A stretch of 63,641 nt of DNA, the filler included, from Folioceros fuciformis (taxonomy: Eukaryota): NCBI GenBank assembly GCA_049999805.1. It is 6 parts of 6 records of this genome, joined end to end, with 100 filler letters (N's around TTAATTAATTAA, not from the genome) between each part and the next. Parts side by side here need not be neighbours in the genome. Positions count along the whole stretch, not along the records: positions 51,110 to 63,641 come from JBNGIO010001394.1; 5 more parts are not named here. One strand, given 5' to 3'. The position numbers and the translations under genes are program-made. Positions 1 to 63,641 of this stretch are shown one piece after another. The stretch's first letter is position 1. Each line of letters begins with the position of its first letter. The notes below the pieces were generated by a model. The model had not been told where the DNA came from, ran no database searches, and saw nothing but the letters and a program-made list of their open reading frames with translations.

Positions 1-159
1 GCTGGCAACATAGTTTCATTCTTACACAAACATACAATAAATCAATGACTTCATAAGTTATGACGACAGCAATAATAATAGCCATAAGCACGAGGCTAGC
101 AAGCTAGAAGATTAGGTTAGTTTAATATAACTGATAGTTTAATAAACTTTACTAAAGAA

Positions 160-225
160 ATAGTCACTTAAAAAGTCACTAGTCACTTAAAAAAGTCACT
201 TAACTAGTCACTTAAAAAGTTATAA
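160..225. repeat. Short AGTCACT(TAAAAA) tandem array in AT-rich DNA
   Basis: AGTCACT occurs about six times in ~65 bp. The reverse complement TAGTGACTTTTT also occurs near 12020. Confidence 0.6.
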
Positions 226-673
226 CTAGTTTTTAAGTCTCATTTATGCAAGTACATACATGAAAATGTATACCAAAAAATTTCTACTAAACCAAAAAAT
301 TTATCTACGTCTGAAACTCCACTTTATGCGTGAAAAGGCTAACAATAAATGGGCCAAGTCCTTCACGAGCGAGGTTAAGTCACCTAGTTGCACAAATAGT
401 AGAATGAGATCGTGAAACGACATTCCACAGTTCTAGGGTTCGAAGTGACCCAGAGGCTGGGCATCACTTGCGAGTGTGAACGGGGTTTCAAGCTATACAG
501 GGTGACCCAGCCTCACCAGACGCATGGGTCACTTGTTGAGGTACACACTGTGCTTTCTCCAGCTTGGAAAGGCCCTGTTTCAGCCTTGCTGGACTCTGGT
601 GGTGCTTCTCATCAATCTGCGGATCGCAGATTTGACGTAGGCAAAGAGACATGCAACTCGAAGATCTTCTTTC

Positions 674-3600
674 TCATCCATCCCCGACTAGAAAGCTATG
701 CACCATTCCGTCCTCGTCTGTCCACCAGCTTTGACCTGGCTGCTTCCATGCCCCGATTCGTTTCCGCCTGCCCTGCATCTTCTGTGCCTGCTCCCACATG
801 TGAGCATCGATGTATATGTTCGACATCATCACGTAAGCTGCAGCATCTTTCTTGTCGAGCGTCACTGCTTCATGGAAAGCATGATGCCCCACCTCCACGT
901 TGGTCCACTTTCGGCAGGAACCCAACAGTGTGTGCCATACTGCAGCGTTTGGTGGTGCTGGCATTGTCTGTGCTACCGCCAGGGCTTCATCCAGTTGTCC
1001 TGTACGGCCGAGGAGATCAATCATGCACGTGTAGTGGTCTTCGGATGGAGAGATGCCATACTGACTGCTCATGGACCTGAAGTACTGTTGCCCCTTGCGC
1101 ACAACACCAGCATGACTGCAGGCTGTTAGTACACTAAGAAATGTTATGCTGTCAGGCAGTATGTTGTGCCCTCTCATTCTGGTTAGCAATTCGAAGACCA
1201 ATTCACTGTCTCCGTGACTGGTGTAGCTTGCAATCAGTGCATTCCAGGCGACGATGTCCTTTACGGGCAACGAATCAAACACTTGCTGTGCGTCAATCAT
1301 GCTCCCGGACTTGCCATACATGTTGATCAGACTGCCGGCCACAGACACATCAGCTTGGAGCCCTTGTTCCAGAATCTGAGCATGTAGCTGCCTTCCCACG
1401 TACAAAGCTGCCACAGTTGCACATGCCTGCAGAAGGCACACGAAGGTTACGGAGTTGGGTACAGCCAGGCCTTCATCTTGCATAGCGCCGAAGATACGAA
1501 GGGCTTCCTGCCCCATGCCCTGCTGAGAATATCCTGCTATCATGGAAGTCCAAGTCACCACATCTTTGTGACCAAGCCCGTCAAACACATTTCGTGCACC
1601 TTCCAAGCTGCCACATTTTGCATACATGTTCACTAGACTGTTGCCCACGTACACATCAGCTTGGTGTCCCTGTTCTCTAATTTGCGCATGAATATGCTTT
1701 CCTGTCTCCAGCGCAGGGGTGCCCACATTGGCGCATGCCTGCAGAAGGCACACATACGTCACACTATTGGGAACACTCGAACCTCCTTCATCCATGACAC
1801 GGTAGAGACGGAGGGCTTCTTGGCCCATGCCCTGCTGCGAATATCCTGCTATCATGGCAGTCCATGTCACCTCATTTTTTTCAGCAAGTCCGTCAAACAG
1901 TTTCTGAGCGTCTGCCAAGCTGCCACACTTTGCATACATATGGATCAGACTACTCGCTACAAATACATCAGCTTCAAGCCCTTCTTCTCTGATGTGCGTA
2001 TGAAGCTGCTTACCCTTTGCCAATGCCATGGTGCCCACACTTGCACAGGCCTGCAGAAGGCACACAAAAGTCACAGAATTGGGTGCAGTCAAGCCATCTT
2101 CTTGCATTACAGTGTGGAGACGTAGGGCTTCTTGTCCCATGCCGTGTTGGAAATATGCTGCTATCATGGCAGTCCATGCCACCACAGTTTTGTGACTGAG
2201 TCCATCGAATACTCTCTGAGCGTCGTCCAAGCTTCCACACTTTGCATACATGTTCACCAAGCTGCTGGCTACGAACACATCAGTTCCGTGACCGTGTCTT
2301 ACAATATGCTCGTGAAGCTGCTTCCCCACCTCCAAAGCAACAGTGCCCACGCTTGCACATGCCTGCAGGAGGCACACAAATGTCACAGAATCGGTTACAG
2401 CGATGCCTTCTTCTTGCATCCGATCGTAAAGACGGAGAGCTTCCTGGCCCATGCCCTGCTGGGAATATCCTGCTATCATGGCAGACCACGTCACCGCATC
2501 TTTTTGCCCGAGACCATCAAACACAATCTGAGCATCCCCTAGGCTGCCACACTTAGCATACATGGTCACTAAACTGTTGGCAACAAACACGTCACAATGA
2601 TGCCCCTGTTCTATTATCTGAGCATGAAGATGCTTTCCCTTCTCCAAAGCTAGCGAGCCCACTGTTGCACATGCCTGCAGGAGGCACACAAATGTCACGG
2701 GATCGGGTACAACGATGCCTTCCTCTTCCATTCCACGGAAGACAAGTAGAGCCTCCTGGCCCATGCCCTGCTGGGAATATCCCGCTATCATTGCAGTCCA
2801 GGTGACCACATTTTTTTGGCCAAGACCGTCAAAGACTTTCTTTGCCTCCACCAAGCTCCCACACTTTGCATACATGTTCACCAAACTGTTAGCGACAAAC
2901 ACATCAGTTTGATGGCCACGCTCGTTGATTTGCCCATGAAGCTCCCTCCCCTTATCCAAAGCTGGCTTGCCCACACTTGCACATGCCTGCAGGAGGCACA
3001 TGAAAGTGACAGAGTTGGGCGCAGCAATACCCTCTTCTTCCATCGAACTGTAGAGACGAAGGGCCTCCTGACCCATGCCTTGTTGGGAATATCCTGCTAC
3101 CATCGCAGTCCAAGTCACCACATCTTTTTCCCCAAGTCCGTCAAACACTCTCTGAGCATCATCCAAGCTTCCACATTTTGCGTACATGGTCAGCAAGCAG
3201 TTAGAAGTAAACAAATCAGGCTCGACGCCACTGGCCAACACATCAGCATGCACCTGCTGCCCAGTTTTCAAGTCTGATCCCCTAGCACAAGCCTGAAGGG
3301 CTGCCACAAATACGTGGCCATCCGGCTTCACACCAGAGCTGCGCATCCGATGGTACAGTTCTATGGCCTGCTTATCTTGTCCGTGTTTCACATGAGCATG
3401 GATGATGGCAGACCACGTGAAAGCATCTGGGTTGGCCACTACATCAAAGACATCCATCGCGTCTTGCAACCTACCATGAGAGGCATACATCCGCAGGATG
3501 TGGAAGCCCAGGAACGTATCCGACTGATACCCCTTCTTCACCGTGAAAGCATGGATGCGGCTGCCCAGAACCAGATCCTTCTTCACTACACATTTCTTCA

Positions 3601-3985
3601 GCAACGTGTAAAACAGAGACTTGGAAATACAAAGATTTGTGTTAACCAGAACTTCCAAAGCGGCAACAGATTCAGTGAGACGGCCCTCAAGACATAACCT
3701 GGCCACGGTCTCTGCCGTCACGCCCATACCACAGCCTGAACGGCCAGGATCATCCGGCAAGCTCCTGTCAGGACCCATCTCCATATCCACATCGATATCC
3801 AGAGCAGCAACCTTCATCCCAAAGGTGATGCACGTCCCGACTTGGTTGTGGGTCAATGGTAGATTCCTTAAAATCAAGGAAGCGGGATCTCCCATTCCCG
3901 GTAATCGTTGATTCCACGAAGACTGTCCCCAGCTCGGACCCTTCTGCCATTTGCATGACTGGATTGCACTGCTCCCGACAGTCAT
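674..3985 (-). CDS. PLS-class PPR protein (PPR1), 26 PPR motifs + E1/E2 + WW-type PG box, no deaminase (E+-like organellar RNA-editing factor)
   Basis: Intronless ORF (ORF track begins at GTG 4000; first ATG is 3985). Repeating S (MYAKCGSL), P (VVTWTAMIAGY) and L (VTFVCLLQAC) motifs, then P2-L2-S2 (TACSHAG...HYTCMIDLLGR) and E1/E2. Ends WKQPGQSWWTDEDGMVHSFLVGDG*. Confidence 0.93.
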   Translation of the reverse strand: MTVGSSAIQSCKWQKGPSWGQSSWNQRLPGMGDPASLILRNLPLTHNQVGTCITFGMKVAALDIDVDMEMGPDRSLPDDPGRSGCGMGVTAETVARLCLEGRLTESVAALEVLVNTNLCISKSLFYTLLKKCVVKKDLVLGSRIHAFTVKKGYQSDTFLGFHILRMYASHGRLQDAMDVFDVVANPDAFTWSAIIHAHVKHGQDKQAIELYHRMRSSGVKPDGHVFVAALQACARGSDLKTGQQVHADVLASGVEPDLFTSNCLLTMYAKCGSLDDAQRVFDGLGEKDVVTWTAMVAGYSQQGMGQEALRLYSSMEEEGIAAPNSVTFMCLLQACASVGKPALDKGRELHGQINERGHQTDVFVANSLVNMYAKCGSLVEAKKVFDGLGQKNVVTWTAMIAGYSQQGMGQEALLVFRGMEEEGIVVPDPVTFVCLLQACATVGSLALEKGKHLHAQIIEQGHHCDVFVANSLVTMYAKCGSLGDAQIVFDGLGQKDAVTWSAMIAGYSQQGMGQEALRLYDRMQEEGIAVTDSVTFVCLLQACASVGTVALEVGKQLHEHIVRHGHGTDVFVASSLVNMYAKCGSLDDAQRVFDGLSHKTVVAWTAMIAAYFQHGMGQEALRLHTVMQEDGLTAPNSVTFVCLLQACASVGTMALAKGKQLHTHIREEGLEADVFVASSLIHMYAKCGSLADAQKLFDGLAEKNEVTWTAMIAGYSQQGMGQEALRLYRVMDEGGSSVPNSVTYVCLLQACANVGTPALETGKHIHAQIREQGHQADVYVGNSLVNMYAKCGSLEGARNVFDGLGHKDVVTWTSMIAGYSQQGMGQEALRIFGAMQDEGLAVPNSVTFVCLLQACATVAALYVGRQLHAQILEQGLQADVSVAGSLINMYGKSGSMIDAQQVFDSLPVKDIVAWNALIASYTSHGDSELVFELLTRMRGHNILPDSITFLSVLTACSHAGVVRKGQQYFRSMSSQYGISPSEDHYTCMIDLLGRTGQLDEALAVAQTMPAPPNAAVWHTLLGSCRKWTNVEVGHHAFHEAVTLDKKDAAAYVMMSNIYIDAHMWEQAQKMQGRRKRIGAWKQPGQSWWTDEDGMVHSFLVGDG

Positions 3986-4902
3986 GGCTCGCAAGAGCAC
4001 GGCCCGAGCCTAAGGATCCAAGATGAACACCACCTGCCGCATGAGGCTTGATGGACAAGAGCTTGAAACCACCAGGCAACGCCATCTGACAGGGCACATT
4101 CTTTACTAAGGCTCGATCATGTGTAACCGATTGTAAGGCATAGGTGCAGGGGCACGCACACAATCCCCTTTCAATGTGACATGAAATCTCTGAATATGTC
4201 GTAGGAAATCCTTGTGCTCCTTCACGTCCCAGAGCGCCATGGGACCTGGCAGCGACAGGGACAGGGGCAGTACATGTTTCAACGTCCCCTGCGAGGAACC
4301 TTTCTCTTTTCCGAAGGATAAGCCTCACTCCCCGGTGCAGAGATCACGACACGATGGGTAAACTTGTACAGTCTCCGATGCATAACTACAAATTGAATGC
4401 CCACGTCTGATAGACGCTCCAATTGCGCAGAGAAACAGGGCTTATCCGAGCATGCATGTCCCACAAATGATCCGTTGTTCGAGTAATGAGCTCGCTCCAT
4501 GCAGAGACGGGTAAATGTCGAGAATCTTGCATTGAGAAAGACTAGACCGATCCTCTTATGCCTCCGAGGATCGAATGTTTCCCCAACCTCACTGTTTCTT
4601 GTACACATGCAGACATAGCTTACATGTCGGACAAAAATAGCCGTCCCTTACAGGCGTGTAAAACTGTCTCCTGTACTAATGATCTACAAAAATTCACCTC
4701 ACCCATCCTCAGTAAGCATCAAAGCTCCGAAATCGAGTGTCGAATGGCCCCCGTTTTTTCCTGGTTGTTGTAGCCAGCAGATCTTCCCCCATTTCCTCTC
4801 CTCATGTACCCTCTTTTCTCACGAGAAGGCTACTCAGTACTGGCTTTGGCGCTGACAAGGGCGCATGTTCCTCAGATCCTTCCCACCTGCCCTTCAGATG
4901 GC

Positions 4903-6963
4903 TTAATCGAAACCGTCCTCCAAGCCAGAGGCAGCAAAATGCTGAAGCCGTTCGGGATCAAAAGTGTTTTTCATCTTTAACTGCAGCACAGTTCAGAGAA
5001 AATCTGGCGTGTCAGTGTAAGAACCGATAGCATTGCAGGCTGTAGCCTACATCATCGATAGTGTACGAAAATGAAATGACCTGCACCTGAACGTCTTGAT
5101 CCTCGTCGACACTCAAAGGATGAGGAGTCATTGTCTCCTGCGCCCATCACCCAAAAACCCGATAAGAACACTGTCTAGACACTAACTCCAAACAGCACGG
5201 GAACGTGGCTGTCTGGGTGGGGTGTCTGAGATTGTCAGTTCGTGGAGCAGCCTGAAGCGGTACCTTTAATCAGTTCACAAGCACGGAGCAAAGACGAAAT
5301 ATTTGAAGAAATACCTCCTTTCAGTCTTGGCAAAGTTTATTCTATTTGCTTCTCTGCTGCCTTCTGTAACTGCCCGTGAAGTTTCCTGACCGTCTTGCTA
5401 AGTGGCTCACGAATTTGTTTGCAGTAGTTTCAGGTCAGCTGCAAACACCGGATGACGTACCACGTATCACCAAATGCAGAGACCGCTGCATGCTGAAACA
5501 ACAAGTGTAGCATCAAGTTGGAAAACATAATGCAATTATGTACTTCAACATACTCTACATTTTGATGCTGTAGTCCTAGACAAGCAAGTATTTCTGCTTG
5601 GGAGTGGGAAAGAGTCAGTCATACGTCCCCGAACTGCAACCTTGCAAGATCTGATATAAGGCCCGAAATCTGCAACAACATGCAACTCCTCAGCGATCAG
5701 AACGTCATGGGAAACAACAAGGGTGTGAAAGAGCATGCGTCGGGGAAATGACCAATACAAACAAACCTGATGATGATCCACAAGGTTCCTGGCGTATGAT
5801 TCAAGCTGCTTCATGTCACAAGGGGTGAAGTGTCTGGCAGCAGTGGTGAAAACTCCTTGAACAATTATGACTTCCTTCCCTTGCTTCATGCTCAGAGAAT
5901 TCAAAATTCCGCACCAAGCATAAAGGAGCTGTCACATGGCTGAATGGAGTGGCAAGTTGACAAAAGATATTGTAGCAGAAACCTTCTGCATTATCACCGA
6001 CCGAGGGTAAAGAATCAAACCTTGAACGAAATGCAGGGATGATTATCCAGAACGTTTGATTCAGGTGGGCACATAAATCGCCTCAAAAAGACTGCAGAAA
6101 ATGTGTCTCTCATTAGACCTGGAACAAAGGCTACAAATCTCACACATTCCAAGCTTAAGCCGCAAGGACTTTGGATTCTCAAGAGATCAAACCAGAATTG
6201 AAAGGCTGATTGAGCTTGTGTGGATGTCATCGCTCTGCAAAGGTTTGAATACAACTCATCTACGTCGTCCTGTAATGTCACTCTGAAAATCCAACTTTCT
6301 TCTGTAAGGCACAATACTTCGAGACCAATTCAGAGACTCACAGGCCTTTGGCAGATATGAAGAACCACAAATTTAAGTTTTTCACAAAACTCGCAAGCAG
6401 ACTGAGTCAAAATGAGGCACCAGGGTGGTGGACTTTCCCAGGTATAGTGAGAAGGCATGGAATCCGTCATCAACTGTCACAAACTCACGGGAGCCAACAC
6501 ATCACGACTGCAACACCGCAAAGTACAGCACGAAGTTGAACGAGCAATATGCCTAAACACCAAGACATAGTGCCTGATCTTGACAGACGCCTCTGTAATT
6601 TTTACAACATCATCGACGACGTCAGCCGCATCTTCCCCCACTTCCTTCCATCTCACCCTTAACGAATCTTCAAAATGAAGCCATACAGTTAGCCTTCTGA
6701 ACCCAAAGTTCTGATTGATTGTCCAAGGAATCAGATCTCCTGGTGGCTGCTTGCCCGATCTTAAGCTCCTCATGGCTGACTACTTGAAAACAGCACCTTC
6801 TAGACAAACCTGAACATCCAAGTGATCCGACCATCAAGTATGAAAACCATAGCAACCAACTTGCAAGCAAGTGTAAAATCAAACATCTAGCCTGAAATCA
6901 CAACGGGAACCTGGAATACACCCAAAGTATCTAGGAGACGTCCTCTTCATACATCCCCCGGAC
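4903..6963 (-). pseudogene. NAT10: Degenerate, intron-containing 3' half of an RNA cytidine acetyltransferase NAT10/Kre33 gene
   Basis: Manual minus-strand translation gives NAT10-like blocks in the expected order: GPGDV*RGRLLDTLGVFQ / VCLEGAVFK*SAMRSLRSGKQPPGDLIPW / VKITEASVK / KVHHPGASF*LS / TPCDMKQLESYARNLVDHHQ / LARLQFGDV*LTLSHSQAEILACLGLQHQNVEYVE / IE*TLPRLK / MTPHPLSVDED / FDPERLQHFA. In-frame stops lie at about 6947, 6780, 6407, 5619 and 5337, plus frameshifts. The acetyl-CoA-binding segment (RIATHP...GYG) appears deleted. Confidence 0.85.
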
Positions 6964-7859
6964 CTACATACTGTACAACAAGTGTCAACCCGCAACATAC
7001 CCGTAGATATTCACATGACATCATTTTCTACTAGCATTGAAGAAAGAAAAGTGAGCAACCATACAGGCATGGCTGTAGCGATGTCGAAGGCGCTCAAAGG
7101 AGCGTTCCACCCGTTAGACTCTTCTCATGTCAAGATACTACACGGAACTCGGCATACGAGCTCCGTGTAAGCCTTGCCTACAACTGGATTTCTTTATTTG
7201 TGTTCGTGAGGGTACGATTCAAGAGTAGGAAGACGTCCTGGCCCTGTGAATGCTCGCTCAGCCGTCGTTATCCTCGCTGGCAGGGACCGGAGCCCGGGTC
7301 GGTGGCCCTTCCACGCTGTCTCACCCACTCAAGAGCAAGACCAGCGTTTCTCTCTCACCTGGCACCGGTAACCGGCTTGCGCACGTCACAAGTGGCGTGA
7401 CCACCTTGGCTTCTGTCGACAAGCGATTTTCTTCCTCCCCCAAGTAACGCATTCCCGACCTGTACAAGTTTGAAGTATATACCTAGGCATCTTCCCGTGG
7501 TGCCATTGTTGTAGGTATCATTCGAGCTCATTCATTCTCCTTGCAACACCCGGAGAACAACAATGTCTTTATCAGGTCTCCCATCTTTGCAAAGCATCAA
7601 ATCAATGCTGTGAAAATCAAGATAGGAAAAGGTGTACCTACTAACAGAATCGAAAAAGCCATTGCGTTCCACCTTCCATCATCCAATACACCACCACCTG
7701 CATGGCGATGGAGACGCTGCGCCTGCTAAACGCTATACTATGGAAAAGACATTTGTAAGAAACCTAGAGAGTAGATATGGATAAGTTGGTCTCCCTATTC
7801 ACGTACGATTGTATGTGAACCTTGCCACAAGGCGCCATGCATTTAAGTTAGGCATGTGT

Positions 7860-8645
7860 TCACGTAAGACATTCTCTCGGTAACACCTTCTCTTTTAGTG
7901 CATGTTGTGTTGTGAGAATGCACTTGATGTTGTGTAGGTAATACTTTCTCCTTTCAGTACATGTTGTGCTGTAAGAATGTACCTGATGTTCTGTGGGTAA
8001 GACCTTCTCCTTTACTGCATTTTGTGTTGTAAGAATGCACTTGATGTTGTGTAGGTAACACCTTCTCCTTCAATACATGTTGTGTTGTAAGAATGCACTT
8101 GACATTCACTAGGTAAGACCTTGTCCTTCTGTACATGTTATGTTGTAAGAATGCTCCTTACTGGTGTGCTTTGCAGATTCAACCACCGTGTTGTACCATT
8201 GTATGTGAACCTTGCCAGAAAGCCTCGTGCACATCGGTTGGGTGGTCTGTAGGTAACACATTCTCTCGGGAAGACCTTCTCCTTCAATACATGTGTTGTG
8301 ACCCTTGTCAGAACATCCCGTGCATATAGGTTAGGTGGTCTCCAGGTAAGACATTCTCCCAATAAGAGGTAAGACATTCTCCCAGTAAGACCTTCTCCTT
8401 CAGTACATGTTGTGTTGTAAGAATGCACTTGACGTTGTCTAGGGTAGACCTTCTCTTTCAGTACAAGTTGTGTTGTAAGCATGCACTAGACATTGTCCAG
8501 GTAAGACCTTCTCCTTTAGTACATGTCGTGGTGGAAGAACGCGCTTGCGTTCAGTACATGCTATGTTGGAAGAACGTGCTTGACGCTCTCTAAGTCTAGG
8601 TAAGACCTTCTCCTTCAGTACATGTTGTCTTGTAAGAACGCACTT
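7860..8645. repeat. Degenerate ~58-bp minisatellite
   Basis: Recurrent unit TAGGTAAGACCTTCTCCTTCAGTACATGTTGTGTTGTAAGAATGCACTTGA, about 10 diverged copies in two blocks. Confidence 0.8.
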
Positions 8646-10390
8646 GGCTAACTACCTTACCGTGCATGTAGTGCAAGATCTAGCGATATTGTAGGGAACC
8701 AACGAATCTTATGCAGATATTGGCAGCTAAAGAGACATTCTCCATCTCCAGGTATGGTTCAGTACATCATGCACGTCTACATTACAATCTACTGGTAGTC
8801 CAGACAAGATGAGTATGGAAGTTCGAAGCATTTGGGGAAGCCTTCTCAAGGTGTGGTCGAGTACAAAGTGCATTTGGCAACAAAGGTACAAGCGAATGAT
8901 GGAAGCATTTGTGTTACAACATAACACTTTGCTAATAAAGCAACGTAGCTAATCCTTGGGTTAATGGTGTTAAGAACTAAATGATGGATGGATTGTGTCA
9001 AATGTGGGTGCGCATGTACGTGGTTTGCGCGCAAGTTGAAGATGGAGACGAAATGTCCAGTTGGCTTGATGCCCAGTGGTCTCGCAGAAGCCCAAGCGAG
9101 GAGCGTGGAAGGCAGGAAGGAGAAGGCACAGGGCGCCGCGTGGCAAATAGGAGAAGGAAGAGTGGTGTGAAAGCGGTGGCATCTCACGGGGCCCACCACG
9201 GACCCAGGCCTGTCATCAACCGGTACATATGTTTGTTTAAAAAGAAGGGAAATTAGGGTCGTGAAGATACGGGCAGGGTTTGGGACAGGCCTAGGAAGGC
9301 GTTACAGATAAACAAACAACGCAATGATGCGACCAGGACGAGGCCGCAGCCACGTGATGCAGCCACACGCAAACTAAGGATAAAGTTAACTGCTCATGAC
9401 GCGGGCACGGCCTGAATTGGGGTCCTTGGCAAGGCCTGAGAGCCATTTGTTAGATTACTAATAAGTGGCAAGCTCCGCATTATTTTATGTTGGTGTTGCC
9501 AATTGCCAGCGTCCCTCTTGCCTTTCCTTGCTTCTGTCTTTGCTTCTTCTTCATTCCTTTGCTTGCTTGCGTCCTGCCATCCTTGCTCTTCCCTCATCTT
9601 AGCCTGCGCTGCGCTTCCCTTGCCTCTCCTTGCTGCCCTTGTTGCCTGCCATTCCCCATCCACTACGCACGCACGCGCTGAAGCGCACACGCTGCGCACT
9701 CACTCGCTGCACTGTCGCACACAGCCTTCCTTGTCTCCGCCTCAGCCTTCGCCTTCGAGCGTCTTGAGCAACCTGCCCGCCTGCCTGCCTGCCTGCCAGT
9801 CCGCCAGCCAGCCAGCCTGCCTGCCTGCTGCTTCGCCTCGCTCGCCTGCCACCGCCGCTCTCTCTCCCACTCGCGCTTCACGACCGGGCGCTGTACCCCT
9901 GTACTGTGGCCTTGTCGTGTCTTGTCCTGCCCCCGAGGCCGCCTCAGCCCCTGCCCGCGCCGCGTCCGGAGCGCGCCTGCCGCTCGCTGCGCTGTCACGC
10001 TCTTCCTCGACTGCCGGTTCTGGTTGCAGTGCGTGATCCAAGACACGGAGACGGAGACAGTTCCGCTGCCGCTCGCCTGTCGGTGCATAATTGCGGATCG
10101 GGAGAAGTGGGGGAACCCGGGGATGGGATGCTGATTTGGGAGGAGGAGCGTGCACGCCTCTGCTCCCGATCTTGAAGCAGCTTGGTGAGAGAAGTGGGGG
10201 AAACTCTTTGGAAAGCACATTCATCGCCTTGGCTGTGTGGATAAGCTCAGCTGCGGGATCCCGGGTTTGGAAGCCTCCGCAGGTTTCTCCTTTACCTGCT
10301 TGTCATTCCGCGTGGAAGGTGGAGAAGGAGGAGCAGCAGCAGAAGCAGTACGGAGACCGCCAGGGCTGCTGCCGGGTAAGCGATCTGGGG

Positions 10391-10490
10391 NNNNNNNNNN
10401 NNNNNNNNNNNNNNNNNNNNNNNNNNNNNNNNNNTTAATTAATTAANNNNNNNNNNNNNNNNNNNNNNNNNNNNNNNNNNNNNNNNNNNN
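10391..10490. other. Artificial contig spacer (44N-TTAATTAATTAA-44N)
   Basis: Identical 100-bp spacer carrying a six-frame stop linker, found five times in the window. Confidence 0.97.
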
Positions 10491-12039
10491 CACGATCTCC
10501 ACCCACGTCTCGACGCGCTCCCGCACACCTTCAAATCTGACACAAACCCACCTTCCCTGATGCCCGCCTGCCTTGCCTGCAGCGGGCTCAAGTATGCCCC
10601 ACCGGACCCCACCCCACCACACCCTGCGCTTCCTCCCGCTGGCCCTGCACCCGGGCCCGACCACACACCACACCCACGCCACTCCTGCGCCACCAGGCGA
10701 GACAAAGGAAATTCACCCCACGTACGGAATCCGATTGCAGCCAATTCCGTCGTGTGTGTGTGTGAACAGCGCCTAAACCCACTTCTCGTGCCGACAGCGT
10801 CACAAACACGTATTGTGCCACTCTCCTCCCGCCTTCCCTTCCCTTCCCTTCCCTTAAGGCCCCTCCCGTTGCGGCTGCCGCTTCCTCCGCCCTCGGGTTC
10901 CCTCTCAACAACCCTACTGTACTATCCCGACGTTTCAACCACTTAAGTCCCTTTGAAAGCTCTGTCTGTCCCAGTAATAAACCCTGGACCTCTAGATCGG
11001 GTCGGCGTCCCGGCCATGGCCATGGCCATGGCAACAGAAACCACCTAATTTAGAATTTTGTTTTCGTGAAAAAACTCTGCTGGCCTTTGCCCTTTCCAGA
11101 CACCCGCCGTCCGCCTCTCGTTACAGACACTTGAGTAGATCCCAGTACCTTACTGTACTCTACCCACCTTTTCCCTGCATGCATGGGCCGTTGCGCCGTT
11201 TCATGGAAAGTGTGTACGTGGGCCCCACTCCCCCCCCCGATGGCCCCATGTCGTATCCCACCATGACATACATGAAAAAATAAACTACATGCCCACCACA
11301 CATTATCCGCATACTAGATATTACCGGCATACTGGGATATTACCGACACATTGGATATTATCGGCACACCGCATATTACCGGTATACCGGGCACATACCG
11401 TATATGGATATTTTCGCCTCCCCCTTTTGGCTCTACTCTAGGATATTTCGCCGTCCTTATGTGCCAACCAAAGCCCATGTTTTGTCATTTTCTGCATGAA
11501 TTAAAAGAAGAAGAGATATGTACTTGGCAATCTCTTTGTAATGGAATATACAAAGTACTTAGCTTGGCTACATCTTACCAATACAATTCAAACAACTTAG
11601 ATTCCTTCAAGATATCAGCACTTTCCTTGAGCTACTAATTTGGTGAGCATTTGGAACTTAGTGATGCCTATAGATTCTGGCAATCCTTGGGAAATGTTGC
11701 ACATGTTGGGTTGATCAAAAGATGCATTAGCATGTCACTGATGTGAGTACTCATATATTGGGTTGAACAATTGAAGTTAACATTAACAATGAGGAGAATC
11801 ATGTCATCATTTCTGTCATAGAAGTTCATCTTGTGTACTAAACAAGTGAAAATTTGAAACATTAGCTCTAAATTCAATGACAAGAACAGTTTCTTGGTCA
11901 TGGAACTTTATCATTCTTGATGACCTAATATACACAACCTCGCTTACTAGATCCTTGTATAACATGAAAGCTAGTTAAACAAGCTGGCCTCAGCTCAACT
12001 GGCCTCTAGTTGATCTGATTAGTGACTTTTTTGGTAAAA

Positions 12040-12429
12040 TTAGGGGGTTACACTCTTCTTCCTTGGTCCAAGAGGGCTAACAAAACTAGATTTTCGTCTT
12101 GTTTCAGATTTAAAGCTGGGTTTCCGCACTGTAAGGGCAGTCCCATCAGGTGCAATCTTTGCAAAAGCTACTAGTTTTCTTGTACCATCTGGCTTGCGTT
12201 CGTATACATAGTAATTAGCAAATTGGGCCAATCCTGTTTCAGAGCATATTTCTGTATGTTCTATCACTTCTTCAAACCCACCTCCAAGATAGGAGGGTCG
12301 AGTTATAGTTTTCTTCTGAGTGTGGCCATGGTGCCCATGAGGTTGGCCTACTATAGATGGTGTTCTCGATCTTCTTCTTGATTCTGAGGCCTTTCTTTTT
12401 GTTTCTGATGACCTCCTTCTTCCAGCCAT
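12040..12429 (-). CDS. Small basic orphan protein (129 aa), Arg/Lys/Ser-rich termini
   Basis: Clean ATG (GAAATGG context) to TAA ORF in AT-rich DNA: MAGRRRSSETKRKASESRRRSRTPS...YYVYERKPDGTRKLVAFAKIAPDG...RRKSSFVSPLGPRKKSVTP. No family recognised. Confidence 0.45.
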   Translation of the reverse strand: MAGRRRSSETKRKASESRRRSRTPSIVGQPHGHHGHTQKKTITRPSYLGGGFEEVIEHTEICSETGLAQFANYYVYERKPDGTRKLVAFAKIAPDGTALTVRKPSFKSETRRKSSFVSPLGPRKKSVTP

Positions 12430-12878
12430 TTCAAGATTACAAAGATACACAAAGCTAGATAGTTCATTCCATTTTATATTATCTTACTATAATAAACATC
12501 ATAATATAAAATCATAGTGAAAATATTCTTTGTTCTCTGTAAGGCTGAATAAAAAGAACAAGAACACAAACCAAACATGGCAAAAGTTATAAGGTTATCC
12601 ATCTTGTAAAGAGAGCAAATTAAGGCTTTTCATGTTCCCAATGTTTCCAGCTTCAACCTAATCTCAATCATTGTCTTGACATAGATTGATTCTTTATCTT
12701 TTGATAATAAATTACTATTATATATATATTATTCATTATTATTTTCTGAGCTAAAATGATAATTTATACAATCTAACATGAAAATTAAACAAAGAGTTTG
12801 CTGGTGAGTAGCATGATAACAACCTTTTCCTGATGTTCAAATTACATCCGAAACGAACTCTAATAAATTGGTCTCCCA

Positions 12879-12947
12879 CAACTATCTATGGATGAGAGCA
12901 GCAACTATCTATGGATGAGAGCAGCAACTATCTATGGATGAGAGCAG
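12879..12947. repeat. Perfect 23-bp tandem repeat x3
   Basis: CAACTATCTATGGATGAGAGCAG occurs three times. Confidence 0.9.
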
Positions 12948-14805
12948 ATTATCGCTGAATGGACTCCATTGGCTTGGCAAGCCAATGTTTACGCTCGTCC
13001 TTATTGCAAATGCTTGCGCTTGTCCTTGCCAAGATAATGCCTTCAGTACTTAGCTATGAAACACCCTTAAACAGAAAGTCCATAATGCTAAACTTACCGT
13101 TGCTCAGCAACGTGATTCGGCATGCACAATCGAGTGCTCACACGAGGACCTCTTCGTGGCACGCCTATTGCTCCACAGTGTCATTGTTCCACATTTGTGG
13201 TGCTTTCCAGCCTGTGGCTGGAGACAGCCCAAGAGGAACGTATATGCACATCCTTTTGAAAGGGTACAAGTTCTAGGGTCTGAGAGCCGAAAACTAACCA
13301 AGACCTAGGCAGTTAGAATGAAACCGACCAAGGACCAAAGTACTTAAATGAAAAATAGACTTGTTCAAACGACGTGGTTCAGTCATGTTAAAGTTGATTG
13401 ACAGATAGCTCAGTCACGCTCTCCGCTCCTTCCACACAGGCCAGGAGCATAGTGTATGGCTAAGGTAGTGTGGCAAAGTACAGAAACTTAAGGAACAAAC
13501 CACTCATGTGCGAGGAGGGACTTGCGTGCAAATACTTCACACACTGCGACACCGCATGCATACCTTGCAACAAGAAATAGGTCAACAGTGTCCAGGGACT
13601 GGAAACTTGAGCTGAGATGGGGGAACATGAACAACACAACTTCATCCGGCTCAGAAGGTGGCCCCTTCCTATCAGAAGGATGCTGCCTCTTTATAGCAGC
13701 GACATCGTCAGCAATCACCTTCACAACGACAGCCCGTGGCTTGGACTCAGTACTGTGAGACCAGAGGCAGCACATGCAAACACGTCAACAAACACTGAAT
13801 CTCACAAGGCCATACACAGCATCCCTTACTCCACACGCTCCCTGCTCAGGGCCTGGAAGTCTGGATCACATCCTTGGCACGGCCGCGCGCCGCTGGATCC
13901 AAGAAGCCCCCTCGAAGGCACTCAGGGAGCCTCGTCTAAATACACTTCACTACGCGTCAATCCTGCGACAGATCCACTCTTCTTCCGAGTACCCGATCCT
14001 TCGGAAACATGGAGGTAGAAGGTTCCGAGACAACGGCAGCTCGCAACGGCCAAGGCTTCCACATAACGCCATGATCACAGCCAAACTGTTGCGAAATGCC
14101 GCAGTCTCAGAAACGTCTCATCTCCAAGCACGCACCAGCTAGCCAACGTTCCCCGCCAGACCTGCTTTACATCTCCGCTGCCACAGTTTTCTAGTAGCTA
14201 GATAGCGGGAAGCCGAAGGCTGCACACAGTGGATGACGAATCCACGTTTAGGGCTCCTGCGTGCTCACGGCGCATATGACGTCGAGTGCGCTGGCGTGAA
14301 GCGCCTTTTTCCAAAGACGACCAGTCAGGGCAAAGGAACGTGTTACAACGAGGGATCCAGGACTTTCTGGGAAAAAGAACCCGTGACGCATGAAACTGGC
14401 GTTACACGAACCGGCGGGCTTAGTTGCCTTATGCCATGGTACCGTACCCCGAGTCGCACCAAATAGCGTACCTTGAGTGGTTATTCAATAGGGCTATGCC
14501 GGAATAATGATGAATAAAAACAAAAGGTTTAACATATATATTTCTATTTTTTAATTTTTATTATTTATAAATAATTTGATTCTGAGGTATTATGATGTCT
14601 TAAAAAAAGGAAATAATACTAAAGTATACTGGTCGCCAAGCAACAAGCATGTAAACATGTGAGTGTGGGCCTTAGTTGTTAGCAATGTGCTTCAGCACAC
14701 GGATCAACATCCCATAACAAGAATGCAAAGATGTTTTGGGATTGAGATCAATTTTTGTTCTAGCTACACATGCCAGAAAATTTATTGCTAATACCTACAT
14801 ACAAT

Positions 14806-15298
14806 GATGATAGTGATTTGTAGTGGCTAAAAGTAAGGGGAAGAAACATAGGATGATAGTGATCTATAGTGAATGAGACAAAGGGGAAGAAACATAGGAT
14901 GACCTCGATCTACATGGCTAAAAGTAAAGGGAAGAAACATAGGATGATAGTGATTTATAGTGAATGAGACAAAGGGGAAGAAACATAGGATGATCTCGAT
15001 CTATAGTGAAAAAGAAACAGGGGAGGAAGAATAGGATGTGTAGCAAATAAGAGAAAGGAGAAGAAACGGAGGATGATTGTGGTATGTAGCGAATACGAGA
15101 AAGAAGAAGAAACATAGGATGATTGTGATTTGTACGAGAAAGAAGAAGAAACATAGGATGATTGTGATCTGGAGCGAAAAAGAGAAAGGAGAAGAGACAT
15201 AGGAGGATCGTGATATGTAGTGAATGAGGGAAAGGGGAAGAAACATAAGATGATCGTGTTCTGTAGTGAATAAGAGAAAGGGGAAGGAACATAAGATA
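14806..15298. repeat. Degenerate ~46-bp purine-rich minisatellite upstream of FANCM
   Basis: Unit GATGATAGTGATCTATAGTGAATGAGACAAAGGGGAAGAAACATAG, about 10 copies. It accounts for the spurious ORFs at 14918-15368. Confidence 0.85.
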
Positions 15299-15902
15299 AA
15301 GGGGAATTCTTGGACCTGAGCATAATTGTCTTAACTCGAGCGTTTGCGTGCTTTGCACGCAAACTCAAAGGGTAGAGGCTGAGCCATTGAAGTCCTTTGG
15401 TGCGAAACCAAATACTGTAGGTCTAATTTCAATCTCCGGGGAACTGGAAATCCCAGTGTCCTGAACCTTGTCTAAGATGACGAGACGCCCTGCAAGATCC
15501 TCGTCCCTGAAGACACCCCCAGGATAATCAGGCCCCATGGACATATGTCTCACGATACCTCAAACAATGATCAGGAGACTGCATGCTTTCGAGACTGAAA
15601 CTAGCAGCTGGGCTGAGCGGGATGGTGGAGGGTGGTCCGACATTGCAGCCTTGTGCTTGGGCTGCCGGAGGCTGAATTGGATCGAAAACGGAACCCTGAG
15701 GACGAATGCTGTGCTGGAAAATCACTGCCCAACAGTAGGAGCAACAAGATGCTGCTGTAATGCGACGCTGAGATGGTGCTCGTGGGCGCCTTCGCCTGGA
15801 CCGGGAGGTGGCCAGCTTATGGTTCGAGGATGTTCTGCTGTTCTTCCAGAAGCGCGTCCCCGCTACTGAAGCGTTTCGGGCCTGGGATGAGGGCTGTACG
15901 TC

Positions 15903-18900
15903 ATGGCAGCTAATTTCGAGGACGATGATGTGAGCGCAGACAGCAGCAGGAGCATGTTGTTGGGTGTTCGGCAGTGCCTTTTGTTTTGCTGATGTGAGGC
16001 CGTTTATCAGGATTTCGATTGGGAGGCAGCTGTTGCGGAGATTGACGAAGCATGCAGGAGAGCTGGCAGAGCTAGTGCGTCAACGTCCTTGCCAGGGCCC
16101 AGCTCAGATAATCATGACCGCCCATGTCCGAGGTCCTCACAGGTCTCGCTGTCTCAAAATTCCTTTCGGCAGAGAACGTTGGATGGTTACCTTCGTCCTC
16201 AAGTCAGGCAAGCTACTCCACCGGCTTGCCACAATCTGGGAATTGCGGAAGAGCAGGACAGCGGCATTGACCCCGTGGCTGCCGCGACATGGGTCTATCC
16301 AGGTCAGGCGTGGCCTGAAATTCTGGGAACAGGCTGGATGATGCTGCTTACATTTTTCTGACGATGGTGACTTATTGGGCAAATCAGGGAATGTCACCAA
16401 GCGGGAGTATCAGTTTAACATATCACAGGCAGCGCTCTTTTCCAATACGATTGTCTCCCTGCCTACCGGACTCGGGAAAACTCTGATAGCAGCTGTAGTG
16501 ATGTATAATTTTTTTCGATGGTTTCCCAAAGGTGAGTCGGGTATCATGAATTAGTCTTTCTCGTAACCTGGAATTCGTTGCTGACTCTACGCTCGGTCTG
16601 CAGGCAAGATCATCTTTACAGCACCCTCAAGGCCACTAGTTTCTCAGCAGATTGAAGCTTGTCACAACATCATGGGCATTCCTCAGGTTTGGTGATCCTC
16701 TCCCAAATATGCAGCTACTTGTTCTGCCTTTCTTGAATCTGCACAATCTGCGGGATCAGGATCTGATAAGGTTTGGTATTTGTGGCAGGCCGTGACAATT
16801 GAAATGACAGGGCACATGACTCCTCAGCATAGAGCTGAATTTTGGCAGACTAAGAGGGTCTTCTTTGTGACACCACAAGTTCTGGAGAAGGATATACAGT
16901 CTGGTAGGTAAATCTGTTATTCGACAAATGACCCCTATCCTTTCATCAGAAACATGGCAGTCCGGACTTTAGTCATCCATTGAGGAGTCCTCCGGAAAGA
17001 TATTGCCTAACAACTCACCGAGAATGAGATCAGAGAAATGTGAACTGTGGTCCGTTGAAGATGTGGTTTTCATGTTATGACTCTCTGGTGCTTTTGTGTT
17101 GAAGGAACTTGCCCTAAGAAACTCATAGTATGCCTTGTGGTGGATGAGGCACATCGTGCCACTGGAAACTACTCCTACTGCGTTGTTGTCCGGGAGGTAC
17201 ATCTGCACATTCATTTTATCTAGCTTCTCTCGTCACATAAGTGTAAATGTATGTGTTAACTAACTTCATTCCCACAAACGGTTCAGCTGAAAGCAGCGGA
17301 TGTGAAGCTGCGCATCCTAGCATTGACTGCAACACCTGGCTGTAAGTTGCTCTTCCAGAATGGATTACTTACGACCTTGGGAACAAGTTTACGGTCTGTC
17401 AGGACTTTAATTCAGTTTGGCCGCTCTAGACTCATGTTATGGATTGGAATTGCAGCAAATCAAGCATCAATCCAAGCTGTGGTTGACAATCTTCAGATCT
17501 CGTGCTTAGAACATAGATCTGACAATGATGCTGATGTTCGCCAGTATATTCACGATCGAAAGGTTGAGGTTATGCAGGTAACACAAGTTCAAGAAGTCAA
17601 AGTCTTCTTTACAATGTGCACATTCAGTTCTCTGATTTCCTTGACTTATCAGGTTGCACTGAGCAGGGAAGGCAACCGAGTGAAGGACCTTTTGTTGCAA
17701 CTCATGCTGCCAGTTGTGAAGAAACTTACAGCGTTTGGAGTCTTTTTCACTAGAGACTATTCAATGGTGATAACAAACATAATAAATGATCAAACACCTT
17801 GAGTGATGAGAGATGTTCATTGTCCGTCATTTAACTTTTTCTCGTTCACAGAACTCGTCCTTTGACTTCCACACTGCAAGAAAAAAATATAGAGAGTCTC
17901 CTCCAACAACAGGTGCTGCAGCCAGGAAAGAAGTGGAGAATTCTTTTGCGATAGCTGTTACTCTTTACGCCATCTATAAGCTGTTCCATTGTCATGGCAT
18001 TACGTGTGCTTTAGAAATGCTTGAGCGAAAGCTGCATGAGCCTGGGTAAGGTCTTCCCGCTGCAGCCTATTTGTAACTTGCATTGACATGAACTAATTGG
18101 TAATGGGGACAGTTGGCTGGCTTGTTTTACTACGTGCTGGAATGCAGTATTTCACGAGTTTCCTGTTGTTTAGATTGAAAAGAAGGCATGCTTGCCTATG
18201 TTCTACGTTCCTGTTGTTTGCTGTAGAATATTCAGCCGACTTATGCCAAGAAATCAGACTCTTGAGGTTAAGCGGATAATGCAAGATAGTGTCCGCCATG
18301 GAGCTCCCAGTCCTAAGCTGAACAAGTTGGAGGAAATACTGCAGGACCATTTCCGTAACGTCCAATCCCTGCAACATTCTAGTCTTTCCTTTCTGTTGGC
18401 ATTGGACGTGTTTCTAGACATTGCTGACACAAAGACTGCGTTCATGGCCATTGGCTGCCCCTTTCCAGGTGTCCACAATCCACGAGAAACAAGGGCTATC
18501 ATTTTTACGAGCTTCCGGGACAGCGTGAAGTATGTCTCAAAGCCATTCTATCATTTTTCCTCTTCATGTAACAGTCAAGTCCGTTGTTCCTCCACACACC
18601 AGCGAAGTGCTTGTGAACAGAGATATTATGAACGCGTTGACAAAGCTGGATGGTGATGTGAAGGCAATGGAGTTTGTTGGGCAAAGTTCCGGTGTGTGGG
18701 ACTTGTATGGACGTTTATCTGATGTGATTTGATTTTATATCCAATAAGTATTGAAACAAATCCAACTCCTACTGGATATGCACTCTCTTGCAGGAAAGAC
18801 ACAAAAGGGACAGAGTCAAAAAGTGCAGCAAGCAGTTTTGCAGGTCCTTCGATCTTTGATTTTGAATTGTCTTGCTGCCTTCTTTTGATGTGTCTAGTGC

Positions 18901-21900
18901 CTCCTCCCATCTGGGAACCATCCCGCATTGTTGCATCTTTTGATGTCAATTGCAATGAAGTCTTGAAGTAGCTTATATTCCATGGTGTCACATGTGGTTG
19001 TGATTAGTCACCCACAAACATCTGCCAATAACACACCTATCCATCTACAGAAATTTCGAGCTGGTGGCTACAATACCTTAGTTGCGACAAGCATTGCCGA
19101 AGAGGGCCTAGATATCATGGAGGTCGATCTTGTTGTATGCTTTGATGCAAATGTTTCTCCCCTTAGAATGATTCAGCGAATGGGAAGGACAGGAAGAAAG
19201 CGTGATGGCCGTGTGGATATCCTTGAATCTAAGTAGCACGTGCTATTTTCATTATCTTTTGGAACAGCGTCACACGTGTGTAAGTATATCCTTGACATCC
19301 ACGTTACTTGTTCTGGCAAGCGAGGGAGCAGAAATGCAGAGCTATCAGAGCAAGCTGGCAAAGAACAAGGCCCTTACAAAGCACATGCATAATGGAGGAT
19401 TGCAGAGCTTCAACTTCCACCTAAGCCCTCGAATGGTAGCTTTTGTTGCTTTTTAGTACGGTGTAGAGCTAGCCAAGAGAGATTCACAATCTATTTGCTA
19501 CGGTCGTTGTATCTGACTCCGTGCACATCTGCAGGTACCTCACAAATACAAACCACAGGTGCAGGTAATTGAGATGTTCATTGAGAAGTTTGTGCCCCGG
19601 GGTTATAAGCAGAAGGCTAGTGCAGAAATCGAAGATCCAGAAGCAGACTTCACTGCAGAAGAATGTGCAGTGTTACAGAAATATAGCAGCTCCTCGGTGG
19701 CCAATATGTGGAATCCATCCTTGATCGCATTTCCCAGGTTTCAGCTTGTGCCAACTCCCATCTATCGGGTCAAGCATTCCTTCCGAACCACTTCAATGCT
19801 GATCGGAACTTTACAAAGTCTAGAGTCGTCATCCCAGCAATCCTTGCACAGAGAAAAAAGTAGAGACTCCAGCCCAATTGCATTGGAGGTATGATACCTG
19901 CTGTTACAAGATGCCTGGAAGGTTCGAGGAACTGATCAAGGAGAGTCTGCTTGATTCTGTGTACCTGATTCTTACGCAAACCTCTAAGCCCACAGAAAGG
20001 GCATTTGGGCTTGTATCTAGTGCTTGGCTGAGTTGAATTGGATCTGCTCCCTGTAGATTGAAGAATTGAACCGGGACAAGGATGCAACTTCATGGACTGA
20101 AGGTATGTCGACGGAATCACGTAGACTCGTGCTCTGCAAATTGTTGCTAGCTAGGACCTGTTTGCCGATAAGAGTTTGCTATCATGCAGATGGGAACATG
20201 GGGAGACATTGGTCGCTGGAAGACGAACAGTGTGAGCCTGTCTTGTTCATGACGCCACAAGTTCTGGAGAATCCAGTTCGTGAAGTTCCAGAATTTGTGG
20301 ATCCATCACTGGTCTCTGGTGAAGTGAATCGAGGTGGGCTTCCATGGAGCGGGAAAGAATCTCCCGTCCTTGTGAACTGTCATCCTAGCAAGAGTGAAAG
20401 GCCTCCTCCGACCGTAGGGCAAGAGGACAACACTCAAGGTATGGATCGTGTCAGTCACGGTCTTGTGATTGTGGAGAACAAAGGGCATTTCATGGCTAGT
20501 GTTATGCCCCTTACTTTGGTGTTGTCTTCACTGATTGCAGCCCACATGAATTCTTCCTTGGAGACAAGGGCAAACCCAGATGATGTAAAATTGCAATCTG
20601 AGCGTATGGTGGATGACAAACTGGCCAATGAGCCGTATCTTCACAAGTGTCTGTTTAGCAAAGGACTGGTGTCAGTTTCACCAACAGGGAGTATTGCCAT
20701 TACATCTCCTCCAACGCTAAGAGACAAGGCTTCTGACAACTATCTGGGTAAAATAGAGGATTATACCTTCAGGGTGTGGCCCTTCAACTCGGTTGTGATT
20801 AATCAGAGGGTATCATCTGATATAGACCAGTCCAGCAAAACAGATGGTGCTATCAAAATTGTCAATACTGTATCCACTTCTGAGAGAATTGGGGATGGGG
20901 ATTCCATTCCGAGATCCCCAGGAGGCCACCTGATGACAGCCTTACCCGTCACAGGGTCCGAGCAGGCTCTGTGCCCTAGATCCGGCAAGATGGGACTCGA
21001 CAGCGATTGCAAGGTAAACGACTTCGACATTATTGTTCCTAGCTCTATTCGGAAGACCGCAGTGGTTCATGTAGAACAGGGTGTTCGGGAACTGGATCAG
21101 AATGTAAAGAGTTTTCAGCACCGGAATGATGTCTCCTCTGCTGTTGTCACTTACGACGATGTGCACTTTGTGCCAGCTTCCATATCTCCAAAGCAGACAG
21201 GGGGCACCAGGACATCACTTGCGGGTTCTAGTTACATGGGTGCAAAGGCACCCGCTGCAAGGTTTTGTCAGGATATGTGTGTGGAAAGTTCACACACACC
21301 GGTGCGATCAGCACCGTTGAATGCCTTCCCAAATGACTTGAGCCCGCGGTTGACTAATCTTGCGGAGCAAGGCATGGTTCCGGTGTCACCCTTGCCGGAG
21401 ACCCCTTTCATGCAGAAGGTTGTCACAGGTTGGAACAAGTATCTACATCAGGATGTTCCCAAGGAGGAGGCTTGGGATTCAGGTCAGGAGTTGCAAGTGC
21501 TGTGCTCCCGAATGACTAGTTCTGGAACAAGTCGAGGTCTGCCACCCTCGGGTCCCTTTATTTGTAGGGGAAGGCCACCATTACGGTCACCAGTTCAGCA
21601 AGTTGAGGCCGGGGACACTTCCCCGATTCAGCCCAAAAGCCTCCAATTTAATCAGGCAAGTCCTGCTCCTCGTGCCGGCGCTGAGTTCCAGAAGTCTCCA
21701 CTGTGCACGGGCACAACAGGTTCTATCCAGACTGCAGGAGGGACAAAGAAGTCTTCAAATGTGCCACAGGCTAATCCCAGCGACGAAGGGCTGGAAGTCC
21801 CCACGTCAGTGGCAATGTCTGTCCAGAGGCCAAGAAAGTTTAAGCGCCTGAGAAAGGTTCGACAATTGCCCAGTCCCGAACGAGCAGAGGCGGGCATTGG

Positions 21901-23177
21901 CACGTTGTCCATCCAAGAAGAAGCAGGTCGGCGAAGGGATCGCACCACCGTAGGTGTGTCCAGACGAGGTGAGCCTACTGCACCTTCGGCCCTTGTCTGT
22001 GACGGATTGTTAGAGCTTCTGATTTAGTAAGTGAAAGCATGCTTCCAGTTGATCAGCCGTCATGACATCCCAGCGGTGGCTTGCAGGGGAGGACAGATCC
22101 AAGGGTAAAACTGTTGTGCGGCCATTTGTTGACGATGAAGCAGAGTACGCCCAGTTGGAACCTTGAATGTGAAAGTATCGCAATGCAGTAGTGATTGTGG
22201 TGGTCAGCGTGGTTATCAAGTTTTAGAGGCTTGCAACTTTGCAACTTTGTATTGCTTGTGATCTGAAAATTGGGGAGTCGTTTTCCGTATCCGTCGCAGA
22301 ATTTCTTCCGGTGATGCATACTCTTCCGATGAAGAGGATGCCACCGAAGACGGGGAAGACCTCACGGACTTCATCGACGATGGAACTAACCCAAGCTCGG
22401 CAACTCAGAACCCACCCATTGCATCGGTGGACATGATGGCGGTGTACAGGTTTTCACTCTCCTCTCCACCTTCAACTCGTCCATGCCATTCGAACATTTT
22501 GCGTTCATGAAGTTCCGATCTTCATGATAGAAGACGCTGACGTTGGTTCTGTGAACAGGCAATCATTGTTCACTCCATCACCAGCACACGGTGGGGGTGT
22601 GGCCTCGTGGATGCGCTTTGCTCAGAGCGGTCACACTCCAAGCAGCGATGGGACTGTAGCGTCGGGAAGCTCTTTGGAGACCGGGAGCTGTCTGGCCCAT
22701 ACAGCTACAGACTGGACAAAGGTCACGGCCGATTCTGCTCAGAAGTCCAATCCGCCGGATACAGTCATAGAGACTCCCACGTTCAACGCCATCTCCATGG
22801 CCAAGGTTCCCCCTTCAGTTGGGAGCACCTACAGCAGCAAGCAAATGGCTCTGGCCCAGGCCTACGCCGATGCCGTTCCCAGTCTCTTGCTGGAAGGCCC
22901 TGGAGACGGGACTAAGGGCAAGCTGGAAATACGAAAGCGGAAGCTGAGCTTCCAGCCAGACCCGTCTCAACGAGAGTCTCCCGTTGGTGTGAAGCAGAGC
23001 GGGCAAACGCAGCAGCAGGTTCAGATTGCTTACCTGGAGGACGATGACTTTTTCGACGGCCTCGATCTGGATGCTCTGGAGGCAGAAGCAGTGCAGCAGT
23101 CGAGAGCCCGCCAAGCCACCCAGCAGCAGCAGGAGGCTGCACTCCCCAAGCAGCCCAATCTAGACCGCCATCCCTGA
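15903..23177 (+). CDS. FANCM: FANCM DEAH-box helicase/translocase, multi-exon
   Basis: Spliced translation: [21 protein letters not shown]...[12 protein letters not shown]|...[57 protein letters not shown]|...[15 protein letters not shown]|...ILALTATPG|...[11 protein letters not shown]|...FTSFRDSV|...[20 protein letters not shown]|...[21 protein letters not shown]...[14 protein letters not shown] long low-complexity C-terminal part ends at TGA 23177. Exact C-terminal exon boundaries are less certain. Confidence 0.93.
19217..19307 (+). other. U12-type (minor spliceosome) AT-AC intron in FANCM
   Basis: 5' end ATATCCTT, branch site TCCTTGAC at 19289-19296, 3' end TAC 12 nt after the branch A. 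Removal restores ...[18 protein letters not shown]. Confidence 0.85.
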
Positions 23178-23501
23178 CCCGCCTCCTCCTTGTAAATTCC
23201 GGAGTGAGAGAAATTTAAGGTTATGAATCGAATAATCAAAATCACAACCTCGCAAGCTTGCACGACAGTTGAATGTTGCACAAGCAGAGTCCAGGTCCAT
23301 GCCTGGATTCGGACAAGGACGACACACATATGGTGCCTGTAGCTAGAGTTGCTACTGGTACTGTTACAGTAACGTAAGCATGCATGGCCCCGCTGGGACG
23401 AGCCGGTTCCCGGATTCACAGCCTGCCTCGACATGGGCAGACGGGAATGTAATCGTGCAACTGGAGTCGCACGCCCGCGACGACGGTTACGAGCCGCCTC
23501 A

Positions 23502-23789
23502 TTACCTCCGCTTGCACAGATAGGTGACGAGCAACCATAGCAGGAAGAGCATGAGCATGATGAGCAAGAGAACCGCACACACGATCGCCCCGGGAAGCCC
23601 GCTATCCTCCGCCCCGCAGGTGATGTGGTAAGGCGTGTGCTCCCCCACCTCCAGCAAGGCGCAGCACCGAGCGCAGCATCGCCCCCGCTCCCTCTCGATC
23701 TTGTCGTGGGCGGCGATCTTCTCCCTGGGTATCGGAGGCATCGCTATCACCACCCCAGGAGCTGAGTCGGGCAAGACGACGACCGCCAT
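23502..23789 (-). CDS. Small putative membrane protein (95 aa), Cys cluster plus C-terminal TM helix
   Basis: ATG start, GC-rich codon-like sequence, RCCARCC motif, hydrophobic AIVCAVLLLIMLMLFLLWLLVTYLC followed by KRR*. Convergent with FANCM. No family recognised. Confidence 0.4.
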   Translation of the reverse strand: MAVVVLPDSAPGVVIAMPPIPREKIAAHDKIERERGRCCARCCALLEVGEHTPYHITCGAEDSGLPGAIVCAVLLLIMLMLFLLWLLVTYLCKRR

Positions 23790-24959
23790 GGATGCGCTCC
23801 CTCGCTCCCGGCTCCACCCCCGCAGGAACTCAGCTGCGAGAAGTGACGACGACCCGGTGTACCGAGCTGGGCAGCGGAATTACGAGCGCGCCATGAGATA
23901 CCGAGCTCCCTCCAGCCTCCGTTCCTCTGGAGCTGGAAATGCGCAGGCAGGCCGATTTTGGGTCGACTGGCTGCAAGGCTGCAGCTGTAGGCGAGCTCGC
24001 GCCTCTCGTGTCGTTGAGGCCCTGCGAGACGATCAGAGCGTGAGATGGATCGATCACTGCGGCAGTCAGGCTGATGATCCCGAATGTGAGCCCGAGCGTG
24101 ATCTCGTAGACGCGGGGAAAGACGACAGAAAGAGATGCGTCCCATCTTTCGGGAGCCCGACGGCCGATGCTCGCAACGCTTAGGAGCGCCCCACGCTCCG
24201 GAAAGATGGTCTTCACGCCGGCGGAAACGTCCAGGCCTAGTACTAACCGCTCACGATCCACATGGCAGCACCATGGGGCTGGGCCCGTGGCATCGGCATC
24301 GGCATGGGCATGGGCATGAGTTACAAACTTTGCAAGCCTTGCTTGCGCCTCTTTTATTCCATTCATCACGCCTCACCTGACTAGCGGATGGGGAATCAGG
24401 CAGGCCCGCGGAGCCCGGACGCACCATTCGTTGTGAGTTTGAATGAATGTGAAATATGGCACGCTGGACTAACAACTCTATAAGGGAACTCTATTCCAAC
24501 AGGACTTCTTATTGGCTTTTAATTAACTATGTACTAACTAACAGACTTTCGAGGTACGTTATTGGGCCTGAGGAACATTCAGAACACTTCAATTAACTCC
24601 TTTCCATAGCAAGAATATTTAGACCACTTTAACTCCTTTCCGTTCCATAGCAAGAAAGGGAAAAAGGAAGAGATTCATGGTTTTCGGCATAAACTACCAA
24701 ACCAAGTCGAAGAGAAAGCTTTGTATTATCATTAAATATTTATTTTATATTATTATTAAATAATTTAAATTTCTCCAAATAAATTTCTTCATCTAAGTTT
24801 CCTTCCATCTAAAAAAGAATAGTATTATTCTCTATCATTGAAAAAAAAGATATAGAAAGTCCCATCTACTCCAAAGGGCCAAAAGCCAAAAGGTGTACTA
24901 GCCCTTTCGAACCCTTTGAACATCATTCTCAAAACTACCTACTATTGCCAAAATGTCGT

Positions 24960-26340
24960 GATGTGGAATAACAAAACACCTACCTACTACCAATGTCGAA
25001 GAAGCCGCTTGACTTGCACTTGTTGTTGTTCTAAAGACTGCATTGACAAATGCTTTTTGCAAAGTAATAGATACGTGTTATCGTAAGAAGGCCACGTCAA
25101 AGGAAAGAGGAACAATCCCATTTCTATGGCTATGATACACTTGTGCACACTCCTTGATGAAAAGTCCTTGCCCATGGCTCCATGGGTCTCAAGAGCAAGA
25201 GGCATGAAAAAATAGGCTCATCTTGCAAAGAAGAATACTTATGGACTTTAGCTCTTACATAACCCTTCGCTGCCCATCCAGGAAGGTTGATGATGACGTG
25301 CTCACAAATCGAATTCTTAGTGGGATCTATAACAACTACACCAGCAACACAACCCCCCCTCCCTTAAAGATTGAGGGGAGAGGAGTGATGTCTAACCGGA
25401 ACCAAACCGTGTATTAAGAAAGCTTAACCCTCAACCTCACCTTAGAGAGGTCGAAAGGAAGAAATCTAAGGCTGCTTTGACTATGACTCTTAGCGAAAGA
25501 ATAAGAGTGTCATTAGCAACGGATAGGAAAAGGCATTTCCAAAATGCCAAGGCAATAGAAGATAATGCTCGAAAATGTGCATTGCAAAAAAAGCACCCCC
25601 CAAGCCAATCCCCTTTCCTTATGCCTATCGCTGAATAAAAACTAAGACCTCCTCAGTGGCCTCATTAATTCCAAATTGGTTGGGTGCAAGATATGCTTCA
25701 AAGTGCTCTCAAAGTTAAAATTACAATACTTCGGTTGATGAGGTGTAGAAACATCTTTCCCACGACAAGAAAACACACTCCCTAAGGTGGGTTTTCCAAC
25801 GCTAGTAGCTTACTAGCCACCAAAACCTGAGAGATTCAATTAAGAACTTTATCTTGGCCACCATCTAAGAAGGAAAAGACAAAAAGTCCAAGCATCCTCA
25901 TCCCTCAAGTTCCGAGCAAGGCAATCTAAGAGAAGGTGATAAGCAAGGCATATATCATCATGCAATCACGTAAGAAGCCATTGGAAGAGACAATGACAGG
26001 GAAAACAAGCATGAAAAAGAGCCAACAAGTAATCAGTTTGCTCTCGAAGGCAAAACCAAGCCTATGGGGATAGCCCTAGGAGATTTATTGGAAAAGGATT
26101 AGCAGTTGGTTAGGAAGAAGAAGCATGTTGCACCTCTGCCACCCAAGTGCTCCTGTCGAACTACTTATGCTTTTGACCAATGTGGCATTTCAACCCCTTG
26201 ACCTCAGAACAAAGTTGAGAACAATCTAGGAAAGGGGTGTCCTTAACAAGCAAAGGCTAGGTGTCACACACCATATAATAGAGGCCTACAGGTGCAACTA
26301 GACCAAAATATTGAAAATTGCAAAGAGAATAACCTCGTGC
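24960..26340 (-). mobile_element. Degenerate, internally deleted non-LTR retrotransposon with restriction-like endonuclease (CRE/R2-group)
   Basis: N-terminal C2H2-like remnant (PFLDCSQLCSEVKGLKCHIGQKH) and C-terminal RLE remnant (VVVIDPT...RAKVHKYSSLQDEPIFFMPLALETHGAMGKDF...RVSITLQKA). Confidence 0.6.
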
Positions 26341-26904
26341 AAAAAATTACTCTTGAAGAAAAATATATTATTGATAAAGAAGAAAAAACTTGTAGAAAGT
26401 TATGCAAAAAGATATAGGGACCCTACATAAAATACTCATAATAATAAGTATGTGAAAAACCTCAAAAACACCTATCACTATCTTGGAAAAATACAACATA
26501 ACAATAGGACAATAGATAACGAAGTTCCAAAAATGTAGAAAAAAAAAGAAAAAGAAAACATAGCTGGTAGTTCTTATTATAATTTGGAACCCTATGATCC
26601 TCTTCCTATGCTCCACTCTACACCTTTATGCTCAGCTATGCCGCTAAATCCTAAACTTATTTTGCTTTGCCATGTTGCTAATTCCTAAATTAATATTTCT
26701 ACTTTGTCATGCCGCTAAACCATTTGAACACGACTCCACTATATCACTCCTACACCATCCCTCCATCACTCTTACCCCACCTTTACACCACACAATCATA
26801 TTGTCCCTACATCCCTTATATCCCTTCTACACTACACAATCATATCATCCCTTATACCCCTTCTACACCACGTAATCACATCGTCCCTACATCTCTTATG
26901 CCCC

Positions 26905-27040
26905 TCCTCCAGCACTCAATCATACGGCCTTTACATTGTCCTCCAGCACTCAATCGTACGGCCTTTATATTGTCCTCCAACACTCAATCGTACGGCCTTT
27001 ACATTGTCCTCCAGCACTCAATCGTACGGCCTTTACATTG
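26905..27040. repeat. 34-bp tandem repeat x4
   Basis: TCCTCCAGCACTCAATCGTACGGCCTTTACATTG x4, within a larger C-rich low-complexity tract. Confidence 0.9.
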
Positions 27041-27699
27041 CTCAATCATATTGCCCTTACATTATTCCTACGTCCATCGCTCTACACTACTCTATATGTA
27101 TTGCTCTACATCATTCTACCATCATTTCTTCACACCACTCTATGCCCCACACCACTTTACCATCATTCCGCCATACCGTTCTACGCCCCATAGAGCTCTC
27201 GTTCTCACTCTTTCATCATTGCTCCATCCCATTGTATGTTCCATATTGCTCTCACTCCACCAATAAAATCATATATGTATGTTGTGGGAATATTGTGTAG
27301 AGCTAAGCATGCTTAAATAAAAATAGTTGAACGCAACCAACAAACATACTATAATGAAGCCATACTAGTAAAGAGTAGTACCCAACCCTCCTATGCCATA
27401 CCTAGCCTCAAAACGACTTATGTCCTCCTATCCACATTGGTAGGGCTAAAGTATGACGAGGTCGTGAACCCATTGAAGGCTCCTAATTGGTAATATACAT
27501 GATCATGGGTATTGTGTCAAGGCGTAGATGAAGACTACCATGATATCATTTTGCTTCACATTTAGTTGTTGCAACGAAAATGTGGTTCAGCATCCATCCC
27601 TCTCAAGAGATGCTTCAGGCAACTAAGTAGTTGCAGCAAGGCAACCGTGTTGGTTAGTAACCTCTTTCTTGGTCTCTCCTTAATACATATCTAAAAACG

Positions 27700-29760
27700 T
27701 AGTCTTACCATCTCTAGCACACTTACTTCTTTGGTGGAAGACAGGTTAAGAGATCCCTTGGTGGAAGCCCCTTTTTTTTATAGGCATTGGCTCAATTCAA
27801 GGTCCTTTTTAGTACCACCTCCTCAATTTTGGATTACGTATATCCCTTTGTGATGAACAATACTCACATTTTGGGGCTAGGGGTTTGGGCAAGGGAAACT
27901 TTTGAATTTATTGTCTTAGAGTTAACTCGCATTGGTTTAAAGGTAAAGATCTCCAAATGCAGGATCTAATCCTCTTTTGAGGGATTACCTCCTTTTATCA
28001 TCGAGAGGAGTGAAACGGCTTCCTCACGCCAAGGCCTTTAGATTTTGGGAGTAGTTAGAATTGCTAACACGGAAGCAGATGCATCGAAGATGATCTATTA
28101 GCAACTGAATAGGTGGATACAAAAGTAGGCCTTAAATAGTGGTTTACGAAGGGGAGCGTCCTATAACTAGCCTACCAGTTAACTAACTGCACTTATAACT
28201 AGATCTAGTTAGACTAATCAACGTGATACAGAACCACGTGGTCTGCCTTATATTCTAACTGGAGTTACGTTAGGGCCTCTCGCCTTTGTTTAAGGCTTCA
28301 TAGATGCGGCACTTGAGGAGGACTTGGTGTATATGGATGACCTTCCTAATTTAGTGGACACACATATACCTTTCAACTTCCTCTCCTTATGTTTTACATG
28401 TCGCTTGGGGAACCTTCTTTAGGCAGTACCTTGACTTCTGCATTATTATGAGCTTAAGGAGCTTTAACAATAGGATCATGCAAGTTTTTGAACATATCAT
28501 CGGTCGTGGCACTTATGAATATGATGATGAGGATTTTGTAGGCAATATGCATCTCTTCCTATTTTAAGGCATAGATTTGCTAGTAAGAAAGATTTCGCTA
28601 TTGGCAGCGTTTCTTAGGACCTTGCCTTTCAGCCTCTATCTTGACTTTCTAATTCTTCACTTGGGATTCCTACATTTCGGAATCTTTTGTCCTTGGTGTT
28701 GAGGAGGGTGCCCTCTCTTTGTAGGTGTCTCTTAGATCAACTAGGGACGTCCCTAGCCAAAGGAAGAAAGAGAGTCGACTTTCTTTCTTCTATGGCCAAG
28801 GCTACCTATTATGCCTCAATTTTCCTCTCTTGAAGTTCCTGCAATAAGGATCCGAGGGCTCCAAACTTTTGTTCTTGAGAAGGAATATGAGCTAGTGCAA
28901 CTTAGTGTTCATTAGGATTCTTGTATTCCTTGGCCTATGTGGGCGTTGGTCCTTTTTTCGCTTACAAAAAGATGCAAGTTTTGGCCTTAGGCTTGACCCC
29001 ACATCCAAGCTTTCCAAATTGCACCAACCACATTCTCTATTGAATGAGGTTTCGCCTTGGTTTGATTCAACTTTTGGCCTAGTTTCTCGTCTCTTGTAGT
29101 TGTGAGGCACCCCTTGACAATTGTGGTACTCATCTTGCCCATTGCTTGACTAGTGGATAATGCATCGTTATACACGATACAATACCTAATTTCATGTTTT
29201 CATTAGCCAAAAAGACCATTTTTTTGTCCTTCAGCAAAAGCCTATATGCTCTGCTCAATGTCGTTTTTCTCCGAATTTATCTTTTCATCATCAAAGGAGA
29301 ACAAGCTTCTATTGCAGACATGGTCATAATGGACCCCCCACAAGTATTGGTATGTGAGCATGTTATCCTCAACTCCTTATGTTGAGTAGTAAAGAGGAGT
29401 AGATTAGCCAATATTCACAAGTACACCCCTCCATAGGCCGAACACATCTTTATTCTAATAAAGATGTGTCAAAAGGCAAGAGGGATCCCCCTTGTCATTG
29501 AAACCTTTGGGGCCATATGAAAGGCATTTTCCAAGTTTTGCAAGATTTGTGCCAAGCAGTTCACAACAAGAAAACAGAGGCTTGGTCTTTTTCTCTTTTG
29601 TGTATTGTAACGCTCTTTCGTTAAAGAGTTTCCATTGCACTACAACAAGCGTTAGTTAATGCCAAATATACGACGACGATAATGGCAAGAGAAGTAGTAT
29701 AAGCAACTTTAGTAGTATGTAGACCCTTCCTTTTTAGGCGTTGTTGATAGTTTTTAGGTT
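27700..29760 (+). mobile_element. Degenerate RLE-type (CRE-like) non-LTR retrotransposon, RT and endonuclease remnants
   Basis: RT remnants resembling QGDPLGG...LAQFKVL...NNTHILG...GLKVKISKC...ILGV-LG. RLE remnants IADMVIMDP, ETFGA and RVSIALQQA. Many stops and frameshifts. Confidence 0.65.
28053..28260. mobile_element. 208-bp insertion (solo-LTR-like) with 9-bp inverted termini AGTTAGAAT/ATTCTAACT and 5-bp TSD GGAGT
   Basis: GGAGT at 28048-28052 and 28261-28265. Excision rejoins the RT-like ILGV-LG motif of the host LINE. Confidence 0.8.
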
Positions 29761-31675
29761 TAGCAGCTTGAAAGGCAAGTGCCTATGGCCTTGTCACCTT
29801 TAGTGGTTTGTCTCACCTCTTTCAAGGTAGATGGGTTCCCACCTTGTTTTTCTCAAATAAAGGAGGGTCTAGGAGACTATAAAAAAGAGCCACAGCAAGA
29901 GGAAGATGATCACACAAGTGAGTTTTATAACTAGTGGAAAAGTTTGTCTTAATTTAATATCCTTAACTTGTGAGCATCCCTTAACATCCCTTATAGTACT
30001 TTATTCTGTTGTTTAGGCATATTTGATACCACATACAGATATGCTACTTGCTTAGGACTTAAGGCAACCATCTAACGTTAAGACTTTGAAACAAAGCATG
30101 TTTACAAACCTTTGAGTGAAGACTTGAGATGGGCTAATTTCTAATATCATAATACGAACATGGTGCCGATGGAGAGGGCTAGCCAGCGACAATAGGCCAA
30201 GTGACTTGGTTTATCCAAATCCCAATTATTGTCTTCAAGCATCGAGCATGAGCTGTTATAATCTAAATTTTCTTCCATTAAGAAAAAATACGAACATGGT
30301 AAGATTAAAATAAGAGCTTCGCAGGAAGGTGCTGTACTGATATAGACCAAGGCCACGAGTGGTCCTGATTGCTTTATTCAAATTAGAATGTGAAACAAGG
30401 TGAGAGAAACGGTTTATTAAAAATATAAGAAAGGTAAGAAAAAGGCCTTGAGTGGTGGCGAACGCTTTATTGAAATGGTAGCGAATAATAGAAGAATGAC
30501 GAATCATAGAATGATTATATGTAGAGACAGGGAAAGAAGGGCCACGAACGGTCAGGGCCGCTCCATAAAAATTGCAGCGAATATAGAAGAAGTATGTATG
30601 ACGTGGCGCGCGGCTGAAAATATCACGGAGTGAATCTAAGTTTTTAAGGCAGTAATAGCAATAAGGGGATGCGATTGGACAGCATTTCTGTGGGCTCCAT
30701 GGTGAATGAAAAGTGAAGACAACCCTATCCGGAATGTTTCCCGCTTGGTTCGGGAAGGGACGGGACGGGACGGGGTCAAAGTGGACTTAGAAGAAAACGC
30801 GACTCAAGACAAAAAGCGAAGGCCAAGGCCAAGGCCAAGAGGGACAAGGCCTTGCCGCGGCACTTTGGCTGCCGCCGCGCGTGTACTGCGGAGTCCCGAG
30901 AGCTTAGCCTGTGTGATGCGGCTTTGGATCTGCGCCTTCCGTTTGGGTGTCTATCCGGGGTGACTTGGGATCCCGCAGCCCCGCTTCCTCGCTCGCCCTG
31001 ACCCCTCATCACCCCTGATGAGTGAGAGAAGGAAAGATCGGATGCCTCACTGGCTGCGGAGCCCGTATCTTTTCCTGCTCTCTGACTGTTGTCCTGCTCC
31101 TCTCTCTAGTCCCTTCCGCACAGTGCACAAGACCGGCCTCCCCTGTTTGTCGCTGCGCCTGCTGCGACCGCACCTCTTCCGGAGCGCACAGGAGCTCGCG
31201 TCTCGTGCCCCGTTTGGCACGCCCCGAGCTCTGCCACGGGCGCCAATTGGGGGATGTGGCCTCGCTGCTGCCTGGCCTGGATGCGCTACGTTAGAATTTG
31301 GAGAGGAGAGGAGAGTCGACGGCAGCAGGTAGTAGCTTGAACTGTGTCGCGGTCCTCTGGAGTTGATTGTCGTTTCCTTCGCTTGTCGGGGTTTTGGGTT
31401 TGCGGGACTGGGGGGTATAGCCCTGTCTTGCCGGGTGCTTGTTTGCTTGGGGCCTGCACTTGTTGTTGGCGACTCGGAGTTTGATTTAGTGGTCGGGGAA
31501 TGGATTTCTGGCTTTATGTGGTGACAGATTGTGACGGGTCGGGCCGGGCCGGTGCGGTGCGGTGCGTGAGGAGGATCGGGGCAAGCTCGTTGTGGCGTCT
31601 CCCGGCAGCATGTAGAGGTCCGGGAGGCGGGGGGTGTAGGAAGGTGAAAGGGAGCTGGAAACCTGCGATGAGGGG

Positions 31676-31775
31676 NNNNNNNNNNNNNNNNNNNNNNNNN
31701 NNNNNNNNNNNNNNNNNNNTTAATTAATTAANNNNNNNNNNNNNNNNNNNNNNNNNNNNNNNNNNNNNNNNNNNN
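31676..31775. other. Artificial contig spacer
   Basis: 44N-TTAATTAATTAA-44N. Confidence 0.97.
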
Positions 31776-32093
31776 CAGATCCAACCCTAAGAAACTAAAA
31801 ACCTGGGTGTCAAATTTACGTAGTGTGAACCCGAAAACTAGAAAATGTGGTGTTTTCTCTGTGTCCGGTTTGGTGCGGCGTCCGCTTTGGGAGAGTTACG
31901 AGAAGGGACATGAAAAAAATGGGCATCAAAAGTGAATATACCCTAAGATACCCCATAAAAACCCTTAAAAAATAGTTAGTGAGAGAGTGTCCGCTTTGGT
32001 ATGCCATACGACCGTGCAATGACGTGTCGTGATTTAAGTCACGACATGTGATGGGCACGAATTTTGGTGCCTATCACCCCTGCTACTTACAAC

Positions 32094-34100
32094 TTTTGAA
32101 TTTATGAATGCTCAACGTAGATTTGAACACACAAGTCACACACGCGCGTAGCACAAACCAATTGTCATCCTACGAAAGGGAAACAAAAAGAATATGTACA
32201 TATGTGGTAAAATGGTTATTATAACTACCAACTACCACCTAGGGTTTAATGAGTACCCTAGTATATTGCAATGTATGAATTAACTAACAGTGAATTCTCA
32301 ACACCCCCTCTCATTGAATATACAACAAAAACCATAAACAACAGTTGCATGTATAATATGCCTGTCGTACGCCCGACAACTATACACATATGTGTAAGCT
32401 CAGTCTTCAACATTAGCTGCTTCAACTCGAAAAATACTCTTCACTTGTGCACCAAGGTACAAAGACATGTACCGAGGGCGGCTACCTGAGCTCCTTTGAG
32501 GGAGATGCCGTGCCCATCTCGCCCCTTCGCTCCGCATGCAAAACTTCTGCTGTTGATGACTCACCTGGAGTAAGAGCCATGTGGTAGAGGCTCTGCACCT
32601 ATCCACTCTCGAGATGTGTAGTCGGCCGGGACTTTAACGTCTTCCAGACTCTCTTCTGCCTTTGCCATCCGTGTCTTCCTATTGTAGAGGTGCTTAGCAA
32701 CCCACGACGTTGTTCCCTTAGTAGCCTTCAAATGTATAGGGCATGACTTTCCTTAAGCAAATGCTTCATTGCTTGGATGTTTGGATGTCCTAACCTACAG
32801 TGCCACTTAAATGCGCTTGTAGGAGAAATAGTAACATCTGCCTTTGCTGCTGCAGATGCTCTTCGAGGTAGGTTTGAGACAAAATCCATAAGGTACATGT
32901 CAAACTGAGGTGTTCCTCCCACTATTGGAACTGATGGAGTTGACAATCTCGAGATCATACACTCGACTCCTTCAAAGGTTATCTTGTACTCGTTTGTTTT
33001 TCCTAGTGCCCTAATACTCACTAGATTCTTAGCGATAGTTGGCACATAAAGCACATTCTCCAACATAAGTGTGCCACCATCTTGCAGTGTACCTAAATGG
33101 GTTGTGATCCTTTAATTGGGATTGTGGAGTTGTCACTTAAGACTACTTCTATTTGATGATAGGTTGGAGATGGCTCATAAGTTATGAAGGAATTTCTTCT
33201 CGAACACATATCATTAGAAGCTCCGTTGTCTAAGTACCACTTTTGACAATCTTTTCTGGATGAGGTAAATCCGGCAACTAGCAACCCTGGAGTCGACACT
33301 CTAGCAATGTAGGATTTTGTAGGGTGTTTGTCTTTGGAACCTTCATCCCTAAGTCTCTTACGACAGTCTTTGGCCCAAAGGCTAGGTTTCCCACAAGAAA
33401 TACAATTGCTAGGCTTAGATGGTGTGATTGGCAGTGACTTGAAGGACGTTTGATCTCTACTCCTGCCATATCCCCCTCTACCTCTACCTCTAAACCTTCC
33501 CTTGCCTCTAACCCTAAACCTTCCCCTGCCAATATATAAGGCTGTGTCACTTTGTTTATGGGACATAGAGGGACCTGCCTTCATATGTTTGCCATTAGCT
33601 TCAAACTGTAACAGGATCCAACTACTTTCTGAAGGGTAAGATTTGATGAAGCATGTGTATTTGTAGTTGCTGGAACAACTATTACTGACTGCTGCAAACT
33701 AGAACTAAAATTTTTGTTACTTGGTGGCAGGGACAGAAGGAGTTGTACTACAGCTGTTGACTCAGGGATAACAACTTCGAAGGATGCTAGTTTGGAATGT
33801 GCTGCCCTAAACTTAGCTACATGACTCTCTACAGAGTTTGACTCTTTCATGCGGAGGGTCTGATATTGCAGGGTTGCTGTAGCCTCGGTTATCATATCCT
33901 TACACTTGTAAGTTTCCGATAATAGTGACCAGACCTCGTATGAGGACTGAGTCAATCTGATGTGAGGTATCATCTCTTGAGATACTGAAGACACCAAGAT
34001 GGTGCGTTGTGGAGGCAAAACCTCGAGCACCGATTGCCAACGGGTTCCACCTTTAGTGGCCACACTTATCCCACTGTCGTTGAGACATTGGGTTTCGTTC
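32094..34100 (-). mobile_element. Ty1/Copia LTR retrotransposon remnant (gag, zinc knuckle, protease, GAG-pre-integrase; INT/RT deleted; PPT and 3' LTR)
   Basis: gag (EVWSLLSETY...QLLLSLPPS), CISCGKPSLWAKDC, WYLDNGASNDMC, ENVLYVPTIAKNLVSI, WHCRLGHPN. PPT TGAGAGGGGG followed by TGTTG at 32313-32299. The outer LTR boundary is approximate. Confidence 0.85.
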
Positions 34101-34624
34101 CCACGAAGGAGCGATGGGGTTCCTTGCTGCTGTGGATGGACGGTCGGACTTGATCGACTCGATGACGGATTCGAGGGCTCCCCTCAAGCTCCGATCAGGC
34201 GTAGGACAGGCCTCGCTGTCCGGCGGTCAGCTGCACCTCTCTTGGTGCCCACAAACTCACTCCAGCCACTACAACGACTCTAACCTCTTAGATCTGCGAC
34301 TTCCTTCACTCACTTCACTCACTCTCTCGCTCCAGCACCAACACCAACAACTACCAGCAACCAGCAACGACACCACTACCTTCTACACTTCCCTACGGAC
34401 TCCTCCTACCCGGCAAGAGTCACTAGACTAACCCCAAACAAAAGGAAGAAGGGAACACACTCCCCTCTTGGGTATCTCCTCCCCACAACCTTACCAGACG
34501 CCATGAGACATGGCCGGCCTACAGCACTTGACCAAGCAAGGAAGAAGAGTGGACAGGTTGAGAGAAAGACACACCCTTTACAATCAAGAGCTAGGGGCAA
34601 GCCCCTACACCCTGGTCATTACAC

Positions 34625-34724
34625 NNNNNNNNNNNNNNNNNNNNNNNNNNNNNNNNNNNNNNNNNNNNTTAATTAATTAANNNNNNNNNNNNNNNNNNNN
34701 NNNNNNNNNNNNNNNNNNNNNNNN
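34625..34724. other. Artificial contig spacer
   Basis: 44N-TTAATTAATTAA-44N. Confidence 0.97.
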
Positions 34725-34881
34725 AGGGTGTGCTATGTCGAGGGTGGAGATGGACTCCACAAGCATAAGTGGAAATATGCATGACAATCAATGAGAAGTG
34801 GGACAGGAGATTATGGTAGCGAGGACTCGATGGAGGTAAGTACAGTGATAACAGGGCGAGCAAGGGCTAAAGAGTGCCTGA

Positions 34882-35980
34882 GTGAGTGCACAATCTATGG
34901 GATATTGCAATGGAGAGGAGGCAGTCTTAGGGAGATTGACAAAGCCACCTGCGGAAATTGGCTACTCAACGAGGACATTGAGGAGATCGATGTCGCGGTG
35001 CCCTAGGTGGAGGGGTGCGTCCATAGAGCCGCAAAGTTCAATTGATGACATGGCCAAGCTCATACAGAAAAATGTTGCGATCACATGGGGGGTTAGAGTG
35101 GTGCAGGCAGCATTGTTGGATGTGGGGCACATAGTGCCCAGAAAGCAAGTAGCGGCTGCACTATGGACACTGCAGTCAGAGGAAATGGCACTACGGGCAC
35201 GGAATCGAATTCGATGGGTGTAATACTCAAATCAGACACCAATGTACATGTGGCACACGGATTGTGAGTGTCTACACCCTGTTGCGTCAATCTTGTTGAT
35301 ATTGCCAGCTGCCTAAGAACTGCAATGGCTTGGGTTCAGCATATGACAAGATGTACACGTTCCACATAAAGGTGCATGCAACAATCGTTGGGGCAACACA
35401 CTACATGACATGGGCGATAATGCCAAACAACAAATCTGCGGAAACCAATTATGATGTGTACATTGGGGCGATGTAGAGATTCGGCCTCCCGTAATGGCTA
35501 AGGTCGAACTATGGAGCAGGGCATAACCTAGTGGAGGCGGATTTCTGGATGGCACAACCACGAGAGAAAGGAAGCAATTTCATTAGAGGACCCTTGACCC
35601 ACATTTAGATGAGAGGCTGCGCAATTAGGATGCAGTGGAGGGAGTAGATGCAGAGGATGGGGAGGAGAGTGGGCCTTAAACGACAATGCTAACTATAAGG
35701 TGGGTGTGCCTAGTTTGCAAAGAATCAAACACTTCTGGAGGTTGTTGAAGGAAAAGTGAAGCTTCTTGTACAAAGCGTATATGCACAATCTACAGGCCAG
35801 CCTTGAGCTAGACACAACAAACCCATGGCATGTGCACTCACTGCACGTAGCGTTTATGCCAACGATGTAGAAGGAGCTCGCAACATTTGTCCAAGTGTGG
35901 AACTTGTACAGGGTGCAGAAAATGAAATAAGGAGATGAGGACATTCTTGGATACGTTCCCACAAAGGCATTCCAAGAGGC
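34882..35980 (+). mobile_element. Degenerate IS3/IS481-like eukaryotic DDE transposase (IS3EU-like)
   Basis: Ordered motifs: IGYSTRTLRR...WGVRVVQAALLDVGHIVPRKQVAAAL...RNRIRWV*YSNQTPMYMWHTD; AYDKMYTFHIKVHATI; NNKSAETNYDVYIGAM*RFGLP*WLRSNYG; QRIKHFWRLLK; LELDTTNPWHVHSLHVAFMP..KELATFVQVWN. Confidence 0.65.
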
Positions 35981-36599
35981 AAAAAGGCTTGCACAGATAG
36001 TGGCACCACCTGCATATGGTGTGGACAATGAGGGTGATGGCAACTATAGCATTCCGGGACCACAATTTGGTTGCAACAATGCACCTACGTTGTAAGCAAT
36101 TGCACTGCTAACAGGGGTAACACATTTGCACAGCCTTCGATCTTGCATTGACATGTACAGGAGGGAGAGTATGAACTACTGCTAATAGCGTGCGCGGGTG
36201 TGCAAGAGTTAAACGATGCAAGGGACAAGGCATTTGAGGCCGAGTTGACAAGGCATTTGACTACATCGGGCTCTAACGGCTGTCTATCCCTATTGCAGAC
36301 GAAGAGACGTGTGGTTGGAAGAGAATGATGGTATGTGTGAACGATCTTATAACGAGGAACTCCCTATTGAAGTGTGCGTTGGAGTGATTTTTTGTTTTTT
36401 TGCTTAGTTTGGTGTGAAATAACGTCAGGATGAGAGTCGTTCAAGGTATTTATACTCAAAAGTTCTTTGGCCTATAAGTTTTTAGTTTTGGGTTTGGTTT
36501 GACCAATAATTGGTCCTCAGACCAGGGACCTGATTGTTCCTTAGCCTTTAACCTTTGAACAAATTTGCAAAAGCCTATATAAGGGGGGGGGGGCCAGAG

Positions 36600-39500
36600 A
36601 TAGTAGAGTGATTTCGTGTTGGGAGTTAAAGGTCGAACCGGGAGTAGTCTAAGATGGGAGGTAGTCGAAGCCCGACAATGGTCGTGGAATGTGGAAAGCG
36701 GTCGTAGAAGGAGCAACCGGTAGTGGAAGCCGGTAGCGGTCGTGGAAACAGGAACGGCGTCCAGAAGATGGAAACCGTAAGGGGAAGTCCAATTGTCCGG
36801 GGGCATTTTTGAAGTGCAGCGCAATCATGTCTGAAGCGGTGTCGGGGAGCGAACTGTGGGCAAACAGACACGCAAGCATCTAGGCTGAACAGGATGAACG
36901 TGGTGACCAGGGAAAAGGAAGTGGGTGCAACAACAGCGGCCATCTCCTAACAGGCTTGAGAAAATGCAAGGTTGTGAGGAGCAGGCTTAGGCGGTGGTGG
37001 CGGCATGCAAGCAAACCCTGGAATGGTGATGGATGGCAGAAGCGGCGGTTGAGCTAATGGTGGTTGATTCTTGCAGGAACGTCACATCCAAACCCATGGC
37101 GCAAGTGGAGATTGCCCTCTCGCCCAACATGGACCACTAGAGGGTCTGGGTAGGAGATTTAGTGGAGAAGCAGGGTCTCGAGTTCATGGCAAAACACTAG
37201 AATTATGCGAACTCGGGCATGGTGTAGGAGTGTGCACAGCAACTACGGGCTAAGGCGTCAATAGGAGGAATCAGGGACATACCATTGGATTCGGACCTGG
37301 ACTTGGTCAAGGCAGTCTATGGGTGCAGCGAGGAGAAAGCTGGAGGGATCGTAATTGAGTCCCTTTGGAAGCGGAGCACAGTGGCAACGACGGCATTATT
37401 CAAGGCGGGCATAAGATGGGAGCCCAACGGATGGTTGATGCGCAAGATGGCGTCTACTCAATTCATGGGCCTAGCCAAATAGCTACTCTACTTCCTATAG
37501 CACAAGAAGCAAGATTATCTATTTGACCATATGTTGTTGTTCTTACATGAGGTGGTCAAGAGAAGCAGAATCGACTAGGGGAAAATCATCTTCAACAGGC
37601 TGAGTGAGGAAAGGCAGAATCTAGCCTCCCCCACTCCTCAGCCGTCCCTTCCTTGTCCATTTGTACTCATATGTTAATTGCTTGCCAGAGTTGGACATTG
37701 TGGCTTCCTTGTACATGTGGCGGCTTGTTAGGGAGATTAAATGGAAGCCAGATGAGCCCAAGGAGTGTAGGGTTGATAAAGCCCAATGTGCTTAGATTAA
37801 TATGTTTAGTCTAAGATTAGCGTATAGTTAAGTACCATTAGTTTAGATTAGCTTAAGCTAATATGTATGAAGCTTCTTGCGCAGCTTTCTGTGCGCTTCT
37901 TGTGAAGCTTCCTAGGGAGCTCTTCTAGAGGGTATAAATAAGCTCCCTTGCTATTGAGACTTTGTGTGAGAGTGTGACCTCTCTTTTCTCCTCTCCTCCT
38001 TCACCATGTGGCTCCTCTAGCGATCCTTCAAGGAGGAGGTAGAGCTGGAGTCGAGCAGCTAAGAATTTGGAGCAACCGGCAGCTCAGAAGAAGAGGCCAC
38101 CGTCAGTAGGAAACGGAAGGCAGGAGGAAGCAGGAAGACTCCTGCGAAGAGAAGAAGGGCGAATGCGCGTGTCATCAGGTCCAAAGCGACTCTAAGAAGT
38201 CCCAATGAACACAAAGGGACTTCTGAAGATGAAAGGTAGAGAGGAATGCGCGATAGGTGGAGAGGGATTACTACGCTCTACAGGGCTAGGCGGGCGGGTC
38301 TCTGGCTTATCTAGGAAGAACAAGGCAACAGGAAACAGGACCTACAACAAGGTCCAATAAGATGTTGGTTTTGCTTGAAGGACAATTGGGAGCTAGTGAT
38401 GCGTCCCGACCTCTACACATGGCCAGGGAGCGCAGAAACTATGTAGGCTATCGCAAAATCACTCATCAACTTTCTGTCGACAGTCATAAACCTCCGATTG
38501 GTGCGCGCACAAAACCTCTTCGGCAAAGTCGACTGGCTCCTAGATTGAGGCTTTCCTAGCGCTGGCAGCGAACAACGATCAAGCTCTTGTGGTTGACCTC
38601 AGGGATCTTCCCTAAGGTGAGGGTAACCATCTGGTGTTTCTTACAAGCTTGCTGACCTAATGCAAACCGCTGGGACGGGTTGTTGGTGGCCACGGGGGAG
38701 GAATGTTGCAGGTTATATAGCGTTGGTGCCCCTCATAAAAGCCAACATATTTTCTTTCAATGCGATTATGCGCAAGGTATCTAGAATGAAGTTGGTTGGT
38801 GGCTACAAAGACTTCTCCCAGAAAGAGGCCTCTTGGTTACCAAGCAAACTGCCTTATTCGGGCTTGATGGCAGTCGGGAGGGCCACTTCTTCAATACCAA
38901 TGGTGGGGAGTGGTCTGGTCCTTGTCGTTGTTCTCCTTGTGGCAAAACTAGATAGCAATGGTTTATGGTGGGAATAAGCCGGCAACCAGGAAAGCTCTAG
39001 TATGGCGCACCTGAGAACAGGTCCTCGTAGTCGCGGAAAGCATTTGAATTTCTGCTCACACTAAGTTCAGACGGAAAGAGTGGAAACTAGTAGGTTTCCT
39101 TCGGCACAATGACGAATGGGACCACTCCTGCCTGTGGGGCAGGTAAGTCACATAGGGCCGGGTAGCTCCTACTCACAGAATAGTTGAGTTTTGCTTGCTT
39201 CTGTAACTTAGAATTAGCTAGCATGCTAATCCCTCATTCAGTTGCATATGCAATCATTGTGACTTGTTGTAGCCTAAACTGTGAACAATTAGATTTTTTT
39301 TCTTCGCAAAAAAGAAAAAAGCGATTCTCACGCTATAGGAGATGGCCAAGAAGACGGGGACCAAGCAGCAGGGCACCCCATCCACAGAATCAATTGAAGA
39401 GGCAACGCCAACGGAGGAGAAGCCTGCAGATGTGACTACAGGAATTTTGGAGAAATTAGGGCTGACCCCGACGGTGGAACCCTTCCCTGGATGGAAAGAA

Positions 39501-41000
39501 GTCTTTAAGGGCACTCCCCTGGTGGGGAATTTGCAGATGGAAGAGCTAGCTCGAGTGCGCACCCTACTGGAGAAGGGAATACTGGATAGAAGAATAGCTA
39601 CCGGCGGAACCCCTCCTCAGCAAGTGGATCTGCCAAGGTTGACATCGGCCATGGTCTAGGCATAGGCGGACATGCTGCATCAGGCCGCATTGGTGCTCTC
39701 TTGGTTGAGTATGCAGGGACAACAAGATGAGGTGGCATAGGTCAAGCTGGTTGAAGAGGAAGCGAAACGCAAACAGCAGGAAGAAGCCCAACAGGCCCTT
39801 GGCAAAGTGAGAGCTCAAGTGCAAGAAGAATTGCGCAAGGCACGGGAAGAGGTGCAAGCCATGAAGAATCAGTAGGAACTGCTGACCCAAGTCAGGAAGG
39901 CATATGAAGCAAATCAGGAAATGTAGCAAGAGTTGTTGTGCGCACAAGAGAAGAAAGTAGCCACTGTGGAAAGGGTCCAGAAGCTAGTGGACCGCTACAA
40001 ACGGGAACAAGATGAGGCCCGGAGTTGAGTCAAGGGGAAGGGCAAGGTCAAACGGAGCAGTAGGTCCACGACCGAGGTAGCGGAAGTCGCTACCGGTAGG
40101 AGAGAGACAACTCCAGTAGTGGGAAGTCCTACCGCGATTAGGGAAGCAGAGATAATCGTGGAACCAGCAACCGAGGTTGCTGAAACCCCTACTCACACCA
40201 GGAGGACTAGAATGGAGACAACCGCAAGCAAAGCGACAGGGGCACTCCAGCATCCTTGGTGGGCAGAGAGCAGACAGTCAGGGGTAGCCCACGAAAAGAG
40301 GGGGTAAGCACCTCATTTGCAACAAGGGGCCAAATTGTATTAAGGCACATGGATGAAGAGTCTTATATTCATGGTCTTTAAGTAAATGGAGATCATGTAC
40401 TTAACCTTACTGTCCATGTGCGCGCAGGAATAGGAGGGACCAGGGCCTACCGTCTGCAAGTGAGGTCCCGGAAGGGATGCTTCTTCCATTGTGCCCAAGT
40501 ATGAGGATTAACCCCCTATTATACGGAGCCAGTACTAAAGGAGCTCATGGAAGAGAAGGCACAGGCTTGGATGGAGGGAGAACCTATGCTAGTCCTTAGT
40601 AACAAGAGGGTAGTGGAGGAAGAGAGGACTCCAAGGTGGGCCCCACCCTTGCCCTGCCAAGATGAGGCAACCAACAGCAGGAGTGAGATGGAAATTTTAT
40701 GGGAGGATTTGCCTGATCAGCAGCATGGAAGGAGAGTTCGGGGATTTGGTGGCAGGGGAAGAAGGGCCAAAAGAATAGATAGGAGGAGGACTCGGCGCTA
40801 AGGTAGGCCAGAAGTTATTGCATCTTAAAAATAGAATTTAGATAAGATTTGGCAAGATGCTATCTTGGACTTGATGCCGCCCGTAATTAAGGGCGCCTTT
40901 CAAGTTGGTTGTTTTTAGACCCAGACTCTATGGCGGGATGTGACACCCCCTCTACAAACTTAGTATAAAGTTTGTTGAAGATTGGGAAAGATTGTTGAAG
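36600..41000. mobile_element. Degenerate LTR-retrotransposon-like (Gypsy-like) region with accessory ORF remnants
   Basis: Minus-strand PPT GTAGAGGGGG followed by TGTCACATCCC at 40955-40935. Broken + strand ORFs include a plant-transposon-protein-like RID*GKIIFNRL (~37570), a zf-RVT remnant (~38560-38990) and a coiled-coil ORF (39342-40300). Boundaries are approximate. Confidence 0.4.
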
Positions 41001-42039
41001 ATTGTTGGAGATTTGTGGACATTGCTAGAGGATTGGAGACATTTGAAATCAGGCCTATGATAAACAAGTGTAAACTAGAGCTCTTGTGTGTTTTCCATGT
41101 GTGGAGAGTCTTGCATGTCTATGTGAAGGAGTGTGGCTGATTCACGGGGTGTTGTTTCTCAAATATTAGCATTTGCATGTGTGGAGAGCATCCAATAAGG
41201 CCAGATCTGTGAGTCTGGAAGCCTTGAGGGCAGAAACCCGTGGTGGACCTGCAGTGGCACATGCGCCGGAAAAAATATTAGTTAGGGTTTTGGGTGGGTC
41301 CCACCACGGTGTGGAAACAACTATCGGTTGTGGAACCAGCAACTGTGGTCATGGACTGGGAACCGGAGTCGTAGAGTAGTGTTCGCGGTAGCTGGGCTAA
41401 CTAGGGGTAGTAATAGCTAAGCTGGTAGGTAGTAGGGGTGGTAGTAGGTGAGTCTTGACTGAGGTAAGGGTTAGTAGTGATAAGAGTTAGCGTTCCTTGG
41501 CACAAATCATTCCCTTGGGAGCGAATCATATGACTACAATGACATAAAGGGTGAATGTGGACCTCACGTTGTCTCTAGACACAAGATTTTACTCCACAGT
41601 ATGGACGAAGGACGATTGCACAGTGTGGACTTTGCAAGTTGTGAACATCTTGCGAAAATTGTATGGGCGTGCTTGAGAGATGTCGCAACAAAGCAATGTG
41701 GTGAAGTGCAACTGGAAGAAATGAACGAGGGGGTTCAGGCAATAACGGGTGCTTATCGAAACTGCATGGTGGACAATGTGTATGTGGAGAGGATGAGGAT
41801 ACCAACTTGTCTATGTTGTGAGTGAGATGTGTTGAGCGTGATAATGTAAACAACCAATTGTAATGGAAATGATGTTGATTGTAGAGTAGTTTTGAGCAAA
41901 CTGAAGCCATATTTGGGTTGAGTAGAAGCGGAGAACCCTAGATGTTCTATTGTGTCTAGCATTGAACTTGGTGCAACCAATAGACCGGGCAAAAGGTAAG
42001 AAGGGGCAGGGAGTAGGTAGGGAGCACATGGTACAACGG

Positions 42040-42139
42040 NNNNNNNNNNNNNNNNNNNNNNNNNNNNNNNNNNNNNNNNNNNNTTAATTAATTAANNNNN
42101 NNNNNNNNNNNNNNNNNNNNNNNNNNNNNNNNNNNNNNN
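42040..42139. other. Artificial contig spacer
   Basis: 44N-TTAATTAATTAA-44N. Confidence 0.97.
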
Positions 42140-42340
42140 ACGCCGGGAATCTGGATCCGGCGCCCGGGAGATGCAGGCATGGAGCAAGGTTGCAGGGCAG
42201 GGCTCGGGCTCGGAGATGGCGGGCGCAGGCTGGAGAGGGCTTCTCCGGGCGGCAGGGGTCCTGACTAACGCCTTCTTGCGCTGGTAGGGGAAGGGACTTG
42301 GATTTGGCGGGGAGGGAGGGTTGGAGGGCCAGGGAGGATC

Positions 42341-45300
42341 ATGAGGCCGGCCTCGGAGGGGCCTCCCGCGACGCTGGCGTTGGGACAGTTTCTCATCAGC
42401 AGGATCACGGAGGTCGCCAGCGCGGCTAAGGACGTGGTGGTGGAGCAAGACAGTTTTTTGCAGTTTGCGGGATACTTGGAGAACATTTTGCCCGTGGTGA
42501 TCGAGCTGTACAAGGGAGGGGATGCCTCCACGGAGGTGCAGGATATCTTGGAGGGGCTGAAAGAGGATCTTGATAATGCCAACGAGTTGATCATCGTGTG
42601 CACCACGAAGAGCAAGATATATCTGCTCACGCACTGTCGGTCCATCCTGAAGCAGCTGGAGAAAATCACGCGTGATGTCGGGGGGAGGTTGCGCGACGTG
42701 CCGCTCGCGGCCGTGCTCGGCCACCAGGATACTAAGGCGTTGGGTGATGGTTTGGCGAGGGACATGCAGAATGTTCATTTCAGGGTGAAGGAGACCGAGG
42801 AGCGGATCTGCCTTACGCTGGAGCGGAAGAACAGTAATATACGGAACGATGTCGCCGTGCAAACTGGGATCTTGATGGATATTGCGAGGTCCGTGGGGGT
42901 GAGTGATCTTGGGAGGAACCCGAGTGCGCTGAAGAATGAGATTGAGTTGCTCAGGTCGGATCTGCAGGATTCCATAGAAGCCTATGACGTTCACATGCTG
43001 GAGGTCATTGATAGTATCTTCGACAGCTGGGTGCAGTTCTATGAGCATCCTTCTCCTTCGGAGGTGTCTGGGCCAGTACACAGGGACCACAGACGGGTGG
43101 AGCCTCTTTACGAAGCGTTCGTGTGCCCCCTGAGCAAGAAAGTTATGCGGGATCCTGTCACGCTGGAGACTGGACAGACCTACGAGAGGGGTGCAATAGA
43201 AAGCTGGTTCAGAGAATGCCAGGAGAATGACAAGGCTCCCGTATGCCCTATGACTGGAAAGCAGCTAGAGAGCACTGTGCTGAAGCCGAGTTTTGCTCTG
43301 CGAAATACCATAGAGGAATGGACGTTTAGGACCGAGGGAGCCAGGATTGATAACGCGCGCCTGGATCTTGTGGACAGAAGTTCTGAAGCTGATAAGTTGT
43401 ATGGTCTGCAAGATCTGCAGGCTCTGTGCATACAGAATAAGTACAACCGGGATAGGATCAGGGACGCTGGCCTCATTCCGCTGATTGCTGAACGTTTGAA
43501 GGATGCTTCTCAAGTGAGATCCTATGCCCTTGTTACTCTGCGCATTCTTGCAGAAGACCACGAGGAGAACCGGGTAAGCTTTTGGCCTTGACAATGTTAG
43601 AGTCACAATACAACAAGTTCGAAGTTGGAGGGTTCTCATTTTGCGTGTGTGTATTGGTATGCTCGTTTGCAGGATGCTGTTGGAAGGACCGATGCTATTC
43701 GAACTTGTGTGAAATGGTTGAATAGGGACTCACCCCAAGAGCGAGAGGAGGCTGCGTCCCTGTTGTTGGAGCTCTCTCATAGTTTACCTCTTTGTGAGAA
43801 GATAGGTGCAACCAATGGAGCTATTTTGATCCTCGTGGGCATGACGAGCAGCAACTCTGTCGACCTAGTCTGTGCAGGTAAGGCAGAAAGAACATTGGAA
43901 AATTTGGAGGGCTGTGACCAAAATGTTCGCCAGATGGCCGAAAATGGGCGCCTGCAACCTCTCCTCAGAAGACTAGTTCGAGGTAAATGTTGTTTTGTGC
44001 GGTAGAAGCTCTTGCCGACTGGGGTGTTTTCCAAGGGTTGTGTGGGGTTTTAGCTGGTCCGTTTGTTGGGAGAAGGTTCTCCCCATGTCCTGATTGCCTC
44101 ATGCTGGCCAGCATCGGCTTCTGTCCACCGTCTGGTTTTTCACTCGTTTGCCGTGGCAGGTTCGGAAGAAATGCAGATCGACATGGCAAATGACCTTGCC
44201 AATGTTCCCTTGACAGGGGAAGGAAAAGCAAGGGTGGTGGAGGTTGGGGGAGCGACTCTTGTTGACATGCTAAGCAGTAAGAAGTTGGCAGCACATGAGG
44301 CTGCACTGAAAGCTTTGAAGAGTCTCTCCATCCTTGAGAGCAATTCGAAGTTACTTATAGATGCTGGAATCCTTCCACCACTTGTGAAGGATCTTTTTGT
44401 ATCGGGAGTTAATCAGGTTCCTATGAGGGTGAAAGAGGTGTCAGCAACAGTTCTTGCACAGGTGGTGAGCTCTGGAGAAGATTTCGAGTTTGTTCCTATT
44501 GATGACAAAGGTAACACCTTGGCGTCGGAGGTGATCATTCATGATTTCCTCCATCTTATCAGTAATACTGGCCCAGCTATCGAGGCAAAGTTGCTTCAGG
44601 TGCTTGTGGGCTTGGCATCTTCTCCAAGTATCCTGACGAAGGTAGTGGCATCCATAAAAAGTGCTGGTGCCATCGTAACCCTGATCCAGTTTTTGGAGGC
44701 CCCACAGAAGGATCTTCGGGGGATTTCTCTCAAGTTACTCAATCGACTGTCGCCTTACATGGGACAAGAGCTGGCAGATGGGCTTAGAGTGACGACACGG
44801 CAGTTGGGAACGCTCGTGAAGCTTCTTGAATCAGCAGGAATTATGGACGAGCAAGCTGCAGCAGCTGGGCTTCTGGCGAATCTTCCACCAACAGATGCGG
44901 ACCTCACACGCGCTCTTTTAGATGAGAATGCTTTGTATGTATTAGTGAGTCGGATCGAGGAACTGAGGAGGGGTACTGTGAGAGGAGCTAGTCGGCTTAC
45001 GAATCCATTCCAAGAAGGCGTAGTGGGAACTCTTGCAAGATTCACCTTTAAGCTGGATGATGCTGATATACTTCACCTTGCCAAGCAGTATGATCTCGTC
45101 GCCCTCTTCACCTCATTACTGAAGTCGAATCTGGATGAAGTGCAGTACTGGTCTGCGATTGCGCTCGAAAATCTGTCGTCAAAGTCAAAAGAGCTATCCG
45201 AGTATCCAGAGGTTCCACAGCCGACGGGCTGCTTCGCCTGCTTCAAGCCTCCGCCACCTCCACCCAGAGGTCTTTGTGTAATTCATGGAGGTCAGTGCTC

Positions 45301-45721
45301 ACCGAACACGTCTTTTTGTCTTCTGGAGGCACAAGCAGTAGTACCTCTTGTTGGTCTACTGGACAGTGCAAACCCTGCCACTGTGGAGGCAGCGATGGGG
45401 GCCCTGTGTACCCTGATCAGGGATGGGGTCGATGTGGAGAGAGGAGTGCGTGTGCTTTTTACTGAGCATGCCTTCCAACCTATCTTGCTAATATTGCAAG
45501 CTCATAGGACAGAGCTTCTGAGAGAGCGGGCTGTGTGGATGGTTGAAAGAATCCTGCGTACCGGAGATATGGCAGGGATGATTTCCGCAGATCCTAACGT
45601 ACATACAGCACTGGTGGACGCTTTCAAATATGGACATTATACTACCCGTCAGCTCGCCGAGGCAGCTTTGAAACACTTGAATAGAATACCAATTTTCTCA
45701 GGTGTGTTCCCCAGGATGTGA
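42341..45721 (+). CDS. PUB44: U-box/ARM-repeat E3 ubiquitin ligase, SAUL1/PUB43-44 type; exons 42341-43573, 43673-43982, 44160-45721 (~1034 aa)
   Basis: U-box EPLYEAFVCPLSKKVMRDPVTLETGQTYERGAIESWF...CPMT...LRNTIEEW; ARM region with HLISNTGPAIEAKLL, GLCVIHGGQCS..SFCLLEA and ERAVWMVERILR; C-terminal ALKHLNRIPIFSGVF. The GT-AG introns preserve the frame. Confidence 0.92.
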
Positions 45722-47282
45722 CGGAGGGTGAGCGGACTACTGGCTTCCCGTGATGCTTGTAATGAGGCTTGGTAATGGGCAGCGTTGTATCCCTTGCTCA
45801 TGCTACTTACAAGGGTGCAGCGACTCACATGTTTCTCGTAGTGTCTAGGGCGGGGCCTTGTATTTTTTTCTTCGACAATTCTTTGTGGTGTATGTGAAAT
45901 TGGTTTTATAGTTTGTGGCCTGGAGAATCGTGCGTGATGCTCTCCCGCCCTGCCTGTGCTGGTTTCCGCCACACCGTGGAGGGAGGGAGGCTCGAAATCT
46001 CGATACGATATACCCCGGCCCCCTTTGCCCCTCCTGTGTGTGTACGGATGTGTGCCACTGGTTGACAAATTTCAATCATCACCAGCGTTTTGTTAGAAAT
46101 AGAAAGAGGCATTCATACTTTTGTATATTATGTACATTACCCAGAGGCACAGGCGAAGCGATGGCAAAGGCAGAGGAGAGGAGTTAGTTGCTATTATTAT
46201 CCCTTCTTCCTAGTGTGTTCTTACATCTTACTGTAGATATTAGGTAGTGTCTTAACAGATATTTTACGTGCATACAGTATACGCACCATCCCAAGACACT
46301 CTGTGCGTGTGAGACATGCAATGGACATACACCAAATGGTGCTGAAAAATCGTATTATGTAGTAGAAATCGCGCAATTGGAGCTCACCCTCAGGGTCCGG
46401 GACTTCCCGTCTTTCTCACGTGCACTCCTGCAGTGTCCTCCTCCGCTGCGTGCCGCGGGTAGCCAGCCGCGCGACAAATTTTTTGCAACCATGGGCGCCA
46501 CTTGATCAGGTGTCAGCTTGCTGCATGCGGTCCGGGTGGATATCGCAGTGCGTAGTGGAAGAGCCGCAAATTCCGATCCGCCAGCTGCCCGCGCGCCAGC
46601 CCGGGGATCAGATTGCATCAAAGCACGGATGTGCGGATGCGGGTGTGGGCTCTCCAGGTCCTTCTTCCGGCGCTGGCTGTAGGTGCGGGTGCGCTTCTTT
46701 GCCCTCCGTTGGGTCGGGGAGCCCTGCCACAGGGGTTTTTTCCTGCGTTGCACCGTCGCCTGGCTGGCGCTGGATCACCTTCTGAGGGATCTGTGACGCC
46801 TGGACTGTGTTTTGACCAAATGCGGGAGCGGTGGCAGATTTTGAATTGAACCGGTTTTCATGGCGGAATGGACATTTCTGTAGAGTGCACTACGCTGGTC
46901 AGGTAAGGGTTGTGTGCAGCGCGCGGTAGTACGGGGAGGAGGCGGGAAAAACAGATCCAATGTTGCGCTACCAGGTGACGGTGGTGGATGTGGTCAAGGC
47001 CGGGCTGCTGGATTCTCATTAGCTTGGGTATCATGGATGGGACAGCAAATATCGGTGATCGGTTTAGTGATGTGACAGTTTCGTGAGTGTAGTGGTGTTG
47101 GATGGCTGTGGAGATTGTGACGATCGGCGAAGTAGTGCGTTGTAGCTACAGATTCCACCGTGCAGGAAGGGAGCTGCATGGGGCATCGTGGCTGTTCCAA
47201 CTTGTTGCGGTGCGCTCGTCACGGCTCTTTGTCTTCTCTGCTTCCGAACAGTAGGGCTAACTTCTGCTGCTCCGGCGTGAAT

Positions 47283-49081
47283 ATGGCCAGTAGGCTTTCC
47301 TCCTCTTCCTCTGTTTCCAGTGCCTCCAGCAGCGGCGATTCCAGCTTATTATATGCCCGCGGGTGCATTGAACATAAGGTCACGAAGCTGGACACCCTGG
47401 CGGGGGTGGCCATCAAGTATGGTGTCGAGGTAAATATCTCTGTTGGCAGCATCGGGGTGATGGCATGGCTGCAAATGGTTTTGGACCACATACTTAGGTT
47501 AGATCTTGTAGCTCCCTCCTGTAGTGGATCAAGATGGTTGCGATCTCAAGGATAGCGGGCACAATGTACTGCTCAGTATGAACGTGAGGCTCAAGATTGA
47601 ACTCACGACACGCAGCCCTGCTGCTCAGTCTCACGTCCATCTTGAGTAGTAGGTTCTGTCGAGTAAGAAATGGTGGATGTGCATGTATGTCCCAAGTCAC
47701 TTCTTTTATGTGGTTACACCTTGCAGCACAAACCTTGTTCTCGTTTATTTGTGAAGTGGACTAGAACTTAACTTGAGGAGTTCACTGTGCAGGTTGCGGA
47801 CATTAAACGCATGAACGGATTACAGACAGACATTCAAATGTTTGGTCTTCAAACTTTGAGAATACCTCTTCCTGGGAGGCACCCGCCGGCTGCCGTGTTG
47901 TCCAGTGATCAATCCAGTCCGAGGTAAGTCGGGGGCCCACAGTTTAGAGGTCCACGCAAACGTAAAGAAGGGTATCTTGGGTGGAAAACATTTTGGCCGG
48001 GGTTTTTAGGTGCTCCAGCAGGCTCTTTGATCTTGGTTGCAATTGATTGATCCAAGTTTGACTGCTGAATAGGTTTGAGGAGGTTCATCCGTCTTCTCGT
48101 TTGAAAAAACATACCCAATTCAAGTATGGCTCGTTGGCAAACCCGAAAGCCCAAAAGCCTTCTGACAAGAGGACTGTGACATCTGCAATGGGACTTCTCA
48201 GAGGGTACTATGGACTCACATCCCCGAGCACCAAGGTTACTGATGAGGGCATGGAGATGGCGGTCTACAAGTCGGACAGTGAATGTCACTCCGAGGATGA
48301 ACCTTTTTCACCCCCATGTCTGCCCGGGCTGTCGGGTCAAGGTAGCTGGTTGTGCGGTGATAAGCCGGTTGTCAGCGACGCTAGGGCAACTGGTTTTGAC
48401 AATCACATTTTGACAGTAACTAAGCAAGAGCTGTATGCTGTGGAGCCTGTCACCACTGTCATGCCTGGGCATTACAGAAGACCTAGTCGAGAGTCACCTG
48501 GGCTATCTAGTAGCGAGTTTTTCAATATGCCTGAGCACCATAGGAGGCCCAGTCGAGAGAGACTGGAGATATCTGGTAATGCTGGTGATGTCATTGATGT
48601 AGACAGGATGGGTGAAAGGCCTGTGAGGAGGCGCCCTAAGGTGGAGGGTACGGCCTCCTTGGTTGATTCACCTTCAGAGATAACAGAAAAACAGGATGCA
48701 GGTGGTGTAGATAGAACCATTTCCCCTGCAAGGCCTCCCTTCTCAGCCAGGACTTTGGGCTTATGGTTGCGAGAACCAGAGACACCTCCCCCCTTACCAC
48801 GACCCCCGTCAAATGGTGTGCAATGCAGTGGCGGGGAAGGTGGGGTCAGCCAAGGAGGAAGTGGGGGGAGGGTCATGGGATCCTCTATGCTAGGAGGAAA
48901 CTCAGTAGAGAACTTGCTGTCGAAGATACGTCGAACAGCAAGTGCGGACAAGTTTCCTTTTATCACTCCTTCGAGGAACCGAGACTCTCCTGGCCCTCCA
49001 CAGGTATCCAGCCAAAGTGGTCCACTTTCAGGCTTGGTCAAGCCCAGCAGCACACGTCGTAACAAGGCAGCCTTAGATTAA
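47283..49081 (+). CDS. LysM-domain (putative peptidoglycan-binding) protein; exons 47283-47429, 47793-47923, 48073-49081
   Basis: LysM IEHKVTKLDTLAGVAIKYGVE|VADIKRMNGLQTDIQMFGLQTLRIPLPGRHPP, then AMGLLRGYYGL, EGMEMAVY and a C-terminal RRNKAALD typical of this plant family. Splice phases are consistent. Confidence 0.9.
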
Positions 49082-50157
49082 TACCTTCAACACACTTGGA
49101 TGACGCTGTGCTTGTCTCCAGTGCACAATAATGGCACGGATTATAGTCACCCGGATTCGGTCATCAGGTTCATCTTCATGTAGCTGCGTCTTAGTTCTGA
49201 ACCTCCCCATTCTTTGCCAGTGAGTCCATTGTCGTGCTCTGAGGCATGTCCTGTATCCTGCATTATTTCGTTTTTGAGGTTGTCTGTTTTCCTCATCAAT
49301 CTGCAGGTGAGGTAACGAGTGCGCGGCATCTCAAGTCTGGGCTGGCAGTTATTGACCTGTGGCCTGTTCGTCCGTGCTGTAATCTCCTCCAGGTGCAGTA
49401 AGCTCCTCTCCCACTCACTCACTGTCTGCCCAGCGGTGGCTCGTTGGCCGTACACCATTGGCAGCGACCCTCGAAGCACAGACGGGTTACCCGCCACCAT
49501 ATCCCACCATACTTACTACTCTGTAGTGTCTCAGGTCTATCACTGCCAGGAAACCAACCATTTGCGTCGAGCCTCGAAGCATACATATGTAGCTGGCCTT
49601 GCCTTTGTGATTTCCTTTTCTATCACTCCCATGTGATTCAGTCCTGGTCCTCCATCTCTACACCCAGATTCTGGTTTCTGTCCAAAGCAGCTGGTCAGCT
49701 CCCGTTGTCACGCCGTAGGTGCAGGCGTCGTACAGTCAAATTGTACAGCTTTTCGTTCTCATTGTTCAGAAGAGCACAAGAGAAGCCCAGCCCAACTGGT
49801 TGCGGCTTCGTCTCCTGGGTGTACATATGTACCTTCCGTGTTCACCATAGAAACGCAAGTGGAGCTTCGCGGCAAGGCCGTCATCCAATGAGAGGACCAG
49901 TGTGAAAGGTGAAGGACAGGAAAACAGGTCCGTGAAACTGGAACCTGTGGTCTATGACCAGTCCGCGTCTGAATCTCTCGATCCACCGTACCAGTCAAGT
50001 ACAAGCGGTGGGTCCTGGGTAGGTTTAAAAGTGGAACGAAGGAGCTCAGTTCTTGCAAGCGTGCTTTCCCGGAAGGACGGTAAGCGAACACGTTTTCTAT
50101 CCGGAACAGACGTGACAAACTGCGCGGTTCCTATGTCATCACACTGCACCTAGACTG

Positions 50158-51009
50158 CTACTTCTTCCGTTTTGAACTCGAGCCTTTCTTCTTATCGTCC
50201 TTCCCTCCCTTCTTACCCTTCCTTGCTTTCTTGGCTTTTTTCTGTGCACAGTAAAGAATGACGCATATACCTAGGTTAGTGAGTGAATAATATCCTAAAT
50301 AATAATTATACCGCATGCTTCTTTTTCAAGTTTCTTACCGCAGCCTTTTTGGCCTGCTCTTTCTTCCATGCTCGCCATTTCTTGTAGCATCGTTGGATTC
50401 TCCTTGCGGCAATATGTCGTGTTGCATGATACACTACTTTTATCTGTTTATTATAAATTTATCAAAATATTTAAAAGTTTTATTTTTGCTATATATTTAA
50501 ATTTTTATTCATTACGTGTGTGGTAGTACATAGATGTTTAATTTAATACCTCATATATTATGCTTGCTATTCTTGCTGCTTCCGTTTGTATAGCCTCCTA
50601 TAGCATTACATTACATAATTATATAAGGTTTCTTTTTTTCTTCTTGCCCATGAACTTAAGAATACAAATATAAATACAAATACTAAATTAAAAATGGATA
50701 ATGAGTTTCACCAATCTTGCAACTTCAGCAAAGTATGCAGTATATCTTCTAAGTTTTCTTTCAATTTCTGCATTTTCTTCCTACATCATCATATGACATT
50801 AAACATAAAATTAAAAAGAATATTTTTTATTTTTCATCATAAACAAAAAAAAACATTAAGAAAATAAAGTAACAAACTCACTATAACTTTGCGTAATTCT
50901 TCAGTTCTTTTGTGAATATCAGAATCATATTCATTTAACAGAGCTGTAACTTCTTCAACACTTTGTTCTTTCTTTCCCCTCAATGACATTTCCATGTCTC
51001 TGTTACTTC
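50158..51009 (-). CDS. DRC10: 3' part of flagellar dynein regulatory complex subunit DRC10/IQCD (IQ motif); exons 51009-50882 (cut by gap), 50780-50712, 50597-50550, 50443-50339, 50241-50158
   Basis: Four phase-0 GT-AG introns join five exons into SNRDMEMSLRGKKEQSVEEVTALLNEYDSDIHKRTEELRKVI|EENAEIERKLRRYTAYFAEVARL|EAIQTEAARIASIIYE|IKVVYHATRHIAARRIQRCYKKWRAWKKEQAKKAA|KKAKKARKGKKGGKDDKKKGSSSKRKK*. This is coiled coil + IQ + Lys-rich tail as in IQCD. Not in the ORF track. Confidence 0.72.
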
Positions 51010-51109
51010 NNNNNNNNNNNNNNNNNNNNNNNNNNNNNNNNNNNNNNNNNNNNTTAATTAATTAANNNNNNNNNNNNNNNNNNNNNNNNNNNNNNNNNNN
51101 NNNNNNNNN
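51010..51109. other. Artificial contig spacer
   Basis: 44N-TTAATTAATTAA-44N. Confidence 0.97.
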
Positions 51110-51879
51110 CGCCCCACTTGCACCACCCAGTCTCAGACTAAAAATGGGCTGGAGCCCATATCGGCCTGCGCCTCCAGTCCCGCGTAAAAAGTCATTTCCT
51201 GCTACTACCGCATGATATGTGGTGATGTAGCAGCAAATGCGCGCGCGTCCTCCTGCCCTTCACAGTCGCACCGTGCCAACACGTTTTCTTGCACCCCTTT
51301 CGCAATTTGACCTGGTCACGGGCATGTCACGGTTGATTGATTCAAAGCAACATGCAGACGTTTCTACCTGTGTGACATGCCCTCCCTTACCAACGGACCG
51401 GCTTGCGATGGAGGAACATTTTCATCAATTCATAATCCTGCCTTTCTGTGATTCAGGATCTTGCAAATCTCCCTTGCTGCTTTCCGTAGAAGCTGATGAT
51501 TCACTTCGCTACCTGCTTCGAAGGACATCTGCTATTTCGGCCAGCCGCTACAGCTTGAGAGGAGGATGAAAACCTTGTGAGCCGCAGCTAGCACCTGCTG
51601 AAGGAAGGTGTAGCAGATCGAGCAGCAAGAAAGGAAGCCATCGCACACGGTAGCATGGAAGCCAGGGTTAAATAGGATGAGGACAAAACATAGAGGACGG
51701 AATTCAACATCAATGCAGAGGCCTCTGCAAGAAAGCAAGTTTGCGGCCCTGAAGCAGTGAGCCTTTCCTGCCGGCTTCCCACCCGAAGAGGCCGATGAAG
51801 CCATCGCGTAGCGTTGCAGGAATGCTTTCGGCACTCGCAGGATAAAATTCTCCTCCGTGGCCGCTGAATCGGGAGAATC

Positions 51880-54800
51880 TCATTCGATTGTACGAGATCT
51901 ACTCCACGTACTCTTGTGTCTACACTTCGGAAAATACCTTCCTAAGCCTTGCTCGACTCCATGTTGCCAGCCAGAAACCAGAAAGCTGTACACCAGTCCG
52001 TCCAGATCTGTCCAACAGGTTTGACCTGGCTCTTTCCAAGCCCTCATTCTTATTCTCCTCGCCTGAATCTCCTGTGCTTGTTCCCACATTTGTGCACCCG
52101 TGAATATATTTGACATCAACACATAAGGTGCGGCATGTTTCTCGTCTACGTTCACTGCTTCACTGAACGCATGGCTTCCCACCTTGACGTTGCTCCACTT
52201 CTGACAAGCACCCAAGAGAGTGTGCCACACATCTGCGTTAGGCTGCACAGGCATTGCCCTTACCAAAGCCAAAGCCTCATCCAGTCGGCCAGCACGGCCT
52301 AGGAGATCTACCATGCAGGCGTAGTGCTCCACCGTGGGAGTGATGCTGTAACGTCTACTCATGCCCTCGAAGTAGTCTCTTCCCTTGTTTACCAGACCAG
52401 AATGGCTGCATACTTTCAACACACTGAGCAACGTGATGGCCGCTGGCTGTATACCATCCTCTCCCATCTTCTCGACCAAGTCAAACACTGCTTCGCTGTT
52501 TCCTTGACAGCTGTAGCCTGCAATCAGCGCGCTCCAGACGGCTACGTCCCTCTCGGACAACGAATCAAATACCTGCTGTGCATCAACCATGCTCCCGGAC
52601 TTCCCGTACATGTTTATCAAACTGCCGGCTACAAGCAAGTCAGATTGAAGCCCCTGTTCTTCAATTTGTGCATGCAACTGCCGTCCCAGATGCAAAGCTG
52701 CTACATTTGCACATGCCTGCAGGAGGCACACAAATGTGACAGAACTGGGAGCAGCCCTGCCTTCTTCTTGCATCGTCCTGTACAGCCGAAGGGCTTCATG
52801 ACCCATGCCCTGCTGGGAATAGGCAGAAATCAGGGCATTCCACGTCACCACAGACTTCGGACCAAGCCCATCAAACACCCTCTGAGCGTCCTCTACGCTG
52901 CCACACTTTGCATACATATTTATCAGACTGCTGATTACAAAAGTATCCCCTTGATATCCTCTTTCTCTAATCTCTGCATGGAGCTGTTTTCCTTTCTCTA
53001 AAGCAACGGTACCTAGGTTTGCACACGCCTGCAGAAGGCAGGCAAATGTCACACAATCAGGTACAATCTCGCTATCTTGTTGCATAGCACGGTAAAGAGA
53101 GAGGGCTTCCTCTCCCATGCCCTGCTGCGAATACCCTGCTATCATGGCATTCCACATGACCACATCCTTTCTAGCAAGTCCATCAAACACTTTCTGAGCA
53201 TCTTCTAGGCTCCCACACTTCGCGTACATGCTCACCAAACTACTGGCTACGAAGACATCCATTTCATATCCTTGTTCCCTTGCTTGTTCATGAAGCTGCT
53301 TCCCCTTCTCCAGAGTTGGGGTGCCCACACCTGCACATGCTTGCAGGAGGCACACAAATGTCACAGAATCTGGGACATCCATACCACTCTCTTGCATAAC
53401 ACTGTAGAGACGAAGGGCCTCCTGCCCCATGCCCTGCTGAGAATACCCTGCTATTAGAGCAGTCCACGTCACAACATCTTTCTGATCAAGTCCGTCAAAC
53501 ACGCTTTGAGCTTCTGCCAAGCTGCCACACTTTGCATACATGTTTACCAGAGTGTTCCCCATAAACACATCAACTTGGAGTCCCTGTTCTGTAATTTGTG
53601 CATGAAGCTGCTTTCCTGTCTCCAGTGCCAGGGCGCCAACAGATGCACACGCTCTCAGGAGGCTCACAAGCGTCATTGAATCCGGTACAGCTAAGCCCTC
53701 TTCCCGCATGTTTCTGTACAGATGAAGGGCTTCCTGGGCCCTGCCTCGATGGCAATATCCCGCAATTAAAGCAGTCCATGTCGCCACCTCCTTCTGACCA
53801 AGTCCATCAAACACTGTTTGTGCGTCTTCTAAGCTGCTGCTCTTTGCATACATATTTACCAAACTGGAGGCTATGTGCACATCATCTTGAAGTCCTTGTT
53901 CTCTGATCTCTGTATGAAGCTGCTTCCCCTTGTCCAATGCCAGGAAGCCCACACTTGCACATGCCTGCAGAAGGCAGGCAAATGTAACAGAATTGGGTAC
54001 AGCAGTACCCTCTTCTTGCATGGCACTATAGAGACGAAGGGCTTCCTGGCCCATGCCTTGATGAGAATATCCTGCAATAAGGGCAGTCCACGTTACCACG
54101 TCTTTTTGACCGAGTCCGTCAAACACTCTCTGAGCATCTTCAAGGCTGCCACATTTTGCATACATGTTGATGATGTTGTTGGCTACTACTAGATCAGCCT
54201 GATGTTCTTGCTCTCTGATCTGAGCATGAAGCTTCTTCCCTATCTCCAACGCTGTGACACCCACACTTGCACATGCCTGTAGGAGGCACATCCACGTAAC
54301 ACAATTGGGTACAGCGATGCCTTCCTTTTGCATGGCAGTGTAGAGCCGAAGGGCTTCCTGTCCCAAGCCCTGCTGGGTGTACCCCGCAATAAGAGCAGTC
54401 CATGTCACCACATCCTTTTGAGCAAGTCCGTCAAACACTGTCTGAGCATCTTCCAGGCTGCCACACTTTGCATACATGTTCACCAAACTACTGGCTATAA
54501 ACACATCAGCTTCATATCCTCTCTCTCTAATCTCTGCATGGAGCTGCTCCCCCTTCCTCAAAGCTGCGGTGCCCACAATCGCACATGCCTGCAGGAGACA
54601 CAAAAATGTGACGGAATTGGGTACAGCCAGGCCCTCCTCTTCCATAGCACTGTGGAGACGAAGGGCTTCCTGCCCCATCCCCCGTTGAGAGTACCCAGCC
54701 ATTAAAGCAGTCCATGTTACCACATCTTTCTGATGCAGCCCATCAAACACTCTTCGAGCGTCTTCCAAACTGCCACACTTGGCATACATGTCGACCAAGC

Positions 54801-55479
54801 CATTACAGACAAACAGATTAGGCTGCACTCCACTGGCCAGTACATCAGCATGCACCTGCTGCCCAGCTGTCAAGTCTGATCCCCTTGCGCAAGCCTGAAG
54901 GGCCGCCACAAATACGTGGTCATCTGGCTTCACACTTGACCTGCACATCTGCTGATAGAGTTGTATGGCCTGCCCGTCGTTGCCATGTTTAACGTGCGCA
55001 GAAATTATGGACGACCACATGAAAACATCTGGTTGGGTCAGAGTGAACACGTCCATCGCCTCTTGCAACCTGCCATGAGAAGCATACATTCGCAGGATGT
55101 GATTGCACAAGAACGTGTCCGACTCATAACCTTTTTTGACAGTGACAGCATGAATGCGGCGACCCAGGACAATATCCTTCGCCACTGCACATTTCTTCAG
55201 GATAGTGTACATAAGAGATTTAGGCACAGCAGAGTTCTGCTGCACCATGACACCTACGGCCTCCACGGCCTCAAGGACATGGCCCTGATCACATAGCTTG
55301 TTCACGGTTTCAGCGGTCACGCCACATTGCTGTCTAGAAAGCCTGCAAGAGGTGTTACAACACGTGTCCCCAGCTGGGATAACATTTCGGCGGGCCGCAT
55401 CTCTTGCGTAAGTGATGCACCTTGAGACCTGGTTGTTTGCCAAGTTCTGGCTTCTCGTTGTCAGGCCTCCTGCAGGCAT
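51880..55479 (-). CDS. PLS-class PPR protein (PPR2), 29 PPR motifs + E1/E2 + degenerate WW-type PG box, no deaminase
   Basis: Intronless ORF (open to 55602; first ATG 55479), same architecture as PPR1. C-terminus WKEPGQTCWTDLDGLVYSFLVS plus an unrelated tail. Start codon uncertain. Confidence 0.9.
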   Translation of the reverse strand: MPAGGLTTRSQNLANNQVSRCITYARDAARRNVIPAGDTCCNTSCRLSRQQCGVTAETVNKLCDQGHVLEAVEAVGVMVQQNSAVPKSLMYTILKKCAVAKDIVLGRRIHAVTVKKGYESDTFLCNHILRMYASHGRLQEAMDVFTLTQPDVFMWSSIISAHVKHGNDGQAIQLYQQMCRSSVKPDDHVFVAALQACARGSDLTAGQQVHADVLASGVQPNLFVCNGLVDMYAKCGSLEDARRVFDGLHQKDVVTWTALMAGYSQRGMGQEALRLHSAMEEEGLAVPNSVTFLCLLQACAIVGTAALRKGEQLHAEIRERGYEADVFIASSLVNMYAKCGSLEDAQTVFDGLAQKDVVTWTALIAGYTQQGLGQEALRLYTAMQKEGIAVPNCVTWMCLLQACASVGVTALEIGKKLHAQIREQEHQADLVVANNIINMYAKCGSLEDAQRVFDGLGQKDVVTWTALIAGYSHQGMGQEALRLYSAMQEEGTAVPNSVTFACLLQACASVGFLALDKGKQLHTEIREQGLQDDVHIASSLVNMYAKSSSLEDAQTVFDGLGQKEVATWTALIAGYCHRGRAQEALHLYRNMREEGLAVPDSMTLVSLLRACASVGALALETGKQLHAQITEQGLQVDVFMGNTLVNMYAKCGSLAEAQSVFDGLDQKDVVTWTALIAGYSQQGMGQEALRLYSVMQESGMDVPDSVTFVCLLQACAGVGTPTLEKGKQLHEQAREQGYEMDVFVASSLVSMYAKCGSLEDAQKVFDGLARKDVVMWNAMIAGYSQQGMGEEALSLYRAMQQDSEIVPDCVTFACLLQACANLGTVALEKGKQLHAEIRERGYQGDTFVISSLINMYAKCGSVEDAQRVFDGLGPKSVVTWNALISAYSQQGMGHEALRLYRTMQEEGRAAPSSVTFVCLLQACANVAALHLGRQLHAQIEEQGLQSDLLVAGSLINMYGKSGSMVDAQQVFDSLSERDVAVWSALIAGYSCQGNSEAVFDLVEKMGEDGIQPAAITLLSVLKVCSHSGLVNKGRDYFEGMSRRYSITPTVEHYACMVDLLGRAGRLDEALALVRAMPVQPNADVWHTLLGACQKWSNVKVGSHAFSEAVNVDEKHAAPYVLMSNIFTGAQMWEQAQEIQARRIRMRAWKEPGQTCWTDLDGLVYSFLVSGWQHGVEQGLGRYFPKCRHKSTWSRSRTIE

Positions 55480-55847
55480 GCGCAGATCTGGGAGTTCTGC
55501 ATCTGGGCAGGCAGCTACATGCGCAGATTCAAGAGCAAAAGCTTCAAGTCCTGGATCTCTTGGGTGGTGCGGGTCCAATGAATGGGGCACTAGCTTTGGC
55601 AAGGACCATGCTTGTATTGCCCAATGCTGTAGTTCGGCATACTCTTCCGGGCACCTTTCGCAAGTGGAGTGACGGGGAGGTGGGATGCCACTCGTTCAAT
55701 GATGCAATTATTCCGGGCATTTGTCGAAAGTGGAGTAACGTCGAGATGGCACGCCACTCGTTCAATGAAGCTGGACAAGAAGGATGCTGCAGAACATGTG
55801 TTGATGTCGAATATAGACACCATGGACAGACCTGGACGAACATGTGT

Positions 55848-56050
55848 TTAGTTTCTTTGTTTGGGATCAGCGTATCCCAATGGCTTCATTGTCGGGCATA
55901 GTTTCTTTGTTTGGGATCAGTGGTATCCCAATGGCATCATTGTCGGGCATAGTTTCTTTGTATGGGATCAGTGGTATCCCAATGGCTTCATTGTCGGGCA
56001 TAGTTTCTTTGTTTGGGATCAGTTGTATACCAATGGCTTCATTGTCGGGC
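55848..56050. repeat. 51-bp tandem repeat x4 derived from the PPR3 terminal codons (HSFFVWDQ)
   Basis: CATAGTTTCTTTGTTTGGGATCAGTGGTATCCCAATGGCTTCATTGTCGGG units. Confidence 0.9.
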
Positions 56051-56200
56051 AGACTGCAGGCATATGTGAATCATTGGCAGCTATATATAATGTGTTGTAT
56101 GCATAATATCTGCCCTTCATCCTGTGCATAATATCTTCCCTTCATCCCGTGCATAATATCTTCCCACATCCTGTACATATTCTCGTCCCTTCATCTCGGT

Positions 56201-56466
56201 TGCATGAGGCTTGCACCACCTTTCAGGCAACTGCACTAGGATCTTTCTGGCAACGACATGCATGAGACTTGCATCACCTTTCAGGCAACTACATGCATGA
56301 GGCTTGCACCACCTTTCAGGCAACTGCACTAGGACCTTTCTGGCAACTACATGCATGAGGCTTGCACCACCTTTCAGGCAACTGCACAAGGACCTTTCTG
56401 GCAACTACATGCATGAGGCTTGCACCACCTTTCAGGCAACTGCACGAGGACTTTTCTGGCAACTAC
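56201..56466. repeat. ~58-bp tandem repeat (4-5 copies)
   Basis: CATGCATGAGGCTTGCACCACCTTTCAGGCAACTGCACTAGGACCTTTCTGGCAACTA units. Confidence 0.85.
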
Positions 56467-56785
56467 ACTAGGTCCAGACCTGGTGGTGGTCGGCGCTCAG
56501 TGGTACTTGACCACCGTTATGTTCGAACTAACACGATTGTACTTCGAATTGGCCCACTAGGCCAATCAAGTTTGCTGCTCAAATTACCTAATTAGAGAAG
56601 CTTGTGACTATGTCCACTTCCCGGCCAAGTTCATCTATGTTAGACGCATTGAGCTTCAGTCGGCTGCCACTTATAGTTGGATGTCACTTGCATGCCGGGG
56701 CTACGGTTGTGCATGCCAGGGCTATGGTTGTCTGGATCGTGTTCGCAGGTCTTGTAGGAAGTCATTTCTTGCATAAGTGATGCAC

Positions 56786-56890
56786 CTTGAGAGCTGGTTA
56801 TTTGCCAAGTTCTGGCTTCACTTGAGACCTGGTTGTTTGCCAAGTTCTGGCTTCACTTGAGACCTGGTTGTTTGCCAAGTTCTGGCTTCA
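56786..56890. repeat. 35-bp tandem repeat x3 in the hairpin loop; a fourth copy lies at 55421-55454
   Basis: CTTGAGACCTGGTTGTTTGCCAAGTTCTGGCTTCA. Confidence 0.9.
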
Positions 56891-57283
56891 CCTGCTAACA
56901 CGCTCCAGACAACCATGGCCTCGGCCTGCAAGCGACAGCCACCTATAGGTAGCGGCCACCTGATGCTCAATGCATCTGTATGACCCAGATGAGCTTGGCC
57001 AGGAGGTGGACATAGCCACGAGCTTCAGTAATTGGAGCAGCAAACTTAATCGACCCAGCAGGCCAATTCAAACCCAATGCAACGCAACTGTGTTAGTTCG
57101 AACAGAAGGATGTCAGGTACCACCTAGCGCCGACCACCGCCGGGTCTAGGCCTAGTGCAGTTACCAGAAATGTCGTGCCAGCCTTATGCGACCGGGATGA
57201 AGGAAGATATTATGCATACAGCACAATCTGAACAGCTGCCAATGATTCACATATGCCTGCAGTCTGCCTGGACAATGAAGCCA

Positions 57284-60200
57284 TTAGCCATTGAGATACC
57301 GCTGATCCCAAACAAAGAAACTATGCACATGTCCGTCCATGTCTGTCCACCAAGTCCGACCCGGCTCCTTCCATGCCCCGATTCTTGTTCTCCTGGCCTG
57401 CATCGCCTCTGCATGCTCCCACATCTGGGCACCGGTGTATATATTCGACATCAACACATATGCTGCAGCATCCTTCTTGTCCAGCTTCACTGCTTCATTG
57501 AACGAGTGGCATCCCACCTCCACGTTACTCCACTTTCGACAAGAGGCTAGGAGAGTATGCCAAATTACAGCATTGGGCAATACAGGCATGGTCCTTGCCA
57601 AAGCTAGTGCCTCAGTCAATCGACCCGCACGACCCAGAAGATCCACCATGCATGTGTAGTGCTCCACGGTGGGACTGAGGCCATAGTCTCTGGTCATCGC
57701 CCTGAAGTACTCCGTCCCCTTTTTCACTAGACCTACATGACTGCATACTGTTAGTATACTAACAAATGTGAGACCGACTGGCTGTATCCTGTCCTTCTTC
57801 ATTCTCTGGATCAAATAAAAAACAGCTTCACTGTCCCCTTGGCAGCTGTAGCCAGAAATCAGCGCACTCCAGGTGGCAGCGTCTCTTTCATGTAACGCGT
57901 CAAATACCTGCTGTGCATCAATTATGCTCCCGCACTTTCCGTACATGTGTATCAAACTGCTAGCTACAAGCAGATCGACTTGAAGCTTTTGCTCTTGAAT
58001 CTGCGCATGCAGCTGCCTCCCCAGATGCAGAGCTCCCAGATCTGCACATGCCTGCAGGAGGCACACGAATGTCACGGAATCAGGTGCAATTTTGTCCTCT
58101 TCCTGCATGGACGTGTAAGCACGAAGGGCTTCTTGGCTCAGGCCCTGCTGGGAATATGCTGCAATCATGGCATTCCATGCCACAACATGTTTTGCGCCAA
58201 GCCCCTCAAACACCCGGCCAGCATCCTCGATGCTGCTACACTGCGCGTACATGTTCACCAAACTGCTGGCTAGAAACGCATCAACTTGGTATCCTCTTTC
58301 TCGAATATGGGCATGAAGCTCTTTTCCCTTCTCCGAAGCTGAGCAGCCCAAGCTCGAACATGCCTGCAGGACGCACACAAATGTTCTCGAATCTGGTATG
58401 GTCATGCCCTCGTCCTGCATGGCACTGTACATCCAAAGGGCTTCATGGCCCCTGCCTTGCTGCGAATATCCTGCTATGATGGCATTCCAGGTCCCCACAT
58501 CTTTCCTACTGAGTCCATCAAACATTCTTTGAGCATCTTCCAGATTGCCACACTTTGCGTACATGTTCACCAAACTGCTGGATACGAAGGTCTGAGCTTC
58601 ATGTCCATGCTCTCTGATTGCAGCATGAAGCAGCCTACCCTTGTTGAGTGCCAGGGGGCCTATCCTTGCACATGCCTGCAGGAGGGACACAAATGTCAGG
58701 GGATCTGGTACAGCCATCCATTCTTGCATCACATGGTAAAGACGAAGGGCTTCTTGACCCCTTCCCTTTTGAGAGTACCCTGCTATCATAGCATTCCATG
58801 TCACCACATCCTTTTCGACCAGTCCGTCAAACACACTCCGGGCATCCTCTAGGCTTCCACACTTTGCGTACATGTTTACCAAACTGTTAGCCACAGAGAT
58901 ATCAGCTTGGTATCCTGCTTTCCTTATTTGCGCATGAAGATGCTTGCCCTCAGCTAGAGCTGGGGCGCCTATACTTGCGCATGCCTGCAAGAGGCACACA
59001 AACGTCGCAGAATTGGGTGCAGCCATTCCTTCTTGCTGCATAACAGTGTAGAGGTCCAGCGCTTCCTGCCCCAGGCTCTGCTGCGAATACCCTGCTATCA
59101 TTGCATTCCATGTCACCACATCCTTGCAATCAAGGCCATCAAACACTCTCCGAGCGTCCTCAAGGCCACCACACTTGGCATACATGTTCATCAAACTGCT
59201 AGCAACAAACCCATCAGATTGATATCCTTGTTCTCTAATCTGTGCATGAAGCTGCTTCCCCATGTCCAGAGCTTGGGTGCCCATACTTGCACACGCCTGC
59301 AGGAGGCACACAAATGTCACTGAATCAGGGAAGCTGATGCCTTCTTCGAGCATCGCATTGTAGAGACAAAGCGCCTCCTGCCCCATGCCCCGCTGAGAAT
59401 ACCGTGTTATCATGGCATTCCACATCACCACATCTTTGTGACCAAGTCTGTCAAACACCTTTCGAGCAAGTTCCAAGCTGCCACACTTAGCATACATGTC
59501 TACCAAACTGTTGGCGAGCGACACATCAGCCTCAAGTTGATGCTCTTGAATTTGAACATGAAGCTGCTTTCCCTTGTCCAGGGCAGGGGTACCTACACTT
59601 GCACAGGCCTGCAGGAGGCACATGTATGTCACGGCATCTGGTACGACCATGCCATCTACTTGCATTGCACTGTAAAGACCAAGGGATTCCTGAGACATGC
59701 CCCGCTGGAAATATCCTGCAATTAGAGTAGTCCATGTTACTACATCTTTTCGACCAAGTCCATCAAACAGCTTTTGAGCATCTTCCAAGCTCCCACATTT
59801 TGCATACATGTTTACCAAGCTGTTGGCTACAAGCAGATCAGCCTCGTACCCTTGTTCTCTGATTCGTGTATGAAGCTCCTGTCCCTTCTCCAACGCCAGG
59901 CTGCCCATACTTGCACATGCCTGCAGGAGGCAAACATATGTCACCACATTGGGGGCAGTGAGGCCTTCTCTTAGCATATCACTGAGGAGACGAAGGGCTT
60001 CCACGGCCATGCCCTGCTGGACATATCCGGCTATCATCGCATTCCACGTCACCACATCCTTTTCCTCATGTCCATTGAACACTCTTTGAGCGTCCTCTAT
60101 GCTGCCACACTTTGCATACATGTCTACCAAACTGTTGGCTACAACGACATCGGCTTCATGTCCACTTCCTGTTATCTGCACATGAAGCTGCTTCCCCTTC

Positions 60201-61138
60201 CCCAAAGCGGGGTTACCCAGACTTGAACATGCCTGCAAGACGCACACAAATGTAACGGAATTGGGGACAGCTTTGCCCTCTTCTTGCATAGCATCAAAGA
60301 GACGAAGAGCCTCCTGCTGCATACCCTGGTGACAGTACCCTGCAATCAGAGCAGTCCATGAGACCACATCCTTCTGAGCAAGCCCATCGAACACCCTCTG
60401 AGCTTCTTCCAAGCTGCCACACTTTGCATACATGTCCAACAAGCAATTCCAGACAAACAAGTCCTGCTCAACCCCACTGGCCAACACGTGGGCATGCACC
60501 TCTTGTCCAGTTTTCAGGTCTGTCCTGTTCGTGCAAGCCTGAAGGGCTGCAACAAATACATGTCCATCTGGCTTCACACTTGACCTGTGCATCTGATGAT
60601 AGAGTTCTAAGGCCCGCTTGTCTTCACCATGCCTAACATGCGCAGCAATTATGGCGGAGAAGGTAAAAGCATCGGGTTTGGCAACTTGGGTGAACACATC
60701 CATCGCGTCTTGCAACCTGCCATAAGAAGCATGCATTCGCAGGATGTGGTTGCTGAGGAACGTGTCCGATCCACGCCCCTGCTTCACTACCAAAGCATGG
60801 ACACGACGACCCAAAACAAGATCCTTCTTGACTATACAACTTTTGAGAACAGTATAGAACAAAAACTTGGGAACACAAGATTCTGTCTGCACCAGCACTC
60901 CCAAAGCTTCGACGGCCGGCGTAAGATGGCCCTCAAGACATAGTTCACTCACGGTTTGGGCCACTACACCACTTTCATATCCTTCAGGCCTGCGAGGCCC
61001 AGGGCCATGCAGCAAGCTCCGGTTGAATTTCGAGCACGGTGGACCCAGTGGGCACGTGGAGCGTCGACCGGCACCCAAGCTGGAAGACCCCATTCCAGCC
61101 AGGCACCCACTTGGACAGGCTGCTTGCAGGTGTGACAT
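57284..61138 (-). CDS. PLS-class PPR protein (PPR3), 32 PPR motifs + E1/E2 + WW-type PG box, no deaminase
   Basis: Intronless 1284-aa ORF from a true ATG, with a Ser/Gly/Arg-rich N-terminus compatible with a transit peptide. Ends WKEPGRTWWTDMDGHVHSFFVWDQRYLNG*. Confidence 0.94.
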   Translation of the reverse strand: MSHLQAACPSGCLAGMGSSSLGAGRRSTCPLGPPCSKFNRSLLHGPGPRRPEGYESGVVAQTVSELCLEGHLTPAVEALGVLVQTESCVPKFLFYTVLKSCIVKKDLVLGRRVHALVVKQGRGSDTFLSNHILRMHASYGRLQDAMDVFTQVAKPDAFTFSAIIAAHVRHGEDKRALELYHQMHRSSVKPDGHVFVAALQACTNRTDLKTGQEVHAHVLASGVEQDLFVWNCLLDMYAKCGSLEEAQRVFDGLAQKDVVSWTALIAGYCHQGMQQEALRLFDAMQEEGKAVPNSVTFVCVLQACSSLGNPALGKGKQLHVQITGSGHEADVVVANSLVDMYAKCGSIEDAQRVFNGHEEKDVVTWNAMIAGYVQQGMAVEALRLLSDMLREGLTAPNVVTYVCLLQACASMGSLALEKGQELHTRIREQGYEADLLVANSLVNMYAKCGSLEDAQKLFDGLGRKDVVTWTTLIAGYFQRGMSQESLGLYSAMQVDGMVVPDAVTYMCLLQACASVGTPALDKGKQLHVQIQEHQLEADVSLANSLVDMYAKCGSLELARKVFDRLGHKDVVMWNAMITRYSQRGMGQEALCLYNAMLEEGISFPDSVTFVCLLQACASMGTQALDMGKQLHAQIREQGYQSDGFVASSLMNMYAKCGGLEDARRVFDGLDCKDVVTWNAMIAGYSQQSLGQEALDLYTVMQQEGMAAPNSATFVCLLQACASIGAPALAEGKHLHAQIRKAGYQADISVANSLVNMYAKCGSLEDARSVFDGLVEKDVVTWNAMIAGYSQKGRGQEALRLYHVMQEWMAVPDPLTFVSLLQACARIGPLALNKGRLLHAAIREHGHEAQTFVSSSLVNMYAKCGNLEDAQRMFDGLSRKDVGTWNAIIAGYSQQGRGHEALWMYSAMQDEGMTIPDSRTFVCVLQACSSLGCSASEKGKELHAHIRERGYQVDAFLASSLVNMYAQCSSIEDAGRVFEGLGAKHVVAWNAMIAAYSQQGLSQEALRAYTSMQEEDKIAPDSVTFVCLLQACADLGALHLGRQLHAQIQEQKLQVDLLVASSLIHMYGKCGSIIDAQQVFDALHERDAATWSALISGYSCQGDSEAVFYLIQRMKKDRIQPVGLTFVSILTVCSHVGLVKKGTEYFRAMTRDYGLSPTVEHYTCMVDLLGRAGRLTEALALARTMPVLPNAVIWHTLLASCRKWSNVEVGCHSFNEAVKLDKKDAAAYVLMSNIYTGAQMWEHAEAMQARRTRIGAWKEPGRTWWTDMDGHVHSFFVWDQRYLNG

Positions 61139-61928
61139 GATCTGGTTGTGCCCAACTGGTCTCCAGAATTGGGCTCATGGAATAAGGCACAGGAGCATGA
61201 TGTGCAGATGCTGATGGCACCGACCGGCCCTCACAGAGGTTCAGATGTCGGGAATGTTGTCTGAGAGTACCTGCCTAGTCTCATTATAGATGACCAGGCA
61301 GGCCTCATGGTTCTCAACAACTCGCACATTTTGCGTCCTCCCATCACATGCCAGGCCCCAGGACATGTTGGACCCCGTGAGCGAAACCTTTCTCTCCGGA
61401 CTGCAATAGAGACAGGAGCCCCAACTACTACCACTGCCCCACGACTCTTTGGCAGGTGTAAGGAATGGTGTACGAGTGCCGAGCGCTGGGTTTCAACTTG
61501 GACATCCATCTATTGGGTTTAAGACAAGGGAGAAAATACCAGCGAGGAACTTGCCAAGGCCCCAGGCGGGATACAACACTTGCCCTTGGCTTGTAGGCCG
61601 CGCTGTGTCATTCAGAGCTGTCACCCCTTCCAACTCTGAGGTATTCTGAGGTATCAATTTTGGGTTGCCATGCCTAGAATTTGGCAAGGCCTTGCGATCG
61701 GTATCTGTTTCTGCGATATTCAAGTTTGCTTTTAATGGAAAATATATAAGTTAGTATGAACTGACAATATAGATTAGAGTTATATAAATTGAGTAGAATA
61801 AGACAATTGTATGGAGATGTAGACTGCTGAGACGGAGATATATGGAGAGTGCTATAATCCATACTATATTGCCCTAGTCTTGTCTCTTTCCTGTCTTGTC
61901 TCTTGCTTTGTGCAACCACAGTCTCAAG

Positions 61929-62052
61929 TCTCAATTAGACGTATTGTGCAACCACAATCTCGCGTTCTTCTAGCAAATTGATACCAAGGTTCTCAATTAG
62001 ACGTATTGTGCAACCACAATCTCACGTTCTTCTAGCAAATTGATACCAAGGT
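61929..62052. repeat. 62-bp tandem duplication
   Basis: TCTCAATTAGACGTATTGTGCAACCACAATCTC(G/A)CGTTCTTCTAGCAAATTGATACCAAGGT x2. Confidence 0.9.
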
Positions 62053-62699
62053 TGTCCAAACCTATGTCTGCCTAGGTGGTGTTATCTACAAGCCAACACT
62101 CCAGAATATGAAGTTCTTCTATGATGGCAAATCGATGCCAAGGTTGTGTTAACCTATGTCTACCTATGTGGTGTTATGTACGGCCCAACACTCCAATGGA
62201 AGCTCTCTACCTCTACTTGTGTTCTTAAGGGTTTTGCCATTGATATCTAGGACTTGTGTTCTTGAGGGTATATCATCGACATCTAGGGTGCGGAAACAAT
62301 GCTCTCATATGCACAATCGAGGACATCCCCACCCAATAATGGTTGTTCAACATAGTTGCAGCTCCTTCAACAATGCATGCAACAAAGAGTTTTGGGAATC
62401 CTATTTCTCACTTGATGACTACTTCAAGGTGGAGGAAGTTCAAACATTCTTTCTTAGGCTCCACTTTACATGAAAGAGGTTCGTCCCCTTTGGCCATCTT
62501 GAGTTCGCCACCTACCTACTTGAACTTGAGGGATTGTTCCATCTAACCAACTTCCTACACAACCTCTATTCTTTGGAGGATGCATGGATTAGCTAACACA
62601 TTATGTCTGGAGTTACACTTATTTTAGGAGTGAGAGCAAGAGGATCTAATGTTATGTTCAAATCAAGCATGAGTGGATATGAGCACCCTTGAGCTACCT

Positions 62700-62930
62700 A
62701 TCAACAAAGCTTCAAGCCTCCTTAACAAAAAAGAATGAGGGATGTCACCAAGGATCGAGTTGAGACATTGCACAAGACATGTTGCTGTCCAAATTTGCTC
62801 AACCACTGACGAGAAATTTTGGATGAGGTAGCTAGCCATGAGATATCTATATTCACAAAATAGGTGACCACGGAATATATTCCTTTCCTAGAATACGTTG
62901 TTGTTTCTTCCACGAAGCACAACTAAGAAG
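62700..62930 (+). mobile_element. Highly degraded Gypsy-type RT fragment
   Basis: Remnant EILDEVASHEISIF resembling the Gypsy RT segment before the catalytic D-x-x-x-G-Y motif; broken frames. Confidence 0.3.
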
Positions 62931-63641
62931 AAGGGCCACTATCACTCCATGTGGGTTGTGCTGTACAAGCTACGCCTTCTGGGGCTGGGCTTGGCATCGC
63001 ACCGAAGGAGGAGAGCTGGTCACAAGACATTCGTCGGACTTTTTTTTATTTTTTGTTTTATATTTTCTGCCTGATTTGATATGGAGTGGGGATATGATTT
63101 TGGAAATGGTAGCATATACAATGCAGATCGTGATGACTGGAAATGAGTGTTCACGTGAAGACGGGGTGAGGTGTGACGTCGAGGAGGCAGCGACGAAAGG
63201 TGCCTGAAACCAACTGGGACCGGCAACTGGGGCGTGTGAAACTTCCGAGGAGCAGCCCGGGCCCGGCTTCCCAAAAGCCGGAACCGGATTAGCTGGCTCC
63301 GACGTGGTAATCAGCGTCTTGCACGTGTCCGAAGCGATATCTGAATCGAGGCCTGGATTGGGCCGTTGGGCCACCGCAGAAGAGTCGCGTTCACACCTTC
63401 CCGCGAGGGAGGAATGACTGACCGCGTTCCAAGGCCTCGCTTCTCTCGCGTCACAGATAAAGATCCGCCGCCGAATCTTTTGCGTGGCTGTGCATTCTTC
63501 CGCCCTTCTTTTATTCCGCCGTGGCTTTACCCGGTCCCTAGGTTTCGTGGACTAGGTTGCTCCTCACGACCCGGTTTCACTTTCGTGTTTTTATTCAGCG
63601 TGAAAGGCCATCACTTGGCTCTCCTTGGCCGGGGTCGGGAC

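Follow-up and report, generated by a model that had tools for sequence, protein, structure and literature searches.

A probable relic of local fold-back duplication among tandem PLS/E-type PPR genes of Folioceros fuciformis

P-class PPR genes are targeted by miR161 and by TAS-derived siRNAs. In Arabidopsis, the origin of MIRNA and siRNA loci by inverted duplication is established, and the PPR-targeting miR161 appears in Table 1 of the same source and is one of its 16 gene-similar MIRNA loci (PMC1790633). A bryophyte precedent is described for Marchantia, where the stem-loop of the MpPPR_66 transcript yields a miRNA against itself (PMC4788410), and MIRNA hairpins are described as typically under 300 nt (10.1101/238691). 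Here we compare with these systems a locus of the non-seed plant Folioceros fuciformis, at which the end of a PPR gene faces an inverted copy of itself, and which we consider probably to be what decay has left of a fold-back (inverted) duplication that arose locally among tandemly arrayed PLS/E-type PPR genes.

The window (the whole stretch of DNA analyzed, 63,641 nucleotides joined from six records of assembly GCA_049999805.1) carries this locus in the part taken from JBNGIO010001394.1, positions 51,110 to 63,641. Inverted-repeat pairs and BLAST blocks bear out the inverted copy described in an earlier, sequence-only reading, with a left arm of 1286 nt and a right arm of 1173 nt whose inner ends lie 139 nt apart (~140 bp in that reading), such that the stems are longer than the loop (Table 1). 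Its further structural claims also held: the first 86 nt are indeed 82/86 identical, the later blocks are more diverged (76-91%), and the ~330-bp deletion in the left arm corresponds to 331 nt of the right arm (57646-57976) that have no left-arm partner. A second stretch of 84 nt (right-arm 57350-57433) is also absent from the left arm. Partnerless sequence makes up roughly a third of either arm, with 415 nt on the right and, on the left, ~436 nt of left-only tandem array or sequence that did not align. At 850 aligned positions the fold-back matches the PPR3 tail and flank, a similarity that extends past any single small-RNA site. Given BLAST E-values down to 1e-45 and a fold z-score of about -38, the similarity and fold of the arms lie far beyond chance, and the two arms form a real inverted-duplication structure. 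As had been claimed, the duplicated part is the PPR C-terminal region: the right arm spans PPR3 residues ~1026-1284, comprising the last PLS motifs, the Pfam E motif (1203-1263) and the PG-box stub.

Table 1. Features of the fold-back locus and its PPR genes, in positions of the window.
Feature	Position	Strand	Description
PPR1	674..4009	-	third paralogue, same architecture, also stops after PG box
PPR2	51880..55479	-	paralogous PLS/E PPR gene
PPR3	57284..61138	-	1284 codons, intact PLS-class PPR with E motif; stops just past PG box
X, 57 nt	55398..55454	-	piece of PPR2 5' region; direct repeat in spacer
Left arm	55465..56750	+	inverted copy, non-coding; CDS-derived 55465-55885, flank-derived 55886-56750
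Spacer/loop, 139 nt	56751..56889	.	12-nt filler 56751-56762, then X copy
Right arm	56890..58062	-	PPR3 CDS end, 779 nt (57284-58062), and 394-nt 3' flank (56890-57283)
Arm block	55465-55550 vs 57977-58062	inverted	82/86 (95%), BLAST E 6e-34
Arm block	55552-55706 vs 57645-57491	inverted	87%, E 1e-45
Arm block	55721-55821 vs 57542-57434	inverted	86%
Arm block	55823-55885 vs 57349-57286	inverted	91%
Arm block	55998-56131 vs 57326-57184	inverted	84%
Arm block	56449-56710 vs 57174-56909	inverted	76%
Arm block	56710-56750 vs 56930-56890	inverted	85%
51-nt x4.0 array	55849..56051	+	94% matches; in left arm; source pairs with 57287-57326
58/93-nt array	56201..56467	+	95-97% matches; in left arm; source pairs with 57151-57203

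All three paralogues contain Pfam PPR families and the E_motif, with motif arrays of ~104-residue period and 312-nt repeat families, and their domain content identifies them as PLS-class, E-type genes truncated after the PG box, an architecture named 'E+'. Assignment to the DYW subtype was rejected: the DYW deaminase family PF14432 had no Pfam match in the PPR1, PPR2 or PPR3 proteins, nor in the three stop-as-X frames of the PPR3 flank and of the left arm, and tblastn queries made of the C-terminal 170 residues from 17 relatives matched only the PG-box stub (E to 4e-06), the best match past the stop having an E-value of 0.09 on the wrong strand. PPR3 is under purifying selection: compared with the paralogues, its last 250 codons give a dN/dS of 0.15-0.21.

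Over the same stretch BLAST places the left arm nearer to PPR3 (95/87%) than to the other two paralogues (78%), and the flank part of the right arm has the left arm as its sole match within the window; the proposed origin, by which the 3' end of PPR3 was duplicated locally and in inverted orientation, is upheld by sequence comparison. Since the arms diverge by 9-16%, as against a dS of ~1.0-1.1 between the paralogues, the duplication is much younger than the paralogue split.

The left arm is a pseudogene fragment, with its frame disabled and unconstrained changes in excess. Read in the PPR sense, it is interrupted by frameshifts and stops and spread over three frames, and its 161-codon open frame matched no Pfam family. 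Within the CDS-derived part, the arms differ at 37 of 405 aligned positions, and polarizing these differences with PPR2 and with PPR1 as outgroup (a test of only 30 polarizable sites) assigned 19 changes (and 4 probable ones) to the left arm and 5 (and 2 probable) to PPR3, with 7 ambiguous. Moreover, 17 of the 19 left-arm changes fall at codon positions 1 or 2, and on this comparison it is the left arm that decays, and not the gene copy. Identity is 90.9% (368/405) in the CDS-derived part and 84.0% (374/445, plus 26 gap letters) where the sequence is non-coding on both arms; this lower identity where neither arm codes fits neutral drift of a copy, and a maintained stem would predict the opposite. 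The PPR coding sequences have CpG observed/expected ratios of 0.47-0.55, and the arms, at 0.50-0.55, do not fall below them.

Tandem expansions, also noted in the earlier reading, occur in the left arm and spacer only (66 nt x1.9, 51 nt x4.0, 25 nt x3.9, 58/93 nt x3.3/2.0, 21 nt x2 and 35 nt x3.0), with none found in 56892-58100 of the right-arm side, and the left-arm arrays (94-97%) are younger than the arms. The inverted segment is bracketed by a 57-nt direct repeat: spacer positions 56763-56819 are a direct copy (93%, E 8e-18) of the element X, and the 35-nt end of this copy is tripled (56786-56891, 97%). Fillers of 10 nt (55455-55464, between X and the left arm) and 12 nt lie at the joints.

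Fold-back (DUP-INV) rearrangements are made by replication template switching (FoSTeS/MMBIR), and the direct repeat and fillers around the inverted segment fit two such switches in a fold-back replication error. We infer that DNA synthesis in replication or repair departed from X in the PPR2 5' region, switched to the opposite strand at 58062, copied the PPR3 tail and 3' flank backwards as far as 56890, and returned to X, which would yield the order X, inverted copy, X, original, with short fillers at both joints. Since then the left arm has decayed approximately neutrally, by substitution, by two deletions and by slippage expansion, and the right arm has remained constrained only over its PPR3-coding part; the left arm is regarded as probably without function, and any hairpin RNA or siRNA as an unselected by-product of read-through, mostly matching PPR3 itself. 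Alternatively, the left arm may derive from a tail-to-tail PPR gene copy that was once complete and later lost its 5' part.

A different possibility, which we consider unlikely though the best placed of the alternatives below, is that the left arm was exapted as the 5' end of PPR2, whose original start was cut off by the duplication such that the ATG at 55479-55477 is now used, with the arm and/or spacer serving as PPR2 leader or promoter and the leader forming a trans natural-antisense pair with the PPR3 tail. The 1240-codon PPR2 frame, open up to 55695, has its first in-frame ATG in the arm, 13-15 nt inside its outer end, and DNA homology between PPR2 and PPR3 starts only at 55349/60996. Furthermore, the PPR1 frame extends ~60 codons upstream of its X-like stretch, with a first Met ~53 codons upstream, where PPR2 passes directly into the arm, and the rest of PPR2 is intact and under purifying selection. 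Against these points, PPR2 may start further downstream or have a 5' exon that escaped notice, and its N-terminus resembles that of PPR1 only weakly (18/67 identities; the translation of X aligns weakly with the PPR1 N-terminus, at an E-value of 2e-05 for that one comparison only). A PPR2 transcript using this ATG must start in the left arm and would therefore carry PPR3-antisense sequence, so the earlier proposal of an antisense PPR2 transcript stands on condition that the first in-frame ATG is used.

The sequence-only reading had gone further and proposed a hairpin-siRNA or proto-MIRNA locus controlling the PPR family. On this view, which we regard as unlikely, PPR3 read-through RNA would fold back on the left arm, and siRNAs cut from the stem by a Dicer-like enzyme would dampen PPR3 in cis and perhaps related PPRs in trans. 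That read-through RNA could form a long imperfect stem agrees with folding predictions: a 2.7-kb transcript has a minimum free energy of -1478 kcal/mol, compared with -915 +/- 15 kcal/mol for seven dinucleotide shuffles, and is predicted to form 678 inter-arm pairs spanning 2.6 kb, with ten uninterrupted helices of 20-42 bp. The energy is nearly the same for both strands (-1478.2 and -1465.7). Among 1266 left-arm 21-mers, 48 match the PPR3 CDS perfectly and 147 at up to one mismatch, and an effect on PPR3 is possible because of these perfect 21-mers and long helices, as young inverted duplications can yield unselected siRNAs; the route itself has the Arabidopsis and Marchantia precedents cited above. 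Trans reach within the window is minimal by contrast, with 0/1266 21-mers matching PPR2 and 2/1266 matching PPR1 at up to one mismatch, and 17/1266 and 32/1266, respectively, at up to three, so that control of the family was not borne out.

Nor does the claim of a maintained module agree with the arms, which carry no signature of selection on their pairing at the sequence level: identity is lowest where it is unconstrained, a third of each arm is unpaired, and the differences show no strand bias toward wobble compatibility (37 G:U-compatible differences in minus-strand RNA, 32 in plus-strand RNA). The hairpin would also require ~1.8 kb of read-through beyond the PPR3 stop. Plant polyadenylation signals are degenerate. 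Of six AAUAAA-type hexamers looked for on the minus strand, none occurs from the PPR3 stop as far as the spacer; the first lies at 56043 in the left arm, and read-through is therefore possible; it is the only candidate promoter source for a hairpin RNA, and the inverted-duplication MIRNA model presupposes a functional promoter nearby (PMC1790633). Known long ir-siRNA loci are described as near-perfect palindromes (10.1101/238691), and the arms here are only 84-91% identical in aligned blocks. A regulatory role of the fold-back is thus unsupported by the sequence, and the stronger view, that it is a live small-RNA source, with the PPR2 leader pairing with the PPR3 tail and the two genes coupled by hairpin or natural-antisense siRNAs, seems to us improbable.

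That the inversion arose in assembly, for example from a chimeric or fold-back long read, is very improbable even though no single contig (X1-X3, from runs not recorded as RNA) crosses the whole palindrome center and the contig 56862-57263 (X1, X2) reaches only 28 letters left of 56890, under the 31-letter threshold, because read artefacts have near-identical arms and these differ by 9-16% with large indels, and because difference-free contigs from runs of two studies cover left-arm-specific sequence (55521-55901 in X2 and X3, 55994-56230 in X3) and the X3 contig 56416-56830 extends 335 letters to one side and 80 to the other of the arm/spacer joint at 56750; X1 and X2 may be the sample behind the window assembly, so that X3 alone counts as independent.

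Read as a relic, the locus is a clean, datable instance of fold-back duplication where a tandem PPR array is expanding fast, and it would not surprise a specialist. Such duplications can reshape a neighboring gene's 5' end, here the PPR2 start codon. Annotators should leave the left arm out of the gene set and place the PPR2 start with caution. Were the fold-back a live small-RNA source and the two genes coupled in this way, PLS-class PPR genes would for the first time be seen under small-RNA control, soon after the birth of the locus by inverted duplication; siRNAs, if made, would extend MIRNA birth by inverted duplication from flowering-plant P-class to non-seed PLS-class PPRs, and would reveal nuclear RNA silencing as a means of tuning the RNA editing capacity of organelles.

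Compared with known systems, the locus resembles the MIR161/MIR163 type in that its fold-back arms are similar to a gene of the family potentially targeted, with a PPR source as for miR161. However, its arms are ~1.2 kb and the fold-back spans 2.6 kb, well outside a short hairpin, whereas theirs are a few hundred nt or less, and its copy lies directly behind the source gene, whereas theirs are at a separate locus. With MpPPR_66/Mpo-miR11692.1 (PMC4788410) it shares a non-seed plant PPR gene with a stem-loop able to target its own mRNA; it differs from both systems in its PLS/E-type source and in being known from sequence alone. Like the long ir-siRNA loci IR71 and IR2039, as described in 10.1101/238691, it has a stem that exceeds both 1 kb and the length of the loop, and its fold-back RNA would, if transcribed, be processed imprecisely; unlike those near-perfect palindromes, a third of each of its arms is partnerless and complementarity falls to 90.9% and 84.0%. 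Duplicated gene-fragment pseudogenes and the fold-back (DUP-INV) products of FoSTeS/MMBIR are matched by an inverted copy that adjoins its source, flanking direct duplication of X, fillers at the joints, and subsequent neutral decay.

A repeat search over 54000-60000 returned 24 inverted pairs, 15 of which (I1-I15) were collinear pieces of one large palindrome, and BLAST recovered the same blocks with E down to 1e-45, bearing out the inverted copy of the PPR3 tail that the sequence-only reading had proposed at 55465-56750 (the left arm). At the outer ends, 86 nt (55465-55550 against 57977-58062) show 95% complementarity, and the inner ends (56710-56750 and 56890-56930) lie 139 nt apart, in line with an expected loop of about 140 bp. 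The right arm (56890-58062) comprises the final 779 nt of the PPR3 coding sequence and 394 nt past its stop, and the left arm is the sole BLAST match of this 394-nt flank within the window. Where the left arm covers the stretch shared by the paralogues, its identity to PPR3 is 95% and 87%, compared with 78% to PPR2 and PPR1, and it therefore derives from PPR3 after the paralogues split, as the suggested inverted duplication of the PPR3 3' end would have it. Two right-arm segments, 57646-57976 (331 nt) and 57350-57433 (84 nt), have no left-arm counterpart, the first matching a claimed left-arm deletion of ~330 bp and the second being a separate gap, and the tandem expansions noted earlier correspond to six arrays in the left arm and spacer, none of which occurs in the right arm. 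At its outer end, the left arm also has 20-28 nt (55465-55492) that are 81-95% complementary to one motif in many PLS repeats. The motif codes for 'LLQACA', and the palindromic sites CTGCAG and GCATGC overlap with it; family-wide complementarity within the left arm is confined to these 20-28 nt.

The surroundings of the arms suggest how the fold-back arose. Segment X, a 57-nt piece of the PPR2 5' region (55398-55454) that lies just outside the left-arm outer end, is repeated in direct orientation at 56763-56819 (93%), and the final 35 nt of this spacer copy are tripled, reaching 56891. Along the plus strand, the elements run PPR2, X, 10 nt, the inverted copy, 12 nt, X (x3), the original and the rest of PPR3. 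DNA homology between PPR2 and PPR3 begins at 55349/60996, and the peptide encoded by X has a weak match in the N-terminus of PPR1 (18/67 identities; E 2e-05 in a single comparison). Because the inverted segment sits between direct copies of adjoining sequence with short fillers, we propose that two replication template switches may have generated it together with the duplicated X. Template switching of this kind goes by the names FoSTeS/MMBIR. Alternatively, a complete gene copy may once have stood tail to tail with its source and lost its 5' part later, but this leaves the duplicated X unexplained. Transposon capture of the Pack-MULE or Helitron-like kind was considered and put aside: copy and source form one contiguous palindrome, and at 57 nt the direct repeat is too long for a target-site duplication. 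With an arm divergence of 9-16% against a paralogue dS of ~1, the fold-back is some tenfold younger than the split of PPR2 and PPR3, and the tandem arrays, at 94-97%, are younger still than the fold-back event.

The likeliest reading, and in our judgement a probable one, is that the locus is a neutrally decaying relic of this fold-back duplication. In global, manually anchored alignments, the arms were 90.9% identical (368/405) over blocks derived from PPR3 coding sequence and 84.0% identical (374/445, with 26 gap letters) over blocks derived from its 3' flank, so that the stem is poorest exactly where neither arm is otherwise constrained; such a contrast would be expected of a left arm in free drift opposite a right arm constrained by PPR3 coding alone. 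Polarising the 37 differences in the coding part with PPR2 and PPR1 as reference placed 19 (and probably 4 more) in the left lineage and 5 (probably 2 more) in PPR3, with 7 ambiguous, and 17/19 left-lineage changes fell at codon positions 1 or 2. Read in the PPR sense, the left arm is spread across three frames with stops. G:U-tolerable differences numbered 37 for the minus-strand RNA and 32 for the plus-strand RNA, and the arm differences carry no strand-specific structural signature. Signs of maintained pairing were found in none of the arm identities, polarised changes and G:U counts. The arms differ by 20 transitions and 17 transversions over the coding-derived blocks, and by 49 and 22 over the flank-derived ones. 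Extra decay driven by methylation was considered and set aside, since the arms gave no hint of it: CpG observed/expected ratios (left arm 0.50, right flank 0.55) are not below those of the PPR coding sequences (0.47-0.55).

Compatible with a decaying relic, although itself rather unlikely, is exaptation of the arm as the 5' end of PPR2. The first in-frame ATG of PPR2 (55479-55477, minus strand) lies 13-15 nt inside the left-arm outer end, and its frame is open as far as 55695. The frame of PPR1 continues for ~60 codons upstream of the X-like stretch, with its first Met ~53 codons upstream. Because the PPR2 ATG lies within the arm and the PPR1 frame extends further upstream, the original PPR2 start may have been replaced in the rearrangement; the ancestral 5' end seems to have been lost there. 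Were the ATG at 55479-55477 used, the PPR2 mRNA would have to begin in the arm, antisense to the PPR3 tail, and the antisense relationship claimed for an arm-started PPR2 transcript is the part of the earlier idea best supported by sequence. The PPR2 start may outweigh the hairpin in importance.

A working hairpin-siRNA locus, the role that the sequence-only reading had favoured, we consider improbable. The claimed foldability of the minus strand held up: the RNA from 58100 to 55400 (2701 nt) has a predicted MFE of -1478.2 kcal/mol, compared with a mean of -915.1 +/- 14.8 kcal/mol for 7 dinucleotide shuffles (z ~ -38), and 678/1023 pairs of the MFE structure are inter-arm, in 66 helices, the longest uninterrupted of which are predicted to span 42, 38, 37, 30, 28, 27, 26, 25, 22 and 20 bp with G:U counted. 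The plus-strand RNA folds nearly equally well (MFE -1465.7). Control of the PPR family shrinks within the window to possible self-targeting of PPR3. Among the 1266 left-arm 21-mers, 48 occur without a mismatch in the PPR3 coding sequence, 147 with <=1 mismatch and 325 with <=3, whereas the counts at 0, <=1, <=2 and <=3 mismatches were 0, 0, 5 and 17 for PPR2 and 0, 2, 12 and 32 for PPR1. Neither a maintained hairpin nor family-wide targeting is supported by the sequence.

Contigs of public sequencing runs, none of them listed as RNA, were placed on 51200-63641; runs X1 and X2 represent one sample, possibly the assembly source, and X3 comes from a different study. Difference-free contigs covered 55521-55901 (X2, X3) and 55994-56230 (X3), and an X3 contig at 56416-56830 spans the joint of arm and spacer at 56750, extending 335 and 80 letters to its two sides. 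A contig at 56862-57263 (X1, X2) reaches 28 letters left of 56890, fewer than the 31 required, and none of the placed contigs holds the whole palindrome centre, where the 35-nt repeats interrupt short-read graphs. That the structure is an artefact of reads or assembly is very unlikely, given the difference-free left-arm contigs, the bridged joint and the 9-16% arm divergence. X3, for which RNA had been a mere guess, is probably a DNA run, because its summed depth over multi-copy PPR repeats parallels that of both DNA runs and is about equal in flanks and arms (~8-14); it has no cover at 62405-63234, compared with ~10 in the DNA runs, and such a hole is no proof of absence. Some 2400 contigs from one run were placed on these 12 kb, and summed contig depth at 95% likeness was 100-2000 over the PPR repeat arrays and ~10 over flanks and arms. 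Closely related PLS repeats must form a very large family in this genome.

All three PPR genes carry Pfam PPR families in arrays with a period of 312 nt and a single E motif near the C-terminus (3/3), and in all three the stop codon follows a few codons past a PG-box-like 'W(K)EPG..W......H.F' stretch; the DYW deaminase family was absent from their Pfam matches. The last 170 residues of 17 relatives, 16 of which end in a DYW-type domain, matched in tblastn the PG-box stub only (E down to 4e-06), with no credible match beyond the PPR stops, and stop-as-X translations of the PPR3 flank and left arm gave neither PPR nor DYW family in Pfam. Both searches spoke against a decayed DYW domain in the 3' flank, an idea that was rejected. 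PPR1-3 are therefore PLS-class genes of the E type, cut short after the PG box. Over their last 250 codons, dS is ~1.0-1.1 and dN/dS 0.15-0.21, and they are therefore old paralogues under purifying selection. As E-type PPRs without DYW they make up a tandem family, in a plant not close to the named seed plants in the protein collection.

The best protein relatives of PPR3 share 58% and 50% identity with it, and named species, among them lycophytes, ferns, mosses, liverworts and conifers, reach <=46% (Diphasiastrum). Proteins of conifers, liverworts, mosses and lycophytes all share 57-61% identity with the neighbouring U-box/ARM gene, which seems to be split over two exons or frames. Together, these likenesses point to a land plant remote from all named genomes of the collection, and a seed-free host is plausible. 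An open frame with a Pol polyprotein domain is probably a retroelement fragment. Runs of 44 N occur in five pairs with 12 bases inside each (10391-10490, 31676-31775, 34625-34724, 42040-42139 and 51010-51109), and have the look of masked or withheld sequence rather than of gaps in the assembly.

Positions of genes, frames and motif sites in the window
Feature	Position	Strand	Remark
PPR1	674-4009	minus	long reading frame
PPR2	51880-55602 (51880-55479 from first in-frame ATG)	minus	long reading frame
PPR3	57284-61138	minus	long reading frame, 1284 codons
Motif sites matching left-arm outer end	54572-54597, 58976-58995, 59280-59307, 59600-59619, 59904-59931
U-box + Armadillo-repeat E3 ligase gene	42269-43591 and 44054-45721	plus	PUB43-like by homologue names
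Open frame	33093-33698	minus	Pol polyprotein beta-barrel domain (PF22936)

In the open-access papers searched, we found no report of hairpin, siRNA or small-RNA control of PLS-class PPR genes. The inverted-duplication route to MIRNA/siRNA loci is documented for 16 Arabidopsis loci, a nearby promoter being assumed, and large young fold-backs are thought to pass through a heterogeneous siRNA stage (PMC1790633). The long ir-siRNA loci IR71 and IR2039 exceed 1 kb and are termed near-perfect palindromes (10.1101/238691). Marchantia has an MpPPR_66 transcript whose stem-loop yields a self-targeting miRNA (PMC4788410), so that a self-regulating PPR in a bryophyte has precedent, although MpPPR_66 is a PPR-SMR, whereas the genes described here are PLS-class. 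For the hornwort Anthoceros angustus, large PLS-class PPR expansions are reported, with PPR making up 7.9% of predicted genes, and many tandem arrays in other expanded gene families, with 9.8% of genes in tandem clusters (PMC7027989). Rearrangement debris is to be expected within such expanded arrays.
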